64,000 bases of DNA from Cyanophyceae cyanobacterium. Its GTDB lineage: Bacteria > Cyanobacteriota > Cyanobacteriia > Cyanobacteriales > JBHJGN01. The stretch lies in NCBI GenBank assembly GCA_050331735.1, contig JBHJGN010000066.1, positions 23,532-87,531 of the forward strand, given 5' to 3'. Made by a program: the position numbers and the translations under genes. Of this stretch, positions 1 through 64,000 are shown piece after piece (position 1 is the stretch's first letter; each line of letters begins with the position of its first letter). The notes beneath the pieces were generated by a model. It did no database searches and was not told where the DNA came from. It saw only the letters and a program-made list of their open reading frames with translations.

Positions 1-166
1 TTTTTAAGCAAGACTAAGGGGTTTGTGTTAGATTGGCTAGCAGTTTCTAGAACGCTAACTTAGCAAAACCTCACGTAGGGGATGGAGGAATGCGCACAGA
101 AAAACAATCACAGGCAACAATTGTTCTATGCGCTGAGGCGACTGAGGTTATTGAAGGACAGTTAGG

Positions 167-1036
167 ATGAGCATCACTGGCTCCCTAGAAACATTTTCTC
201 TCCCAGAACTATTTCGAGTAATCGATACAGGCTCTAAATCTGGGCAGTTGACCATTCAATCTTCGTCTGTGACTGCCAGAGCCGGAACTTACTATCTCTG
301 GTTTCAAAATGGTCGCTTAGTGGCGGTTAGCGATCGCGCCGACGGTCAAGGCTTAACGAACGCCATCGAAAGCCGAGGCTGGCTGAGAAGGCGCGTTCTT
401 CAGCGGCTAACCGAATCCTGCCCGAGTGGAAAGGCTTTAGGCGTCCATCTCAACACGGAGTCGGTTTTGCAGGTCAGGCAGCTCAAGTTGCTGTTTCAAG
501 GACAGCTTTTTCAAGTTCACAGATTGTTTGAGCTGAGTTCAGGACGCTTTAATCTCTCAGATCAAGACCGCAAGCAGACTCTGCCGTGGCTAGAAATGAC
601 GGGTATCAGTCTTCGGGCTATTGAAGTGGCCCTCTTTTGTCTGCGCCGGCTCAAAAACTGGGAAAGCTATGCCAACCAACTTCCTCACCGGAGTTCGACT
701 TTAGAGGCTCTGGTATCTCGTCCGGCACTACAGCTTAAAGCTCTGGAGCTACAGCTTTGGGTACTTGCCGATGGCAAAACTTCTCTCGAAACTATTACCC
801 GGCAGGTGAATCAGCCACTCAGCGAGGTAGAGCGAGCCGCATTTCGTCTGATGGTAGCTGGTCTAGTCGAGGAAGTGCCGCACTCTCAACAACAAGTGAG
901 ACTTTTACCGGCGCGACCCCGACCGCTAGCTTCCGTTACAGCGACCACCGAACCAAAGGAGACTAGCAAACCAGCAGAAACGGTGAGTCGTTCGTTGATT
1001 CAAAATTTAATTAACTTTTTGCGGAGTTGGTTTTAA
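167..1036 (+). CDS. DUF4388 (PatA N-terminal-like) domain protein
   Basis: N-terminus ITGSLETFSLPELFRVIDTGSKSGQL is typical of DUF4388; stop overlaps the next ATG (TAATG, 1034-1038). Confidence 0.8.
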   Translation: MSITGSLETFSLPELFRVIDTGSKSGQLTIQSSSVTARAGTYYLWFQNGRLVAVSDRADGQGLTNAIESRGWLRRRVLQRLTESCPSGKALGVHLNTESVLQVRQLKLLFQGQLFQVHRLFELSSGRFNLSDQDRKQTLPWLEMTGISLRAIEVALFCLRRLKNWESYANQLPHRSSTLEALVSRPALQLKALELQLWVLADGKTSLETITRQVNQPLSEVERAAFRLMVAGLVEEVPHSQQQVRLLPARPRPLASVTATTEPKETSKPAETVSRSLIQNLINFLRSWF

Positions 1037-1557
1037 TGGAACGACTGCTCATTGCCGTTACTGGACCCGTCGGCGCTGGCAAAACGAGCTTTATTCGCGC
1101 CGTTAGCGAAATTGATCCGGTAGATACAGACCGCCGCGCTACAGATGAAACAGCCTTATTAAAGCAAACAACAACCGTCGCTCTCGATTTTGGGCGCATT
1201 ACCCTTAATCCGGGACAGGTGGTCTATCTCTATGGAACTCCCGGACAGGTGCGCTTCGACTTTATGTGGGACATTCTGATTCGTAAAGTTCACGCTACCG
1301 TTCTGCTAATTGATGCTCATCGTCCCCAGAATTTTCGTAGCGGTCGGCAGTTACTCACTTTTATGAAGCAGCGCTCCTCTTTGCCAATGGTTCTTGGCGT
1401 TACCCACACAGACTGCGTAGACGCTTGGGAGCCAGAGGATGTGGCGCTGGCTCTTGGCTTAGTTAATCAGTCAAAACGTCCACCGATCCTCCGCGTTAAT
1501 GCCGATAACCCTAGCTCTGTTGCCCAGTGTCTGATTACTTTACTAGAGCGAATTTAA
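1036..1557 (+). CDS. Small GTPase, MglA/conservon-type (ATP_bind_1 family)
   Basis: P-loop GPVGAGKT, TTVALDFG, GTPGQ, G4-like THTD; start placed at ATG 1036, coupled to the upstream stop. Confidence 0.85.
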   Translation: MERLLIAVTGPVGAGKTSFIRAVSEIDPVDTDRRATDETALLKQTTTVALDFGRITLNPGQVVYLYGTPGQVRFDFMWDILIRKVHATVLLIDAHRPQNFRSGRQLLTFMKQRSSLPMVLGVTHTDCVDAWEPEDVALALGLVNQSKRPPILRVNADNPSSVAQCLITLLERI

Positions 1558-1865
1558 GGCAGATTCGGTTTCCGAGGCGAGGAGTTGCGCAGCAGACGGT
1601 CAAAAGATAGGTATACTATCTGGTAATTATTGTGATGTAGGGTAATGAGTAAATCCCATGACATTCAGATAGAGATCCTCTCAGTCGATCTATGACATCC
1701 AATGTTCCCCCACCCGACCCTCCGGCCTCGGCTAACGACGAGGAAGGACCATGGCTGAATTTAGTTCGTCGCGTACGAGAGGCCTTCAGCCCTGTTGATG
1801 ATTGGGTATCAGACTCTCAGACTCTCGACGTTTCTACCAACCGTTTATCCCCTCAGAAGACACCA

Positions 1866-2234
1866 ATGATTCAAGCCTCAGCCATTAAGGATACTTTACA
1901 AAATTTCGTGAGCAGCACGACCGATATCCAAGGAGCCGCCCTCGTCAGTCCCGACGGTCTGCCGTTGACTTCGGTTCTGCCTGCCAGTATGGATGAAGAA
2001 CGGACATCAGCCATGTCCGCAGCGATGCTGTCATTAGGCGAAAGAATCGGTCAGGAACTTTCTCGAGGCGTACTAGAACGCATTTTTGTTGAGGGCGAAA
2101 AAGGCTATAGCGTGTTGATTGGCTGTGGCGAAGACGCGGTTTTGCTGATTTTAGCAAGTAAAGAGGCTAAGCAGGGACTCCTGTTTCTAGAAATCAAGCG
2201 GCTAGTAAGAGAAATTACTCCGCTGATTACCTGA
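1866..2234 (+). CDS. Roadblock/LC7 (MglB-like) protein
   Basis: IQGAALVSPDGL...MSAAMLSLGER...LLFLEIKR; the ORF is open from 1692 but the domain begins at ATG 1866. Confidence 0.85.
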   Translation: MIQASAIKDTLQNFVSSTTDIQGAALVSPDGLPLTSVLPASMDEERTSAMSAAMLSLGERIGQELSRGVLERIFVEGEKGYSVLIGCGEDAVLLILASKEAKQGLLFLEIKRLVREITPLIT

Positions 2235-2275
2235 ATAGATAATTGAGCACCTGAGCAATAGGATAGAGAAGATTT

Positions 2276-2734
2276 ATGCTGCGTCAAACCCTCGGAAATT
2301 TTAGCAGTGTTGTTTGCCTAAAAGCAATTATTACAGGCAGGGAAGATGCGCTGGCGAACGAGCTACGGCGATCGCGCTCAAGTCGGCAGGGCGGACCAGA
2401 GGCAAAACGTTAATTACTGAGCTGGGCTTAACGGGGACGAAGCTCTCTTGGGATGAAGTGGCCATCAAGCTGAACTAGGCACTGGGTAAAGACGGCACTC
2501 GCCTCTACATCATCGATCAAATTGAGCAGGCAGGCGACGTGATGGAAGTTTATACGCGAGAAACGAGCTGTTCGACAGACGAACCCCCGGGGTCGGAGCG
2601 CCAATGTCCCTATACCCTAGGAGCCGTGTGGGGGGGCACTAGAGCAAGTTTTAGGAAAGCGGCGAGGCATGCATACTGAGTCGGTGCTGCGAGGGGGCAC
2701 TCATGATATGTTTGAATTTACCGAGATCATTTAG
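2276..2734 (+). pseudogene. Disrupted V4R/hydrocarbon-binding-like protein gene
   Basis: Reconstructed MLRQTLGNFSSVVCLKAIITG..ATAIALKSAGRTRGK..ALGKDGTRL..ETSCS..QCPYTLGAVWG..HTESVLRGGTHDMFEF requires a frameshift near 2352, read-through of TAG 2476-2478 and a frameshift in the G7 run 2630-2636. Confidence 0.75.
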
Positions 2735-2741
2735 GACCAGC

Positions 2742-3578
2742 TTATAAACATCGCAGACTTTGAATCACTCCCTCACAAACTCCTGCCAAAAAATCCCCAT
2801 CCAGGGTCGCTACCGTATCGCTCGCTCGATGATAATGGGGATTTCTTAAAAACGCAGTATCTGTTACCATCACTGCCGGATAGCCTCGATCCCAAAACGG
2901 CGCGTGGTCGCTCCAGCGGGTCTGAGGCACCCAGATACCGCGATTGGGCACGGGCAACCACTCGCAAGGGACTCCGGATGATTTTAGCGTACGGCTAAGA
3001 CGAACTAAATCAGGAATGGTAGCTAAACTGCCCACTAAAGCAATAAAGTTACCTCGATGGGGGTAAAAGTACCGTAATCCTGCTGGGTACTGCTGGGAAC
3101 GAGGAGAGCGATCGCAGTAGCCGAGCATCTCCAGCGAAAACATCAGCCGGAGCTGTTGCCCCTGCTGCTTGAGCTCAGCGGCATAGGCAGAACTGCCCAA
3201 CAAGCCGTACTCTTCCATGTCAAAGGCAACGAGCCGCACCGGATATTTCAGCGGATTCAGTGCCAGTGCTGGGGCTATCTCCAGCAGCACAGCGACGCCG
3301 GTGGCGTTATCGTCAGCTCCGGGGGTTCCCGGTACAGCATCGTAGTGAGCGCCAATTAGAATCGGCGGCAGCTTCTGGTTTGACCCCGGCAGATCGAGAA
3401 TAAGATTAGTGTGAGTTTTCCCCCGAACCTCGAAGTCATGAGTTGCCACCGTTCCCCACTGCTGAAGCTGTTGGCGAACATATTGCTGCACGTAAAAGTG
3501 GCCCGCCGAGGCTAAATAAGGATCGCGTTCTCGGACAATTTCAATCAGGTGGCTGTGGAGGCGGGCTTCTAGACTCAA
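2742..3578 (-). CDS. M28 family Zn peptidase
   Basis: GAHYD, GADDNATG, FDMEE, SLEMLG, SDH and HYH metal-ligand motifs. Confidence 0.85.
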   Translation of the reverse strand: MSLEARLHSHLIEIVRERDPYLASAGHFYVQQYVRQQLQQWGTVATHDFEVRGKTHTNLILDLPGSNQKLPPILIGAHYDAVPGTPGADDNATGVAVLLEIAPALALNPLKYPVRLVAFDMEEYGLLGSSAYAAELKQQGQQLRLMFSLEMLGYCDRSPRSQQYPAGLRYFYPHRGNFIALVGSLATIPDLVRLSRTLKSSGVPCEWLPVPNRGIWVPQTRWSDHAPFWDRGYPAVMVTDTAFLRNPHYHRASDTVATLDGDFLAGVCEGVIQSLRCL

Positions 3579-3718
3579 CTCTCTCTCGCAGAATACTTAA
3601 ATAACCTATAGAGCAAAAATTTACCCGTTTTTTACTTTTCCTCTCTATTCTTTGATAACAGGCTTAGGTGTATCTTTGGCGGCTCGTTCGTATAGCTGGC
3701 GTTCGAGCTGCTTTTTTC

Positions 3719-5224
3719 TTAGCTAACGGTACGAATCGCCTCCAGCAAGCCTCTCGCCTTATTCAGCGTTTCTTGGTACTCCGCCTCTGGGTCGGAATCG
3801 GCGACCAAACCCGCTCCGGCCTGCACCGAAACGAGGTGCTGCCCTGACCGAGGACGAACGATCATCGTCCGGATAGCGATCGCGCTATTAAGCTGGCCTT
3901 CAAACCCATAGTAGCCGTACACCCCCGAGTAGGGACCGCGCCGTTCTGGCTCTAGCTCGTGAATAATTTCCATCGCCCGAATTTTAGGAGCGCCGCTGAC
4001 GGTTCCGGCGGGAAAGCAGGCTTTGAGCAAATCCCAGGCCGACCGCCCGGGCGCTAAGGCTCCAACCACATTGCTAACGATGTGCATCACGTGGGAGTAG
4101 CGTTCGATCGCCATCAGTTCGTCCACGCGGACGCTGCCCGACGCGCAGACTCTGCCAAGGTCATTGCGTCCTAAATCGACCAGCATGACGTGTTCGGCAA
4201 TCTCTTTCGGGTCTTGCAGCAGCTCTTGGGCGAACGCTTCGTCTGCGGCGCTGGTTTGGCCTCTCGGTCTCGTTCCCGCAATGGGTCTGACCGTTGCTAG
4301 GGTTTGCCCATTGGCTCGTTCTGCCTTTACCATTACCTCTGGGCTAGAGCCGATAATTTGCCAATCGCCAAAGTTGAAATACGCCATGTATGGAGAAGGA
4401 TTGATCTGGCGCAGGGAGCGGTAGAGAGTGAAGGGTTCGCCGCTGTACTGAGCCCGCAGTCGCTGAGAAATGACGACCTGAAAGATATCGCCAGCGCGAA
4501 TATACTCCTTGGCTTTGCGAACGTTGTCGCAAAACTGTGCTCGCCCGACGTTACTTTCATAGTTCACCTGGGCTGAAGCGTAGTTCATTTCTAGGGGTTT
4601 TGCCTCTACTGGAAGCGGAGACTGGAGCTTGAGGACGAGATTGGCCACGGCCTGACAGGCTTGCTGGTAAGCCGATGACAGGTCGATGCCGTCGCTCCGC
4701 AAATCAGCGTAGGCGATCGCCCAGATTTTTCGCTTCACCTGATCGAACACAATCAGGCGATCGATCTGCATCCACACTCCATCGGGCAAATCAGCGTCCG
4801 TCGCTGCATAGATTGGCACTCTTGGCTCAATCCAGCGAATCAGCTCGTAGCCCCAAAACCCGTAGAGACCACCGATTTTGAAGGGAAGCTGCGGCAAATT
4901 GACCGGATGAATCGGAGCTAAGCAGTCGGCCAGAACCTGAAAGGGATTGCCTGCAAACCGCTTCACCGAGCCATCTCGATGCTGTTGGGTGGTTGTTTCT
5001 CCTGTGGTTGTCAGTACCCACACCGGATCGCACCCCAAAGCGCTGTAGCGTCCAATTGTCTCGCCCCCTTCTACCGACTCGAGCAAAAAGCTGTAGGGTT
5101 GACCGGCACAAATTTTGTACCAAGCCGAGACGGGAGTTTCGAGATCGGCGACCCATTCCTGGTAAACTGGCACAAAATTACCCTGCTGGGCTAGTTGAGA
5201 AAACTCAGAATAACTGGGAAACAT
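3719..5224 (-). CDS. trpE: Anthranilate synthase component I
   Basis: LLES, NPSPYM, RPIAGTRPRG, AEHVMLVDLGRND, PAGTVSGAPK, QAGAGLVADS. Confidence 0.93.
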   Translation of the reverse strand: MFPSYSEFSQLAQQGNFVPVYQEWVADLETPVSAWYKICAGQPYSFLLESVEGGETIGRYSALGCDPVWVLTTTGETTTQQHRDGSVKRFAGNPFQVLADCLAPIHPVNLPQLPFKIGGLYGFWGYELIRWIEPRVPIYAATDADLPDGVWMQIDRLIVFDQVKRKIWAIAYADLRSDGIDLSSAYQQACQAVANLVLKLQSPLPVEAKPLEMNYASAQVNYESNVGRAQFCDNVRKAKEYIRAGDIFQVVISQRLRAQYSGEPFTLYRSLRQINPSPYMAYFNFGDWQIIGSSPEVMVKAERANGQTLATVRPIAGTRPRGQTSAADEAFAQELLQDPKEIAEHVMLVDLGRNDLGRVCASGSVRVDELMAIERYSHVMHIVSNVVGALAPGRSAWDLLKACFPAGTVSGAPKIRAMEIIHELEPERRGPYSGVYGYYGFEGQLNSAIAIRTMIVRPRSGQHLVSVQAGAGLVADSDPEAEYQETLNKARGLLEAIRTVS

Positions 5225-5397
5225 CGGGGGATTAAGCGAAGCTGAGAGCGGAACGAAATTTCATTCAAGAGCTGTTATGGCAGGAGTTAGAAGTCAAATT
5301 GACGCTGACTAGCTTTTAACCGTCACTCCCTCCTCGTCTTTCTAGCGATCGCTAGAGCAAAACAATGGTTTTTCCTGGACAGCTAATAAATTGAGAT

Positions 5398-5440
5398 GCG
5401 CCAAACTATTTCACTATTCAACAGTGAAATAGTTTGGCGC
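5398..5440. terminator. Perfect 18-bp inverted repeat between psaD and trpE (probable terminator or mRNA-stabilising stem)
   Basis: GCGCCAAACTATTTCACT (5398-5415), 7-nt loop, AGTGAAATAGTTTGGCGC (5423-5440). Confidence 0.55.
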
Positions 5441-5581
5441 GGGACGGAGACTTACTACTTACCGGTAGCTCGCCACTCCCTTGGATAGGAAACTGAAACC
5501 CGAAAAGCTGATAGCTAACTGCTAACGGCCTTTAAAAGGACGAAAAGCTCCCTTCATCCTTAATTTTGAGTTTTGGCCCTG

Positions 5582-6010
5582 CTAGACATCGTAAGTTTTC
5601 TTTCCAGAGAACTTCAGCGTTGCCGGTTCAGGGTTGCTGCCAATATTTCTATCCCGCTTACCCACGTAGGGTCGTCCTTCGTTGACTTTTTCTGGAAAGA
5701 CCCCATCGGCTGGGTGTAGGTATTGAATCTCGCCGCTCGGATAAATTCGGTAAATTTTGTAATCTTCTAGCTTGGGCTTAAAGTTAGTCCTAAACTGTGC
5801 TCCCAGAGCTAAACAGTGTTCTTTGCGAGCGAGGTAGAGGAGATTTTTGCCTTCGTGCATGATTGCCGCTCCACCCGTTGGCATTTCAAACACCTGCTCT
5901 TTAGGGCTCGTCCAGGTAATCGCGTATTTTTCTTCGACGATAGCTTTAGTGAGCAAGCCGCCGGTGCTGCCACCAAACTTCGGGGTTTTTCCAGAAAGTT
6001 CTTCTGCCAT
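5582..6010 (-). CDS. psaD: Photosystem I reaction centre subunit II
   Basis: [42 protein letters not shown]. Confidence 0.98.
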
Positions 6011-6037
6011 AACTATATTTCAACAGTATTTTAGGGA

Positions 6038-6088
6038 ATGCTATCACTGAGACTGTCTTGATTGAGCAGGCTTGTCAAGAACTGTAAC
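6038..6088 (-). promoter_or_regulatory. psaD promoter: HLR1 (RpaB)-like direct repeat and extended -10
   Basis: Minus strand GTTACAGT-TC-TTGACAAG (6088-6071) resembles the HLR1 repeat (G/T)TTACA(T/A)(T/A); TGATAGCAT at 6046-6038. Confidence 0.45.
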
Positions 6089-6131
6089 AGTTTGTCATCG
6101 AATTGGAGACAGGGAGTGAAAGCAACGTTTT

Positions 6132-8210
6132 CTATTTCTGTTTGCGCTCCTTACGAGTGCGCGGTTGGCGGCGGGGAGCCTGGGGAGACTGTCCGTTTTG
6201 AGCTTGCTCACAGCCGTCAGGGCGCTCGTCGAGGGGGGATGCTTCTCCGGAGGCCGCCCGTCTGCCAGAGCGTTGGCTAGTTGAACTTTGAGGGGCATCA
6301 CTGGCAATTGTCGGAACCGTAAAGTGAAACTCGCTGCCGCGATCTCTCCCGGCAGATTGCGCCCATATTTCCCCCCCCCAACTATTGACAATCTGGCGAC
6401 AAATTGCTAAGCCTAATCCCGTTCCGCCCGTACTCCGTCGCAAGGCTCCCTCTTCCTGATAAAAGCGGTCAAAAACGCTTTCCAGGCGTTTCGGTTCGAT
6501 GCCCCGTCCGGTATCGGAGATGGTAATTTCCAATCTTTGAGGATCGTAGCGGCTGACCTCAACGGTAATTTTGCCATCGGCTTCGGTAAACTTGCAGGCA
6601 TTGTCTAAAAGCTTTGCTAATACTTCTACTAGCCACTCTCCATCTGCCTGCACTAAGGGAACGCTTGGGGTCGAAACTTCAATCTGCGGCAGGGGCTTGC
6701 CGAGGTTACGGGCGCGGACGTTGCTGAGAGCAAGTTCAATACATTCATGAAGAGAGAGGGATTCAGAATGCCACTCGACTCGTCCGCTTTCTAGCTGAGA
6801 GAGGGTGAGGAAATCTTGAATGAGCTTGCGCATCCGCTCTGTATCGTTGAGTGCTGTGTTGAGCATCACCTGACGCAAGTCGGGCGACATATCCGGTTCG
6901 CTCGCGAGGCTTTCTAAACAAATTTGAATCGTGGAAAGAGGAGTGCGGAGTTCGTGACCAACAATCGCGGTTAGATTTGAGCGAGTGCGGTCCAGCGCTT
7001 CAAGTTGCTGATTGAGGTCTTCTAGGTTGGCGTAGGCTTCCGCCTGAATGAGGGCGACACCAATTTGAATCGCGATCGCCTCAACGAGCGCAATTTCTTC
7101 TGCTGTATACTCGGAGGGAGTGCCGCAGTTGTGCAGCTCAATGACCCCCAACAGGCGATCTTGGTAGAGGACGGGAACCAGGAGCCAAGAGATGATGTCA
7201 GTGGTCTGGGCTCGGTCTTTGAGCTGAGAAGATGAGGCTCGTAGCCGAGGGTCGCTGCGAGCGTCGGTGATGCTGAGAGATTCTTTATGAGCAACGAGCT
7301 CTTGAAACAGTGGATTATCTTGCAGGGGCCACACCTGATCTTTAAGAGAGCTCACCCCGGTTAGAAATTCATGTTTGATGAGTGTGGTTTCGTCCGTTTC
7401 CTTGCAGCGATAGACTAAACAGCGACACGCGCCTGTAGCAATGCCAAGATGCTCCACCGCGATTTGCAAAATTTCTTCGGGGTCAAGCGATCGCCGAATA
7501 GCCGTGATCACCGAGTTGAGCAACTGTTCTCGCTGCTGTTTGGTCGCTAGGGAACGATTGGCTTTAATCAATTTGTACTGCCCCACCTGGAGATAGGTGA
7601 CTAGCCTCTGCACAAAGGGATCTGGATTATTCGTCGGACTGGTGGTGGTGGCGGGAATGTTCAAGTAAGCTTGAGCTTGCTTGACTTTATCAGCGAGCTC
7701 TGGCCGGTAATGAACAATCCGCTTCAGCAGCTCTGCTGCTGCCTGGTTACTCACCTGACGGTCGAAGGTCCAAATCCCTTCAAAGCGTCGGCTGTTGTCC
7801 ATTTCTAGATCGGGAGCTTGCGCAAAGGATGCTGCTCGTTCTTGACAAACCAAGCAGCTACAGTATTGCCGAGCAATCACGACGAGATGCCACTCCTGCG
7901 CTAGGCTATCGGTTGGTTCAAAGGCAATCGTTTCGTAGTTGTCGGAGCGGTTGCCAAAATCTGTTTCTGGGGCGGCCAGCACGTAGACTTGGGTCGATTT
8001 TTGAGCAATGCGTTGGTATCGATGAGCTTCCTGGCGATAGAAACGCTCTCTTTGAAAGCTAGCGATGATTAAGGGCTGCTCAGAATCGGCGAGCACCTGA
8101 TCTTCCATCGCGTGGGAAAGAGCGGTCAAAGAAGATTTGAAAAATAGCTGGGGTCGTAAATGTGGCAAAGCCTGTAATAGCTCTGCTAGTACAAAGTCGG
8201 AAATGCTCAT
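6132..8210 (-). CDS. DICT-GAF sensor histidine kinase
   Basis: DICT N-terminus (LTALSHAMED, SFQRERFYRQE, EWHLVV), GAF domain, H-box GHELRTPL, LLDNACKF, DTGRGI, GGTGLGLAI. Confidence 0.88.
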   Translation of the reverse strand: MSISDFVLAELLQALPHLRPQLFFKSSLTALSHAMEDQVLADSEQPLIIASFQRERFYRQEAHRYQRIAQKSTQVYVLAAPETDFGNRSDNYETIAFEPTDSLAQEWHLVVIARQYCSCLVCQERAASFAQAPDLEMDNSRRFEGIWTFDRQVSNQAAAELLKRIVHYRPELADKVKQAQAYLNIPATTTSPTNNPDPFVQRLVTYLQVGQYKLIKANRSLATKQQREQLLNSVITAIRRSLDPEEILQIAVEHLGIATGACRCLVYRCKETDETTLIKHEFLTGVSSLKDQVWPLQDNPLFQELVAHKESLSITDARSDPRLRASSSQLKDRAQTTDIISWLLVPVLYQDRLLGVIELHNCGTPSEYTAEEIALVEAIAIQIGVALIQAEAYANLEDLNQQLEALDRTRSNLTAIVGHELRTPLSTIQICLESLASEPDMSPDLRQVMLNTALNDTERMRKLIQDFLTLSQLESGRVEWHSESLSLHECIELALSNVRARNLGKPLPQIEVSTPSVPLVQADGEWLVEVLAKLLDNACKFTEADGKITVEVSRYDPQRLEITISDTGRGIEPKRLESVFDRFYQEEGALRRSTGGTGLGLAICRQIVNSWGGEIWAQSAGRDRGSEFHFTVPTIASDAPQSSTSQRSGRRAASGEASPLDERPDGCEQAQNGQSPQAPRRQPRTRKERKQK

Positions 8211-8434
8211 CTCCTGTTGTGCTGCCGTTATCCCATTCTGGAATGCTGTCGCCTCATTTCTCTATCCTACAAAAAAGCGGCTCACTTCTTGAACGTTTTT
8301 CGGCGATTAGGCAAGCTTGTAACAAATCTTTTCAGCCCCGGAATCAGGTTGGGGTGATCGCTGGTCCCCAGCATCTGCCCTGGAGTCCGTCTCCCGGCGA
8401 TGCCTCCGAGCAGCTTCAGAACGCCAACGTGGGA

Positions 8435-9646
8435 TTAAGCGGCAGCTAGCCGCTGTCCCTGCATCTGCTGTAAGTACCAGTGGTGAAACTGCGCCACCGA
8501 CTTCTCCATTAGGGGGGAAAGGGGACCGGGCAAATAGGCAGAAGAACAAATCCCGGCATAGTTATGCTCGCAAAGTTGCCAATCTTGCTCGCTGGTGGCT
8601 CTCCAGACCGCCGTCACCTTGTCTACCTGGTAGTCATGGTTGGCCACCGCCGCTTCATGAACCAGGAAAGCAACATCAATCTGAGTCAGTTCAGGACTGA
8701 GGGGAATGACTCGCGTTGTCATCGCGTAGTCGGCATTGGCGTGCGCCCAAAAATTAGGTAACCCAATCAGGCGTAAGCTGCCAACAGTTGGTTCTTGGAA
8801 ATCTCCCATTAGTGGAGCCGTCAACCGACCGTCTAAGCTTTCTGTCAAACAACCTTCTTTGAGAGGAAAACGAGAGACGCGAAACCAAGAGCCATTCGGA
8901 AAATTGACCTCCCTTGGAGAAAGCCCCAAGGCTTCCCACTGTCGATAGGAGTCCGCGAGCCGGTAGGTAAAGTCATGGTCATGACGGTCATCTCCTGGCA
9001 ACCCCAAATCGTAGTTAGAGAGAGCAAATTCTGGATGTCCTTGGCAGTGGTAGCACTCTCGGTTGTTCTCGATAATCATTTTCCAATTGGCTTTAATCGT
9101 GTAGCGATCGCCGGCAATAATCTTCGCTCGCTCTAGACGGTGGGGGGTGAGTTGCGGGGCGATCGCCGCTTCCGCCGCCGCAAAATCTGGCGGTACGGCA
9201 GCAAGACAGACAAACAGCAACCCCGCGAGTTCGCGTACGTGGGCAGAAGTTAGGCTGTAACAGCTCTTGTCAAAGTCTGCGCCCATGAGTCTTGCTCCTA
9301 CTAAGTTACCGTTGGGTCGATAGGTCCACTGGTGGTAAGGGCACACAAACGCTTCGGTCTGTCCACGCTGATTGAAAACAATTTTTGAGCCGCGATGACG
9401 GCAGACATTAAAGTGAGCGTGGAGTTGACCAGCTCGATCTCGAACAACGATGACGGATTCGCTGCCTATATTCACCGTCAAATAGTCACCAGGGCGAGCC
9501 ACTTCACAGCTATGTCCGACAAATAACCAGTTTTTGAAAAAGATTTGCCGCAGGTCTTCTTTAAAGACAAACTCATCAACGTAAAAAGCTTGAGGAAGCG
9601 TCATTCCCTGAGTGTAGAGACTGAGGGAGTGAGTAATCGGATTCAT
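8435..9646 (-). CDS. Rieske non-heme iron oxygenase alpha subunit (GbcA/Stc2 betaine demethylase-like)
   Basis: CRHRG...CPYHQW Rieske motif, ANWK..ENNRECYHC..H, late QD motif (SEQDWQLCE). Confidence 0.85.
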   Translation of the reverse strand: MNPITHSLSLYTQGMTLPQAFYVDEFVFKEDLRQIFFKNWLFVGHSCEVARPGDYLTVNIGSESVIVVRDRAGQLHAHFNVCRHRGSKIVFNQRGQTEAFVCPYHQWTYRPNGNLVGARLMGADFDKSCYSLTSAHVRELAGLLFVCLAAVPPDFAAAEAAIAPQLTPHRLERAKIIAGDRYTIKANWKMIIENNRECYHCQGHPEFALSNYDLGLPGDDRHDHDFTYRLADSYRQWEALGLSPREVNFPNGSWFRVSRFPLKEGCLTESLDGRLTAPLMGDFQEPTVGSLRLIGLPNFWAHANADYAMTTRVIPLSPELTQIDVAFLVHEAAVANHDYQVDKVTAVWRATSEQDWQLCEHNYAGICSSAYLPGPLSPLMEKSVAQFHHWYLQQMQGQRLAAA

Positions 9647-9650
9647 AAAA

Positions 9651-9681
9651 GGAAAGCGCCGACGGCGCAGGGGAAAGGAAG
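9651..9681 (-). repeat. Fragment of the GA-rich hairpin repeat family (inverted orientation)
   Basis: GGAAAGCGCC-GAC-GGCGCAGGGGAAAGG resembles the reverse complement of the right arm seen at about 16140-16175 and 59880-59910. Confidence 0.6.
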
Positions 9682-9700
9682 TAATGACTAAGTTTTTTCC

Positions 9701-10876
9701 TTATAGCCGTAAGGCGGGAACATAACCTGGTTGAGTCAGTGCCGGACGAGCAAAGGTGAATGGGGCAATATCGTATTGTGTTGAACCGTCGATGGCTAAT
9801 TCACTGAGAATGCGTCCGAGTAAGCTGGCAAACTTATAGCCGTGTCCAGCCCCAATGCAGGTAGAAATCTGAGCATGGTGGGGCAAGGTGTCGAGGATAA
9901 AGTCCCTGTCGGGCGGGAGAGTGTACAGGCAGGTTTTGGTGTACAGTTTTGGTCCGACAAAATTGGGAATTCGAGTCCCAAGAAAGTCGTCTAGCTGCTT
10001 TTCTCTAGACCTATTGGGCGTAAAGGTGCGTGTTTGTGGCGTCACCGGATCTCCCGAAGCATCGATGGCGGCTTTTGTCGCCATCTCGCCGTAAACGGGA
10101 AAACCGTAGTAGCTAAAATCGTCTTTCCACTGGAAAATCGGGAAGTTGCCAACGGTGAATGATTTGAGGTGCGGAGTCGCGTAATACGTTACCTGTTCCT
10201 GGGTAACGGTCAGCGGCAACTGAATGCCAACAGAAGCCAGGAGGGTGTTCGTCCAAGCCCCCGCCGTGAGGACTAGCTTGCGACAGGTAAACGTTCCCTG
10301 CGCCGTTTTCAAACTGACTCCCTGCTCTCCATCCGGATAAATTCCTAGGACCGGGCATTCTGCGAGTATCGTGGCTCCATATCCACGGGCCAGGGCCAGG
10401 TGCAAAGCATTACCCCGCGACGGATCGACAATGCCAGTTTGCTCCTGATACAGCGCTGCTACCTCTTGCTGTGGCTGAAACTGCGGGAAGCGATACCGCA
10501 GTTCATCGGTGTTCAGACGCTCGAAGGGAATCTGAGCTCGCGTCATTGCCGTCGCGTAGTCTTCAACGATCTGAAGATACGGGCTTTCTCGCTCGGCAAT
10601 TTGTACGCCTCCAGTGCGGGTAACGGGGGAAATCCCGGCTTCCTCTGCTACTGTTTCCCACGCCTGATAGGCGAAGGGCGTGAGGCGAGCGTACTTTTCC
10701 TGATGGTAAGCAAGGCGGATAATCCGCGAGTAGTCCTGAGAGCTACCGCAATGATGAAACAGGGGAAACTGCTCAATTCCCAGTACCTCGTTCCCTGCTC
10801 GTTTAGCTAGCCAGTAGAGAGCTGCACTGCCAATGCCTCCACAGCCCAGTACAATGCTGTTGTAGTCGGTTTTCAT
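9701..10876 (-). CDS. solA: Monomeric sarcosine oxidase / N-methyltryptophan oxidase family flavoprotein
   Basis: GCGGIG dinucleotide fold, GSSQDYSRIIR, flavinylation Cys in TCLYT, GHGYKFA; ATG 10876 preferred over 10927. Confidence 0.8.
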   Translation of the reverse strand: MKTDYNSIVLGCGGIGSAALYWLAKRAGNEVLGIEQFPLFHHCGSSQDYSRIIRLAYHQEKYARLTPFAYQAWETVAEEAGISPVTRTGGVQIAERESPYLQIVEDYATAMTRAQIPFERLNTDELRYRFPQFQPQQEVAALYQEQTGIVDPSRGNALHLALARGYGATILAECPVLGIYPDGEQGVSLKTAQGTFTCRKLVLTAGAWTNTLLASVGIQLPLTVTQEQVTYYATPHLKSFTVGNFPIFQWKDDFSYYGFPVYGEMATKAAIDASGDPVTPQTRTFTPNRSREKQLDDFLGTRIPNFVGPKLYTKTCLYTLPPDRDFILDTLPHHAQISTCIGAGHGYKFASLLGRILSELAIDGSTQYDIAPFTFARPALTQPGYVPALRL

Positions 10877-10989
10877 GAAGCTGAATGTTTCGATTTCGCT
10901 CGATTGTAAAGAGAGATATCGTGTCATTCAAGATACACAGCAACCGAATTTTGCAGGCAATCATTGTGCTCTGAGCACAAGCGCCGCCA

Positions 10990-11099
10990 GTCCCTAGCGG
11001 GACGGGGAAGGGGGAACGGGGAAAGGGAAAAGGGAAAGGTCTACCGGAATTAGGAACGAGCTGAACAATGTTTTCCTTTTCCCGTCGCTCCGCGACGGG
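10990..11099 (+). repeat. Modular GA-rich/palindromic dispersed repeat, copy 1
   Basis: GTCCC-TAGC-GGGAC, (GGGGAA/GGGAAA)n arm, core TTAGGAACGAGCTGAACAA, TTTTCC arm, CCCGTCGC-TCC-GCGACGGG. Confidence 0.75.
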
Positions 11100-11181
11100 T
11101 CTTGATCAAAATCGTTATGACTATGATATAGTTGTAACAGTTCTTAATTAAGTTTGACCGACAGAACTTGTCGCTTGTCAA

Positions 11182-11340
11182 ATGAGGAGGGAAGCTGCCT
11201 CGGCTGAATTCAGTGAGACACAAACTCGCAGCTACCGGAGAACGGTAACGGTGTTTTTCCCAGACAACGGGAGCACACCTGAAAGGGGCAGGACAGTTTT
11301 TAAGCAGCCCTGTCTTTTGAACACAGCTTACTAATTACTA
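11182..11340 (+). promoter_or_regulatory. Structured 5' leader with a 50-codon upstream ORF before the peroxiredoxin
   Basis: Hairpins TACCG/CGGTA (11233-11247), GGTGT..TCCC/GGGA..ACACC (11250-11279) and GACAG/CTGTC followed by TTTT (11292-11318); ATG 11182 to TAA 11334 is open. Confidence 0.4.
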
Positions 11341-11354
11341 AGGAGAGTAACTGC

Positions 11355-11960
11355 ATGACCTATCCAGCAGAAGGATGTTTAAGAGTCGGTCAGGAAGCTC
11401 CTGACTTTACGGCGACGGCTGTTGTCGATCAGGAATTTAAGACGCTTAAGCTGTCGGATTATCGTGGCAAATATGTCGTTCTGTTTTTCTATCCTCTAGA
11501 CTTTACGTTTGTTTGCCCCACCGAGATTACGGCGTTTAGCGATCGCTACCAAGAGTTTACCCAAATTAACACTGAAGTGTTGTCTGTCTCCGTAGACAGT
11601 GAATTTTCTCATCTAGCTTGGATTCAAACAGCGCGCACCGATGGCGGTGTTGGCAACGTTGTTTATCCAATGGTGTCGGATATTAAAAAAGAAATTAGTA
11701 CGGCATACAACGTTCTTGACCCAGAAGCCGGAGTCGCTCTGCGTGGTCTATTTCTGATTGATAAAGAGGGCATTATTCAGCACGCGACGATCAATAATCT
11801 CTCCTTTGGTCGCAGCGTTGAAGAAACTCTTCGCACTCTCAAAGCGATTCAATACGTTCAAACTCATCCCGATGAAGTGTGTCCGGCTGAATGGGTAGAA
11901 GGGGGCAAAACGATGGTTCCCGATCCCCAAAAGTCGAAAGTATACTTCTCAGCGGTTTAA
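11355..11960 (+). CDS. Typical 2-Cys peroxiredoxin
   Basis: [13 protein letters not shown], second EVCPA motif, C-terminal YF; RBS AAGGAG at 11340-11345. Confidence 0.96.
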
Positions 11961-12000
11961 GCTGGATGAGCTAATCTCTTACCTTAAAGAGCAACTGACC

Positions 12001-12034
12001 AACCCCAACCTTTAAAGATTGGGGTTAATTTTTT
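12001..12034 (+). terminator. Probable intrinsic terminator of the peroxiredoxin gene
   Basis: AACCCCAA-10 nt-TTGGGGTT followed by AATTTTTT. Confidence 0.65.
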
Positions 12035-12535
12035 GAAATTTGCTGAGCCTAATACGAGCGAGGTATCATCTGTTGCGACAGTAGGCAGATTGAAGCAGTA
12101 GCCCACCCCCTCTCAAACTGCTTAAAGAGGCAATTGCCGCTAAACCAGGTTTCATTGGAGGCACTTTTAACAACACAAAATGCCTCAGATGCTCGAGCAG
12201 GCTGCTGAATTTGAGCGAGAACCACTATTGAAATCATCGGTGAGGAATTGAGCAATCGTTTAATCACAAGCTTTAGGTGAAATGACGCTGTTAGAGTTTA
12301 CTGCTACATTAATCGGGACGTATCTTCGTACCTTGGGTTTCTGCTTGCTATTGCTGGAGCAATACTCATCGAAAATTTGATGCCGTTGGCTGATCTAGAA
12401 ATATTATTTTGTCAGAACAGCGTCGCACCTGCTCTTATCTGACCAACTACTGCCATAGCCGGTATGCGTCAAAACTTCAGCTCTCTTCATTCGATAAAGT
12501 AGAGAAGTAAGCTTCACCTGAATCATTAAAACAGC

Positions 12536-13717
12536 ATGCAGTATCGGCGTTTTGGTCGCACAGAGTTACAGATGCCCGTTTTCTCTTGTGGTGGGATGCG
12601 ATATCAGTACAAGTGGAAAGATGTCCCAGGATGGCAAATTCCAAGGGCGAATCAGCAGAATTTAGAAGCAACAATTCGTCGTTCGTTGGAAGTTGGCATT
12701 AATCATATCGAGACGGCGCGGGGATATGGCACCTCTGAGCTACAGTTGGGGAGAGTGTTGCCCAAGCTGCCGCGAGAGAAGCTAATTGTGCAAACCAAAG
12801 TCGGTCCGAGAGCCGATGTTGACGAGTTCCGCCGGATGTTTCATCAGTCGCTCTCGTTTCTCCAGCTAGAGAGTGTCGATCTCCTAGCCCTTCACGGCAT
12901 TAACACCCAAGAACGTCTCGACCAGAGCATCAGACCCGGAGGCTGTATCGATGAAGCCCGCAAGTTTCAGAAACAGGGCAAAGTCCAATTTATTGGCTTC
13001 TCTACCCACGGTCCCACCGATATTATTGTCAAAGCTATCGAAACCAATCAGTTTGACTACGTCAACCTGCACTGGTACTACATTAACCAAACCAACTGGC
13101 CAGCGATTGAGGCGGCTACTCGCCACGATATGGGAGTCTTTATTATTAGTCCCTCTGATAAAGGGGGCAAACTCTATAGTCCGCCACCAAAGCTGGTGGA
13201 ACTGTGTCAGCCGCTTAGTCCGATGGTTTTTAACGATCTCTTTTGCCTCAGCCATCCCCAGGTGCATACGCTGAGCCTAGGCGCGTCTCACCCCACAGAC
13301 TTTGACGAACACCTCAAGGTATTGCCTCTGATAGAGCATGCTGACGAGATCTTACCACCCATTTTGGCGCGACTCGAGCAGGAGGCGATCGCCTGCTTAG
13401 GAGAAGAATGGGTGCGCACCTGGCACGAGGGTTTACCCAACCACGAGGAAACTCCAGGCAACGTTAACATTCCCACTATTTTGTGGCTGAGAAACTTGGC
13501 CATTGCCTACGATATGATAGAGTACGCTCAAGGGCGCTACAACCTCCTCGGCAACGGCGGACACTGGTTTGCTGGGGCGAACGCCGAACGGGTGCCCGCT
13601 CTCGATCTGAGCTCCTGCTTAGCTCAGAGTCCCCACAGCAAAATCATTCCAGATTTACTGCTCGATGCTCATCGTCGTCTTAACGGCCAGTCTGTCCCGC
13701 GTCTTTCCCAAAGCTGA
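12536..13717 (+). CDS. Aldo/keto reductase family oxidoreductase
   Basis: MQYRRFGRT, GINHIETARGYGTSE, IVQTK, IGFSTHG. Confidence 0.88.
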   Translation: MQYRRFGRTELQMPVFSCGGMRYQYKWKDVPGWQIPRANQQNLEATIRRSLEVGINHIETARGYGTSELQLGRVLPKLPREKLIVQTKVGPRADVDEFRRMFHQSLSFLQLESVDLLALHGINTQERLDQSIRPGGCIDEARKFQKQGKVQFIGFSTHGPTDIIVKAIETNQFDYVNLHWYYINQTNWPAIEAATRHDMGVFIISPSDKGGKLYSPPPKLVELCQPLSPMVFNDLFCLSHPQVHTLSLGASHPTDFDEHLKVLPLIEHADEILPPILARLEQEAIACLGEEWVRTWHEGLPNHEETPGNVNIPTILWLRNLAIAYDMIEYAQGRYNLLGNGGHWFAGANAERVPALDLSSCLAQSPHSKIIPDLLLDAHRRLNGQSVPRLSQS

Positions 13718-13814
13718 ATCATCCCAGTGACAAGAGGAAATGTCACTCCGGGCAAGGGGAAAGGGTTGATTTTTGAGTGGTTCTGACCTGACTCCTAACT
13801 GCTCAAACATACCG

Positions 13815-14717
13815 CTAACTGCCTCCTGAATTCTTTTTTGACTTTTCAAGGGCTTTCTTGACGAGAGCCGGAATTTCAGCCGGTCGTTGGGCTACGGTAA
13901 CTTTGGCTTTTTTAAAGGCAGCGAGAGTTTGCTTCGGTTGACTCACCGAGGGGACAGAGTAGGATAAGCCTGTTTTGACGCTGGCTTGAGCGAACACTGG
14001 TTTTTCTGCTGGTGCTTGCAGTCCACACAGATAAACAATTACTGGTTTACTAACGGCATCAGTTAGATACTGAGCCGTCGCTTCTTCAAGAATGCCGCCT
14101 GCGTAGCCAATTAACACAATGACTTCAGTAGCATCATCCTCATCTAAGTAGCGCAGCCAGTCCTGAAAAGAAGAGCCAACAATACCGTCGTTCCCAATGC
14201 TGACAACAAGCGACTGACCTAAATCTGCCCGGTTTAATTCAAGAGCCACTTCATTGCTGAGAGCGTGGGTGCGACCAATGATGCCAACGCTGCCAGAACA
14301 ATAGAAACGAGGAGAATCGATGCCGAGCCACATTTTCTCAGGAACGACAATTCCTCCGCTTCCAGGTCCGACAATCACAGTATCCGTTTCAGCTTGAGCG
14401 AGGAGCTTCACCATATCTAGGGGGGGAACTCCCCGAGTAACAATGATCATCTGTTTAATGTCGGAGGCGATCGCTTCTAAGGCCGCATCGAGCACGGCAT
14501 ACGCTTCTACAAAGATGAGTGTGGTGTCAATGGCTCCCACTTCAGCCACCGCCTCTTCTACTAAATTGAAGATAGGAATATCGTTAAGAGTTTGTCCACC
14601 CTGTCCGGCAATGACTTCAGCGACAATATTTGTGCCGTAGGCTTTCATCTGAGCCGCATAGCCTGAACCGAGGGAGTTATCGATTCCCTGAACAAGTACT
14701 TGATTGACAGTCCACAT
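13815..14717 (-). CDS. sucD: Succinyl-CoA ligase alpha subunit-like (divergent)
   Basis: VLVQGI, YGTNIVA, DAALEAI, GQSLVVSIGNDG, DDATEVIVLIG; follows sucC. Confidence 0.8.
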   Translation of the reverse strand: MWTVNQVLVQGIDNSLGSGYAAQMKAYGTNIVAEVIAGQGGQTLNDIPIFNLVEEAVAEVGAIDTTLIFVEAYAVLDAALEAIASDIKQMIIVTRGVPPLDMVKLLAQAETDTVIVGPGSGGIVVPEKMWLGIDSPRFYCSGSVGIIGRTHALSNEVALELNRADLGQSLVVSIGNDGIVGSSFQDWLRYLDEDDATEVIVLIGYAGGILEEATAQYLTDAVSKPVIVYLCGLQAPAEKPVFAQASVKTGLSYSVPSVSQPKQTLAAFKKAKVTVAQRPAEIPALVKKALEKSKKNSGGS

Positions 14718-14731
14718 AAATAGTCGCTGAT

Positions 14732-15979
14732 TTACTTTGATTTGGAGGACACAGCTTTCACGGCTGCTTCTAAACTATCTACCCAGTCTATCGGCATCTC
14801 TGCTAACTGTTCCTTCACGTCATTAAACTCGTTAGTGAGACGGACAACCCATCTTTCAGGATGTTGAGCAGGCTCTTGAGGACGCTGACGACGACGAGAG
14901 GGGGCTCCCACTGCTCTATTTTCCCGGTCTTGGCCAGCCTTCTGAGCTTGCTGCTTCAGATGCGGCTGCCAATACTCCAAAATTGCCTGGACTGTTGCCT
15001 GAGCCAGTTCCTCGTTGCCAACAATATTAATCAGTAAAATTTTGCTTTCGACTGCGAGGGCCATTGTCAGCGCCTTTGCCATCTGTTGAGCTAGCGCAGA
15101 AGGCGGCAGAAGAGTTCCCTGCGAGCGGTCTTCAACAATGAGGCACGAAGAGAGTTGACCTTTTTCTCCCGCCACTAAATCCCAAGTAGCGTGGGCCAAA
15201 AGCTCACTATTGCAAATTAGGCCGAGCTCTCCTGGCTGGTCTAAATCTGCCAGCCAGTGCAGCCCGGGCAGACGACATACGGGAAGAGAAAAGCTATTTT
15301 CTAAGGACATAGCCGAGTTTTGGAACGCCGCGAGGGCGAGTAAATCTACATGACGGTCGATGGCGTTGTCATTGGCTGAAATTTTGCCGTCTAACGCCAT
15401 GACTTCCCCATTGGCTTCGACTCCTAAAGGATTAATTTCGATCGCATCTAAATCTTTTTCAATAAACAAACGGTACATCTTCTCGATAATGGTGCTCGTC
15501 GTCTCGATCAGTCGACCCTCAAGCCCCATCGCGATTGCTAGCCGACGAGCGTAGAAAGGAGAAAATTCGCCTGCTATCGTGACCTTGTGTAAATGATCGA
15601 GCAGCGCGTCCGCATTCATCCCGCCATTCGCCGAGCCAATGAGCACAGGTTGCTGGAGTTGATAATCGAGAACAACCGCTAAAAATACCTCCTGTTCAGT
15701 GTTGTAGCGAGCTTCCGCTAATAGGACTTGCGGATATTCTCCGGAAATGGGCAGATTAAAAATAGCTCGCGCCGCCGCGATCGCATCAATTGTATTTTCA
15801 ACGAACCGGATGCCTCCTGCGATTCCCCGTCCTCCTGAGCGGACCTGGGACTTCAGCACCACAGGATAGGCAATTTGCAAATCCTTGAGTTCCCGAGAAT
15901 CAGCAACCGTTTGTGAGGGAAGAGTCGGAATCCCGACCTCTTTAAAGAGCTGTTTTGCCTGATATTCAAGTAGTTCCAT
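14732..15979 (-). CDS. sucC: Succinyl-CoA ligase beta subunit-like (divergent)
   Basis: MELLEYQAKQLF, VLKSQVRSGGRGIAGGI, IEINPL, ALDGK. Confidence 0.85.
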   Translation of the reverse strand: MELLEYQAKQLFKEVGIPTLPSQTVADSRELKDLQIAYPVVLKSQVRSGGRGIAGGIRFVENTIDAIAAARAIFNLPISGEYPQVLLAEARYNTEQEVFLAVVLDYQLQQPVLIGSANGGMNADALLDHLHKVTIAGEFSPFYARRLAIAMGLEGRLIETTSTIIEKMYRLFIEKDLDAIEINPLGVEANGEVMALDGKISANDNAIDRHVDLLALAAFQNSAMSLENSFSLPVCRLPGLHWLADLDQPGELGLICNSELLAHATWDLVAGEKGQLSSCLIVEDRSQGTLLPPSALAQQMAKALTMALAVESKILLINIVGNEELAQATVQAILEYWQPHLKQQAQKAGQDRENRAVGAPSRRRQRPQEPAQHPERWVVRLTNEFNDVKEQLAEMPIDWVDSLEAAVKAVSSKSK

Positions 15980-16013
15980 AGAACGCGCACCATCGATGAG
16001 TAACAAACATATT

Positions 16014-16186
16014 TCTGCGGGACGGGAATGTCCGGTGCGGGATGGGGAAAGGGGAAAGGGAAATCTGTCGCTCCGCGACGGGTAAAGGTAAAGAACACAG
16101 AGTTAAGGAACAAACTGAATAATTACTCCCTTTTCCCCTTTCCCCGCGCCTGCGGCGCTTTCCCCTTTCCCCTGCGCCCTTCGCGC
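16014..16186 (+). repeat. Modular GA-rich/palindromic dispersed repeat, copy 2
   Basis: (GGGGAAA)n arm, GTCGC-TCC-GCGAC, core TTAAGGAACAAACTGAATAA, (TTTCCCC)n arm with GCGCC-TGC-GGCGC. Confidence 0.75.
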
Positions 16187-17101
16187 TTAGGAGCGCTGCC
16201 CCTTGGCGCTTTGCCAGTCTTTTTCAACGCGGTCGATGCCGTAGAACCGTTTCCAGAACCGATCGGTGACCCACGTTGGGAGCACTTTCGTCATCAGAAA
16301 CAGCAACATCCGTCCTCCAGTGGCGGCTACGTAGCGCGGACGCGGGTGGCGGTCTGTGAGAGCGCGAACGATGACTTGAGCCACTTTTGCGGGTTCCCAG
16401 CCCAATTTTTCCGTTTGCTGTTCGATTCCCGCTATTTTTTCAAAGACAGCTTGGTAGGGAGTTTTTTCGGGATGGGGCATGGTGCGCTCGGCTTGACGAT
16501 TAGCGACCTCAAAAAACTTCGTTTTCACAGGGCCAGGCTCGACGACAATCGCGTGGATATTAAACGCCTTTAGCTCCATGCGCAACACATCCGTCAAAGC
16601 TTCTAGGGCAAATTTGGAAGCGCTATACAGTCCTCCAGCGGGAAACGCCATTCGTCCTCCAAGCGAACTGACGTTGATGATTCTGCCGCCACCTCGGTCA
16701 CGCATGACCGGAATCAGAGCCTGAGTCAGCGCGAGCGGACCGTGAAAATTAACGGCAAACTGGCGCTTAGCGGCATCAGTGGGCACCATTTCAATCGGGC
16801 CCATCTGACCGTAACCAGCATTATTAATCACAGCATCGACCCGATCGAAATGGGCAACAGCTTTGTACGCGAGTGCTTTTGCCTGCTCTGTTTCCCCGAT
16901 GTCTGTTGGAATCGCCAAGACATCGGCTCCTGCTTGGCGGCAGTCGGCTGCCACTTGCTCTAGCTGGTCTTGATGGCGAGCAGCGATCGCTAAACGAACC
17001 CCCCGATAGTTTGTTGCCAAGGTTCTCGCTAAAGCAGCGCCAATTCCAGTCGAGGCTCCGGTAATGAGTATCACTTGTTCAGATAGAGGAATCGATGCCA
17101 T
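16187..17101 (-). CDS. Short-chain dehydrogenase/reductase
   Basis: TGASTGIG, NNAG, YSASK. Confidence 0.92.
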   Translation of the reverse strand: MASIPLSEQVILITGASTGIGAALARTLATNYRGVRLAIAARHQDQLEQVAADCRQAGADVLAIPTDIGETEQAKALAYKAVAHFDRVDAVINNAGYGQMGPIEMVPTDAAKRQFAVNFHGPLALTQALIPVMRDRGGGRIINVSSLGGRMAFPAGGLYSASKFALEALTDVLRMELKAFNIHAIVVEPGPVKTKFFEVANRQAERTMPHPEKTPYQAVFEKIAGIEQQTEKLGWEPAKVAQVIVRALTDRHPRPRYVAATGGRMLLFLMTKVLPTWVTDRFWKRFYGIDRVEKDWQSAKGQRS

Positions 17102-17286
17102 GAGTCATGCTTGTTCCAGGTCGTTTGTCCCTTATATCATTTTCTCGGGTAGGGATAGCAATTTTGTGAATTCTGGGTACATTTTCTCTGCCAGCAGCGA
17201 ATGAATCCTCGTTCTCAGCAAGACTGCCAGCCTCCGTGGCAGGAGGAGCCAGTGCTTCTGGTCAGTTTAGTTACCCCCATTGAGCC

Positions 17287-18678
17287 ATGAGCCGAGCAGG
17301 AGCTAACTCTCATCCATCTCAGTCGATTTTCAGCCCTCATCCCCAGTCCTGTCCCCCCAACCACCCTGCGGCTGAAACGCCAGCGTCAACGCCTTGTCGA
17401 GAACAGGCCGATGAAGTCGGGGCAGCAGCGCGCGCTCAGATGAAACGCCGTCAAGACCGTAACGAGCGATGCCAGCGGCTTCGTGCCGGCGAGCGCCTCC
17501 CCAAGAGCTTAGCAGCCATCGGCACCGGACTTAGCTTAACGACAATCTTAGCCTACGGCTTGACTCGTCCTTGTGTGCTAGGGCCATGTCCTGCTGTTGC
17601 TCAGGCCAAGCAGTTAGCTCAAGTCAAGCCATCTGAGCTCAACCCATCCCGGCCCGATTTACAGCAGCTAGCGCAGACGGTCGAGCAGTTGGCAGCGATT
17701 CCCGCCTGGTCTCCCCATGCGGCGGAGGCCAATGCCCTCTTAGATGAGGCTGGCCAACTGGCCAGTCTACAAACCATTGTCGCGGCTCAGGCGGATGTAG
17801 CCGAGGCGACCGGTTTATCAGCAGCGACTCAGATTCAGGTCGCGCAGCAGGCGATCGCTGCTTTGGAAACGATTGCTGCTGATAGCAACCTATCTGAGCT
17901 GGCTCAAACCCAGATTCAGCAATACCAGCGCCAGATAGCCAGAATAAAGCAGGCCCAAACCGGGGTAGCCGCAGCGCGCTCCGCCGCAGAATTGGCTCAA
18001 CTGCGTACTTCAGCAGCTCGCTCACTGTCCGACTGGCAGCTTGTGGAAGCGACTTGGAAAACCGCTATTCAGCGTCTCGAAGACGCGGCTGATACCACCC
18101 TCGCCGCTGAGAGTCAGCAACTCCTGAGCCGCTATTCCTCCGAGCTGCAAACCGTCCAGCAACGCCGTCAGCAAGAAGAACTGGCTCTCAACACTCACAA
18201 TCAAGCAGCCGCGCTTGCCAAACGCGCTCTTGACTCAGAAGCAAATAATCAATGGTCCACCGCTGTGGCTCACTGGCGTAACGCTCTCAGCACCATTAAA
18301 CAAATTCCTGAAGAAACCTCTCAGTACCAGCACTCTCACCCTTTAATCAACAGATATGCTGAGGCCTTAAAACAGGCCCAAGCGCATCAGCGCAACTACA
18401 GCGATCTTGGCCAAGTATGTTTCCAAGATATTTGTCGCTACTTGATCGAAAAACACCGCATCAAAATTTACCTGTCGGAGGCGTATACCAAGCAGGTGCG
18501 GCAAACGGCCCTAGATGCTAAAGTCCGCAACAATCTCCAAGCGCAAGTTGATTTGCTCGACCACATCGCCAGCTTAGAAAAAGGGCTAGAAACGGTTGGT
18601 TATAATGCAGAGCTGCCGATTGAAGTATATAGTCCTCAAAAAGCTTTGCTGCTGATTCTCAAAAGCCAAAACAAGTAG
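17287..18678 (+). CDS. Hypothetical membrane-anchored helical/coiled-coil protein
   Basis: 463-aa ORF with one hydrophobic segment followed by RPCVLGPC and Ala/Gln-rich helices; start uncertain. Confidence 0.65.
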   Translation: MSRAGANSHPSQSIFSPHPQSCPPNHPAAETPASTPCREQADEVGAAARAQMKRRQDRNERCQRLRAGERLPKSLAAIGTGLSLTTILAYGLTRPCVLGPCPAVAQAKQLAQVKPSELNPSRPDLQQLAQTVEQLAAIPAWSPHAAEANALLDEAGQLASLQTIVAAQADVAEATGLSAATQIQVAQQAIAALETIAADSNLSELAQTQIQQYQRQIARIKQAQTGVAAARSAAELAQLRTSAARSLSDWQLVEATWKTAIQRLEDAADTTLAAESQQLLSRYSSELQTVQQRRQQEELALNTHNQAAALAKRALDSEANNQWSTAVAHWRNALSTIKQIPEETSQYQHSHPLINRYAEALKQAQAHQRNYSDLGQVCFQDICRYLIEKHRIKIYLSEAYTKQVRQTALDAKVRNNLQAQVDLLDHIASLEKGLETVGYNAELPIEVYSPQKALLLILKSQNK

Positions 18679-18743
18679 CAACCTCATTTAATAGCGGTTA
18701 TTAACTTTCGTATATCCCGCAGTCATCAGGGGGCAATGAACGC

Positions 18744-19122
18744 TCAAGAATCAACGATCAGCTCCATTGTATCTAGTTCTTGAGCGTCATAAATTCCTTC
18801 AAAGGCTTCTAATGAAGCTTTTCTTAACGCTGATTCATAAGCATCTGCTAACGTTTCTACTAATTCTGCTGTAGTCAGATAAGTCCCTTTCGCTTGATGC
18901 CGCTGATTAGTACACAGAGTTGAAAATTGAAGTTTCCCAAGATTTTGTTGTTCGGTTCTCGGCAGCTTTTTTAATTAGGTGTAGTAAAAGAATAATTCCG
19001 TAGCTAAAGATTTTGTTGAGCTTATCAGATTGACTCATCTCTTCTAATTCTTCCACCAGCTCTAAAGCTTCAGGGATTTTTCCTTGATGCAGTAATTCTT
19101 TGAGAGCAATTAATTCTTCCAT
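18744..19122 (-). pseudogene. DUF29 family protein, frameshifted
   Basis: MEEL..LLLHLIK..RTTKSWETSIFNS stops at 18907; a family-like continuation TNQRHQAKGTYLTTAELVETLADAYESALRKASLEAFEG lies in a shifted frame down to TGA at 18744. Confidence 0.75.
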
Positions 19123-19171
19123 CGGTTTTCCCCGTCATTAGCTACAGTGTTTGAACGAGCATGACAAAAAA

Positions 19172-19951
19172 TCAAGGCAACACCAGTTGAGCATCTCGGT
19201 TAAAGAATTTACGGTAAACTCCTGCCGTTACTAACGCCGTTGCCGCTAAATTAGTCAGCGCGATCGCATAGAGAATCAACAGTTGATAGGAGGCGGCATT
19301 GAGAGGCTCGCTCCCCGCCAGAACCTGTCCAGTAAACATTCCCGGTAAGCTGACTAATCCGACCACCAGCATTTGATTGAAAGTGGGAATGAGGCTGACA
19401 CCAATCGCTTCCCGGCGGTAAGAGGCGATCGCCTGCTGGGGTGTTGCTCCTAAACAGAGATGCGTTTCGATTTCCAGGCGATTGTTGTTAATTTGGCTAA
19501 CAAGACGTTCGCCTGCTAGAGAGGCTCCGTTCATAGCGTTGCCGAGGAGCAGGCCCATCAGCGGAATCAAATACTGAGGGTCATACCAAGCCAGGGGCTG
19601 CACGATCAGCGCTACAACATATCCCAACGTTAAGGCGCTACTCACCCCCAGGCTGCCCCACACTAAAGGCAGCAATCCGGGAATTTTCTGGCTGATGCGG
19701 TTACGCGCCACCATTGAGGCGACGGTAAGCATAATGCCCAAAACGATTAAAACAACCCAAAACTGATTCAGCGCAAACACAAACGCTAACCCGTAGCCCA
19801 CTACCAAAAGCTGAAGCAGCGCTCGTCCGGCGGCAAAAACGAGCTGACCCTCCAGCCCCAGTTTCTGCCAAACAGACAGGACGACTGCTGCGCCAACGAG
19901 TCCCAAGGCCAGCGCTAGGTCAGCAAAATCCAGTTCAATGAGTTCGTTCAC
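19172..19951 (-). CDS. UPF0014/FetB (YbbM)-type ABC permease
   Basis: RALLQLLVVG, PQYLIPLMGLLLGNAM, LGAT, VGLVSLPGMFTGQVLAG. Confidence 0.88.
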   Translation of the reverse strand: MNELIELDFADLALALGLVGAAVVLSVWQKLGLEGQLVFAAGRALLQLLVVGYGLAFVFALNQFWVVLIVLGIMLTVASMVARNRISQKIPGLLPLVWGSLGVSSALTLGYVVALIVQPLAWYDPQYLIPLMGLLLGNAMNGASLAGERLVSQINNNRLEIETHLCLGATPQQAIASYRREAIGVSLIPTFNQMLVVGLVSLPGMFTGQVLAGSEPLNAASYQLLILYAIALTNLAATALVTAGVYRKFFNRDAQLVLP

Positions 19952-20028
19952 AGCTTTGGTAAGTTTTGATTGAATGAGGATAGATGAGAGATTAGTTTTT
20001 GTTGATTGTTGATGGTTGATGGGCTAAC

Positions 20029-22899
20029 TCACTCAGCCGCGTCTAAAATTTCGACCGTTCCCCTCTGGCCATCTAAGCGGATCTGCTGACCATCTTGAAG
20101 TACCTGGGTCGCGTCATGAACGTCCATGACGGCGGGAATGCCGTACTCGCGGGCGACAATGGCTCCGTGAGATAGACGACCGCCCACTTCTGATACGAGT
20201 CCGCCAGCGCGGGCTAACAGCGGCGACCAGCCGGAGTCGGTGTAGGGAACCACCAAAATCGTCTGCCGATCGATGTCGGCCATATTTTCGAGAGTGTGAA
20301 CGACTTTGACTCGCCCCTCTACCTGCCCAGGACTGGCGGCAATGCCCTGGAACTGCTGGTGAGAGGAGCGTGTTTGAGAAAACGTACTCACAGAGGGAGT
20401 GCCAAAGGTCACTAGCGGGGGGGTCAATTCCTGGTGCTGTTGAAACTGAATCTGTCTTTGCCGAATGAGCTCTGGGAGTGCCAGATCGTTCTCCTGAGCG
20501 ATCGCCTGACGAATCTCGGCCCATTCTAAAAAGAAGATATCTTCAGCCTGCTCCAGCACACCGGTCTGTTGCCAGTGCTGAGCCAAGGCTAAAAAGCTCC
20601 AGCGCAGATGAGCGAGGAACTGGGAATAGAGTTCTGTGGCTTGACCCTTAAGGGTGAGTCGTTTTTGGACAATTTCTGCCTTCCATCCCTGCGATTTGGG
20701 AGGAGAGGAGGGAGTCGGCGTCGCGAGCAGTTGAGCAAACAGCTCGCGCACAGGACGCGGATCTTCCCGCCAGCGAGGGACGGCAATATCAGTCGCGGCT
20801 TTGCTGAGATAGCCATAGCGGTTCAACCACTGCTGAAACTGCTCTAAAATATTTTCCCCATCCGGGCTTTCGGCGAGGTGAGCAAAGAGGGAGGCAGAAC
20901 TAGCAGAGGCGAGTTGGTCCTTGGGCAGCAGATGACGCGTCTCGACAGCAAGGCGGCTCAGAGAACGCAGCGAAGCAATTTCTGGAGTTTGAGAGCTATC
21001 AAGGTCAGTTTCGGAAACCTTCAGCACCGTCTGCCGCAGCGCCAAACTGAGAGGAGCCAGAATGCTGTAGTAGGTTGCCCGCTTGAGCACGTCAAGAATA
21101 GTTTCGATCCGGCTGAGAAGAGCTTCCGCCGACAGATGAGCCACAGGCTGTTCCTGCAAGTCATCGAGGGTAGCGGCAAAATAGCGATCCTTGTCGCGCT
21201 CAAAGTCCTGTTCAAGCCGCCATTCTCGCTGGAGCAGTCGTAGCAAGCCCGGTAGGTTGTGCAGCGTAGACAGCAGCGGCGGTTTGGTCATCTTCGCGCC
21301 TCGAGTCAGAAACTCCAGGCTTTCTGGGGGGAGCCCCATGCGGCGGAAAATTTTCCCCAGCAGAGTGGCGTTGAAGTACGCTCGAGAAAAGTGGAGGGTG
21401 GCCGTTTGGGAAAAATCAAGCTCTGAAGCTCGTTTGCCGAGCACAATGGTAAAAATTTCCCCCCACACGCCACAGGTCAGCGGTTGATTAATCGACCAGG
21501 TGAGCGGTCGAATGATGCCGGGAATGACTTCTGACGCGATCTTGCGCGTCCAAATTGGCTGGAGCGTCGTAATCGGTCGCGCCTGCAGAACCCAGAGCTG
21601 CTGACCATCGTAGGTCCACTCGATGTCCTGGGGAATGCCGTGATAGCGGTCTTCGATTTCTCTGGCGAGTTGAGCAACTGACTGCAATAATTCGGCAGGC
21701 ATCCTGTCGTCTAGATTAGCTGAGTCCCAACGACTCACAGCAAGTTCTGGCTCCTGGAGCTGGACTCGATACTGATGGGGCGTTGCTTTGCCAGAAACGA
21801 CTTGAGCCGCATCCCCCGGTAGAGCCTCAATGACCACCGCTGAGTCGAGCTGATCGAGGGGGTTACGGCTGAAAGCAACGCCGGAAAAAGCCCCCCGAAT
21901 TTGCTGCTGGACAATCACCGCCATCGCGCTGTCCTCCTGATGTCGCTCCCGACGATACTGCACGGCTGCCGGGTTGTTGTAGGAAGCCAGACAGTCGAAA
22001 ATCGCCGTTTGTAAAGATAGGCGATCGCTGACGTTTAAAACCGTGGTGTATTGTCCCGCCGCCGAGGCGGTTTCTGAGTCTTCTCCCAGAGCGGACGAGC
22101 GCACAACCACCGGAGACTCAACGGTGGGAGCGAAGAACTCGAGCAGCGGCTTTGGGTCATCTCCGGCGGGAAGCACCCAGCCATCGGGAACAGCATAGCC
22201 CCAGCGCTTTAGTTGAGACAGGGTAGCTGCCTTTTGGCCAACTTGATGGGCATCGAGAGGATCATCGAGAGAGCGTAGGGCGCGATCGCCGCGAAAGAAG
22301 CGAAACACTTTTTGAGACTCCGGGTTTGAGTGAGTAGCAGAGAGATTTAGGTCGTCAGGAATTTGGGAGTAGATCCAGGCGAGCAGACCAGCGAGAATCA
22401 TCGCGGCCCCAATTCGTTCGGGTTGAGGATGCCGCAGCGCTAAGATGAGAACAAACAACACAAGCGCCCCGAGACGCCCAGAAGTACGGTGGCGGAAAAT
22501 AGTGAAGCTAATGCCTGCGATCAGAAACACTAAACCGGCTGTGATGGGGTCGTGGACGGCAATGCCCCAAATAACGTTGGTGGTTCCCGCTCCTTTGGCC
22601 CTCCAGTATCGTCCGATGACGAGGGCAATGAGGGCAACCAGTTCCCAAACCGGATCGGTTGGGAAAAAAGCCCGCGCTAGCAGGACGGCCCCAATCCCTT
22701 TGAGCGCTTCAGACAGCACGGCCAAAATCCCGACTAGTTTACCGCCATGATAGAAAGCCGCCGACACAGAAACGTTGCCCGTGCCTGCTGCCTGAAGAGA
22801 CTGTCCGGCGAGCGCCCGCGCGATCCAGTCAATTAGGGGTAACCCCCCAATGAGAGGGCAAAGGATAAAGATGACTAACGAACCCCAAACCTGCGTCAT
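20029..22899 (-). CDS. Fusion of a PlsY-like membrane domain and a PEP synthase/rifampin phosphotransferase-like enzyme
   Basis: N-terminal ~190 aa hydrophobic with GTGN and EALKG; VGQKA, VRSSALGEDS..SAAGQ, DIEW, LQARPIT ATP-grasp motifs; C-terminal GGRLSHGAIVAREYGIP phospho-His domain. Confidence 0.85.
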   Translation of the reverse strand: MTQVWGSLVIFILCPLIGGLPLIDWIARALAGQSLQAAGTGNVSVSAAFYHGGKLVGILAVLSEALKGIGAVLLARAFFPTDPVWELVALIALVIGRYWRAKGAGTTNVIWGIAVHDPITAGLVFLIAGISFTIFRHRTSGRLGALVLFVLILALRHPQPERIGAAMILAGLLAWIYSQIPDDLNLSATHSNPESQKVFRFFRGDRALRSLDDPLDAHQVGQKAATLSQLKRWGYAVPDGWVLPAGDDPKPLLEFFAPTVESPVVVRSSALGEDSETASAAGQYTTVLNVSDRLSLQTAIFDCLASYNNPAAVQYRRERHQEDSAMAVIVQQQIRGAFSGVAFSRNPLDQLDSAVVIEALPGDAAQVVSGKATPHQYRVQLQEPELAVSRWDSANLDDRMPAELLQSVAQLAREIEDRYHGIPQDIEWTYDGQQLWVLQARPITTLQPIWTRKIASEVIPGIIRPLTWSINQPLTCGVWGEIFTIVLGKRASELDFSQTATLHFSRAYFNATLLGKIFRRMGLPPESLEFLTRGAKMTKPPLLSTLHNLPGLLRLLQREWRLEQDFERDKDRYFAATLDDLQEQPVAHLSAEALLSRIETILDVLKRATYYSILAPLSLALRQTVLKVSETDLDSSQTPEIASLRSLSRLAVETRHLLPKDQLASASSASLFAHLAESPDGENILEQFQQWLNRYGYLSKAATDIAVPRWREDPRPVRELFAQLLATPTPSSPPKSQGWKAEIVQKRLTLKGQATELYSQFLAHLRWSFLALAQHWQQTGVLEQAEDIFFLEWAEIRQAIAQENDLALPELIRQRQIQFQQHQELTPPLVTFGTPSVSTFSQTRSSHQQFQGIAASPGQVEGRVKVVHTLENMADIDRQTILVVPYTDSGWSPLLARAGGLVSEVGGRLSHGAIVAREYGIPAVMDVHDATQVLQDGQQIRLDGQRGTVEILDAAE

Positions 22900-22935
22900 G
22901 GGAATTAAGTAAACCGTATCAGTTTCTATTCAATT

Positions 22936-23994
22936 ATGACCGATGAACGACCAGCCTCCCCTTCACTGAGTAACGGGAACCTTGTTCTCACCTTAGGCGA
23001 TCCGGCAGGAATTGGACCAGAGGTAGTCCTGAAAGCATTAGCCCACTGCGCTCTGCCGATCGCGGTGGTCGGCAGCCGAGCGCTGCTTTGGCAGTGCTAC
23101 GAACAGCTCCGCCAGCGCCCTACCTATCGTGAGGGGAGCTTAGCCCACCCAGATGAGCTAACGATCCTCGATGTTCCGGTGGATGCCACTTTAGAGTCAA
23201 TCCAGGGCCGGGGCAGTGCCGTTAGTGGAGCGGCAAGCTTTGCCTCCCTCGACGAGGCGATCGCCCGCACCATCAGGGGAGAATTTGCGGGAATTGTGAC
23301 GGCTCCCATCGCCAAATCCGCCTGGAAAGAAGCCGGACACCACTACCCCGGGCAAACAGAAGTGCTGGCGCACCGCGCCGGAGTGGACAAGTTTGGGATG
23401 CTGTTTGTGGCGCGATCGCCTCATACGGGCTGGACGCTACGCACTCTGTTAGCAACCACTCACATTCCACTCCGTCAGGTTCCCCAAGCCCTCACTCCTG
23501 AACTAATGTCTCTCAAGCTGGAGCTGCTCGTCCACTGTCTGAAAACCGATTTTGGCCTCGAAGCCCCCCGAATTGTCGTGTCTGGCCTCAATCCCCACAG
23601 CGGCGAACAGGGCCAACTCGGCTTGGAAGAACGCGACTGGCTGATTCCCTGGCTGGCTCAGGCGCAGCGTCAGTATCCCCGAATTGAGCTGAGTGGTCCT
23701 GTCCCGCCTGATACTCTGTGGGTCAAACCCGGACAGGCGTGGTACGGTGGTTCTGCTCGGGCAGCCGATGGCTATCTGGCGCTCTATCACGACCAAGGCC
23801 TGATCCCAGTAAAATTAATGGCGTTCGACCGCGCCGTTAACACCACCATTGGTTTGCCCTTTGTCCGAACCTCTCCTGACCACGGAACCGCGTTCGATAT
23901 TGCTGGGAAAGGCATTGCCGATGCCACCTCGATGCTGGAGGCGATTCAGTTAGCGATGGAGTTGGTCAAGCAGAGGATGTCAGCCTATCTATAG
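22936..23994 (+). CDS. pdxA: 4-hydroxythreonine-4-phosphate dehydrogenase
   Basis: [47 protein letters not shown]. Confidence 0.96.
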
Positions 23995-24281
23995 AAAAGT
24001 AAAAACTGCTCTGAATAAGCTTTCCAAGTTTCCTTCAAAAGAGGAGCAATCAGATTTTCGCAAATTGCGGACTCTGAATTGTTGGCCACGCTATCCCGCA
24101 CGAAGCTCAGTAAATCGTCGCGAAAAAAAGTTAGCTTCCCGGTAGAACATCTGAAAATCTTTGACCACTGCTCTGACGGTTTTACAGGTGCTGAAAGGCA
24201 TGGCCTGCTTGGATGGCTTCAACTAAGTGCTTTAAAATATGAGCGAAAAGGATTCACTTTTGAACTGGCTCCCCAACTAGT

Positions 24282-25451
24282 ATGAAAACCTGGCTGCAAC
24301 CTCCTCGCCTGCGCATTCATGAAGACGATCAGCCCCGTCATGCTACCTGGCTAGAACTATTTTACGATCTGCTGTTTGTGGTAGCAGTATCTCAGCTTGC
24401 CCATAACCTCAGTCAGGATGTTTCTGTTGTCGGGTTTTTCAGCTTTGTCGCTCTATTTCTGCCGGTATGGTGGGCCTGGATCGGCACGACATTTTACGCC
24501 AACCGCTTTGATAGCGACGACAGCGGACGGCGGCTGCTGATGGGGCTACAGATGTTGGCTATAGCAGCCCTTGCTGTTAACATCCATCACGGTTTGGGAG
24601 AAACTTCTTTTGGCTTTGCGCTGTCCTACGCCGCCGCGAGATTTATTTTGGTGTTTGAGTATCTGTGGGCGGGCAAGCATATTCCCACAGCGCGAGGACT
24701 CGCCTACTATTATGCAGGCGGGTTTGCGATCGCCGCTGCTATCTGGCTCGTGTCTGCCTGGGTTCCGATGCCGTTTCGCTTCATTCTGTGGGCGATTGGA
24801 TTAGCAATCGACTTTGCTACCCCGCTGACGGCTCAGAAGTATCAGCGCCAACTGCTTCCTCATCTAGAACACTTGCCGGAACGGTTTGGACTGTTTGTGA
24901 TTATTGTTTTAGGAGAAGCTATTATTGCGGTTGTTAGCGGCATTGCTGAGGTAAACTGGCAGGCGATGTGTGCGCTAGCAGCCATTTTTGGCTTTGTCAT
25001 TGCCTTTAGTTTGTGGTGGCTGTATTTTGAAAACGTCGGCGGAGCCTCCCTGCGTAAGGCGGGAACCGCTGGACGCATCTTTATTTTTCAAGTTTGGCTC
25101 TACGCTCATCTGCCTCTGGTGATGGGCCTTGCTGCCACAGGAGTGGGGGTAGAACACGTGATTATCAGTAGCCAAGAGAATCAAGCTTTGCCCAGTGCTG
25201 AGCGCTGGCTCATGTGCGGTTCTGTTGCGCTATGCTTTTTGTCGTTGGGGCTGCTTCACCGCACCGGAATCATTAAACTTTGTAAAATGCGCACTCGGCA
25301 TCGCTTGGGGGCAGTGGGAGTGCTGTTAGGGCTCGCCATTGCTGGCATCAATTTGCTTCCGCTTACGGTGATTGCGATTGTCGCCATCATTTGCCTCGGC
25401 GAAGTCTTGCTCGATATTTATCAGGGAAGACCCGTTGTCACTGAACAATGA
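24282..25451 (+). CDS. ltrA: Low temperature requirement protein A family membrane protein
   Basis: ATWLELFYDLLFVVAV, WWAW, HLPERFGLFVIIVLGE. Confidence 0.88.
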   Translation: MKTWLQPPRLRIHEDDQPRHATWLELFYDLLFVVAVSQLAHNLSQDVSVVGFFSFVALFLPVWWAWIGTTFYANRFDSDDSGRRLLMGLQMLAIAALAVNIHHGLGETSFGFALSYAAARFILVFEYLWAGKHIPTARGLAYYYAGGFAIAAAIWLVSAWVPMPFRFILWAIGLAIDFATPLTAQKYQRQLLPHLEHLPERFGLFVIIVLGEAIIAVVSGIAEVNWQAMCALAAIFGFVIAFSLWWLYFENVGGASLRKAGTAGRIFIFQVWLYAHLPLVMGLAATGVGVEHVIISSQENQALPSAERWLMCGSVALCFLSLGLLHRTGIIKLCKMRTRHRLGAVGVLLGLAIAGINLLPLTVIAIVAIICLGEVLLDIYQGRPVVTEQ

Positions 25452-25571
25452 GCAGTGACCAATAAGCCATGAAGGCTGTTGGTGGCTGTTATCCTCCAGT
25501 TGCCGAGGGAGAAAGCTAAGATAGAGATCCTGGGATTAAGAACAGCAGAATATTATTTTGTCGCTACCCTT

Positions 25572-26003
25572 ATGCTGAATGCAACGGTCCTCTGGCTCAT
25601 TGCTGGAATGATTCTCTGTTTGATGGAGTTCACCATCCCAACAGCATTTGTGGAGTTTATGTTGGGCATTGCCGCCCTTTTGGTGGCGGCCATCTCGCTC
25701 TTTGTGCCTCAGTTTAGTGTGCAGGTGGTGCTGTGGATTGTTCTGTCAACGGCTCTTATTTTCCTGTCGCGGCGCTTTTTTACGCCTAAACGGAGGGCTG
25801 TGAGGGCGGACGAGGATCGAGAAGGCAAAACGCTCACTGAAATTTATCCAGGAGAAACGGGCAGAATTTTGTATGAGGGCAACTCTTGGCGAGCTAAGTG
25901 TGCTGATGAAGCCATGGCGATCGCCCCGAACCAAAAGGTTTATATTGTCGGGCGGGAGGGCAATACGTTGGTGGTGTTACCCCGCAGCTTACTAGATAGT
26001 TAA
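25572..26003 (+). CDS. NfeD-like protein (short form)
   Basis: Three TM helices then [27 protein letters not shown]-fold; directly upstream of an SPFH gene. Confidence 0.88.
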
Positions 26004-26019
26004 TGAGAGGAACCGAGAC

Positions 26020-27024
26020 ATGGAACAGCTATTTGCAATTGTATTTTTAGTGTTGGCCGGTTCAGGATTGGCGGGATCTGTCAAAATTGTCAATGAGAAA
26101 CATGAGTATCTAGTCGAAAGCCTCGGCAGCTACAAAAAGAAACTAGAACCCGGCCTAAACTTTACCATTCCATTCGTCGATCAGGTTGTCTATAAAGACA
26201 CCATCCGCGAGAAGGTGCTTGACATTCCGCCCCAGTCGTGCATTACCCGGGATAACGTGGCCATCAGCGTTGATGCCGTGATCTACTGGCGGATCGTCGA
26301 TATGTATAAAGCCTATTACAAGGTGGAAAATCTCAAAAAAGCAATTGAAAACCTAGTGCTGACCCAGATTCGCTCCGAGATGGGCAAGCTAGAGCTAGAC
26401 GAAACTTTTACTGCCCGTTCAGAAATCAACGAAATCCTGCTGCGGGAACTCGATATCGCCACCGATCCGTGGGGAGTGAAAGTGACTAGAGTGGAACTCC
26501 GGGACATCATGCCCTCCAAAGCTGTACAGGATTCAATGGAGCTACAGATGGCGGCAGAAAGAAGGAAACGAGCAGCCATTTTAACGTCAGAAGGAGATAG
26601 AGATTCCGCCATCAACTCGGCAGAAGGAAAAGCCGAAGCACGGCTGTTAGAAGCCGAAGCCGCCAAAAAATCAGCGATTTTAGAGGCCCAAGCTCAAAAA
26701 GAAGCAATTGTTCTTAGAGCCGAAGCAGAACGCGCCGAGCAAGTTCTCAGAGCCCAGGCGGTTTCCCAAGCTATGGAGCTAGTCACCGAAAAGCTCAACA
26801 CCGACCCGACGACCCGTGAATCTCTGCAATTTCTGCTGACGCAGAATTACCTGGAGATGGGCAAGGCCATTGGCAGCAGCGAGAGCAGCAAAGTGATGTT
26901 CATGGACCCCCAGAGTATCGTTTCCACCATTGAGGGCATGCGAGCGGTGATTGGAGACGGTAAAAGCAAGACTCCTCTGGAGCTAGATTTAGAAAAGATC
27001 GAGCGTTATCCTAAAGAGCAATAG
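26020..27024 (+). CDS. SPFH/stomatin (band 7) family protein
   Basis: [44 protein letters not shown]. Confidence 0.93.
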
Positions 27025-27149
27025 CTCTGAGCCGTTAGCTAGTGAGCGAGCAGAAAAGCTCAAAGCGAGTAGCAACCCGCTTCACCTGCCACAGATCGAC
27101 TCTTAAACTCAAGCAACAAGCTATAGACGGTTGGAGTGCAAGCGGATTG

Positions 27150-27638
27150 TTATTCTGCAATCGCTCTAGTTGAAGAAGACTGCCATAGTTCATATTTCAT
27201 AATCAGTTCTCCATCTTCATCCATCTCACCCGTGGATGTGAAGCCCATCTTTTTATAAAACTCTTCGGGACTTCCTTCACCGGGAACACAGCTTGTCGTT
27301 AACATCTTTGCTCCTGGGCGTGTTTTGACGTATTCGAGCACCAACTCTAAAGCGCGTTTGCCAAACCCGCGTCTTTGAAACCGTGCATCAATCATGAATC
27401 GCCAAAGCGCATACAATGACTTAACCGGATCATCATCTAGCAGGACAAAACCAACGGGTGTTTCATCGGCATAAATTGCTCGAAACCAGGTAACATCGGG
27501 ATAAAAATGAGCTTGGGCAATAGACACTGCATTAGAAGCAATAAAGTTTTCTTGCTCACTAGTGACCTTCAAATCAAGGATGTCGTCAAGATTTTCTTGA
27601 GTAACTTCCTGTAATGTAATGACTGCCATCAGTTGCAT
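27150..27638 (-). CDS. GNAT N-acetyltransferase (polyamine acetyltransferase-like)
   Basis: QENFIASNAVSIAQA, RFMIDARFQRRGFG acetyl-CoA motif, FYKKMGF. Confidence 0.85.
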   Translation of the reverse strand: MQLMAVITLQEVTQENLDDILDLKVTSEQENFIASNAVSIAQAHFYPDVTWFRAIYADETPVGFVLLDDDPVKSLYALWRFMIDARFQRRGFGKRALELVLEYVKTRPGAKMLTTSCVPGEGSPEEFYKKMGFTSTGEMDEDGELIMKYELWQSSSTRAIAE

Positions 27639-28065
27639 GGTCGGCTCTCTTTAAGTGGAAGACGAATATTCTACCCTATAGGTGTCCCACCTTGGTTTAG
27701 CTCTTACCAACCAAAAAGGTTATTGGAATGATGTCACAATGTTTTTTGTAACAGCTCATACTAATGAAGCAGTGGTATGACACCCTTCTTCCCAGTTGAG
27801 AGTTTATTTATGTTTAAGGCCGACGGCAATGCGTAATTAGGTTTAAGGGTTCAACACCTGGGGGCACAAATGATCTTGATAACGGCAATTGCAGAGGAAT
27901 TTGCGCTCCTTCCTGTAGATCCAGAGGAGCATTACGCTGTGTCTGGAGTAAGGTAGCGTATCCCGATCCGCTCGAAGCAGTACTAAAGTTTTAGGAACAG
28001 GCGAGAGCAATGAGCAATGAACAATCAACAAAAACCGAAACTGTCAGACCATACATCATGGGTTT

Positions 28066-28482
28066 TTAAGGAAGCCGATAGCTAGCAACGCGAATGGTGA
28101 GATTCCCTTGTCGAGGATCGCGGCTGAATATAAACGCTCCTTCCTCCGATTCATTACGAGAGAGAAAATCGATTTGCTGCTCCCCAGTTTCTATCACTCC
28201 ATTCACCGCTAGTTCGGCAACAATCTGAACCGATTCAGCGGTTTCCCCGCCTGTATTGGTAACGGAAAAAGGCACGTAGTATTGCCCAGAAGCTTGTCTA
28301 ACTTCGCTACTCGAAACCTGCAATATGGGAGGCTGATGGTCTTGGAAAAGCCAAATATAGCTGACCAGTCCTACGATAACGCTCAGAATAACAACAGCAA
28401 CGCCGAAACTCACCCATTCAGCAAAGGAGCGCCGCTTAGCTAGAGAATGATGGGTTTTAGAAGGGTGATCGCCTTTGGTCAT
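28066..28482 (-). CDS. TIGR02588 family protein
   Basis: RSFAEWVSF, one TM helix, NTGGETAESV, IDFL, GAFIFSRDP; ATGA overlap with the upstream gene. Confidence 0.8.
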   Translation of the reverse strand: MTKGDHPSKTHHSLAKRRSFAEWVSFGVAVVILSVIVGLVSYIWLFQDHQPPILQVSSSEVRQASGQYYVPFSVTNTGGETAESVQIVAELAVNGVIETGEQQIDFLSRNESEEGAFIFSRDPRQGNLTIRVASYRLP

Positions 28483-29339
28483 ATCGCTAACCTTCCTGCT
28501 GCCCCACCCACCGTTGCCGGTAGCCCCAACAGCAGCGTCTGGCGCAACCACATTGCCCAGGGGTCGCTCGGACCGAGCCTTTGAAAGAACCACAGCATGG
28601 CAACAGCGGCAGCTAGCGAGACTAAATAGCACATTACGGTTTCGCTGAGCGGATGCTGAAAAATGCCGATTTGCTGGCGGCGTTTGAGCTGATTGGCGAA
28701 GCGCGCTTGAAAGACGATTGCATAGGAGATAAGTAAAGAAGCAGCGACAACCGCAAGCAGCCAGGGACCAGAAACGGCAGCAACCAGCATCGGAATTTCA
28801 TCGGTTGGAGCGATATTAAAAGCAATTAGCAAAGCGCCAATGAGAGTAGCCCCCACATCGGCGAGGGTATCATTAAGGCGAGGGGAACGATTGTGATGAT
28901 TTCTCTTGGGCGGGTTGGAGTTGTTATTGTTATTACTCAGGAACTGATTAGCTAGCGTTGCCCCTAGAGCAAACGGAACGCTTTCAAAAATGAGTTTACC
29001 CAATGCTTCCGATAGCTGAGTCTGGAGCGTGATTTCGCGCAGCAGTACCAGCGCCAAAGCCGCGCAAACGATTCCAATGGCGATCGCCTCTACGCTATCT
29101 TTGGCGGCATCGAGACGACTGACGCGATTAATTTTCCGAAAGCCTTCGGTGCGGTTGAGGAAGAAGAGCACAACCCAGGTAACTGCAATAGTTATCAGCA
29201 TCAGCGGCGGAGACACCGACGAGCTAATCCACCAGACTTCCATCGTGTAAAGCAGGGGAATGCCAAACAAGAAGCCACCACAAGCAGCCCGAATCAAATC
29301 ATCAAGCTCATGCTTCCATGCCGAATCTTGCTTCTTCAT
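28479..29339 (-). CDS. TIGR02587 (DUF2391) family membrane protein
   Basis: GGFLFGIPLLYTMEVWW, NIAPTDEI, GLPATVGGAAGRL. Confidence 0.85.
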   Translation of the reverse strand: MKKQDSAWKHELDDLIRAACGGFLFGIPLLYTMEVWWISSSVSPPLMLITIAVTWVVLFFLNRTEGFRKINRVSRLDAAKDSVEAIAIGIVCAALALVLLREITLQTQLSEALGKLIFESVPFALGATLANQFLSNNNNNSNPPKRNHHNRSPRLNDTLADVGATLIGALLIAFNIAPTDEIPMLVAAVSGPWLLAVVAASLLISYAIVFQARFANQLKRRQQIGIFQHPLSETVMCYLVSLAAAVAMLWFFQRLGPSDPWAMWLRQTLLLGLPATVGGAAGRLAI

Positions 29340-29495
29340 CGCCCCGCCTGGTACTTTAACCTCAATTTAACCAATAGAGCTATTGTCTGATTGGGCGAGG
29401 AACTTGCCTATCTGTCGCCAGAAGTAATTGACTCGTGCTTTGTTTGAGCTGAAGCGCAATCGCCTGAAGTCTTTTTCTATACCCTCAGCAGCATA

Positions 29496-30437
29496 TTACC
29501 AGCTCGCTTGAGCATGAACTCGCAGTTTGAGCTGGTTTAGCGTTCTGCTCTGTTCAATTGTCGGATGCAATCCGAACAGATAGAGCCTATCTAAATAGAC
29601 ATAAATAGCTCTCAGTCGGAGAAAAATCGGGATCAGTTCGGCACAATTAGCAGGCAGCGCTTTAACTTCCGAATAACCTGCCAGGATCTCCGCCTTAATG
29701 ACTTCTCGATGGCGATGCTGGCGAAGGGCTGAAAGAGCAATGGCAATGTCGGCAGCAAACCAGTGATAGCAACAGTTTCCAAAGTCAAAAGCTACAATGC
29801 GATTGGTAATCGGACTGTAGTGAAAATTCTGAGGAGTATAGTCAGCGTGAATCACGCCAAATTCTGAGGACTGTCCTAAGCAATGACAGCTCCTGAGAAC
29901 TTCTTGATATTCCTGCCTTGAAGCAGAATCGTCTTGAGGAAGTAGCTGTTCTGCTTGCCGAAAGAGGATTTCGTCATGCCAAATCCACGGTATAGGAGTT
30001 GTTGCAGATGGAGTATAGGTTTGAGAAGCTGTGTGAATAGCTGCCAAACTTTTGCCCCAGGCTCGAAAGAAACGACGATTCCAATCGGGCGAATCGGTTT
30101 CTACCCGAATTCCCTCAGCATAGGAAAGCACAGAAGCGATGAAAACGCCTGAGTGAGAAACCACTTCTGAAGTTAGTAAGCCCTGGTTGTTAGGAATTCC
30201 GTAGGCAACAGCGACAGACTGCTCTTTGAGGTGACGAAGAAATTCTAGTTCTGCCTTCACCTCCTCGCGACTCCGAAACGTGGCATCGGTAAGACGCAGG
30301 ATTTGCCATCCGTTCTCTGCCTTTTTGAATCGAAACACGGAATTTCCGGAATTGCTGATATGGGCGACCGTTCTCGGTAGTCCATTCCATTCAGTAACAA
30401 TTGCCCGCGCTTCGCTAAGAGCGGCGTACTTAATCAT
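29496..30437 (-). CDS. APH/homoserine kinase type II-like phosphotransferase
   Basis: HADYTPQN (HxDxxxxN) and FDFG motifs; ELEFLRHL; ATG 30437 preferred. Confidence 0.8.
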   Translation of the reverse strand: MIKYAALSEARAIVTEWNGLPRTVAHISNSGNSVFRFKKAENGWQILRLTDATFRSREEVKAELEFLRHLKEQSVAVAYGIPNNQGLLTSEVVSHSGVFIASVLSYAEGIRVETDSPDWNRRFFRAWGKSLAAIHTASQTYTPSATTPIPWIWHDEILFRQAEQLLPQDDSASRQEYQEVLRSCHCLGQSSEFGVIHADYTPQNFHYSPITNRIVAFDFGNCCYHWFAADIAIALSALRQHRHREVIKAEILAGYSEVKALPANCAELIPIFLRLRAIYVYLDRLYLFGLHPTIEQSRTLNQLKLRVHAQASW

Positions 30438-30523
30438 GTCTTGAGGCTTTGCCAAGGCCAGCTCAAAGAGCGAAGCGCTATTCTAGCATTCAGTTGTCTG
30501 CGGCGATCGCCTTCTTTTAACCG

Positions 30524-30727
30524 TCAGTCTTTCTTAACGACGGTATAGCCACTCACGTACTGTTGTCCGTTGGGTAGCGTTGTCCAGGTCCACTGAACGT
30601 CCTCATTCTCGGCAAGTTCAACGCTAATTACTGGAGCAATCAGGTGCTGAGAAGGTAAGATACCAGTTGGTTGAGGGGCAAAGACGGTTCGCTTGGAGTG
30701 GTGAGCAACTACTGAATAATTCATCAT
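30524..30727 (-). CDS. Small hypothetical protein
   Basis: 67-aa ORF with ATG and a plausible RBS (ACAGG); globular-looking C-terminus EDVQWTWTTLPNGQQYVSGY. Confidence 0.55.
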   Translation of the reverse strand: MMNYSVVAHHSKRTVFAPQPTGILPSQHLIAPVISVELAENEDVQWTWTTLPNGQQYVSGYTVVKKD

Positions 30728-30922
30728 TAATACCTGTCTAAATCGTCTGGAAATTATATTCTTACACGGAACCGTGAAGCAATTGCGTGGGCTGAGCGGA
30801 GGGTCAAATATTATTTAGATATAGTAATGGTTTCCATTGCTTGAATCAGGCTGTCAACCGCCACGGTTTGAGTAGTTGGTCGTTCTTGGGCGATCGCCTT
30901 TTCCTTAACTAGCTGCCGATTG

Positions 30923-31159
30923 CTACAGTCCTGAAGGCAAATTATCCATTAGAGCACCTAACATCTTCTGAAAACTTTGGCGGAACCCGACAGCCAATAA
31001 ACCGCAAGCCACCGTGGTTCCTGCCATGACCCACCAAAAATGATTAACGCGCCAGACTCCACCAAACAGGAGGAAAACAATCAGTCCAGCCCCGGCTCCT
31101 CCTAAAAATAGTAAAACTGTTTTGGCCATTTTCTTGATATTGCGTAGTTTTAGTTCCAT
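30923..31159 (-). CDS. Small two-TM hypothetical protein
   Basis: Two hydrophobic segments; GAGAGA upstream of the ATG. Confidence 0.55.
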   Translation of the reverse strand: MELKLRNIKKMAKTVLLFLGGAGAGLIVFLLFGGVWRVNHFWWVMAGTTVACGLLAVGFRQSFQKMLGALMDNLPSGL

Positions 31160-31401
31160 TTCGATCTCTCATTGTATAACCTGATTCTCTCTAGAGAATG
31201 GCATCGCAAATGGGCTGATTCCACGACAGTTTGCCTTCTTCTACTAGCATCCCGGCGGCGACACTGGAAAAGCGTTTTAGGAGTGCGCAATAACAATTTT
31301 TTCATCGGGGCAAATCTGACTATTTATTTCAGTTGGGAGCCGCTTAAAAACCGAGACTTTTTATGAGGCGATCGCTCCCAACGCAGATGCCTATTATCCT
31401 T

Positions 31402-32313
31402 CTATGGGTCAGGAACATGGTGAGTATGCCAGTGACGAGCGATATCAACCCGACGACAGAACCAAACCTTATCGTGACTCTGCACGTAATCCAAAAAACG
31501 TGCCAGCGCGGCGGCGCGTCCGGGACGACCGGACAATCGGCAGTGTAACCCCACACTCATCATCTTGGGAGCCGTTTCTCCTTCGGCATACAATACATCA
31601 AAGGCATCGCGAAGATAAGTAAAGAACTGCTCTCCTGAGTTGAAACCTTGATAGGTGACGAAACGCATGTCGTTGTTATCGAGGGTATAGGGAATTACCA
31701 AATGGGGACGGCTATAGTCTGCAACCCAGTAGGGCAAGTCGTCGGCGTAGCTATCGGCATCGTAGAGAAACCCTCCCGCTTCGACCACCAAGCGGCGAGT
31801 GTTCGGACTGACACGACCTTGGTAAAATCCCAGTGGACGACTGCCCGTAACCTGAGTATGAATTTCAATGGCTTTGTAAATATGCTCTCGTTCGGTCTCT
31901 TCGCCAACATATTGATAGTCAATCCAGCGATAGCCGTGGCTCGCGACTTCCCATCCGGCGGCAACCATTGCCTCAGCAGCAGCCGGGTTTCGCTCTAAAG
32001 CCATCGCTACCGCATAGACCGTCACGGGAATCTGGCGTTGGGTAAAGAGTCGGTGTAGCCGCCAAAAGCCAGCTCGACTTCCGTATTCGTACACCGATTC
32101 TACGTTGAGATTCCGCACTCCCATTAGCGGTGAGGCTCCGATAGTCTCAGATAAAAAGGCTTCTGAGGCCGCATCACCGTGCAAAATACAGTTTTCACCT
32201 CCTTCTTCATAGTTGATTACAATCTGGAGAGCGAGGTGAGAGTCATTGGGCCAGTGAGGGTGAGGCGGAGTTTGACCGTAGCCAATCAGGTCGCGGGGAT
32301 AGGAAGAAGTCAT
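31402..32313 (-). CDS. puuE: Allantoinase PuuE (polysaccharide deacetylase fold)
   Basis: YPRDLIGYG, INYEEGGE, ESVYEYGSRAGFWRL, SHGYRWI, PYTLDNND, GLHCRLSGRPGR. Confidence 0.93.
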   Translation of the reverse strand: MTSSYPRDLIGYGQTPPHPHWPNDSHLALQIVINYEEGGENCILHGDAASEAFLSETIGASPLMGVRNLNVESVYEYGSRAGFWRLHRLFTQRQIPVTVYAVAMALERNPAAAEAMVAAGWEVASHGYRWIDYQYVGEETEREHIYKAIEIHTQVTGSRPLGFYQGRVSPNTRRLVVEAGGFLYDADSYADDLPYWVADYSRPHLVIPYTLDNNDMRFVTYQGFNSGEQFFTYLRDAFDVLYAEGETAPKMMSVGLHCRLSGRPGRAAALARFLDYVQSHDKVWFCRRVDIARHWHTHHVPDP

Positions 32314-32344
32314 AGGTCAATTGAGTAAAACTCCTAGTTCACAT

Positions 32345-33220
32345 CTAGTACACTTCCGGGACAAAATTTTGCGTTTCTACCGGAGGGCGTTCGTATTCCA
32401 TCACTGTTTGTCTGGGGGGTAATTCAAGGGGAGCAGGCGTCGAATCTTGATAAGGAATTCGGCTGAGCAGATGACTGATACAGTTGAGCCGAGCGCGTTT
32501 TTTGTCGTCGGCATTGACGACGTACCAGGGGGATTCTGGGGTATCTGTGGCCGCAAACATATCATCTTTAGCCTTAGAGTATTCCATCCATTTTTCCCGT
32601 GATTTTAGGTCTATGGGGCTGAGTTTCCAGCGCTTAGTGGGGTCGTCAATCCGCGCCTGGAAGCGTCGTTCCTGTTCGGTATCGCTGACGGAGAACCAAT
32701 ATTTAATCAGAATAATTCCTGAACGCTGCAAGATCACCTCAAATTGGGGGCAGGAGCGCAAGAACTCTTTGTACTCTTTATAGGTGCAAAAGCCCATCAC
32801 TCGCTCTACACCGGCCCGATTGTACCAACTGCGATCGAAAAGAACCATTTCCCCGGCTGCTGGCAGATGGGCGACATAGCGCTGAAAATACCACTGGGTT
32901 TTTTCGCGATCGCTCGGTGTTCCGAGGGCGACGACGCGACAAACGCGGGGGTTAAGAGATTCGCTGATCCGCTTGATTACTCCTCCCTTGCCCGCAGCAT
33001 CTCGTCCTTCAAAAATAACGACGACCTTTAATCCCTGATGCTTGATCCACTCCTGGAGTTTGACGAGCTCGATTTGTAAACGGCGCAGTTCTTTTTCGTA
33101 GACTTTCTTCTTAATCTTTGGTTTGGGCGGCTCTTGTTCGGTTTTGACCTGTAGCACTCCATCTCGTCCTTCTTCTGAAGGGTCAAAAAGATTAACTTTC
33201 CCATTAATGCTATTTATCAT
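32345..33220 (-). CDS. ppk2: Polyphosphate kinase 2
   Basis: FEGRDAAGKGG, WYFQRY, FDRSWYNRAGVE, WKLSP. Confidence 0.95.
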   Translation of the reverse strand: MINSINGKVNLFDPSEEGRDGVLQVKTEQEPPKPKIKKKVYEKELRRLQIELVKLQEWIKHQGLKVVVIFEGRDAAGKGGVIKRISESLNPRVCRVVALGTPSDREKTQWYFQRYVAHLPAAGEMVLFDRSWYNRAGVERVMGFCTYKEYKEFLRSCPQFEVILQRSGIILIKYWFSVSDTEQERRFQARIDDPTKRWKLSPIDLKSREKWMEYSKAKDDMFAATDTPESPWYVVNADDKKRARLNCISHLLSRIPYQDSTPAPLELPPRQTVMEYERPPVETQNFVPEVY

Positions 33221-33434
33221 AACGTTTTCTTTTCCTGCGGTTTACAATTATTTAACCAGCTTATAAAGCTCTGGAGGAAGTAGGGGTATCGGGGACAACA
33301 AGAAAAGCAGAGCAAGATCAAGAAAAAGTTAAAGCGTGGTTGTTGCTAGATTAAGCTAGCTAGATAGGATGAGGAAGGGTTTGTCAACCCTATCGCTTCG
33401 TTAGTGGATGGAATGTTGACCAACGGTCACCGTT

Positions 33435-34058
33435 TTATCTTGTTAGAGAATGTTTTTGCAACTGCGTCTGATAGCTAGTTGGCGTGTTCATATCGATGAA
33501 GACTTCTGGCGTAGCAAATTCAACTTGAACGATTGAGTTTTGCTTACACTGTGCGCGCTCTCCATATTTCTGAACAATTTGACGCAAACCCAAAGTGGCA
33601 TCGCTGATGTTTTTTAAATCAGGTAATAGTCGATGAGAGAAAAGAAGAGGATGTCCTAGCTTACCTGCATGACTTGGGGCGGTAATTGAAGCATTTTTCT
33701 CTCGATGGACTTTGTAAAGAGTTTGATAAACGTGAGCAGAACGAGGCTGATCGACGGCAGAAATGAACAGAACAGTCCACAGCGGTAAAGCGGCTAAGCC
33801 TGTCAGAATAGAACTTGTTTTTCCTCGTTCTGGTGCCGGATTAATCACTACTTGACTGCCTTGTGGGCACTCTTTTTGGCGCTGAAGATTATGAGGTCCA
33901 AGAACGATAACGGGAGTAAAACCAGCTAGCAAAAACTGCTCCGCTTGATATTTTAAAAGAGTTCTACCCTGCCAAGGCAAAGTAGTTTTGCAGACCCCCA
34001 TACGCTGAGAAGCCCCTGCTGCCAAGATAATTGAAAAGTTAGAGTTGCTGTTGACCAT
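33435..34058 (-). CDS. Molybdenum cofactor cytidylyltransferase (MocA-like)
   Basis: ILAAGASQRMG..K, DQP, GHPLLF, DMNTP; downstream of xdhC. Confidence 0.82.
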   Translation of the reverse strand: MVNSNSNFSIILAAGASQRMGVCKTTLPWQGRTLLKYQAEQFLLAGFTPVIVLGPHNLQRQKECPQGSQVVINPAPERGKTSSILTGLAALPLWTVLFISAVDQPRSAHVYQTLYKVHREKNASITAPSHAGKLGHPLLFSHRLLPDLKNISDATLGLRQIVQKYGERAQCKQNSIVQVEFATPEVFIDMNTPTSYQTQLQKHSLTR

Positions 34059-34204
34059 ATAACAAGTAAAAGGTTTAGGGTGAGCTTAAAAAATTCAGAA
34101 TTGGTGCATTTTTATGATTAAAATTATCAAGTAAAACTTGTAGTAGAGAGAATATATACTATCAGCAATTAACAATCAACAGTAATTTACCCAGTTAAAA
34201 GACA

Positions 34205-35248
34205 CTATAAATGAACCTTTTGCTGAGCCAGGGTTGATTGCATCCTTTCCGAGAGAGACAAACCCGTTCCCCCACGACGAACTTTAATTAATTCGGCACA
34301 GATACTGACAGCAATTTCTTCTGGCGTTAGGGCACCAATGTCTAAACCGATAGGTGCGTAGAAATGTTTCAACTTTTCCCTCGGAATTTCTTGCCGCTGG
34401 AGTGCTTGGCAGATCATTCGGATCCGTTTTTGACTACCGATCGCACCAACGTATTGATATGCTAAGGGACGCTCTAGAATCGACTGCATAGCAATTAAGT
34501 CTTGTTGATACCCGCGCGTCACTAGCGCTATATAGAGTGGCGAAAACCGAGTCAGCCGATTCAAAGCCTCAGTAATTGGCATTGGCAATAGCAAAGCCTG
34601 GGGAAATCTTTGGCTTGTCACAAATTCTGGACGCTCGTCTTGGACCGCAATTTGAAAGCCTGCTATACTAGCGACTCGAGCTAAAGCAGCAGCAACATGA
34701 CCCCCACCGACAATCAATAAGCGGGGCGGCGGCTCAATCGTTTCAACAAAATAGTCAGCAGGGGGAGTGTGATGGGGGAGGCGATCGCTTCTATCCTCTG
34801 TAACCAGGTAGGGTGGTTGATTGGCTGCTAAAGGCGTGACCAGCTTTCCCGCTTTTCCCGTCGCCAAAAGATGAAGAATCTGTTCGACAAGGGCGATCGC
34901 CTCCTCTCCTATTCGCGCCAACCATACCTGCACTGTGCCTCCACAAACTCCCTGAATATCCCTTCCCGGCGCACCAGTCAGATCGATGTTTACAAGCTGA
35001 TTCCTGCCTGTTTCTAATACTGACAGTGCTTGTTGAATTACTTTTCCTTCTCCTGCACCCCCGCCGATGGTGCCGATAATTGTTCCAGCTTGACAAATCA
35101 TCATCTTTGCGCCTACTTCCCTTGGCGCAGAACCAGTCACCTTAACGATAGTCGCTAACACGACTGGTTCTCGTTCTAGTTTTGCTTTCAGTTGTTGATA
35201 GAAAGCGCGGTCGCTAGTCACCGGATAGTAGAATGAGCTTTTGTCCAT
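34205..35248 (-). CDS. xdhC: Xanthine dehydrogenase accessory protein XdhC/CoxI
   Basis: GSAPREVGAKM, GTIGGG, CGG, GGGHVA, YVGAIGS, PIGLDIGALTPEEIAVSI. Confidence 0.9.
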   Translation of the reverse strand: MDKSSFYYPVTSDRAFYQQLKAKLEREPVVLATIVKVTGSAPREVGAKMMICQAGTIIGTIGGGAGEGKVIQQALSVLETGRNQLVNIDLTGAPGRDIQGVCGGTVQVWLARIGEEAIALVEQILHLLATGKAGKLVTPLAANQPPYLVTEDRSDRLPHHTPPADYFVETIEPPPRLLIVGGGHVAAALARVASIAGFQIAVQDERPEFVTSQRFPQALLLPMPITEALNRLTRFSPLYIALVTRGYQQDLIAMQSILERPLAYQYVGAIGSQKRIRMICQALQRQEIPREKLKHFYAPIGLDIGALTPEEIAVSICAELIKVRRGGTGLSLSERMQSTLAQQKVHL

Positions 35249-35327
35249 GCAGTATACGCCAGGTCTTATAGTGTTTCTATCGGTTTTTCAGGTTAGTCAA
35301 CGGCTCACAGCCGCTACACTAAGCTGC

Positions 35328-35999
35328 TTAGGAGTGGCTATGAATCGCTGGAGGCTGCATGGAGTCTTGAGGGGCGACAGAGGAACTCCAAAGATTTCGG
35401 AGAGAGGAAAGGGCAAGAAGTAGAAAGGCAATGGCACAAGCTCGATAAGTTAAATGTGTCCAAGTCATTCCCGCTTTCTGGAACACTTGGGCAACAAGTC
35501 CAGCACAGAAAAATGCCCAAAGAATTGACGACACCATAAAGCCCGTGAAAAAGACTAAGTAATGACTGACTGTAGGCTCGCTAATGCCCACAGCGCCCAT
35601 CGCACTGCCTAAAGCGGCCCAGTATGCAACATTTTGAGGATTGGTAACGGATAGTAAAACACCCGAACGCAACGCTTTCTTACGATCAGTGCTGACGTTG
35701 GCTTGAACAATAAATTTCTTATTGGCCTCTTGCCACGCATCCCAAGCTAGCCATAGCAAATAAATTACACCAGCAATTCCCACTGAAAAGCGCAGGAAGT
35801 CCACCTGTAACAGAAAGCCAACGCCTGCTAAACCAAGCACAGCCCACAGAGCATCTCCGCTCAAGGAACCAAGTTGAACGGCTAAAGCGGGTTTAAATCC
35901 ACCTCTCGTTCCTTGGCAAATCGTTTCTGCGAAAACGGCTCCAGGGGCAGCGTTAAAAATGAATCCTAGAAGCAGTGCAGTCCAGAAAAGTGTGAACAT
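35328..35999 (-). CDS. LysE/RhtB family exporter (ChpE-like)
   Basis: FNAAPGAVFAE, GSLSGD, YLLWLAW, TNPQN. Confidence 0.85.
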   Translation of the reverse strand: MFTLFWTALLLGFIFNAAPGAVFAETICQGTRGGFKPALAVQLGSLSGDALWAVLGLAGVGFLLQVDFLRFSVGIAGVIYLLWLAWDAWQEANKKFIVQANVSTDRKKALRSGVLLSVTNPQNVAYWAALGSAMGAVGISEPTVSHYLVFFTGFMVSSILWAFFCAGLVAQVFQKAGMTWTHLTYRACAIAFLLLALSSLRNLWSSSVAPQDSMQPPAIHSHS

Positions 36000-36295
36000 C
36001 AGGTTTCAATTAATGATGGTCAAATTAGTAGCAGAGCGGTATGCAAGAGAATTGGTACTTTTATAGATTATGCAACGAGACAATAATACCTTTACTTTAC
36101 GCTAGACAAGAAAGACAGTAGTTAACTAAATATTAAAAATTTACTTATCAGAAAAGCAGTTCCTCCTAACATTGCTACTGTAAAGGCAGTCTTCAACAAT
36201 ACGAATAAAACCCTGAATGGGCTATGCTTAAAATTTTTAGCTTCTTCTTTAAAAAGTGCGACAAAATCTTCTCTTATTTTGTTTAATCTAATCAT

Positions 36296-36508
36296 CTAAA
36301 ATACGTTTACACTAGCAAGCAAAATGAGTAATCCAAAGGGAAGGAGTCGTGAAGCCACAGTTTTTTCTCCTGAAAATAGCTGTTGAAAAGCAATTGGCAA
36401 TACCTTCAACGGCTCAGCTAATTTAGCCCAAGCCCAAGGAAGGGCAGGAGTCCAAAAAACAAGTACGGTGGCTCTGTTGACGATCGAATTGAACTTGTAG
36501 TTATCCAT
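36296..36508 (-). CDS. Hypothetical small membrane protein or gene remnant
   Basis: 70-aa hydrophobic ORF in an AT-rich stretch. Confidence 0.3.
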   Translation of the reverse strand: MDNYKFNSIVNRATVLVFWTPALPWAWAKLAEPLKVLPIAFQQLFSGEKTVASRLLPFGLLILLASVNVF

Positions 36509-36526
36509 AGTTTACTCTGTCAATCT

Positions 36527-37024
36527 TTATTTCAGTGGATGATATCCGACTAGCTGTCGCAGCTTTATCTCTGTCGTATTGAAAACAGTAATAGCGATCG
36601 CCAGGGCAGTACAGTTAATGCTATTTTTATCAATTCTGTTAGTAAATACATACTGTCTTAAAGCTTCAACTGTAACGATGCCGCCTTCGATTGCCTCAAT
36701 TTGAACTTTAAATCTATATAGTAAGCTCATGCCTACAAGCGGTTCTGTCTCTGATGCCGCCACATCAACAACTTTGATCTGCCCATCCCAAATTACGCTT
36801 GCACGGTACATATCAAAGATGACTTCACTGCCATCTCCTAGTGTCCCAACGTTACGGAATATCCAAGGTAGTCGGAGTGACGCAACTGTAGAGAGTGGCA
36901 GAGCAAGAAAACCTGTGAAACCTGTGTCAATTACTGCCTCAACCATTTGCTTCGGGGCATCAGCATTACCAACCGCAATCCGAATGATAGCTTCACAATG
37001 CTGATTCACGAAGCCCTGCATCAT
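36527..37024 (-). CDS. Clan AA (retropepsin-like) aspartic protease, AF_0612 family
   Basis: EAVIDTGF catalytic motif, TLGDGS, PLVGMSLL; about 40 extra residues after VTVEALR. Confidence 0.82.
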   Translation of the reverse strand: MMQGFVNQHCEAIIRIAVGNADAPKQMVEAVIDTGFTGFLALPLSTVASLRLPWIFRNVGTLGDGSEVIFDMYRASVIWDGQIKVVDVAASETEPLVGMSLLYRFKVQIEAIEGGIVTVEALRQYVFTNRIDKNSINCTALAIAITVFNTTEIKLRQLVGYHPLK

Positions 37025-37030
37025 GATTGA

Positions 37031-37297
37031 TTACTTGAGACTTCGAGAACCAAAACGATAAACTGCACGATGTCCAATCCGAATCACCCAGGGTTGAGCA
37101 TCGGGATAGCGCTTATAGAGTTGCTCAGTTGCCATAATTGGCGTGTCAGCTACTTCAAACGCTCCTGTTTCAATGTCGATCGCAACAATTTTTCCATCGT
37201 TGCCTTCCTCAACGTGGAGACGCACCTGAGATTCATACATTTCCTGACCGCGTCGTGCAAATTCCTCCTTGCTGTAGCGGGGTTGTCGAAGCATCAT
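37031..37297 (-). CDS. Small conserved protein (DUF5678-like) partnering the aspartic protease
   Basis: RYSKEEFARRGQEMYE..GKIVAIDIETG..RIG; 6 bp upstream of the protease. Confidence 0.7.
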   Translation of the reverse strand: MMLRQPRYSKEEFARRGQEMYESQVRLHVEEGNDGKIVAIDIETGAFEVADTPIMATEQLYKRYPDAQPWVIRIGHRAVYRFGSRSLK

Positions 37298-37406
37298 AAA
37301 AGCGTTCTCGTTTTACCTTTCCCCTACATCTTATAAAAGCCTATGTGGTTTCGGTCATGCAGTAGAATTGAAAATTTTAGAGCTTCCTCTACTCACGCTC
37401 TAACCG

Positions 37407-40145
37407 TCATCCTGCTTCTTGAAGCGCTTGCCAGACCCGTTCGGGAATCATCGGTAGCTGCCGCAGTCTTACCCCTGTCGCGTTGGCAACCGCATTAGCG
37501 ATCGCCGGAGCCGTACAATTAGTTCCAATCTCCCCAATTCCTTTCGCCCCGAAGGGTCCGTAGGGATCGGCTTTTTCTACTAAGAACACGTCCATCGGTG
37601 GCGCATCGGTAGCGGCGGGGATGCGATAGGTCCGCAAATAGGGATTGAGAATTTTGCCTCGCTCATCGATGCGTAATTCTTCGGCAAGGGCATAGCCCAA
37701 GCCCATAATAATACCTCCGGTAGCCTGCCCGTGGCAAATTCTGGGGTTGATGGCCGTCCCAACATCGATAGCTTCCACGCAGCGCAGAACTTTGATCCGT
37801 CCAGTTTCGGTATCGACTTCGACTTCTACCCCCATAAAGGCAAAGGTTAACGACGAATTATCGGAGGTGTGTTCTAGTTCTACTTCTAGAGGTTTGCCTC
37901 GTTCAGCGGCAATTTGGGCTAATTCCTTAAGCGTGAGTTTAGCCGAGGGGGAAGTAATATAATCGTTATCCAGCTCTAATTGGTCAGCCTTTGCTGCTAA
38001 AACCTCTGCCGCACCCTGGAGGAGATGCGATCGCAATTTACTCGCCGCTAAATTCACCGCCTGACCAGAGATAAAGGTGGTTGCCGAAGCGTAAGAACCA
38101 GCATCAAAGGGAGTCTGATGAGTATCGGCAGCAATGAGGTCAATCTTCTCAACTGTTGTGCCTAAAACTTGAGCCGCAATTTGTCTTAACGTGGTATCCG
38201 AACCCGTCCCTACATCCACAGCCCCCGTTTTTAGTTGATAGCGTCCATTCGGCTGCAATGAAAGATTCACTCTCGCCCGGTGGATTTTTGCTAATCCACT
38301 CGCCTGCATCGTCGCTGCAAACCCAACGCCTCGCCGCAGAGGGCCATTTGGTTTTTGTTGAGGCTGATAGTTTAGTGCCTGAGTGACTTTCTCGATACAT
38401 TCCGTCAGCGCATAGCTGCCAACGATGTGAAAATGTTCTTCTCTGCCAATTAAGATTTCATCTGCGGCAGTGATAAAGTTCTGCTGGCGGAAGGCGATCG
38501 CATCGATGTTTAGTTTCGCCGCAATTTCATCTAGCTGCGACTCTACGGCAAACGTGCCTTGGGTTGCCCCGTAGCCTCGCATCGCGCCAGCAGGCATCGT
38601 ATTGGTATAGACTACGGTTCCCTGAAAGCGCTGGTGCGCACAGCGATACAAACCGAGAGGAAAGCAGCCTGTTAAAAAAATGACGGTTTCGCCGTGATTG
38701 CCATAAGCCCCTGTATTAGAAACCGCTGCCATTTCTTGGGCAACAATCGTGCCATCGGTCTTCACCCCAGTTTTGAGATGAATCTTCATCCCGTGACGGC
38801 TGTTGGTGGCGGTAAATTCTTCTTCTCTGGTTAGTCGCCACTGTACGGGCTGCTTGAGGTGCAGCGTTGCTAACGCGCAGAGATCTTCTGTCAGGATCTC
38901 CTGTTTGTTGCCAAACCCTCCCCCGAGGTGGGCTTTATAAACTCGCACTTTTTCTGGAGACAGGTCAAACAGTTCTGATAGCAGCCTTTGGCAGTGAAAA
39001 GGAACTTGGGTACTAGAACGAACAACGAGTGTACCCTCTTCATCTACCCAACTAATGCTGACGTGCGGTTCGAGATGAACGTGCTGTACGGGCGGGACAC
39101 GGTAGGTATTTTCAACAATTAAATCTGCTTGGGCAAACCCTTCTTCTAAATTGCCTTTTTCTAGAAGGACTTCTCCGGCAATGTTGCGGGCAGCATCTTT
39201 AATCTGACTCGATTCGGTTTCGTCGTGAATAACGACTTGCCCCTGCATCGCTTCATCGGGATCGACAACGTGGGGTAAGATTTCGTAATCTACTTCAATT
39301 AAATCGCAAGCCAGGGTAGCGATCGCCTCGGTATCCGCAACGACTGCTGCCACGCGATCACCGATGAAGCGCACTTTGTTATCTAGCAAGTAATGGTCAA
39401 ACGGATCGGGGACGGGTGCGCCGTGTCCGGCGGTACTGTAGGCGCGACGGGATACATCTTCGTGAGTAAAAATTGCCCGTACTCCTTCTAGGGCTTTGGC
39501 TTGACTCGTATCGATGCGCCGAATCCGGGCATGGGGATGAGGCGATCGCACCACTTTGAGGTGTAGCAATCCCGGAGGCGACCAGTCGGCAGTATAGATG
39601 GGTTTCCCGGTGACAATATCGGGACCATCCTGTTTGCGAACGCTTTGCCCCACTTGTCCTGCGACTTCGGTTAGCTGGATCTGCTGTACTGAATTGCAGC
39701 CTGCCTCTTCATTGCCTTGCAAAATGCTGTCGATAATCGACTGATAGCCCGTACAGCGACAAAGGTTGCCTTCTAATTCGCCTCGTAACTCGGCTTCTGT
39801 GTCATAGTTGAGCTTGGTGGCGGTCATAATCATGCCCGGCGTACAGTAGCCACACTGAAACCCCTGCCCTGCTAAAAAAGCCTCCTGCATCGAGGTTAAA
39901 CCACTGGTTGCCAATCCTTCAATGGTTGTCACCTGATGACCATCAACGCGCCTAGCTGGATAGAGGCAGCTATGAATCGGCTGATCGTCTAGCCACACCG
40001 TACAGCTACCGCAATCGCCCGCTTCGCAAACGCGATGAACTCCCTTATAGCCTAGATTCCGTAGTAAGCTTAGGAGGCTCGTTCCAGGATCGCAGCTAGT
40101 TTCGTGATTCTGGGCATTGACTTGAAAATTGAGAGCATCAGACAT
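37407..40145 (-). CDS. Xanthine dehydrogenase family 2Fe-2S plus molybdopterin-binding fusion subunit
   Basis: CEAGDCGSC..SC and QCGYC..NLCRC Fe-S motifs; GGGFGNK, AMRGYG, GSYAS, KGIGE. Confidence 0.92.
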   Translation of the reverse strand: MSDALNFQVNAQNHETSCDPGTSLLSLLRNLGYKGVHRVCEAGDCGSCTVWLDDQPIHSCLYPARRVDGHQVTTIEGLATSGLTSMQEAFLAGQGFQCGYCTPGMIMTATKLNYDTEAELRGELEGNLCRCTGYQSIIDSILQGNEEAGCNSVQQIQLTEVAGQVGQSVRKQDGPDIVTGKPIYTADWSPPGLLHLKVVRSPHPHARIRRIDTSQAKALEGVRAIFTHEDVSRRAYSTAGHGAPVPDPFDHYLLDNKVRFIGDRVAAVVADTEAIATLACDLIEVDYEILPHVVDPDEAMQGQVVIHDETESSQIKDAARNIAGEVLLEKGNLEEGFAQADLIVENTYRVPPVQHVHLEPHVSISWVDEEGTLVVRSSTQVPFHCQRLLSELFDLSPEKVRVYKAHLGGGFGNKQEILTEDLCALATLHLKQPVQWRLTREEEFTATNSRHGMKIHLKTGVKTDGTIVAQEMAAVSNTGAYGNHGETVIFLTGCFPLGLYRCAHQRFQGTVVYTNTMPAGAMRGYGATQGTFAVESQLDEIAAKLNIDAIAFRQQNFITAADEILIGREEHFHIVGSYALTECIEKVTQALNYQPQQKPNGPLRRGVGFAATMQASGLAKIHRARVNLSLQPNGRYQLKTGAVDVGTGSDTTLRQIAAQVLGTTVEKIDLIAADTHQTPFDAGSYASATTFISGQAVNLAASKLRSHLLQGAAEVLAAKADQLELDNDYITSPSAKLTLKELAQIAAERGKPLEVELEHTSDNSSLTFAFMGVEVEVDTETGRIKVLRCVEAIDVGTAINPRICHGQATGGIIMGLGYALAEELRIDERGKILNPYLRTYRIPAATDAPPMDVFLVEKADPYGPFGAKGIGEIGTNCTAPAIANAVANATGVRLRQLPMIPERVWQALQEAG

Positions 40146-40347
40146 AGATTTTTGTTGATGGTTGATGGTTGATTGCTGTGTATCTCAGTGAAAAAAATTT
40201 GTTGATGGTTGAGTGCTATCTGTCTACTGCGCTTGTGTGGCTAAGTATAAGAAAGGCGATCGCGGTCGAGGGCGGTTTGGGATGGATGTGAAATTCACCT
40301 ACATAGTCGTGACAAGACAATGAACGATCAACCCACCCATCAACAAG

Positions 40348-41184
40348 CTAGAATCTCCGTTCATATTTCATCCCTGTCGTCAATTCGGTTACGGTGCGCT
40401 GCATCAAAACCTTGGTAATATGCTGACGATAGGGAGCGCTGGCTCTTTCGTCGTCTAAGTAGTCTTCAGCGGGAATCTGAGCGAGGGCTGCTGCGATCTC
40501 TGCTGCGGTGGGAATCGAGGCAACTTCGACTAAGCGCGGTGCGATGACGCTGCCGCCAATGCCAAAGCGGATTTGTGCGGTAGCCTTATTGTAGGCCGCG
40601 ACAACAATGGCGATCGCATATCCTGCTGTTGCTACCGCCATGCGCTTAAAACTGGTTTGCCAGCCGATTAAATTCTCTGCGGGGATCCAAATTTTCCGCA
40701 GCACCTCTCCTGGCTTCAGCATCGTTTGTTGCGGTGCTGTTTGAAAATCGATTGCCTGAACTTGGTAGGGCTCACCTCGAGGATGCCAGATTTCGTAGCG
40801 AGCCTTTAACGCTACCAGCACTGGGGCAAACGTGCTAGCACTCAATGCTAAGCAAACGTTGCCTCCTACTGTTGCCCCGTTCGATAATTTAAAGGAAGCC
40901 AGTTCTCTCACGGCATCTTTGAGAGCTGCTGTCGCTGTCCACTCGCTAGGAAACGCAAAATCTAAGAGAGCGTTTTGCAGACACATAGCACCAATTACTA
41001 CCCCCTGGGCAGACACCTCTATTTCTGTCCAGCCTAACTGCTGCATATCGACTAGAGTTTTGATCTGGGGTTGAGGTTCGTTAAAGATCCAGGTTCCACC
41101 AGCAAGCCAGGCCCATTCTGGTTGCCAATCTACCTCTTGCAGCGTCTTTGGCTGTAAATAGGTTTCCACTCTATGTAGGTCCAT
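40348..41184 (-). CDS. Xanthine dehydrogenase family FAD-binding subunit
   Basis: LAGGT, ATVGGN, D..ASAPYR; upstream of the Moco subunit. Confidence 0.88.
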   Translation of the reverse strand: MDLHRVETYLQPKTLQEVDWQPEWAWLAGGTWIFNEPQPQIKTLVDMQQLGWTEIEVSAQGVVIGAMCLQNALLDFAFPSEWTATAALKDAVRELASFKLSNGATVGGNVCLALSASTFAPVLVALKARYEIWHPRGEPYQVQAIDFQTAPQQTMLKPGEVLRKIWIPAENLIGWQTSFKRMAVATAGYAIAIVVAAYNKATAQIRFGIGGSVIAPRLVEVASIPTAAEIAAALAQIPAEDYLDDERASAPYRQHITKVLMQRTVTELTTGMKYERRF

Positions 41185-41449
41185 TATTTTTGCCTATGTT
41201 TTATTAAAACCCTTGGCTATTAGCTTCTAGCTAGGGCTGATTTCTCTTCACTATCCAAATAAAATTTTTCTAACTCGTAATTTCTTCTCGTTCTCTGAGC
41301 AAGCTGCTCGCTATTCGCCGTAGGCTATTTCAATCAAGCCGATGCGTAACCTGTCAGTATTCGGGGCTAAGCCCTCAATCTAAAACTATTTTTATGGCTT
41401 ATAAATGTTGTTGACATTTTTAACTGATTCTTTTTAGTAAAGATTGTTA

Positions 41450-41463
41450 GTAAATTCTTTTAC
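41450..41463. promoter_or_regulatory. Second NtcA-type box in the xdh/NCS2 divergent region
   Basis: GTA-AATTCTTT-TAC; no correctly spaced -10 found. Confidence 0.4.
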
Positions 41464-41504
41464 ATTATTTATTTCTGAACCTATCAAAGAGCATTCCAGT
41501 CATT

Positions 41505-41547
41505 TGTATCAAAAACTACAATAGTTTATAACTATCTTGAATAAGTT
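41505..41547 (+). promoter_or_regulatory. Class II NtcA-activated promoter of the NCS2 permease-deaminase operon
   Basis: TGTA-TCAAAAAC-TACA (41505-41520); TAAGTT (TAN3T) at 41542-41547, 22 nt after the GTA-N8-TAC. Confidence 0.75.
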
Positions 41548-41636
41548 GTTAAATAAGGTAGTATCGAAATTTTCAGAATGCCGAGCTATACGGCAACGAT
41601 CTGAAAAATGAATTCTTATTGAGGAGAACCAGAAGC

Positions 41637-43046
41637 ATGAGTCGGAAAGAGCCGTCAACTCTGACCGAAGAAACCAGTCACTCAGATGCCAACGCAGGGG
41701 GCTTGGCTGGTTTTTTTGATTTTGACCAACTCAATACTAATTTCCGGACGGAAGCTTTGGCAGGAGTGACGACGTTCGTCACAATGGCCTACATTCTCGC
41801 CGTCAATCCCGGCATTCTCTCTAATGCGATCTTCTTAGAAGAGTCGGGAGATCTGTTTGGGGAACTGGTTTTTGCGACTGCCATTTCTGCCGCGATTTCG
41901 ACGTTGGTCATGGGACTTTATGCTAAATATCCGTTTGCCCTGGCTCCAGGAATGGGAATTAATGCCTACTTTGCCTTTTCGGTCGTTCTCGGATTGGGAA
42001 TCGACTGGCGCGTTGCCCTAGCGGCGGTGTTTGTCGAGGGACTGATTTTTATCGCAATGTCTCTGTCTCAACTGCGAAGCCGCATCGTCACTGCCATCCC
42101 AGACTGTCTTAAACACGCTACTGCTGCGGGAATTGGTTTATTTATTGCCTATATTGCCCTCACGAGTAATTCGGGCATTATTGTCACCGACGAAGCGACC
42201 ACCACCAAGCTAGGAGATATCGGTCAGGCGAACACGCTGATGGCGATCGCCGGTATTCTCATAACCTCCGCGTTTATGGCTCGGCGGATCAAAGGGGCCT
42301 TGCTGATTGGGATCCTGGCCACGGCCTTACTCGGCTGGATTTTAGGGGTTGCCCCTTGGCCAGAAGGCATCGTTGGTTTTCCAGCCATTCCCACCCACAT
42401 TGCCGGACAAGCGTTTGTTGGTTTGGGGCAGGTCTTTGAAAACAACGTTTGGAATTTACTGGCGGTTCTGTTCGTTTTTCTGTTTGTCGATACGTTTGAT
42501 ACGGTGGGGACTCTTACGGGCGTTGGCGTGAAAGCTGGCTTTGTTAACGACCGAGGAGAACTCCCCAAAGCCAGTCAAGCATTTATGGCCGATGCGATCG
42601 GTACTACCGTTGGCGCCGCGTTAGGGACGTCTACAGTAGCGACCTATATTGAATCAGCATCAGGAGTATCAGAAGGAGGACGGAGTGGTTTTACAGCGGT
42701 TGTGACCGCGATTTTGTTCGCGCTAGCCATTTTTTTTACCCCCTTGCTGTCTGCCATTCCGCCGTTTGCGACCGCTTCTGCCCTACTGATTGTTGGTGTT
42801 TTGATGGCGGGTAGCATCACCGAAATTAATTGGAACGATCCGGCTGAATCTATTCCTTCTTTTTTGACAATTTTGTTTATTCCACTCAGCTTCTCCATTG
42901 CTGAAGGATTAGCCGTCGGCTTTATTAGCTATCCTCTCCTCAAATCTTTTCAAGGCAAAGCCCACGAAATCGATCTAACCGTTTGGATTTTAGCCGCCGT
43001 ATTTTTGCTTAGGTTTATTTTTCTGGCTTTAGAAATTGGAGCTTAG
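41637..43046 (+). CDS. NCS2 (AzgA-like) purine permease
   Basis: TEALAGVTTFVTMAYI, APGMG, FDTVGTL, YIESASG..GGRSG; RBS GAGGAG at 41621. Confidence 0.93.
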   Translation: MSRKEPSTLTEETSHSDANAGGLAGFFDFDQLNTNFRTEALAGVTTFVTMAYILAVNPGILSNAIFLEESGDLFGELVFATAISAAISTLVMGLYAKYPFALAPGMGINAYFAFSVVLGLGIDWRVALAAVFVEGLIFIAMSLSQLRSRIVTAIPDCLKHATAAGIGLFIAYIALTSNSGIIVTDEATTTKLGDIGQANTLMAIAGILITSAFMARRIKGALLIGILATALLGWILGVAPWPEGIVGFPAIPTHIAGQAFVGLGQVFENNVWNLLAVLFVFLFVDTFDTVGTLTGVGVKAGFVNDRGELPKASQAFMADAIGTTVGAALGTSTVATYIESASGVSEGGRSGFTAVVTAILFALAIFFTPLLSAIPPFATASALLIVGVLMAGSITEINWNDPAESIPSFLTILFIPLSFSIAEGLAVGFISYPLLKSFQGKAHEIDLTVWILAAVFLLRFIFLALEIGA

Positions 43047-43100
43047 TTCGGAAAATAATTGATCAATAAACTAACGAGCAACGAACAAAACCGACAATGA

Positions 43101-44144
<1,044 letters not shown>

Positions 44145-44157
44145 TCGATGGGCCGGT

Positions 44158-44535
44158 CTAGTCGTGACACTGCTGGCACAGTCCAAAAAATTCTAGAGTA
44201 TGATAGTAAACTTTAAACTGATGGGATTTCTCTAAGCGGTTGTCCAGATCGTTGATCGGACATTCTGCGATCGGAGTAGAGGCTCCACAATTAATGCAGG
44301 TTAGGTGATGCTGATCCTGCTGCACTAAGCTATAAAGAGATTCCCCGGTGGCTAGCGTTCGTACCTGGACATCCCCCTCTAACTTTAGAGCTTCTAAAGC
44401 TCTATAAACCGTTGCGAGCCCAATATGCTGCTTGCGGTTGCGGAGTTCAACGTAAAGCTCTTGGGCAGAAATCGCCCGGTTGAGGGTTTGCAACAGGTTA
44501 AAAATTCGCTCTTGGGAGCGAGTCCGTTTGGTCAT
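44158..44535 (-). CDS. zur: Zinc uptake regulator (Fur family, FurB/Zur)
   Basis: RTRSQERI, GLATVYRALEALKLEG, HHLTCINC, YYHTLEFFGLCQQC. Confidence 0.85.
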   Translation of the reverse strand: MTKRTRSQERIFNLLQTLNRAISAQELYVELRNRKQHIGLATVYRALEALKLEGDVQVRTLATGESLYSLVQQDQHHLTCINCGASTPIAECPINDLDNRLEKSHQFKVYYHTLEFFGLCQQCHD

Positions 44536-44647
44536 TGTTGGCTTGCTTGGAGTCTCAAATTGCCACTATTTATCTTTATTTTAGGCGCTAGCGTTATTTG
44601 GAGGTTTAAATTATAAAAACTCCGAACATCTCGGCAAGCCAAGAAAC

Positions 44648-45667
44648 CTACACAGGACTCTGAGAGGGCAGTTCTTCCGAGTGATAGGAGCGCGTTGGAG
44701 GCGGAAAACCACAGGCAGTGCCGTCTTTATGCACCACCTCGTCTTCCCAGGGCAGACGATAGCAACCGTTGACCAAATCCTTCATATAGGTGTAGGGGCA
44801 ATCCGGTGCGCCTCCGTCAACTGCAACATAGCCCCGATGCCCAAACTGATAGATATTGTTTTCTACCCCCCAGTGTATCCGGGCTTCGCGGACTAAATCG
44901 GGTCGCACCTCCGCCGTAATAATTTCATCAGGACGATGGCTCCCCGTGACTACTGGAGTCCCATCAAAGTTGATAATCATGCCCTCGCCCATCGAGTCAA
45001 ACGTACCGTCGCTGCCGCACATGCACACAGAAGCCGTACACATCAGGTTGCAGAAGGCATTGGCCTGATTGGTAATCTGCCAGGAATGGCGAATCGGTGC
45101 TGTATAGCCTGCCGTCCGCAACATAATCTCTGCCCCCTTGTAGGCACACTCCCGCGCCATTTCTGGAAACATGCCATCGTGGCAGATAATGAGCGCAATC
45201 GTGCTGCCGTTCGGACCTTCACACACCGGAATTCCCAGATTTCCCGGTTCCCAAGGCTCCACCGGAACCCACGGATGGAGCTTGCGGTAGTACAGCTTCA
45301 GTTCCCCCTGGTCATCGATAATGATGCCGCTGTTATAGGGATTTCCCTGCGGGTTGTACTCCATGATCGAAAAGCAGCCCCAAATCTGATGTTCTCTACA
45401 GGCTTGGCTAAAAGCTGCGACTTCTGGACCATCTAAACGGCACATAATTTCAGGATTCGTATCCATCGACAAGCCGTGTAGGGAGTATTCAGGAAACACC
45501 ACCAAATCCATTGTCGGCATATTGCGCCGTGCCTTCCCGACCAGGCTGCAAATCCGCCCTGTTTGAGCCGCCACATCGTCCGGTGTGATCACGTTAGGAA
45601 GCTGTAGCTGCACCATTCCTAACACAACTCCGTTGGGAGATTTATTTAAACCACCAAGTCCACTCAT
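44648..45667 (-). CDS. amiF: Formamidase (nitrilase superfamily)
   Basis: MSGLGGLNKS, FPEYSLHG, YRKLHPWVPVEPW, ICHDGMFPE (Glu-Lys-Cys triad). Confidence 0.88.
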   Translation of the reverse strand: MSGLGGLNKSPNGVVLGMVQLQLPNVITPDDVAAQTGRICSLVGKARRNMPTMDLVVFPEYSLHGLSMDTNPEIMCRLDGPEVAAFSQACREHQIWGCFSIMEYNPQGNPYNSGIIIDDQGELKLYYRKLHPWVPVEPWEPGNLGIPVCEGPNGSTIALIICHDGMFPEMARECAYKGAEIMLRTAGYTAPIRHSWQITNQANAFCNLMCTASVCMCGSDGTFDSMGEGMIINFDGTPVVTGSHRPDEIITAEVRPDLVREARIHWGVENNIYQFGHRGYVAVDGGAPDCPYTYMKDLVNGCYRLPWEDEVVHKDGTACGFPPPTRSYHSEELPSQSPV

Positions 45668-45816
45668 TTTTAATCATCCTCGTTACGTTACAGACGGTCG
45701 AAAAGTTTGGCAGTGAGGGCTAGAGAGTTTTCCACTACCAATCAAGCGGCTCTACTATTATCGTGAGTTACCAACTCACTCGTTGTTTCCCCTTCCCCCT
45801 TCCCCAAAACCTCTGA

Positions 45817-46746
45817 CTAACTATCCTGACTTCCCAACGCTCCCGGAGCCCCCAATGAAGCCCGCGTGGGCGAACAGGTCACAATCATTACGATGAGAGT
45901 CAAAATGTAGGGAGCCGCGTTAAACAAATAGTAGTAAGAATCGATGCCCACCGTTTGTAGAGCCGGACCAATGGCCTGAGCACCGCCAAACAGGAGAGCG
46001 GCGTAGAGACACTGCACCGGGTTCCAGCGAGCAAAAATAACCAGCGCTACCGCCATGAGCCCTTGGCCGCTAGAGATGCGCTCGTTCCAGCTACCGGGGT
46101 AGTCAAGAGACAAGTAAGCACCGCCGATTCCGGCTAAGAAGCTGCCGCAGACAATGGCTAGCGTTCGTACCCAAAACACAGAAATGCCCATTGCTTTCGC
46201 TGCCTCGGGATTATCCCCGACGGCTCGAATGTAAATTCCCCAGCGAGTAGAGCGGAAAAACCACTGCATGACGGGGGCGAGCACCGCACCGAGAATCAAC
46301 AGGGGGCTAATTTTGAGGGCAGCTCGTACTGGCGGCAGAGCGCTCCAGCGACCCAATTCCAGGGCCGGTAGCTGAGGAGCCACCGGCTGAATAAACGGCT
46401 TGCCCAGGAAGAAGGCAATGCCGCTGCCAAAAATAATCATGGCGATACCGACAGCAACATCGTTGACTCTCGGCTGCTGAGAAATAAGGGCGTGAATCGT
46501 ACCGAGAACCATGCCTGCTACCCCGGCCACCAGAACGCCTAGCCACGGAGACCCCGTCAGGTAGGAAACGGCGTAGGCACTCATCGCTCCCATGAGTAGG
46601 GTTCCTTCCAGCCCTAAATTAATCTTGCCGCTTTTTTCCGTGAGGCATTCGCCCAAGCTGACAAACAGAAACGGGACGCTGCCCCGCAACGTGCCAGCCA
46701 CAATCGCCAGTGGAACTCCCCACCAGCCCAGTTCAGGTGTTGCCAT
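45817..46746 (-). CDS. ABC transporter permease (BMP/nucleoside type)
   Basis: LGECLTEKSGKINLGLEG, RAVGDNPEAA, GQGLMAVALVIFARW. Confidence 0.9.
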   Translation of the reverse strand: MATPELGWWGVPLAIVAGTLRGSVPFLFVSLGECLTEKSGKINLGLEGTLLMGAMSAYAVSYLTGSPWLGVLVAGVAGMVLGTIHALISQQPRVNDVAVGIAMIIFGSGIAFFLGKPFIQPVAPQLPALELGRWSALPPVRAALKISPLLILGAVLAPVMQWFFRSTRWGIYIRAVGDNPEAAKAMGISVFWVRTLAIVCGSFLAGIGGAYLSLDYPGSWNERISSGQGLMAVALVIFARWNPVQCLYAALLFGGAQAIGPALQTVGIDSYYYLFNAAPYILTLIVMIVTCSPTRASLGAPGALGSQDS

Positions 46747-47794
46747 AGTTCTCCTGCCAGCTCGACCAGCGCCCGTAGAGGGACTCACTAAACAAAATCA
46801 CCAGGAACACTAGCCCCTGGAAGACTAACACGGTCGCATCGGGGAGCTCGTGCGCTCGCTGCAAAATGCCGCCGCTGGCTAGAATACCGCCCAAAAGCAC
46901 AGCGACTAACCCCGTGGCGAGCGGACTGTGCCGCGCCACGAACGCCACCAGAATGCCGCTATAGCCGTAGTTAGCGTTTAAAGCCTCACTAACCCGACCG
47001 TGAACCGCTGCCACCTCTACCATTCCTGCGAGTCCCGCGCAAGACCCGGCGAGAAAGCAAATAGCTAGGGTAAGCTTACCAACCGACAGTCCAGCAATTT
47101 GTGCCGCGCGAACATTGCCCCCAACAGTGCGGGCCGCAAACCCAAAGGTGGTTCGACTAATCAGGAAATAGGCAATCAGGCAGGCCACTAGCCCGTAGAG
47201 TAACCCGTAGTGCACCCGCGTTCCGGGCAGTTCCCCGAGGCGGTAGGGATCGAGCAGCGGATGGGTAGCGGGTCGATTGAGGCTGGAGGGGTCTCGCATC
47301 GGTCCTTCCACCAGTTGATTCATCAGGGCGATCGCAATATAGTTCAGCAGCAGGCTGCTAATGGTTTCGTTCACGCCGCGATAGTGGCGCAGCGCTCCCA
47401 CGATGGCAATCCAGACGCCGCCAGCAACGATGCCCGCCCCGGCCATCGCCACCAGAACCACCAGGGGCGCAGCCGATAGCGCTAATCCTACCGCCACCGC
47501 CGCTACACCGCCAACGATTAGCGCTCCCTCGTTCCCGATCACGACTAGACCGATGCGGGCTGGCAGGACCGTACACAACGCGGTCAACATCAGGGGAGCA
47601 GCGCGAATTAGGGTATTTTGCCAAGCATACCAACTGCCAAAAGCCGCTCGATAAATTGAGGCATACACGCCGAACGGATTGGCCCCGGCGATCGCACAAA
47701 AAATCCCAAACAGCAGCAGCGCCGTAGCGACCGCCGCAATTGGAATCACCACCGCTTCTAGCTTCCTGCCCGGTAGCAGCTTCATCATTCCCAC
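46733..47794 (-). CDS. ABC transporter permease (BMP/nucleoside type)
   Basis: IGNEG, GVNETISSLLLNYI, GGNVRAA, GYSGILVA. Confidence 0.9.
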   Translation of the reverse strand: MGMMKLLPGRKLEAVVIPIAAVATALLLFGIFCAIAGANPFGVYASIYRAAFGSWYAWQNTLIRAAPLMLTALCTVLPARIGLVVIGNEGALIVGGVAAVAVGLALSAAPLVVLVAMAGAGIVAGGVWIAIVGALRHYRGVNETISSLLLNYIAIALMNQLVEGPMRDPSSLNRPATHPLLDPYRLGELPGTRVHYGLLYGLVACLIAYFLISRTTFGFAARTVGGNVRAAQIAGLSVGKLTLAICFLAGSCAGLAGMVEVAAVHGRVSEALNANYGYSGILVAFVARHSPLATGLVAVLLGGILASGGILQRAHELPDATVLVFQGLVFLVILFSESLYGRWSSWQENYGNT

Positions 47795-47875
47795 TTCATG
47801 TCAAGCAACAGCAACAAACCTTTGCCAATGCCGACCCCACTTTTTGAATTGTTCATGCTCGATGTTGCCTTCTCA

Positions 47876-49063
47876 TCAAGTGGTCCTCCCAATTACCCCT
47901 TCCACCAGCCAGTCCATTTTTTCCAGCTCAATATTCTGCTGTTCGTAGGCCTCCCCCGCCGGAATCACCACGTTTCCCTGATTGTCTCTGAGTTCCCCTT
48001 GGTAAATTACCATCGTGCCGTCCATAAACTTGGCTTTTGCCGCTTCAGCATCCTGCTTAGCCTGCTCGCTCACCGCCGGACCGTAGGGCGATAGCTTCAC
48101 AAATCCAGCCTCCAGTCCTCCCCGCACGAGATGAGGAATGCCGCCGTTCATTAAGGTTTTACCCTCGGTCATCATTTGGGCATAGTCGGAATAAACCTTC
48201 GACCAGTCCCACTCCGCACCCGTTAAATAGCCGTTGGGAGCAAGGGCTGCCTGATTCTCGTGATAGCCAGAGCAAAAAACGCCCCGTCCCTCTGCCGTTT
48301 CCATGACCACTTTCGGGCTATCCACGTGGCAGGTGAGGACGTCTGCGCCCTGGTCGATTAAGCTATTGGAGGCTTCCGCTTCTTTGACAGGCATCGCCCA
48401 ATCTCCGGTAAAGACTACCTGAGTGGTTGCCTGGGGGTTGACGCTCCGCGCTCCTAGAGTAAAGCTATTGATGTTGCGCAACACCTGGGGAATGGGCTTA
48501 GCGGCTACAAATCCCAGTTTCCCCGTTTTCGATGTATGTCCAGCCACAATTCCGGCAAGATACTGCGCCTCATCGATGTAGCCGAAATAGCTGCCTACAT
48601 TGTCTGGATGAACGTCTTCTTGGTAGAGAGCGCCACAGTGGAAGAACTGAACCTCTGGGTATTCCTGGGCCACTTCAAGAATATGGGGGTCAAAGTAGCC
48701 AAAGGAGGTGGGATACAGCACCGTTGCCCGATCGAGGTTGATCATGTTCCGCATACTTTCCTGAACGGCGGCGGTTTCGGGCACGTTGGCTTCTTCAGTG
48801 GCTTCGATCGTCTCTTGCTGGGCAACTCCTTCTTTGCCTTCGGCATGAGCTTGATTGTAGCCGTAGTCGTCTTTCGGACCAACGTAAATAAAGCCCATCA
48901 CCAGCGGACCGCCGCCAGCCGCATCGGTTGATGCCTGCTTTCCCTGGCGGCTACATCCGGTTCCCCACTTGAGGGTCGCGCCGAAGGCTCCGGTGGCGAG
49001 AAGACCCCGAACTACTTGTCGGCGAGAAATTCTACTTAAGTAGTGACTAACCTGTTCCTTCAT
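47876..49063 (-). CDS. BMP family ABC substrate-binding lipoprotein, Tat-exported
   Basis: SRRQVV twin-arginine motif, GTGC lipobox-like, GFIYVGPKDDYGYNQAH, TSFGY; start uncertain. Confidence 0.88.
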   Translation of the reverse strand: MKEQVSHYLSRISRRQVVRGLLATGAFGATLKWGTGCSRQGKQASTDAAGGGPLVMGFIYVGPKDDYGYNQAHAEGKEGVAQQETIEATEEANVPETAAVQESMRNMINLDRATVLYPTSFGYFDPHILEVAQEYPEVQFFHCGALYQEDVHPDNVGSYFGYIDEAQYLAGIVAGHTSKTGKLGFVAAKPIPQVLRNINSFTLGARSVNPQATTQVVFTGDWAMPVKEAEASNSLIDQGADVLTCHVDSPKVVMETAEGRGVFCSGYHENQAALAPNGYLTGAEWDWSKVYSDYAQMMTEGKTLMNGGIPHLVRGGLEAGFVKLSPYGPAVSEQAKQDAEAAKAKFMDGTMVIYQGELRDNQGNVVIPAGEAYEQQNIELEKMDWLVEGVIGRTT

Positions 49064-49147
49064 GTCTGGCTTTAAGCTCAATCTAGTGACGCGGTACTCG
49101 GGTTTAAGCGATTAAAGACTAGGAAAATATATTTCAGCCAGATTTTT

Positions 49148-49163
49148 TGTTAAAGAAAATACA
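49148..49163 (-). promoter_or_regulatory. Near-consensus NtcA box upstream of the BMP-ABC/formamidase operon
   Basis: Minus strand TGTA-TTTTCTTT-AACA, one mismatch to GTA-N8-TAC. Confidence 0.4.
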
Positions 49164-49270
49164 TTTAGGGTCAATTGGGAGCAGCGGTACCTGGGGGAAG
49201 TGCTAGGCGATCGCCCTGAGCATCTAGCTCATTTAAATGAGAGGGTAACAACAGGGTGAGTCTCTCAGGC

Positions 49271-49365
49271 GATAAACATTGTGCTAACTCTGCATGCTGC
49301 TCAGCATCGTATTAGTCAGCTTCTGAATAGTCGGTAAGTGCTTCAGGATGAAAGACATACTTCAT
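49271..49365 (-). pseudogene. Remnant of a RelE/ParE family toxin gene
   Basis: Minus strand reads MKYVFHPEALTDYSEAD*YDAEQHAELAQ, matching the N-terminal pattern of ParE-type toxins; in-frame stop and truncation. Confidence 0.6.
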
Positions 49366-49517
49366 TCTTTCAAGCTGAGCATCTGAGTCATTTAAAAATA
49401 GCATGATTGATAAACACCATTTCATTTCTATTCAGCCCTCCTTGCACCAAGCTTGCCACGCTTCCCATTGTTCTACCAGAGAGGGCAAACAGCCAAGAGC
49501 AGTGGTGAGGGAAAATG

Positions 49518-50294
49518 CTAGATACGCTCCAAAATAAACTGTAGCGTTACTCTAGGAGCCTGCGCTAGAGCAGAACGCATTGCTTGCTCATCGGCAAACG
49601 TTTCTGGTAGACGATGACCCTCGCCAACAACAACTACTCTGTCTTGCTTAAAAGGCCAGGGAGAGAGAGTAAAGCGCTTTGAATCGCCGTCCGCTTTCAG
49701 CTTAAGAGTTGTTGTCCCTTGAGCTGCGGGGGCTTCAATTAACTGTTCTGTCTCTATGCCCATACACATAGCCAGCGAAAGACGGTCTAACGCCCTGACC
49801 AACTGCTGATTGCGGGTCACGGTTTCTGAGGTTGTGTAAGGAGCATAGTGCGGGTCATGACGGAGACAAGTTAACCGTTCCTCCTGAAAGCGCTGCTGTT
49901 GAGCGATAAAGTCTTGGATTAGGCGAGCCTCATCAGGTGAAGCTTGACGATGATGACTGCTGTAAAGACTAACGCCGTGGAGCGACACTAATAGTGCGGG
50001 GTAATTGCCAAACGAGAGGGCAAGCTGGACACCCCGCGTCCACAAATTAGTATGGGTTGCGACCGGGACTTCAAAAAAGTTGTGGGGACGACCAATGTGA
50101 GCGTTGAGTGTCGGTGATTCTTCCCACAGGAGCCAGCCAATGTCGTGTTGTTCTGCCCCCAGACAAACCTCTGCCCAGGGTTCAAAATGACCAAAATCCT
50201 CGTTTCCCCAAACTCGTGCCATCTGACCAGACATCCAAGCATGGGACGGTTGTTTAACAACGATGAGTCCTTCTGAATCTTCGCGGTGCATCAT
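49518..50294 (-). CDS. DUF3891 family protein
   Basis: QPSHAWMSGQMA..WG, HDIGW, ALLVSLH. Confidence 0.8.
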   Translation of the reverse strand: MMHREDSEGLIVVKQPSHAWMSGQMARVWGNEDFGHFEPWAEVCLGAEQHDIGWLLWEESPTLNAHIGRPHNFFEVPVATHTNLWTRGVQLALSFGNYPALLVSLHGVSLYSSHHRQASPDEARLIQDFIAQQQRFQEERLTCLRHDPHYAPYTTSETVTRNQQLVRALDRLSLAMCMGIETEQLIEAPAAQGTTTLKLKADGDSKRFTLSPWPFKQDRVVVVGEGHRLPETFADEQAMRSALAQAPRVTLQFILERI

Positions 50295-50309
50295 CTTCTT
50301 GTCTTTCGT

Positions 50310-51467
50310 TCAACTTTGAGATAGACGCATCCACATGGGGAGCTGACGCTCTCCACCGCCCTCAATCCGTTCTAGGGCGGCATTCATTTCTAGACGGACA
50401 TCAAACTCTTGTTCTCGCTCAATGGCCCTCTGGAGGACTTCAATGGCGGTTTCATCTCCCGCCTCAGTGAGGAAGCGAGCCGCTCGCCAGCGCACAAGTT
50501 TGGAAGAATCCTCTAGGGCTAGACACATCGTCGGAATCGCTCGCTTGTCTCCTAAATCGCTGAGAGCATCTCCAGCGGTACGGCGCACAATCACAGAACG
50601 ATCGTTGAGGACGGCTTCGCTCAGAGGGTTAATCGCTTCTGGACGTTCACTGGTTCCGAGCAGCGCCGCTGCCCAGCGCCGAATGGCGGCTTTTTCGTCA
50701 TTGAGGAGAGTTTCCACAAGCACTGGAAAAGTCTCGGCATTAACTTCTAGTTGCTGAATCGCCCTGAGCCGGGTTCGCCAATCAATACTGCTCAGTTGCG
50801 CTAAGCTTTCTGTTGACTGCTTTTCTGGTGTCTTTGAGTCTGGATGAGGGGTGTCAACGGCTGCTTGAACTAAGTGCGATAGTTCTTTGTCATCAATGAG
50901 ACTCGCAACTTCCTCCGCTACCATCTGTGCGACTTCTTCTGGGTGTCCGTGACGGGGAGGGTAAGGCTGCCAGTGTCTTTCTTGAACAAAATTGGCTCCT
51001 GTCTTGTGCAGGACTTGTTGCAACGCTTCGTTAAAGCGATCGCCTACACTGACTCTTGCCTGAGATTCTGCCCCAAGAACTCTGACCTGAACAGGCAGTC
51101 CCCGAAAGACGAGCACGGCAATTGCGACCTCGCCTAAATCTTGGGTTCCGGTAGAAGGCGCTGACGAGGACGCTTCTGAACCCTTAAGAAGTTGAGCCGT
51201 CACCTCTGGCGCTGTTCCCAGTAACTGGGCGGCGACCGCCAAAATTGGTTGCCAATCAGCGTTACCCTGTCGAGTTAGAGTAATGAAGTTACTAGCTAGA
51301 AACGCTTCCTGAACGCCTTCAATTTCCAGTAACTGGCTAACGGCATCGGGGAGACTATTGGGTATTTTCCCTCGTTGCAGAGAAACTGGCGTTTCTACAA
51401 TCGGCTCGTCAAGATTGAGCTTCATGCAGTTGGGGTTGGGAGTCGTGTCTAGAGACAGAAGCTTCAT
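50310..51467 (-). CDS. Conserved virulence factor C (CvfC/YpgR)-like: NifU-N, virulence-factor and HEAT-repeat domains
   Basis: TTPNPNCMKL, FRGLPVQV, VRRTAGDALSD, KLVRWRAARFL, LPMWMR. Confidence 0.78.
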   Translation of the reverse strand: MKLLSLDTTPNPNCMKLNLDEPIVETPVSLQRGKIPNSLPDAVSQLLEIEGVQEAFLASNFITLTRQGNADWQPILAVAAQLLGTAPEVTAQLLKGSEASSSAPSTGTQDLGEVAIAVLVFRGLPVQVRVLGAESQARVSVGDRFNEALQQVLHKTGANFVQERHWQPYPPRHGHPEEVAQMVAEEVASLIDDKELSHLVQAAVDTPHPDSKTPEKQSTESLAQLSSIDWRTRLRAIQQLEVNAETFPVLVETLLNDEKAAIRRWAAALLGTSERPEAINPLSEAVLNDRSVIVRRTAGDALSDLGDKRAIPTMCLALEDSSKLVRWRAARFLTEAGDETAIEVLQRAIEREQEFDVRLEMNAALERIEGGGERQLPMWMRLSQS

Positions 51468-51642
51468 TTTTCAAATCGCTCGAGAAGTGGAGACAGTAAC
51501 ACTTTCACTCCTAGAGTAACAATTCTGGCGGCTGAACCGAGAAGAGTCTCTAAAATATCCATTCCTGATAGCGATCGCGCTGACTCCATCTCCCGGTAGT
51601 GCTCATCAAATCCACCGTTGGTTATCCTCACCAGGATTAACT

Positions 51643-54600
51643 CTAAATCTGAGCGATCGCTTCGGCAAGCATCCCGATAGTCAAGCGAATTTGCTCCTCA
51701 CTATGAACGCTCGTGACGAAAAAGCGCAGGCGAGCAGCATCGTAGGGAACAGAAGGATACACCATTGGCTGAACGTTGATCCCTCTTTGAAAGAGAAGTT
51801 GAGACAACTGCACGGCTTTACGAGGTTCGCCAACAATCACGGGAATAATCGGTGAGTCTTTGCTCGTGCCCGTATTGAATCCTTTATCTTTGGCTAATTC
51901 TAAAAACAGTTTCGCTCTCTCTTGCAAACGAGTCACCCGTTCCGGTTCCGCCTCCAAAAGCTGAAGGGCAGCTAGGGCAGCAGCGGCGTTAGCCGGAGAC
52001 ATGCCGACGCTATAGACAAAGCCCGGAGCCGTATACTTCAAATACTGCACCACTTCGCGACAGCCAGCGATATAGCCCCCGCAGCTTGCAAAAGATTTAC
52101 TCAAGGTTCCCATCCACAAATCCACCTCAGCCGCCAGAACGCCGTAATACTCGCCGATTCCCCGTCCTGATGCACCGAGTACGCCCACCGAATGGGCTTC
52201 GTCTACCATCAGCAAAGCTTTATAGCGGTGCTTCACGTCCACAAACTGCGGCAGCGGCGCAATATCTCCATCGGTGCTGTAAATTCCCTCGATAGCAATC
52301 AGCACTTTCTCATACTGATAGCGATACTGAGCCAGCATAGCTTCTAGCGTCTGCCAGTCGTTATGGGGAAACTCCATAACGGCTGCCCCAGAAAGCTGAC
52401 AGCCTTGGCGAATGCTGTTGTGGCTGATGGCATCGCACAGCACCAGATCGTTTGGCCCAAACAAATGACCGATGGTGGAGACGTTCGTCGCGTGTCCACC
52501 AATATAAATAATACAGTCTTCCGTATCAAGGAAATGGGCGATCGCCTCCTCCAATTTTCGGTGCAGCGGTCGTTCCCCAGACACAACCCGACTGGCAGAA
52601 ACAGACGTGCCGTAGCGCTCAATAGCGGCTTGCGCTGCCCGAGTCACGCGGGGGTCTCCAGATAAACCAAGATAGTTATAGCTAGAGAAATTAATCACTT
52701 CTCTGCCGCTAATTTGCGCTGTATCTCTGGCAATACCTTCGTGAACGGTAAAAAACGGATTGCCGAGCTTTTCTACTCTCGCCAAGTCCTGCTGGAGGTT
52801 TAGGTACTCCGGCATTTGAGAGAAGCGGTAGAATTTTTCTGGAATTTTCTGCTGAACAGATAATTGGATCGGTGCAGGATGTTGTTTACTCCCGTTGAGC
52901 GCAGGCTTTAGCTGAGGCTCTTGACGTGGCGATGGTCCACTGTCTACAGCAACCTGACTAATGTCAGGTAACGACCGCAAATAATCCGTGAGCGCTTCCA
53001 CCGTCGGGTAATCAAAGAACAACGTTTGCGGAATCGAGCATCTCAGGCTCGCCTGCAAGCTGTTTTTAAATTCCACCGCCATCAGAGAATCCATGCCTAA
53101 ATCGGCAAAGTTATCCTGCGTGTCAATCAGACCCGGGTCACTAAAGCCGAGCACCTTTGCCAGTTGAGACTGAACGTGGACCAGAAGAGAGGAGCGATCG
53201 CTCGCTTCCTCGATCTGCTGTTGCCCCTGAGAACTTGATGGCTTAAACTCCGGCGCTGGCTGCACGGCCTCAAAGAACGGATCGCGGGCCTGCTGCCAGA
53301 ACGTGGACCAGTTAATCGGCAACACCCCCACCTGCACTGCCTGCTGCTGCAACAGCAGTTCTAAAAGCGGTAGCCCCTGCTGCGGAGCAATTTTCCCGAT
53401 TCCCTGCTGTCTTAGTCTCTCCTGATCGCATTTATCTGCCGCCATGCCGATGCTCCACGGTCCCCAGTTGATACTTAATCCCGGTGAGCCGAGAGCATGA
53501 CGATGCTGCATTAACGCATCCATGAAAGCGTTAGCTGCTGCATAGTTACTCTGTCCCGGCGAACCTAGGAGTGAAGCAATCGAAGAAAAACAGACAAAGA
53601 AATCGAGCGGGACATCCTGGGTAGCAACGTGCAGGTTCCAGGCTCCGGCGACTTTGGGCTTCATCACCCGCTCGAAGCGATCGCGGTTTTGCTGCATCAG
53701 CAGTCCGTCATCGAGGACTCCGGCGGCGTGAATGACTCCCCTCAGCGGCACAGATGCCATTGCCACTAGGCGAGTCACGTCGTCGGGGTTAGAAATATCG
53801 GCTGGCACAACGGTCACGCAAGCCCGTGACTCTAGCTGTCGAATCGTCTCTTGCACCGATGCAGAATAGGTGCGTCCGGCGAGGATTAAATGCTTCGCTC
53901 CCTGCTCAACGAGCCACTGCGCTACCTGAAGCCCTAAAGCGCCTAACCCCCCCGTCACCAGATAGCTGCTGTCTTTTCTAATCAGTTGGGGGTTAGGGAA
54001 CGAAATGACAACTTTGCCAATGTGCTTGGCCTGAGCCATGTACCGAAACGCCTGCGCTGCCTCGGTAATGGGAAAGACCCGATGGGGTAACGGCTGGTAG
54101 TGGCCCTGCTGAAACTGTTGCATCACTTCGGTTAGCAGATTAGCAATCAATTCGGGTTGCTGCTGCGATACCTCTAGTAAGTCAAAGGGAAAGTAGGACA
54201 CATCCCCTCGCTCCTGCTTCACCTGGTGATCGCTCCAAATCCCGACCTTACCAATTTCGACAAAGCGACCGTTCGCTGCCAGAACCGCTAAATTTTTGGC
54301 AATAAATTCTCCATTAAGACTATTGAAAACCAGATCAACTCCTCGTCCTCCGGTAAGCTGCATTACCTCCTCGGCAAAATCGAGAGTCCGGGAGTTCATC
54401 ACGTGCTGGATGCCCTGAGAATTCAGAAACTCCCACTTGGGCGGACTAGCGGTGGCAAAGACTTCGGCTCCAGCTTGTTGAGCGATCTGTACGGCGGCTT
54501 GTCCGACACCTCCCGCCGCTGCGTGAATTAACACGCGATCGCCTGCCTTAATCTTAGCGAGATAATGCAGCCCATAAAAGGCCGTCAGAAACGCCGTCGG

Positions 54601-57600
54601 CAACGTGGCGGCAGCAGCAAAGCTTAAGGACTGGGGCTTGGGCACTACGAACTCCGCCTTCACCGTCACAAAACTACTCAAGCTGCCGATTGCCTGTGCC
54701 GCCATCACCTCATCGCCTACCTCAAGTCCGGTCACCCCGGCTCCCACCGCCACAACTGTGCCCGCACATTCACCGCCAAAGGGAACCGCCGCTGCCTCGG
54801 TAATGCCCATCTCTGCCAAATAGTCTTGAAGCATTCCCAACGCATTCATGACATCTCGAAAGTTCACCCCAGCCGCTCGCACCTGAATTTCCACCTCTCC
54901 TGGCTGAGGTGAACGACGCTCCGTTGGCACTAGGGTTAGGTTGTCGAGGACTCCATAAGCCGATAGTTGCAACTGCACCGGGTTAGCGAGGGCAGCGGCG
55001 GCGGTTCTAGAACGCGGCATCAAGCGGGCCACATAGCGGACTCCTTGACGGTAAGCTACCTGCTTCTCTGCATCCGGGGCCAATTCGTTCAGGAGTTCCT
55101 GGATATTGTCGGCTGCTGGATCTAAATCGATGCACCGACACAAATCGGGATGCTCTAGATTGATGGTGCGTCCCAGTCCCCATAAAGCACTCTGCTGAAC
55201 TCGCACGGGTGCAGACGTAACTGCTTGGGTTCCTCGCGTTACTAGTAAAAGTTGGGGTAGCGCTGTTGGCTGCACCTGAATGAAAGACTGAACGAGCTGG
55301 AGAACGGGATTGCAGACTTGAACGGCATCAGTGTTTGTCTTCTCTAAACTCCAAAGATAGATAACTCCATCACAGTCGGCTTGAGCAATAGCCGTCTGAA
55401 GCTTCTGCCGATCCGGGTCAGTTGGCTCAATGCAGATATGCGGATACTGAGTATCCGTGGAACTGGCAAAAACTAGTACACACCGATCGCCCCGTTCTTC
55501 GAGTAACCGTGCTAGCCTGACTCCAAGGTGGCGATCGCTAAAAATCAGCCAGCTTCTCTGTTCTTCTCGCTGGTGTTGCAGAGGTTGGGGCTGCCAAACC
55601 AGTTCATACAGCCAATCTGTCCGCTGGGTCGGATGGCTGGTAGACTGAAGCAAGAGTCCGTCAATTTGGGCGATCGCCCCTCCAGATTGGGTGAAAATTG
55701 TCAAGTTTGCTTTGAGCTGACGAGCAGAGCCATTAAACTCTTCTAGCTGCACCTGACAGAAACAGGTTGAGTCTGCTATGGCCCCTGATGTTTGCAGTCG
55801 CTCTACCCCCACCGGTAAAAATCTCCCCGGCTGTTCGTCACCACAGGCCGCTCCTAAAGACTGGAAACAGGCATCGAGTAGTACAGGATGGAGCTGATAC
55901 CCTGCTAAAGCAACTGATTCTGGGATCTGTATTTGGGCCAGGGCGCGACTTTCTCCCCGCCAAAGCTGCTGAATGGCTTGAAAACTCTCGCCGTAGTCCA
56001 GTCCTTGCTTCCGCAGTTGCTGATAGTAATCGGTGACTGAAACGGGTGCTGATGGATATTCTAAGTTGACGCTGCGCTCAAGCGGCGCTTGTTCGGCAAT
56101 GACTCCAGAAGCGTGAAGCGTTGAGGCGGCAGCACTATCGCCGACAAGGCTGTAAATTTGGAAGCGGTAGTGCTCTTGCTGCGGCGTAAGCACGAACTGA
56201 AGATTAACGTCTGCATCTGTCAGCACCAAAGCTTCTGCAATCGTCAACTGCTCAATCTGCACAGATTCAAAGACGCTAGCGCCAGCGGCTAAGGCCATTT
56301 CTACATAGGCAGAAGCGGGGAAAATAACTTTTGTCCCGACGCGATGATCTGTTAAATAGGCAAGATGAGCTTGATTAAGGCGCGACTGAAAGCGAATTTC
56401 TGCACTGCCTGCCAGCACAATTCGTTGACCAAGCAGGGGATGGAAAGAACTGTTTAAGGGATGCTTGCCCGAAGCCGCCGCCGGAAGACGCTCTGGCAGA
56501 ACTTTGGGCAAATCGTCACACCAGTACCGCTGACGCTGGAACGGATAGGTCGGCAACGGCACAAATTGATGCGGAGAATCCCCCTCAAAGCAGGACCAGT
56601 TGATTTTGACTCCGTGAGTGTAGAGTTGAGCCAGACTGGAGAGAAGGGTTTGCCAGTCTCGGTCGGAACGCAGACTGGGAAGAAATTCGGAATTGTCTGC
56701 TTGCTGCGTTTGTTGTTGATTCTCTAGAACAGCTCGCCCCATACTGCTCAGGAGCGGCTTAGGTCCGCATTCTAGGAAAAGGCTGTAGCCGGAACGGTGA
56801 AGTGTCTTGATGCCGTCTGCAAACCTGACAGTTTGTTGAATATGGCGACACCAGTATTGGGGAGTGGCGATTTCTGCTCCGATGGTGTCGCCGGTAACGT
56901 TTGAAATAATGTCGAGACGCGGTGGCGCATAGTCAATCTCACGGGCAACCTGCTCAAACTCCGCCAGCATCGGCTCCATGAGAGGGGAATGAAAGGCGTG
57001 GGACACATTGAGGGGAGTGGTATGTATCCCGTTGGTGGTAAACTTGGCAACGGCAGCAGCGATCGCCTCCCGTTCCCCGGAGATGACTACATTAGCAGGA
57101 CCATTCACGGCAGCGATCGCAACATCTAGATGAGAAGCGATCGCCTCGCGCACTTCCGCCTCACAAGCCGCTACTGACACCATCGCGCCCTCTTGAGGCA
57201 ACGCCTGCATCAAGCGTCCTCGGAGGGCAATCAGTCTTAAAGCCGCTTCTAAACTAAATACCCCAGCAATGCAGGCGGCGACGTATTCCCCAACGCTATG
57301 GCCTAACACCGCCGTTGGCACAACGCCCCAGGAAATCCAGAGCTGAGCGAGGGCGTATTCAATGGCAAATAGCGCTGGTTGGGTGTAGACTGTCTGATTG
57401 AGGAGCCTTGCTTCCCCTAGCTGAGGATAGAGGATGTCAATGAGGGAGCGGTCGAGCTCCGGCTCTAAAATGGCGGCGCAGCGGTTGAGCGTGGTGCGAA
57501 AAAGCGGAGAGGTTTGGTAAAGCTGATGTCCCATGTGGGGATATTGGGAACCCTGCCCGGTGAAGAGAAAGGCGATTGGCGATGGGCTAGTTGAGGGTTG

Positions 57601-59121
57601 AAATTTATGTTGTCCAGCCTGACGAAGCTGTTCGCGCAACTGTTCTGTTGACTGGGCGACAACGGCGAGGCGATGATGGAAATGCGATCGCCTGGTATTG
57701 GCGCTAAAACACACATCGGCTATGTCAACGTCGGGATAGTCCTCCAAAAACTGACAATAGCGCTGCGCTAATTCTGCTAAAGCATTGCCGCTGCGAGCCG
57801 AAAGCGCCAGCAACTGCACCGGGCGCTCCCCGGCTTCCTGGCGATTCACGGGTGGCTCGCTAGCTGACAGCACAACATGGGCATTCGTGCCGCCAAAGCC
57901 AAAGGAATTGACTCCCGCTACCGGAGTAGATTCCCAAGAAGTCAATGTTGTCTGAACCCGCAACGGCTGGTTATCTAAGCCGGGATGGGGGTGTTGACAG
58001 TGCAAACTCGGTGGAATCTGCCCGTACTTTAATGACAGCGCTACTTTGATCAGTCCGGCTATTCCGGCAGCGGTTTCTAAGTGTCCGATGTTGGTTTTCA
58101 CCGAGCCAATGGCACAGGGAGTTGCGGAGAGGCGTTCTGACAACACCGTTCCTAGGGCTTGTAGTTCTGTAGTATCTCCGAGCTTCGTTCCGGTTCCGTG
58201 GGCTTCGATATACTGAATTTGCCCGGGAGAGATTCCCGCCTGTCGGCAGGCGGCGCGGATTACGGCTTCTTGAGCCTGGGCATCGGGGGCAGCCAGTCCG
58301 TTGCTGCCGCCGTCTTGGTTAACGGCACTGCCGCGAATCACGGCATAAGTTGGGTCGCCGTCTGCCTGGGCTTGAGCGAGCGGCTTCAGCACCACAACCC
58401 CCGCTCCCTCACTGCGAACGTAGCCATCGGCTTGAGCATCAAAGCTTTTGCAGCGTCCATCGGGAGCTAGAAACCCGCCTTTAGTAAAGCCAATGGTGGT
58501 GGTGGGCAGCAGGAGAACGTTCACTCCTCCGGCTAGCGCTAAGCTCGATTCGCCCCGCCAGAGGCTGTGACAGGCTAGATGAACCGCGACGAGGGAAGAA
58601 GAACAGGCCGTCTCCACAGCCAGACTCGGTCCTTTGAAGTTAAAGACGTAGGAAAGCCGATTAGCGGCGATACAGTTGCCTGTTCCTGTGGTGACGTAAG
58701 GGTTGTTGCACAGGGGTTGGGAGTACAGAATCGAGTAATCGTGGGTGCCAGTACCGATAAATACTCCTGTTTGTGTTCCGGCGAGCTGCTCTGGAACCTG
58801 ACCGCCATCTTCGAGGGCTTCCCACGCCACCTCCAGCAGAAGGCGCTGCTGTGGGTCCATGCTGACGGCTTCTTTGGGAGCAATGCCAAAAAACTGGGGG
58901 TCGAACTGGTCAATCTGTTGGAGAAAGCCCCCGCGACGGATGTTGGTTTTGTTGGGCTTGGTGGGGTCGGGATCGTAGAACTGCTTGCTGTCCCAGCGAG
59001 ACTGCGGCACCTCCGTAATAGTGTCTACTCCGTGTTGCAAAAGCCGCCAAAAGGCTTGGGGACGATCGGCTCCCGGAAAACGACATCCAATTCCAACGAT
59101 GGCAATAGGCTCTGGGGGCAT
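51643..59121 (-). CDS. Type I PKS (KS-AT-DH-ER-KR-ACP) with C-terminal PLP alpha-oxoamine synthase domain
   Basis: KS ETACSSS, HGTGT, NIGHLE; AT GHSVG and HAFH; DH HRVGTKVIFP and LLDACFQ; ER LIHAAAGGVG; KR GGLGALG, LDD, NYAAAN; ACP GMDSL; oxoamine synthase SYNYLGL, SHNSI, DEAHS, GTLSKS. Confidence 0.93.
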   Translation of the reverse strand: MPPEPIAIVGIGCRFPGADRPQAFWRLLQHGVDTITEVPQSRWDSKQFYDPDPTKPNKTNIRRGGFLQQIDQFDPQFFGIAPKEAVSMDPQQRLLLEVAWEALEDGGQVPEQLAGTQTGVFIGTGTHDYSILYSQPLCNNPYVTTGTGNCIAANRLSYVFNFKGPSLAVETACSSSLVAVHLACHSLWRGESSLALAGGVNVLLLPTTTIGFTKGGFLAPDGRCKSFDAQADGYVRSEGAGVVVLKPLAQAQADGDPTYAVIRGSAVNQDGGSNGLAAPDAQAQEAVIRAACRQAGISPGQIQYIEAHGTGTKLGDTTELQALGTVLSERLSATPCAIGSVKTNIGHLETAAGIAGLIKVALSLKYGQIPPSLHCQHPHPGLDNQPLRVQTTLTSWESTPVAGVNSFGFGGTNAHVVLSASEPPVNRQEAGERPVQLLALSARSGNALAELAQRYCQFLEDYPDVDIADVCFSANTRRSHFHHRLAVVAQSTEQLREQLRQAGQHKFQPSTSPSPIAFLFTGQGSQYPHMGHQLYQTSPLFRTTLNRCAAILEPELDRSLIDILYPQLGEARLLNQTVYTQPALFAIEYALAQLWISWGVVPTAVLGHSVGEYVAACIAGVFSLEAALRLIALRGRLMQALPQEGAMVSVAACEAEVREAIASHLDVAIAAVNGPANVVISGEREAIAAAVAKFTTNGIHTTPLNVSHAFHSPLMEPMLAEFEQVAREIDYAPPRLDIISNVTGDTIGAEIATPQYWCRHIQQTVRFADGIKTLHRSGYSLFLECGPKPLLSSMGRAVLENQQQTQQADNSEFLPSLRSDRDWQTLLSSLAQLYTHGVKINWSCFEGDSPHQFVPLPTYPFQRQRYWCDDLPKVLPERLPAAASGKHPLNSSFHPLLGQRIVLAGSAEIRFQSRLNQAHLAYLTDHRVGTKVIFPASAYVEMALAAGASVFESVQIEQLTIAEALVLTDADVNLQFVLTPQQEHYRFQIYSLVGDSAAASTLHASGVIAEQAPLERSVNLEYPSAPVSVTDYYQQLRKQGLDYGESFQAIQQLWRGESRALAQIQIPESVALAGYQLHPVLLDACFQSLGAACGDEQPGRFLPVGVERLQTSGAIADSTCFCQVQLEEFNGSARQLKANLTIFTQSGGAIAQIDGLLLQSTSHPTQRTDWLYELVWQPQPLQHQREEQRSWLIFSDRHLGVRLARLLEERGDRCVLVFASSTDTQYPHICIEPTDPDRQKLQTAIAQADCDGVIYLWSLEKTNTDAVQVCNPVLQLVQSFIQVQPTALPQLLLVTRGTQAVTSAPVRVQQSALWGLGRTINLEHPDLCRCIDLDPAADNIQELLNELAPDAEKQVAYRQGVRYVARLMPRSRTAAAALANPVQLQLSAYGVLDNLTLVPTERRSPQPGEVEIQVRAAGVNFRDVMNALGMLQDYLAEMGITEAAAVPFGGECAGTVVAVGAGVTGLEVGDEVMAAQAIGSLSSFVTVKAEFVVPKPQSLSFAAAATLPTAFLTAFYGLHYLAKIKAGDRVLIHAAAGGVGQAAVQIAQQAGAEVFATASPPKWEFLNSQGIQHVMNSRTLDFAEEVMQLTGGRGVDLVFNSLNGEFIAKNLAVLAANGRFVEIGKVGIWSDHQVKQERGDVSYFPFDLLEVSQQQPELIANLLTEVMQQFQQGHYQPLPHRVFPITEAAQAFRYMAQAKHIGKVVISFPNPQLIRKDSSYLVTGGLGALGLQVAQWLVEQGAKHLILAGRTYSASVQETIRQLESRACVTVVPADISNPDDVTRLVAMASVPLRGVIHAAGVLDDGLLMQQNRDRFERVMKPKVAGAWNLHVATQDVPLDFFVCFSSIASLLGSPGQSNYAAANAFMDALMQHRHALGSPGLSINWGPWSIGMAADKCDQERLRQQGIGKIAPQQGLPLLELLLQQQAVQVGVLPINWSTFWQQARDPFFEAVQPAPEFKPSSSQGQQQIEEASDRSSLLVHVQSQLAKVLGFSDPGLIDTQDNFADLGMDSLMAVEFKNSLQASLRCSIPQTLFFDYPTVEALTDYLRSLPDISQVAVDSGPSPRQEPQLKPALNGSKQHPAPIQLSVQQKIPEKFYRFSQMPEYLNLQQDLARVEKLGNPFFTVHEGIARDTAQISGREVINFSSYNYLGLSGDPRVTRAAQAAIERYGTSVSASRVVSGERPLHRKLEEAIAHFLDTEDCIIYIGGHATNVSTIGHLFGPNDLVLCDAISHNSIRQGCQLSGAAVMEFPHNDWQTLEAMLAQYRYQYEKVLIAIEGIYSTDGDIAPLPQFVDVKHRYKALLMVDEAHSVGVLGASGRGIGEYYGVLAAEVDLWMGTLSKSFASCGGYIAGCREVVQYLKYTAPGFVYSVGMSPANAAAALAALQLLEAEPERVTRLQERAKLFLELAKDKGFNTGTSKDSPIIPVIVGEPRKAVQLSQLLFQRGINVQPMVYPSVPYDAARLRFFVTSVHSEEQIRLTIGMLAEAIAQI

Positions 59122-59401
59122 AGGTGTTCGAGAGTTGATGAGACAGCGGTGGTTAGGCGATCGCATCCCGTATAGCACGACGGGTTTTTTGTTGACAAGT
59201 CACCGTTAGCCCGTCGTAGGACAAGCGAGTATGCGGCGATCGTTAGTAAATTTGAACTGAAGCTACGAATTTAAAAGACAATCGGCGTTTCCGTCAAGAC
59301 ATTTTAGTGAAGATCTGTTGGCCTAAAGGGGAAAACTGCCCTTTTTGGGGAGGGAAAAGATTATCTTAAAAAGAAGCTCACTGTATTGGTCGGCAATTAG
59401 T

Positions 59402-59662
59402 ATGGCGCGTTTAAATCCTTACACTCTCCAAATGCAGATCACTCGGCTATTTTCCCAAGGACAATCTTTCTTTGCGGTTCCTAAAGTGCAAGATTGGCTC
59501 TGGGAGCGTAACCAAGATCCCCATGCCTACAACATCCTCTTTCACCAAAAACCTGCTCCCCCAGGCTCAGAAGCAGCGATGGTCATTGAAATTGAGCTAC
59601 AGCGCAAGGATGGTCAACCCGTCGATCCGTGGCTCCAGCAAGAAGTCAATCGACAGGGTTAA
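59402..59662 (+). CDS. Hypothetical cyanobacterial protein
   Basis: MARLNPYTLQMQITRLF..EIELQRKDGQPVDPWLQ; ATG 59402. Confidence 0.7.
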   Translation: MARLNPYTLQMQITRLFSQGQSFFAVPKVQDWLWERNQDPHAYNILFHQKPAPPGSEAAMVIEIELQRKDGQPVDPWLQQEVNRQG

Positions 59663-59663
59663 T

Positions 59664-59910
59664 GTCCCTGCGGGACGGGGAAGGGGGAAATAGTCCCTGC
59701 GGGACGGGGAAAGGGGAAATAGTTCCTGCGGAACGGGGAAGGGGGAAAGGGAATAAGTCGCTCTGCGACGAAGAACAAACACAGGACTAAACGTTCACTC
59801 CTGTAGAAGTTCCGGGTGCGGCGTTTAGCAAGCTAAGGAACAAGCTAAACAATCTCTCCCTTTCCCCCTTCCCCCTGCCCCTTTTCCCGCGCCTGCGGCG
59901 CTTTCCCCAT
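59664..59910 (+). repeat. Modular GA-rich/palindromic dispersed repeat, copy 3, with three 29-bp tandem units
   Basis: Units at 59664, 59693 and 59722 (GTCCCTGCGGGACGGGGAAGGGGGAAATA and variants), GTCGC-TCT-GCGAC, core CTAAGGAACAAGCTAAACAA, TTTCCCC arm, GCGCC-TGC-GGCGC. Confidence 0.8.
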
Positions 59911-59949
59911 TCTTTCAACTGTTTGTTCTCTACATAAAAGTATCAACAT

Positions 59950-60558
59950 ATGATTATTGTTATTACGGCTTTAAAAGGAGGAACCGGAAAGACCACAACG
60001 GCGATTCATTTGGCGGCTCATTTTCACGAACAGGCTCCTACTTTGCTGATTGATGCCGATAAAAATCGGTCGGCGTTGATCTGGTCTAGAGAAGAGAAAC
60101 TGCCTTTCTATGTGGCTTCTCAGGCAGGCTCGACGGCGCTGATTAGAAAAGCGACTCATATTATTATCGATACTCAAGCGCGTCCAGAAATCGAAGAACT
60201 CAAAGATTTAGCGGCGGAGAGTGATTTACTCGTTATTCCCACCACTCCGAATCATTTAGATATTGATGCTACTCTCAAAGCGGTGGAACTCCTTCAGTCT
60301 TTCAATGCTCAGTACAAAGTGCTGCTAACTCAAGTAGATTCGCGCACCAAGCACGGACGCAGCGCTAGGAAGCAGTTGGAAAAACTCGATCTGCCGCTAT
60401 TTAAAACCGATATTCCCCGTCTGGTAGCGTTTGAGCGAGCACCGAGTCAAGGCGTGACGGTGAAAGATTATCCCGATCCCCGCGCGCAAAAGGCGTGGTC
60501 TAGGTATCAGGCTGTGGGACGAGAGATTCTATCGATAAGCGGCAATGACGGCGATTGA
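59950..60558 (+). CDS. ParA/MinD family ATPase (short ParF/McdA-like type)
   Basis: KGGTGKTT deviant Walker A, IDADKN, IIDTQARP; no N-terminal HTH. Confidence 0.88.
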   Translation: MIIVITALKGGTGKTTTAIHLAAHFHEQAPTLLIDADKNRSALIWSREEKLPFYVASQAGSTALIRKATHIIIDTQARPEIEELKDLAAESDLLVIPTTPNHLDIDATLKAVELLQSFNAQYKVLLTQVDSRTKHGRSARKQLEKLDLPLFKTDIPRLVAFERAPSQGVTVKDYPDPRAQKAWSRYQAVGREILSISGNDGD

Positions 60559-60865
60559 ACTAAATTTATCTTTTCGCCAGCAGGAAGGGATTACTTTTCA
60601 GCGTCTCAGTATTCGGCTTACTGCACCTGATGGGTTGATTGAGCCGCAGGATTTGGCGGGACTGACTCTGCCAAAAGGGGTTCAGTGGACTCAGGGAATT
60701 GTGCTGGAGGGGCGAGCACCAATTTGGCTCTATGGCTATTTGGTTCACATCTGCCATGCGGCGGCGTGGGTAGGATGTTACGATCCGAGGCTGGGGGGAG
60801 CGGTGGTGGTGGAAAGTCACGTTAAGGGAATGGCGGTTGGGAGAGTGCTCAAGGTTTCGCTGTAG
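60545..60865 (+). CDS. csx3: CRISPR ring nuclease Crn3/Csx3
   Basis: GIVLEGRAPIWLYGYLVH..H..WVGCYDPRLGGAVVVESH is the Csx3 signature. Confidence 0.88.
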   Translation: MTAIELNLSFRQQEGITFQRLSIRLTAPDGLIEPQDLAGLTLPKGVQWTQGIVLEGRAPIWLYGYLVHICHAAAWVGCYDPRLGGAVVVESHVKGMAVGRVLKVSL

Positions 60866-60966
60866 ACGAGTTTGATCCCTTTTCCCCAAGATCTACCGTT
60901 TTGTCATGCCTTACAGAATGCTATATCTCGTTGCTCTGTTTTCTCCTGGCGTGATTTTCCATTGCC

Positions 60967-61206
60967 TTATGCTGTTACGGCTAAACGAAAGTCAGCAGCA
61001 ATATCTAGTTCGAGAACGTTTGAGTCTTTGAGGCGTTCTTGGAAAAAAGGAATTTCAACCCCTTCTACCTCATCCGTTTCTGGATTGTGGCGAGTGATCA
61101 CATCATCATCTCGATGTTCTAGCTCTTGTTCTTCGTATGGCTTCACCGTATCAATGTAGAGAATATCGCCAATGCGGTCATAATTAACGATCAACTTCTT
61201 GTCCAT
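60967..61206 (-). CDS. DUF2283 family protein (putative antitoxin)
   Basis: YDRIGDILYID..EVEGVEI; overlaps the upstream gene. Confidence 0.75.
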   Translation of the reverse strand: MDKKLIVNYDRIGDILYIDTVKPYEEQELEHRDDDVITRHNPETDEVEGVEIPFFQERLKDSNVLELDIAADFRLAVTA

Positions 61207-61517
61207 AAGACTTTCCCTTTTGGTAAGTTTCGAGCGCGATAAGCAGTAACAATCCAACTTCGCTCAACGGGTTCTAGGTCGCTTCTAACTATCACAATAA
61301 CGTACTTGCGGCGCTGAAAGTCGTCATAGAAGCGGCAAAACAAGCGAGTATTTGAGTTTTGCTGACTTCGGTGAATTTTATCTGGTTCAGCTATAGTTTG
61401 AGCCAAACGCTCTAGATAATCTTGGATCAATGTTGGATGACGATTTTCAATGTGTTCCTCTCTTTCGTCTGTTAGCTCGACATCTTTCCCTAAGTAGGGA
61501 CAAGAAAACTGTTCCAT
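61191..61517 (-). CDS. Putative BECR-fold nuclease toxin (PBECR2/DUF4258-like)
   Basis: LTDEREEHIENRHP..TIAEPD..VIVIV..WIVTAY; paired with DUF2283. Confidence 0.65.
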   Translation of the reverse strand: MEQFSCPYLGKDVELTDEREEHIENRHPTLIQDYLERLAQTIAEPDKIHRSQQNSNTRLFCRFYDDFQRRKYVIVIVRSDLEPVERSWIVTAYRARNLPKGKVLWTRS

Positions 61518-61654
61518 TTTCTTAAGTGGTCTTCTCTCTCAGCACTAAAATTTTACTTTTACCCACTCGTAAATACTGACGCTCATTTAAAATGTAGGAC
61601 TCTGTGGGTTCTTACTAAGACTAAAATTAGGTTGTTCGACGTAGAGATTTTTCT

Positions 61655-62350
61655 ATGTTTGCCGTCGTTACCTCCGACACAACCCATCTCCGACCAGGTG
61701 CGGTCGTGCAGTTTCCCGGTAGCTGGGAAGAATATTCAACACTCGCTTCACGCCGAGGAGATGGCACAACTCCTCGCATCAAGTATCGCCAAGGAGAAAT
61801 TCTCTTAATGTCTCCTCTTCCCCAGCACGGACGTTCTGCTAGCTTAGTTGCCGATATAGTCAAAGCGATTTTAGACTTTCTCGGTCAAAACTATGAAGCC
61901 TTTACTCCGATTACAATTGAACTTCCCCAGGTAGGAGGAATTGAACCTGATTTCTGTTTTTACATCAAGAATTGGCAAGCTGCTGTCGGGAAAGACCGTA
62001 TTGACTGGACTATCGCTCCTCCTCCCGATCTCGCTATCGAAATTGATGTTACCAACTACACCAATATTGAAGATTACTTAATCTATCGCATTCCTGAAGT
62101 TTGGCTGCTTAGAAGCGATTTCCTCCAGGATAGCTCCGCTTCACGCTTACAGATCTATTTGTTAACTGAGGACCAGTACATTACTTCCGAGAGGAGTCTG
62201 TTTTTCCCCAATCTCGACATCACTGCCATTATTGCTGACTGCTCAAGCGCTGCTTCTACTCAGGGTAGTGGTGCAGCTATGCAGCAGTTGAGAGAAAGGC
62301 TGAAGCGGTATCATGCTACGTCCGAAGAGCCATCAGCGCGCTGCCTGTAG
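61655..62350 (+). CDS. Uma2 family (PD-(D/E)XK) endonuclease-like protein
   Basis: LMSPLPQH, GIEPDFCFY, PPPDLAIEIDVT, IPEVW. Confidence 0.88.
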   Translation: MFAVVTSDTTHLRPGAVVQFPGSWEEYSTLASRRGDGTTPRIKYRQGEILLMSPLPQHGRSASLVADIVKAILDFLGQNYEAFTPITIELPQVGGIEPDFCFYIKNWQAAVGKDRIDWTIAPPPDLAIEIDVTNYTNIEDYLIYRIPEVWLLRSDFLQDSSASRLQIYLLTEDQYITSERSLFFPNLDITAIIADCSSAASTQGSGAAMQQLRERLKRYHATSEEPSARCL

Positions 62351-62606
62351 CTGTATTTCCGATGAGAATGCCAAGCAACGAGAATGCTGGCAGGGTCAAT
62401 TCTGTTATAGTTGCCGTCCTTACAGCACCGCCACAAGTAGCAATATCGCTTTTAAAGTTGGGCAGAATACTAAACTAGTGGCGGAAATTGAAGTCGTTCA
62501 CTACATAGGCTAGACCAACGTTGATTTAGCTGCTCATACCCAGAATGTAGTTGGGGAGTTAAGTAAACGCTTCGCGATCGCTGTACTAGCCAACAGGGAA
62601 GTACTA

Positions 62607-63896
62607 GTTTCCAACAATTCCGATTTCAATTAATCGGTAAATACTTGGAGTCGCTGCTGCTAGTGCGTCTGCTGCTGGTGCTGGTTTCCAACAATTCCGA
62701 TTTCAATTAATCGGTAAATACGAGCTGGCTTCTCAGTTTCCTGAAGGAATGCTGATTCGAGAAACGTTTCCAACAATTCCGATTTCAATTAATCGGTAAA
62801 TAGCCTCTACTGAATTACAGGGTCTTTCCCCAGAGCCAAGGAAGAAGGTTTCCAACAATTCCGATTTCAATTAATCGGTAAATCGTCATTTGGCTGGGTG
62901 TCTTTATCTAGCACCAGTGTGAACCGTTTCCAACAATTCCGATTTCAATTAATCGGTAAATTTTCTGGATGCTAGTAAGTTGCCAGAAAATTGCGTATAT
63001 AAAGGTTTTCCAAAAATTCCGATTTCAATTAATCGGTAAATAGACTGGAGTAAAAAACTACAGTTGGAGGCTGACTTAGCGGAGTTTCCAACAATTCCGA
63101 TTTCAATTAATCGGTAAATAGGTTTTGATTACCAAAGAGCAGCTTAGGGAGCTTGAGCTGTGTTTCCAACAATTCCGATTTCAATTAATCGGTAAATGCA
63201 GGCTCTACTCTTACGATGCCCGCTTTTGCTCAAAAGCATGTTTCCAACAATTCCGATTTCAATTAATCGGTAAATTCCCGCTTCTGTCCAGAGTAGGCAA
63301 ATCCAACCAAAAGGAGCAAGACGGTTTCCAACAATTCCGATTTCAATTAATCGGTAAATAACTCAAAAACAATTTGCTAACTTCGTCGGATACCTTTGGA
63401 AGTTTCCAACAATTCCGATTTCAATTAATCGGTAAATTTGTTTGATGCTTAAACTCCTAGAAAGATCGGGGACTGAGTTTCCAACAATTCCGATTTCAAT
63501 TAATCGGTAAATAGTTGATCTATTAGGGATTTTATTAAGCTGTCTCGTCCTGTTTCCAACAATTCCGATTTCAATTAATCGGTAAATTTGCACTTCTAAA
63601 CACTTCTATCATTACTGTTGATGGAGATTTTCGTTTCCAACAATTCCGATTTCAATTAATCGGTAAATTGAGTTACTAGGAGTGGATGTAGAGGTAAACC
63701 GTCAGTTGTTTCCAACAATTCCGATTTCAATTAATCGGTAAATGTCTCAATCATGGGCAGAGGGCTATGGCTCTCATTTCCATGAGTTTCCAACAATTCC
63801 GATTTCAATTAATCGGTAAATTCTTGGCTTTGCAGGGATTACCGAGGCCAAGCGTCTTACGTTTCCAACAATTCCGATTTCAATTAATCGGTAAAT
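62607..63896 (-). CRISPR. CRISPR array, 17 repeats of 36 bp and 16 spacers of 39-48 bp, probably type III associated
   Basis: Plus-strand repeat GTTTCCAACAATTCCGATTTCAATTAATCGGTAAAT starts at 62607, 62684, 62766, 62848, 62926, 63006 (variant), 63084, 63162, 63240, 63324, 63402, 63477, 63552, 63633, 63708, 63786 and 63861; internal hairpin CCGATT/AATCGG; the minus-strand form ends in GAAAC; csx3 nearby. Confidence 0.98.
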
Positions 63897-64000
63897 AGTT
63901 CTCCTCAGACCTTGCCTCCAGCAATAGTTTCAGATGACAAAACTACATAGGTCATCTTCAACTACCAAAAGCCAAGTCCTTGCCCCTCATCAAGAGAAGC
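63897..64000 (-). promoter_or_regulatory. Probable CRISPR leader (partial)
   Basis: Non-repeat flank on the 5' side of the GAAAC-ending orientation; contains inverted repeat AGATGAC (63932-63938)/GTCATCT (63951-63957). Confidence 0.55.

Follow-up and report, generated by a model that had tools for sequence, protein, structure and literature searches.

A cyanobacterial open reading frame that joins a complete polyketide synthase (PKS) module to an alpha-oxoamine synthase (AOS) raises the question of whether such a protein works by itself, as a synthase of sphingoid lipids, or as one part of a longer assembly line. The gene lies on contig C66 of the source genome, within the 64,000-nucleotide stretch of DNA that was analysed (referred to here as the window). 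A first-pass annotation had proposed the former, describing a stand-alone synthase that was iterative or primed by a fatty acid.

A fully reducing PKS module fused to an AOS domain

The gene had been placed at 51643..59121, which corresponds to the ATG start of one uninterrupted frame on the minus strand; the database protein P0002 is identical to the product and has the same length (2492 aa). The open frame itself extends from 51643 to 59178 (minus strand), and a GTG start at its upstream end would give 2511 aa. Domains were called with Pfam, and residues are numbered on the 2511-aa version:

51643..59121, minus strand: PKS-AOS gene, ATG at 59121, 2492 aa
57997..59112, minus strand: ketosynthase (KS), residues 23-394, Pfam E 8e-96; TACSSS C192, HGTGT H327, NIGH H366
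56608..57570, minus strand: acyltransferase (AT), residues 537-857; GHSVG S628, HAFH 727
55627..56442, minus strand: dehydratase (DH), residues 913-1184; HPLL 913, catalytic His in LTDHRVG, Asp in LLDACFQ 1102
54004..54906, minus strand: enoylreductase (ER), residues 1425-1725; LIHAAAGGVG 1550
53452..53967, minus strand: ketoreductase (KR), residues 1738-1909; GGLGALG, LDD 1822, Y1879
52978..53172, minus strand: acyl carrier protein (ACP), residues 2003-2067; GMDS, S2031
51685..52701, minus strand: PLP-dependent AOS, residues 2160-2498; Aminotran_1_2 E 7e-53; DEAHS 2326, GTLSK Schiff-base K2361

The single KS-AT-DH-ER-KR-ACP module followed by a PLP domain was confirmed by Pfam and a motif check, with every catalytic motif intact and no thioesterase detected by Pfam. 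The DH motif LTDHRVGTKVIFP was read by eye from the translation, as the scripted patterns did not match, and the HAFH motif of the AT is of the malonyl type. With all motifs present in canonical order, the protein belongs to the modular type I PKSs as a fully reducing module, and the Aminotran_1_2 fold, the GTLSK lysine, the DEAHS histidine and the PDB relatives place its C-terminal domain in the alpha-oxoamine synthase family. Seven domain matches in canonical order along a 7.5-kb frame could not plausibly arise by chance. A promoter and terminator scan at the gene gave matches at or below shuffled expectation.

Within the window the gene is flanked downstream by genes for a Nfu/HEAT protein, a DUF3891 protein and a nucleoside ABC transporter, and upstream by a 105-aa ORF of no family, a ParA-like gene and Csx3, the last two belonging to a mobile or defence-like islet that also includes PBECR and Uma2. 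No loader, ligase or second PKS therefore adjoins the gene in the window, as had been noted before.

Relatives of the AOS domain and a co-occurring putative reductase

In the PDB the AOS domain matched best to the serine palmitoyltransferases (SPTs) 3a2b and 8guh (E 4e-74), and SPT, ThAOS, KBL, BioF and ALAS structures all matched at E<1e-50. None of the NCBIfam equivalog cut-offs was reached (bioF, score 365 vs cut-off 426; SPT-CFB, 331 vs 640; KBL, 318 vs 460; SPT-beta, 305 vs 500; ALAS, 245 vs 339; CqsA-type, 179 vs 428), so the amino acid substrate cannot be named. In a FastTree phylogeny of 107 rows, with SH-like supports only, the fused fully reducing PKS-AOS forms made up one clade (15/107 rows, SH-like 100), which shows that the AOS fused to a fully reducing module is a monophyletic cyanobacterial family. 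The design is conserved in many cyanobacteria, and the closest AOS domain in the sample (70% identity) is that of genome G158. The sister clade consists of cyanobacterial ACP-AOS proteins linked to a fatty acyl-AMP ligase (FAAL), in which FAAL linkage is constant throughout, and BioF-like rows are distant.

Of 401 genomes, 21 encode an ortholog of an AOS-linked SDR, and a carrier-linked AOS is also present in 19 of these. It was present in all five sampled genomes that carry a fused PKS-AOS, and in the source genome it lies on contig C29. The SDR is probably a dedicated partner of the carrier-linked AOS, with a predicted role as 3-keto reductase, and its co-occurrence with AOS systems fits a step like that of 3-ketosphinganine reductase. 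Together with an intact AOS behind the ACP and the missing thioesterase, this supports the earlier proposal that the chain would be released as an alpha-aminoketone by decarboxylative condensation with an amino acid.

Other genes recur at the loci of relatives, where the PKS-AOS shares its cluster with genes for an LpxO-like hydroxylase, a GT4 and a PMT_2-like glycosyltransferase. The LpxO-like neighbour is common to PKS-AOS loci and FAAL/ACP/AOS cassettes, and orthologs of a PMT2-like/GT4 pair on contig C11 of the source genome flank the PKS-AOS in G158, G014, G017 and at locus L058. A PagL-like neighbour in relatives had no counterpart in the source genome at E<=1e-10.

A probable loader-bearing partner module

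A second PKS adjoins the PKS-AOS in 5 of 12 distinct orthologous loci. Its architecture is adenylation loader-ACP-KS-AT-DH-ER-KR-ACP, and it has no release domain. In G202 this partner (2695 aa, loader-ACP-KS-AT-DH-ER-KR-ACP) ends 4 nt before the PKS-AOS; it lies next door, in divergent or convergent orientation, in G017 and G014, directly downstream in Limnospira (L056), and directly upstream in Chroococcus FPU101. An ortholog was located in the source genome on a separate contig:

contig C55, L053:7724-15904: partner PKS, 2726 aa, adenylation loader-carrier-KS-AT-DH-ER-KR-ACP

When the source genome was searched with the G202 partner, the C55 PKS scored highest (46% over 2747 aa; 2196 bits, with 1376 for the runner-up), and it was also the top match to the G017 partner (51%). 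These matches extend over the loader. Its C-terminus consists of an ACP and the tail LSEYEAEALLLDELDNL, common to the G202 and G158 partners, with no thioesterase. The tail is docking-like. PKS-AOS proteins begin only 4-22 residues ahead of the KS and thus have no recognisable N-terminal docking helix, and other PKS genes in the source genome could in principle pair with C55. The partner ortholog is also on a separate contig from the PKS-AOS in G158 and G403. In G158 the A-PKS cluster is on C4 and contains the AOS-linked SDR, and the PKS-AOS is on C23 (the only AOS match listed at E<=1e-60, with 3 of 14 candidates scored). In G017 the SDR lies ~2.6 kb beyond the A-PKS frame.

The loader of the C55 PKS was considered as a FAAL and rejected. 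Its best PDB matches were the McyG A-PCP (1e-137) and a keto-acid A domain (4e-136), with FAALs at 3e-54 or worse, and the loaders of C55, G158, G017 and G202 lack the ~25-30-residue FAAL insertion that four true FAALs of the source genome have. Next to the C55 PKS is an IPMS-like (HMGL-like) synthase gene, 63% identical to its G017 counterpart, which we take to be HphA-like from anabaenopeptin/homophenylalanine genes. Neither gene serves as a marker of the system: loader-type matches occurred in 17/401 genomes, NRPS contexts among them, and HMGL-like orthologs in 14/401 genomes, also beside NRPS genes and absent from G014 and G202. In the phylum search for the loader, for which 3 candidates per genome were scored, G014 was not among the genomes listed.

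On balance, the PKS-AOS is rather likely to be the second and last module of a line that is divided between two loci, with the first module on C55, and that leads to an alpha-aminoketone and then to a vicinal amino alcohol. This reading draws on domain content, intact motifs, orthology, gene neighbourhoods and co-occurrence; the hand-over of the chain between the proteins, the starter acid, the amino acid, the chain length and each chemical step are predictions. The McyG/keto-acid-type loader of C55 would activate a carboxylic acid other than a fatty acid; the IPMS-like enzyme may be its source, and an aryl or 2-oxo acid is one possibility. The C55 module would add one fully reduced C2 unit. 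The KS of the PKS-AOS would then take the chain over for extension with a second, fully reduced malonate unit, and the fused AOS would join an amino acid to the acyl thioester on the ACP, with loss of CO2, to release a 2-amino-3-ketone. Reduction to the vicinal amino alcohol would probably be carried out by the C29 SDR, and the LpxO-like hydroxylase, GT4 and PMT_2-like glycosyltransferase may decorate the product.

An unlikely alternative is that the PKS-AOS is self-sufficient: an iterative, fully reducing PKS primed with an acetyl or fatty acyl group, whose fused AOS frees a long-chain 3-ketosphinganine-like base, comparable to PfSgaA and PfSgaB of Pseudomonas fluorescens joined in one protein. 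The fused gene has the full KS-AT-DH-ER-KR-ACP set, the top PDB matches of its AOS are SPTs, the AOS-linked SDR is present, and PfSgaA, which yields C24-C28 sphinganines, is described as a type I PKS with one module that acts iteratively (PMC12134224). No partner was present within the fetched flanks in the window or in 4 of the 12 orthologous loci, and no loader of the partner type was found at E<=1e-60 in two of five locus-probed genomes (G402 and G404, both MAGs and perhaps incomplete). However, the partner adjoins the gene in five loci and has orthologs on other contigs in three genomes, the C55 protein keeps a docking-like tail and has no release domain of any kind, and iteration is not readable from sequence. 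'Stand-alone' thus holds in the window but not genome-wide, and the suggestion of an iterative or fatty-acid-primed enzyme finds no support from the loader type or the partner module. The first-pass annotation had itself named dependence on a remote line as evidence against its proposal, and the partner module, beside the gene in five loci of relatives and on C55 in the source genome, largely bears out such a dependence. As to a sphingoid lipid, AOS release and the SDR agree with it, but chain length and amino acid are not fixed by the sequence, and with a McyG/keto-acid-type loader in the partner the modules would have to iterate to reach a long-chain sphingoid base.

It is less probable still that a free-standing FAAL (on C4 or C11) primes the PKS-AOS in trans, with one extension of the fatty acid before AOS release and with C55 serving another pathway. 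Three free-standing FAALs of the source genome do carry the FAAL insertion, the C11 FAAL is beside the PMT2-like/GT4 pair whose orthologs flank the PKS-AOS in relatives, and FAAL linkage is universal in the sister AOS clade. Both C4 FAALs, however, sit with their own ACP-AOS, and a FAAL adjoins none of the 12 fused loci, as against five for the non-FAAL loader-PKS. That the PKS-AOS is a stranded remnant, cut off from its partner by rearrangement and no longer productive, is very improbable: the C55 PKS does have an IS605 TnpB gene as its immediate downstream neighbour, and the mobile or defence-like islet is immediately upstream of the PKS-AOS, but the frame is uninterrupted with all motifs intact, G158 has the same split arrangement, and split PKS clusters can still function.

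Comparison with known AOS-releasing systems

The domain order of the fused module is also that of PfSgaA. The closest characterised system is PfSgaAB(C) of P. fluorescens MYb115 (Peters et al. 2025, PMC12134224), in which a type I PKS likewise passes an acyl-ACP to an AOS for condensation with an amino acid, and an SDR is proposed for 3-keto reduction. There SgaB is a separate protein, the PKS is described as iterative and monomodular, and L-serine was shown as the substrate (PMC12134224), whereas in the PKS-AOS the AOS is fused, a loader-bearing second module is the likely partner, and de novo synthesis of the starter is improbable. The genus list for the 6101 homologous clusters of that paper contains no cyanobacterial genus (PMC12134224). 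With PfSgaAB published (PMC12134224), PKS-derived bacterial sphingolipids are a known kind, though not in cyanobacteria.

In fungi, and since 2025 also in Pseudomonas, AOS release of PKS chains is known to yield bioactive lipids of the sphingoid type. Fungal PKS and AOS pairs include Fum1/Fum8 of fumonisin and those of sphingofungin. MyrB/MyrA of myriocin is described as such a pair in PMC13612406. In these pairs, as proposed here, a PLP-dependent AOS frees the chain of a highly reducing PKS, and the products are amino ketones or alcohols of a sphingoid-like kind. The PKSs of these pairs are iterative and eukaryotic, and their AOS is a protein of its own. In RedL/PigH-type prodiginine PKSs a C-terminal oxoamine synthase domain behind a carrier is the release step, but DH-ER-KR domains are missing from these modules, which belong to pig/red clusters and build a pyrrole ring from glycine or serine; no pig/red genes flank the PKS-AOS. 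SxtA of saxitoxin biosynthesis, a characterised cyanobacterial MT-GNAT-ACP-AONS that uses arginine and has no KS, AT, DH, ER or KR, shares with the PKS-AOS a carrier fused to a class II aminotransferase-type AOS and a decarboxylative amino acid condensation; methyltransferase and GNAT domains were not found in the PKS-AOS by Pfam.

The FAAL/ACP/AOS (+SDR) cassettes, including that on C4 of the source genome, resemble the fused system in their sister AOS domain, the same SDR and the LpxO-like neighbour, and differ in that the chain would come directly from a fatty acid via the FAAL, with no PKS extension. Their logic is comparable to that of Caulobacter AasR-AcpR-Spt. No characterisation of the cyanobacterial cassettes and no paper on a cyanobacterial fused PKS-AOS was found in topical searches of the literature, and a term search of the text of Calteau et al. 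2014 (PMC4247773) gave no mention of such a gene.

The partner on C55 corrects the idea of a PKS-AOS working alone. Members of the fused family occur together with a module whose loader is not of the fatty-acid type, with a dedicated SDR and with tailoring genes of an envelope type. Whether the gene set on C55, C66 and C29, with candidates on C20 and C11, would make cyanobacterial amino-alcohol lipids or alkaloid-like amino ketones is the question that follows. A broader and quite speculative idea, which we regard as unlikely, is that many cyanobacteria make a class of hydroxylated, glycosylated vicinal amino-alcohol (sphingoid-like) envelope lipids not described before, their backbone built by a carrier-linked AOS that is FAAL-fed or PKS-fed by lineage and finished by the SDR, LpxO-like hydroxylase, GT4 and PMT_2-like enzymes, with the PKS-AOS as the PKS-fed backbone synthase. 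The FAAL-fed sister system occurs in Trichodesmium, Lyngbya, Arthrospira and many Planctomycetes.

The PKS-AOS gene and its family

The gene at 51643-59121 on the reverse strand, PKS-AOS, is a real and intact feature encoding a fully reducing polyketide synthase module fused to a PLP-dependent alpha-oxoamine synthase (AOS). Counted from a GTG, its frame gives 2,511 aa; the ATG at 59121, which agrees with the end set in the first-pass annotation, gives 2,492 aa, the same length as the identical database entry P0002. By Pfam, the domain order is KS, AT, DH, ER, KR, ACP and then a class I/II aminotransferase fold, and no thioesterase was detected. Every catalytic motif previously named as intact was found, as were the others checked in the same way, with the DH histidine motif LTDHRVG taken by eye from the translation as it was not caught by the scripted patterns.

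PKS-AOS frame and its catalytic motifs (all on the reverse strand)
51643-59178, reverse strand: single uninterrupted ORF
KS: C192, H327, H366
AT: GHSVG, HAFH
DH: HPLL, LLDACFQ
ER: LIHAAAGGVG
KR: LDD, Y1879
ACP: S2031
AOS: DEAHS, GTLSK (K2361)

With the ACP-AOS end as query, more than 100 proteins sharing this architecture (56-70% identity) were recovered, and all taxa named among them are cyanobacterial, for example Pleurocapsa PCC 7319, Stanieria PCC 7437, Xenococcus PCC 7305 and Thermocoleostomius. Of 401 genomes sampled evenly across the phylum, 174 had AOS matches, which fall into two classes: a BioF-like class with about 37-40% identity, forming the bulk, and a distinct class of 25 matches spread over 24 genomes (43-100% identity, E≤3e-114). 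Five genomes of the distinct class, including the source genome (G000), carry the AOS within a 2,465-2,746-aa frame (G000, G158, G017, G014, G202), and the remainder encode ACP-AOS (about 545 aa), AOS alone (about 445 aa) or FAAL-ACP-AOS (about 1,080 aa), where FAAL is a fatty acyl-AMP ligase. Unfused forms adjoin a FAAL and a carrier protein in 11 of 13 scanned loci, the exceptions being in G101 and G288. A scan with one genome per species gave 596 relatives, among them many Pirellulales, Myxococcota and Acidobacteriota. In a FastTree phylogeny of 107 AOS domains, with SH-like supports only, the fused fully reducing forms are a single clade (15 rows, support 100) whose sister is a cyanobacterial FAAL-linked clade (support 95), both distant from the BioF-like rows. 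The AOS domain of PKS-AOS has the features of its family and reached none of the NCBIfam equivalog cut-offs for BioF, SPT, KBL, ALAS or CqsA; its closest solved structures are SPTs. PKS-AOS is a member of a conserved cyanobacterial family that appears uncharacterised, and on which no paper was found in a literature search that, with subscription journals largely outside its coverage, is no proof of absence.

A candidate partner module and its likely starter

The first-pass annotation described PKS-AOS as stand-alone, and the window flanks do lack any PKS, ligase or loader gene. This holds locally only, however, as in relatives a partner module adjoins the gene. In G202, a 2,695-aa protein with the order adenylation loader-ACP-KS-AT-DH-ER-KR-ACP (loader-PKS) stops 4 nt ahead of PKS-AOS; a loader-PKS also lies next door in G017 and G014, divergent or convergent, after PKS-AOS in Limnospira, and before it in Chroococcus FPU101. 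Twelve separate orthologous loci have an ER and a KS identity of 64% or more, with L034 and L073 counted as one place; the loader-PKS is adjacent in five of them, one (L058) has an IPMS-like gene upstream at the locus edge, two are on contigs too short to judge, and four have no loader-PKS in their flanks. Five further genomes were reached via loci, with loader matches in G401 (adjacent), G403 and G405, and none in G402 and G404.

In the source genome, contig C55 encodes a 2,726-aa PKS of exactly this architecture, with an HMGL-like gene divergent to it; in G017 an HMGL-like gene, 63% identical at the protein level, sits between the two PKS genes. The C55 PKS is the best source-genome match of the partners from both G202 (46% over 2,747 aa; 2,196 bits vs 1,376 for the next match) and G017 (51%), with the loader part of the match. 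It contains no release domain, ending in an ACP and the tail LSEYEAEALLLDELDNL, which is common to the G202 and G158 partners. G158, which has the closest AOS domain in the 401-genome sample (70% identity), is split like the source genome, with PKS-AOS on C23 and the loader-PKS and HMGL-like gene on C4. On that C4 contig (L134, 1082-18080), behind the loader-PKS (3,056 aa) come a protein with only a KS (646 aa; 54% identity to that of the window), an SRPBCC cyclase-like protein and an AOS-linked SDR, and a Rieske/PaO oxygenase and a DAO oxidase lie on the far side of the HMGL-like gene.

An IS605-type TnpB gene (L053:5855-7126) is directly downstream of the C55 loader-PKS, and an islet just upstream of PKS-AOS (window 59950-62350) carries a ParA-like ATPase, a stand-alone Csx3, a PBECR-type nuclease fragment and a Uma2 endonuclease. 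Both fit a rearrangement, which is only suggestive; the TnpB gene may mark the event that parted the two PKS genes.

The top solved relatives of the C55 loader are the McyG A-PCP (4r0m, 1e-137) and a keto-acid-selecting adenylation domain (6ulw, 4e-136), with FAAL structures scoring 3e-54 or worse. In alignment, the FAAL insertion of roughly 25-30 residues is missing from the C55, G158, G017 and G202 loaders and present in all four true FAALs of the source genome (two on C4, one in the Ols-type synthase on C61, one on C11). The missing insertion and the far better scores of the McyG and keto-acid structures rule out a FAAL loader. The HMGL-like gene is by score a homocitrate/isopropylmalate-synthase relative, under every cut-off, and resembles HphA of homophenylalanine synthesis. 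Because the loader is non-FAAL and McyG/keto-acid-like, and its neighbour IPMS/HphA-like, an aryl or 2-oxo acid is a more likely starter than a fatty acid. HMGL-like orthologs occur in 14 of the 401 genomes; five of the six fetched have no similar PKS alongside, and the only one of the six that was Pfam-scanned (L136) stands behind NRPS genes.

Proposed release mechanism and alternative readings

The most probable reading, with moderate confidence, makes PKS-AOS the last module of a two-module line whose genes are split. It would release a 2-amino-3-ketone through decarboxylative Claisen condensation; reduction would follow, possibly with hydroxylation and glycosylation. Without iteration by either module, the chain would comprise the starter, C4 and the amino-acid carbons, far shorter than a sphingoid base. 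Three observations count against this reading: PKS-AOS has no N-terminal docking helix, no loader partner turned up in G402 or G404, and the loader and HMGL markers are not system-specific.

Precedents include Fum1/Fum8, SxtA, and RedL/PigH, in which an oxoamine synthase domain is fused. PKS-derived sphingolipids are already published: the iterative type I PKS PfSgaA, the AOS PfSgaB with demonstrated SPT activity, and a proposed reductase yield C24-C28 sphinganines (PMC12134224), and fungal PKS and AOS pairs, such as that for myriocin, are a further precedent (PMC13612406). The genus list for the 6101 clusters homologous to PfSgaAB is without any cyanobacterial genus; the search behind it targeted two-gene pairs, so fused forms would be missed (PMC12134224). 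The first-pass annotation proposed a stand-alone, iterative or fatty-acid-primed, candidate sphingoid synthase condensing an amino acid with an acyl thioester. This chemistry is plausible and the gene does stand alone locally, but the partner on C55 and its non-FAAL loader leave the framing only partly supported, and a stand-alone iterative synthase resembling PfSgaAB is unlikely. Priming of PKS-AOS in trans by a free FAAL is less likely still. That the gene is a stranded remnant is highly improbable given its intact frame and motifs.

Putative reduction and tailoring steps, and other AOS loci

In 8 of 100 tabulated loci, fused locus L093 included, the AOS is immediately followed by an SDR gene, whose source-genome ortholog on C29 (L140:7081-8007; 65-68% identical) is a candidate for the 3-keto reductase. 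Of the 401 genomes, 21 have an ortholog; a carrier-linked AOS is present in 19 of these, and all five fused-gene genomes are among the 21. Sixteen of the 21 belong to the 24 genomes with a distinct-class AOS, and in three more (G131, G174, G192) a 34%-identical AOS occupies a 1,095-1,099-aa frame ending about 30 nt ahead of the SDR. The SDR is within the loader-PKS cluster in G158, where the only AOS at E≤1e-60 among the matches listed (3 of 14 candidates scored) is PKS-AOS, on another contig, and about 2.6 kb past the loader-PKS frame in G017, placements that tie the loader-PKS and PKS-AOS loci together. This distribution also lends support to a step in which the aminoketone is reduced to an amino alcohol.

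In 3 of the 12 fused-gene loci an LpxO-like hydroxylase (Asp_Arg_Hydrox) is a neighbour of the gene, and it also adjoins unfused cassettes in eight rows (seven distinct places). GT4, hydroxylase, PagL-like and PMT_2-like genes all flank PKS-AOS in G017, G014 and L058; G158 has GT4 and PMT_2-like genes, L056 (Limnospira) has a PMT_2-like gene and L057 a GT4. Source-genome orthologs of the tailoring genes are dispersed over contigs, and no PagL-like gene was found there. On C20, an LpxO-like hydroxylase overlaps an Eis-like GNAT-SCP2 acyltransferase (L141:5913-7824), and C11 carries a PLD-like gene, a third FAAL, a PMT2-like membrane protein and a GT4 (L142:2879-9712). Orthologs of these PMT2-like, GT4 and hydroxylase genes flank PKS-AOS in other genomes; a second GT4 is on C67.

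Contig C4 of the source genome carries an unfused system (L031:4788-10868) in which a 549-aa ACP-AOS comes after two FAAL genes whose products (599 and 593 aa) each have the FAAL insertion; this paralogous cassette has 58% identity to the window AOS and falls in the FAAL-linked sister clade. It is the better candidate source of a fatty-acid-derived sphingoid-like base, and cassettes of this type are also present in Trichodesmium erythraeum IMS101, Lyngbya PCC 8106, Arthrospira PCC 7345 and many Pirellulales. C61 encodes an olefin-synthase-type PKS of 2,713 aa (L052:7904-16045; FAAL-ACP-KS-AT-KR-ACP-sulfotransferase-hydrolase), followed by a DUF6208 gene and accA. Window positions 37407-49081 are a purine catabolism/salvage block encoding xanthine dehydrogenase subunits, a xanthine/uracil permease, adenosine deaminase, Fur, a CN-hydrolase and a BMP-family nucleoside ABC transporter. 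In G298 (C170; L042, 1938-11779), one block comprises FAAL, FAAL-ACP-AOS (1,078 aa), SDR, LicD, Stealth, GT4 and a divergent inositol-1-phosphate synthase, a content suggestive of an amino-alcohol lipid whose head group is a phospho-sugar or inositol.
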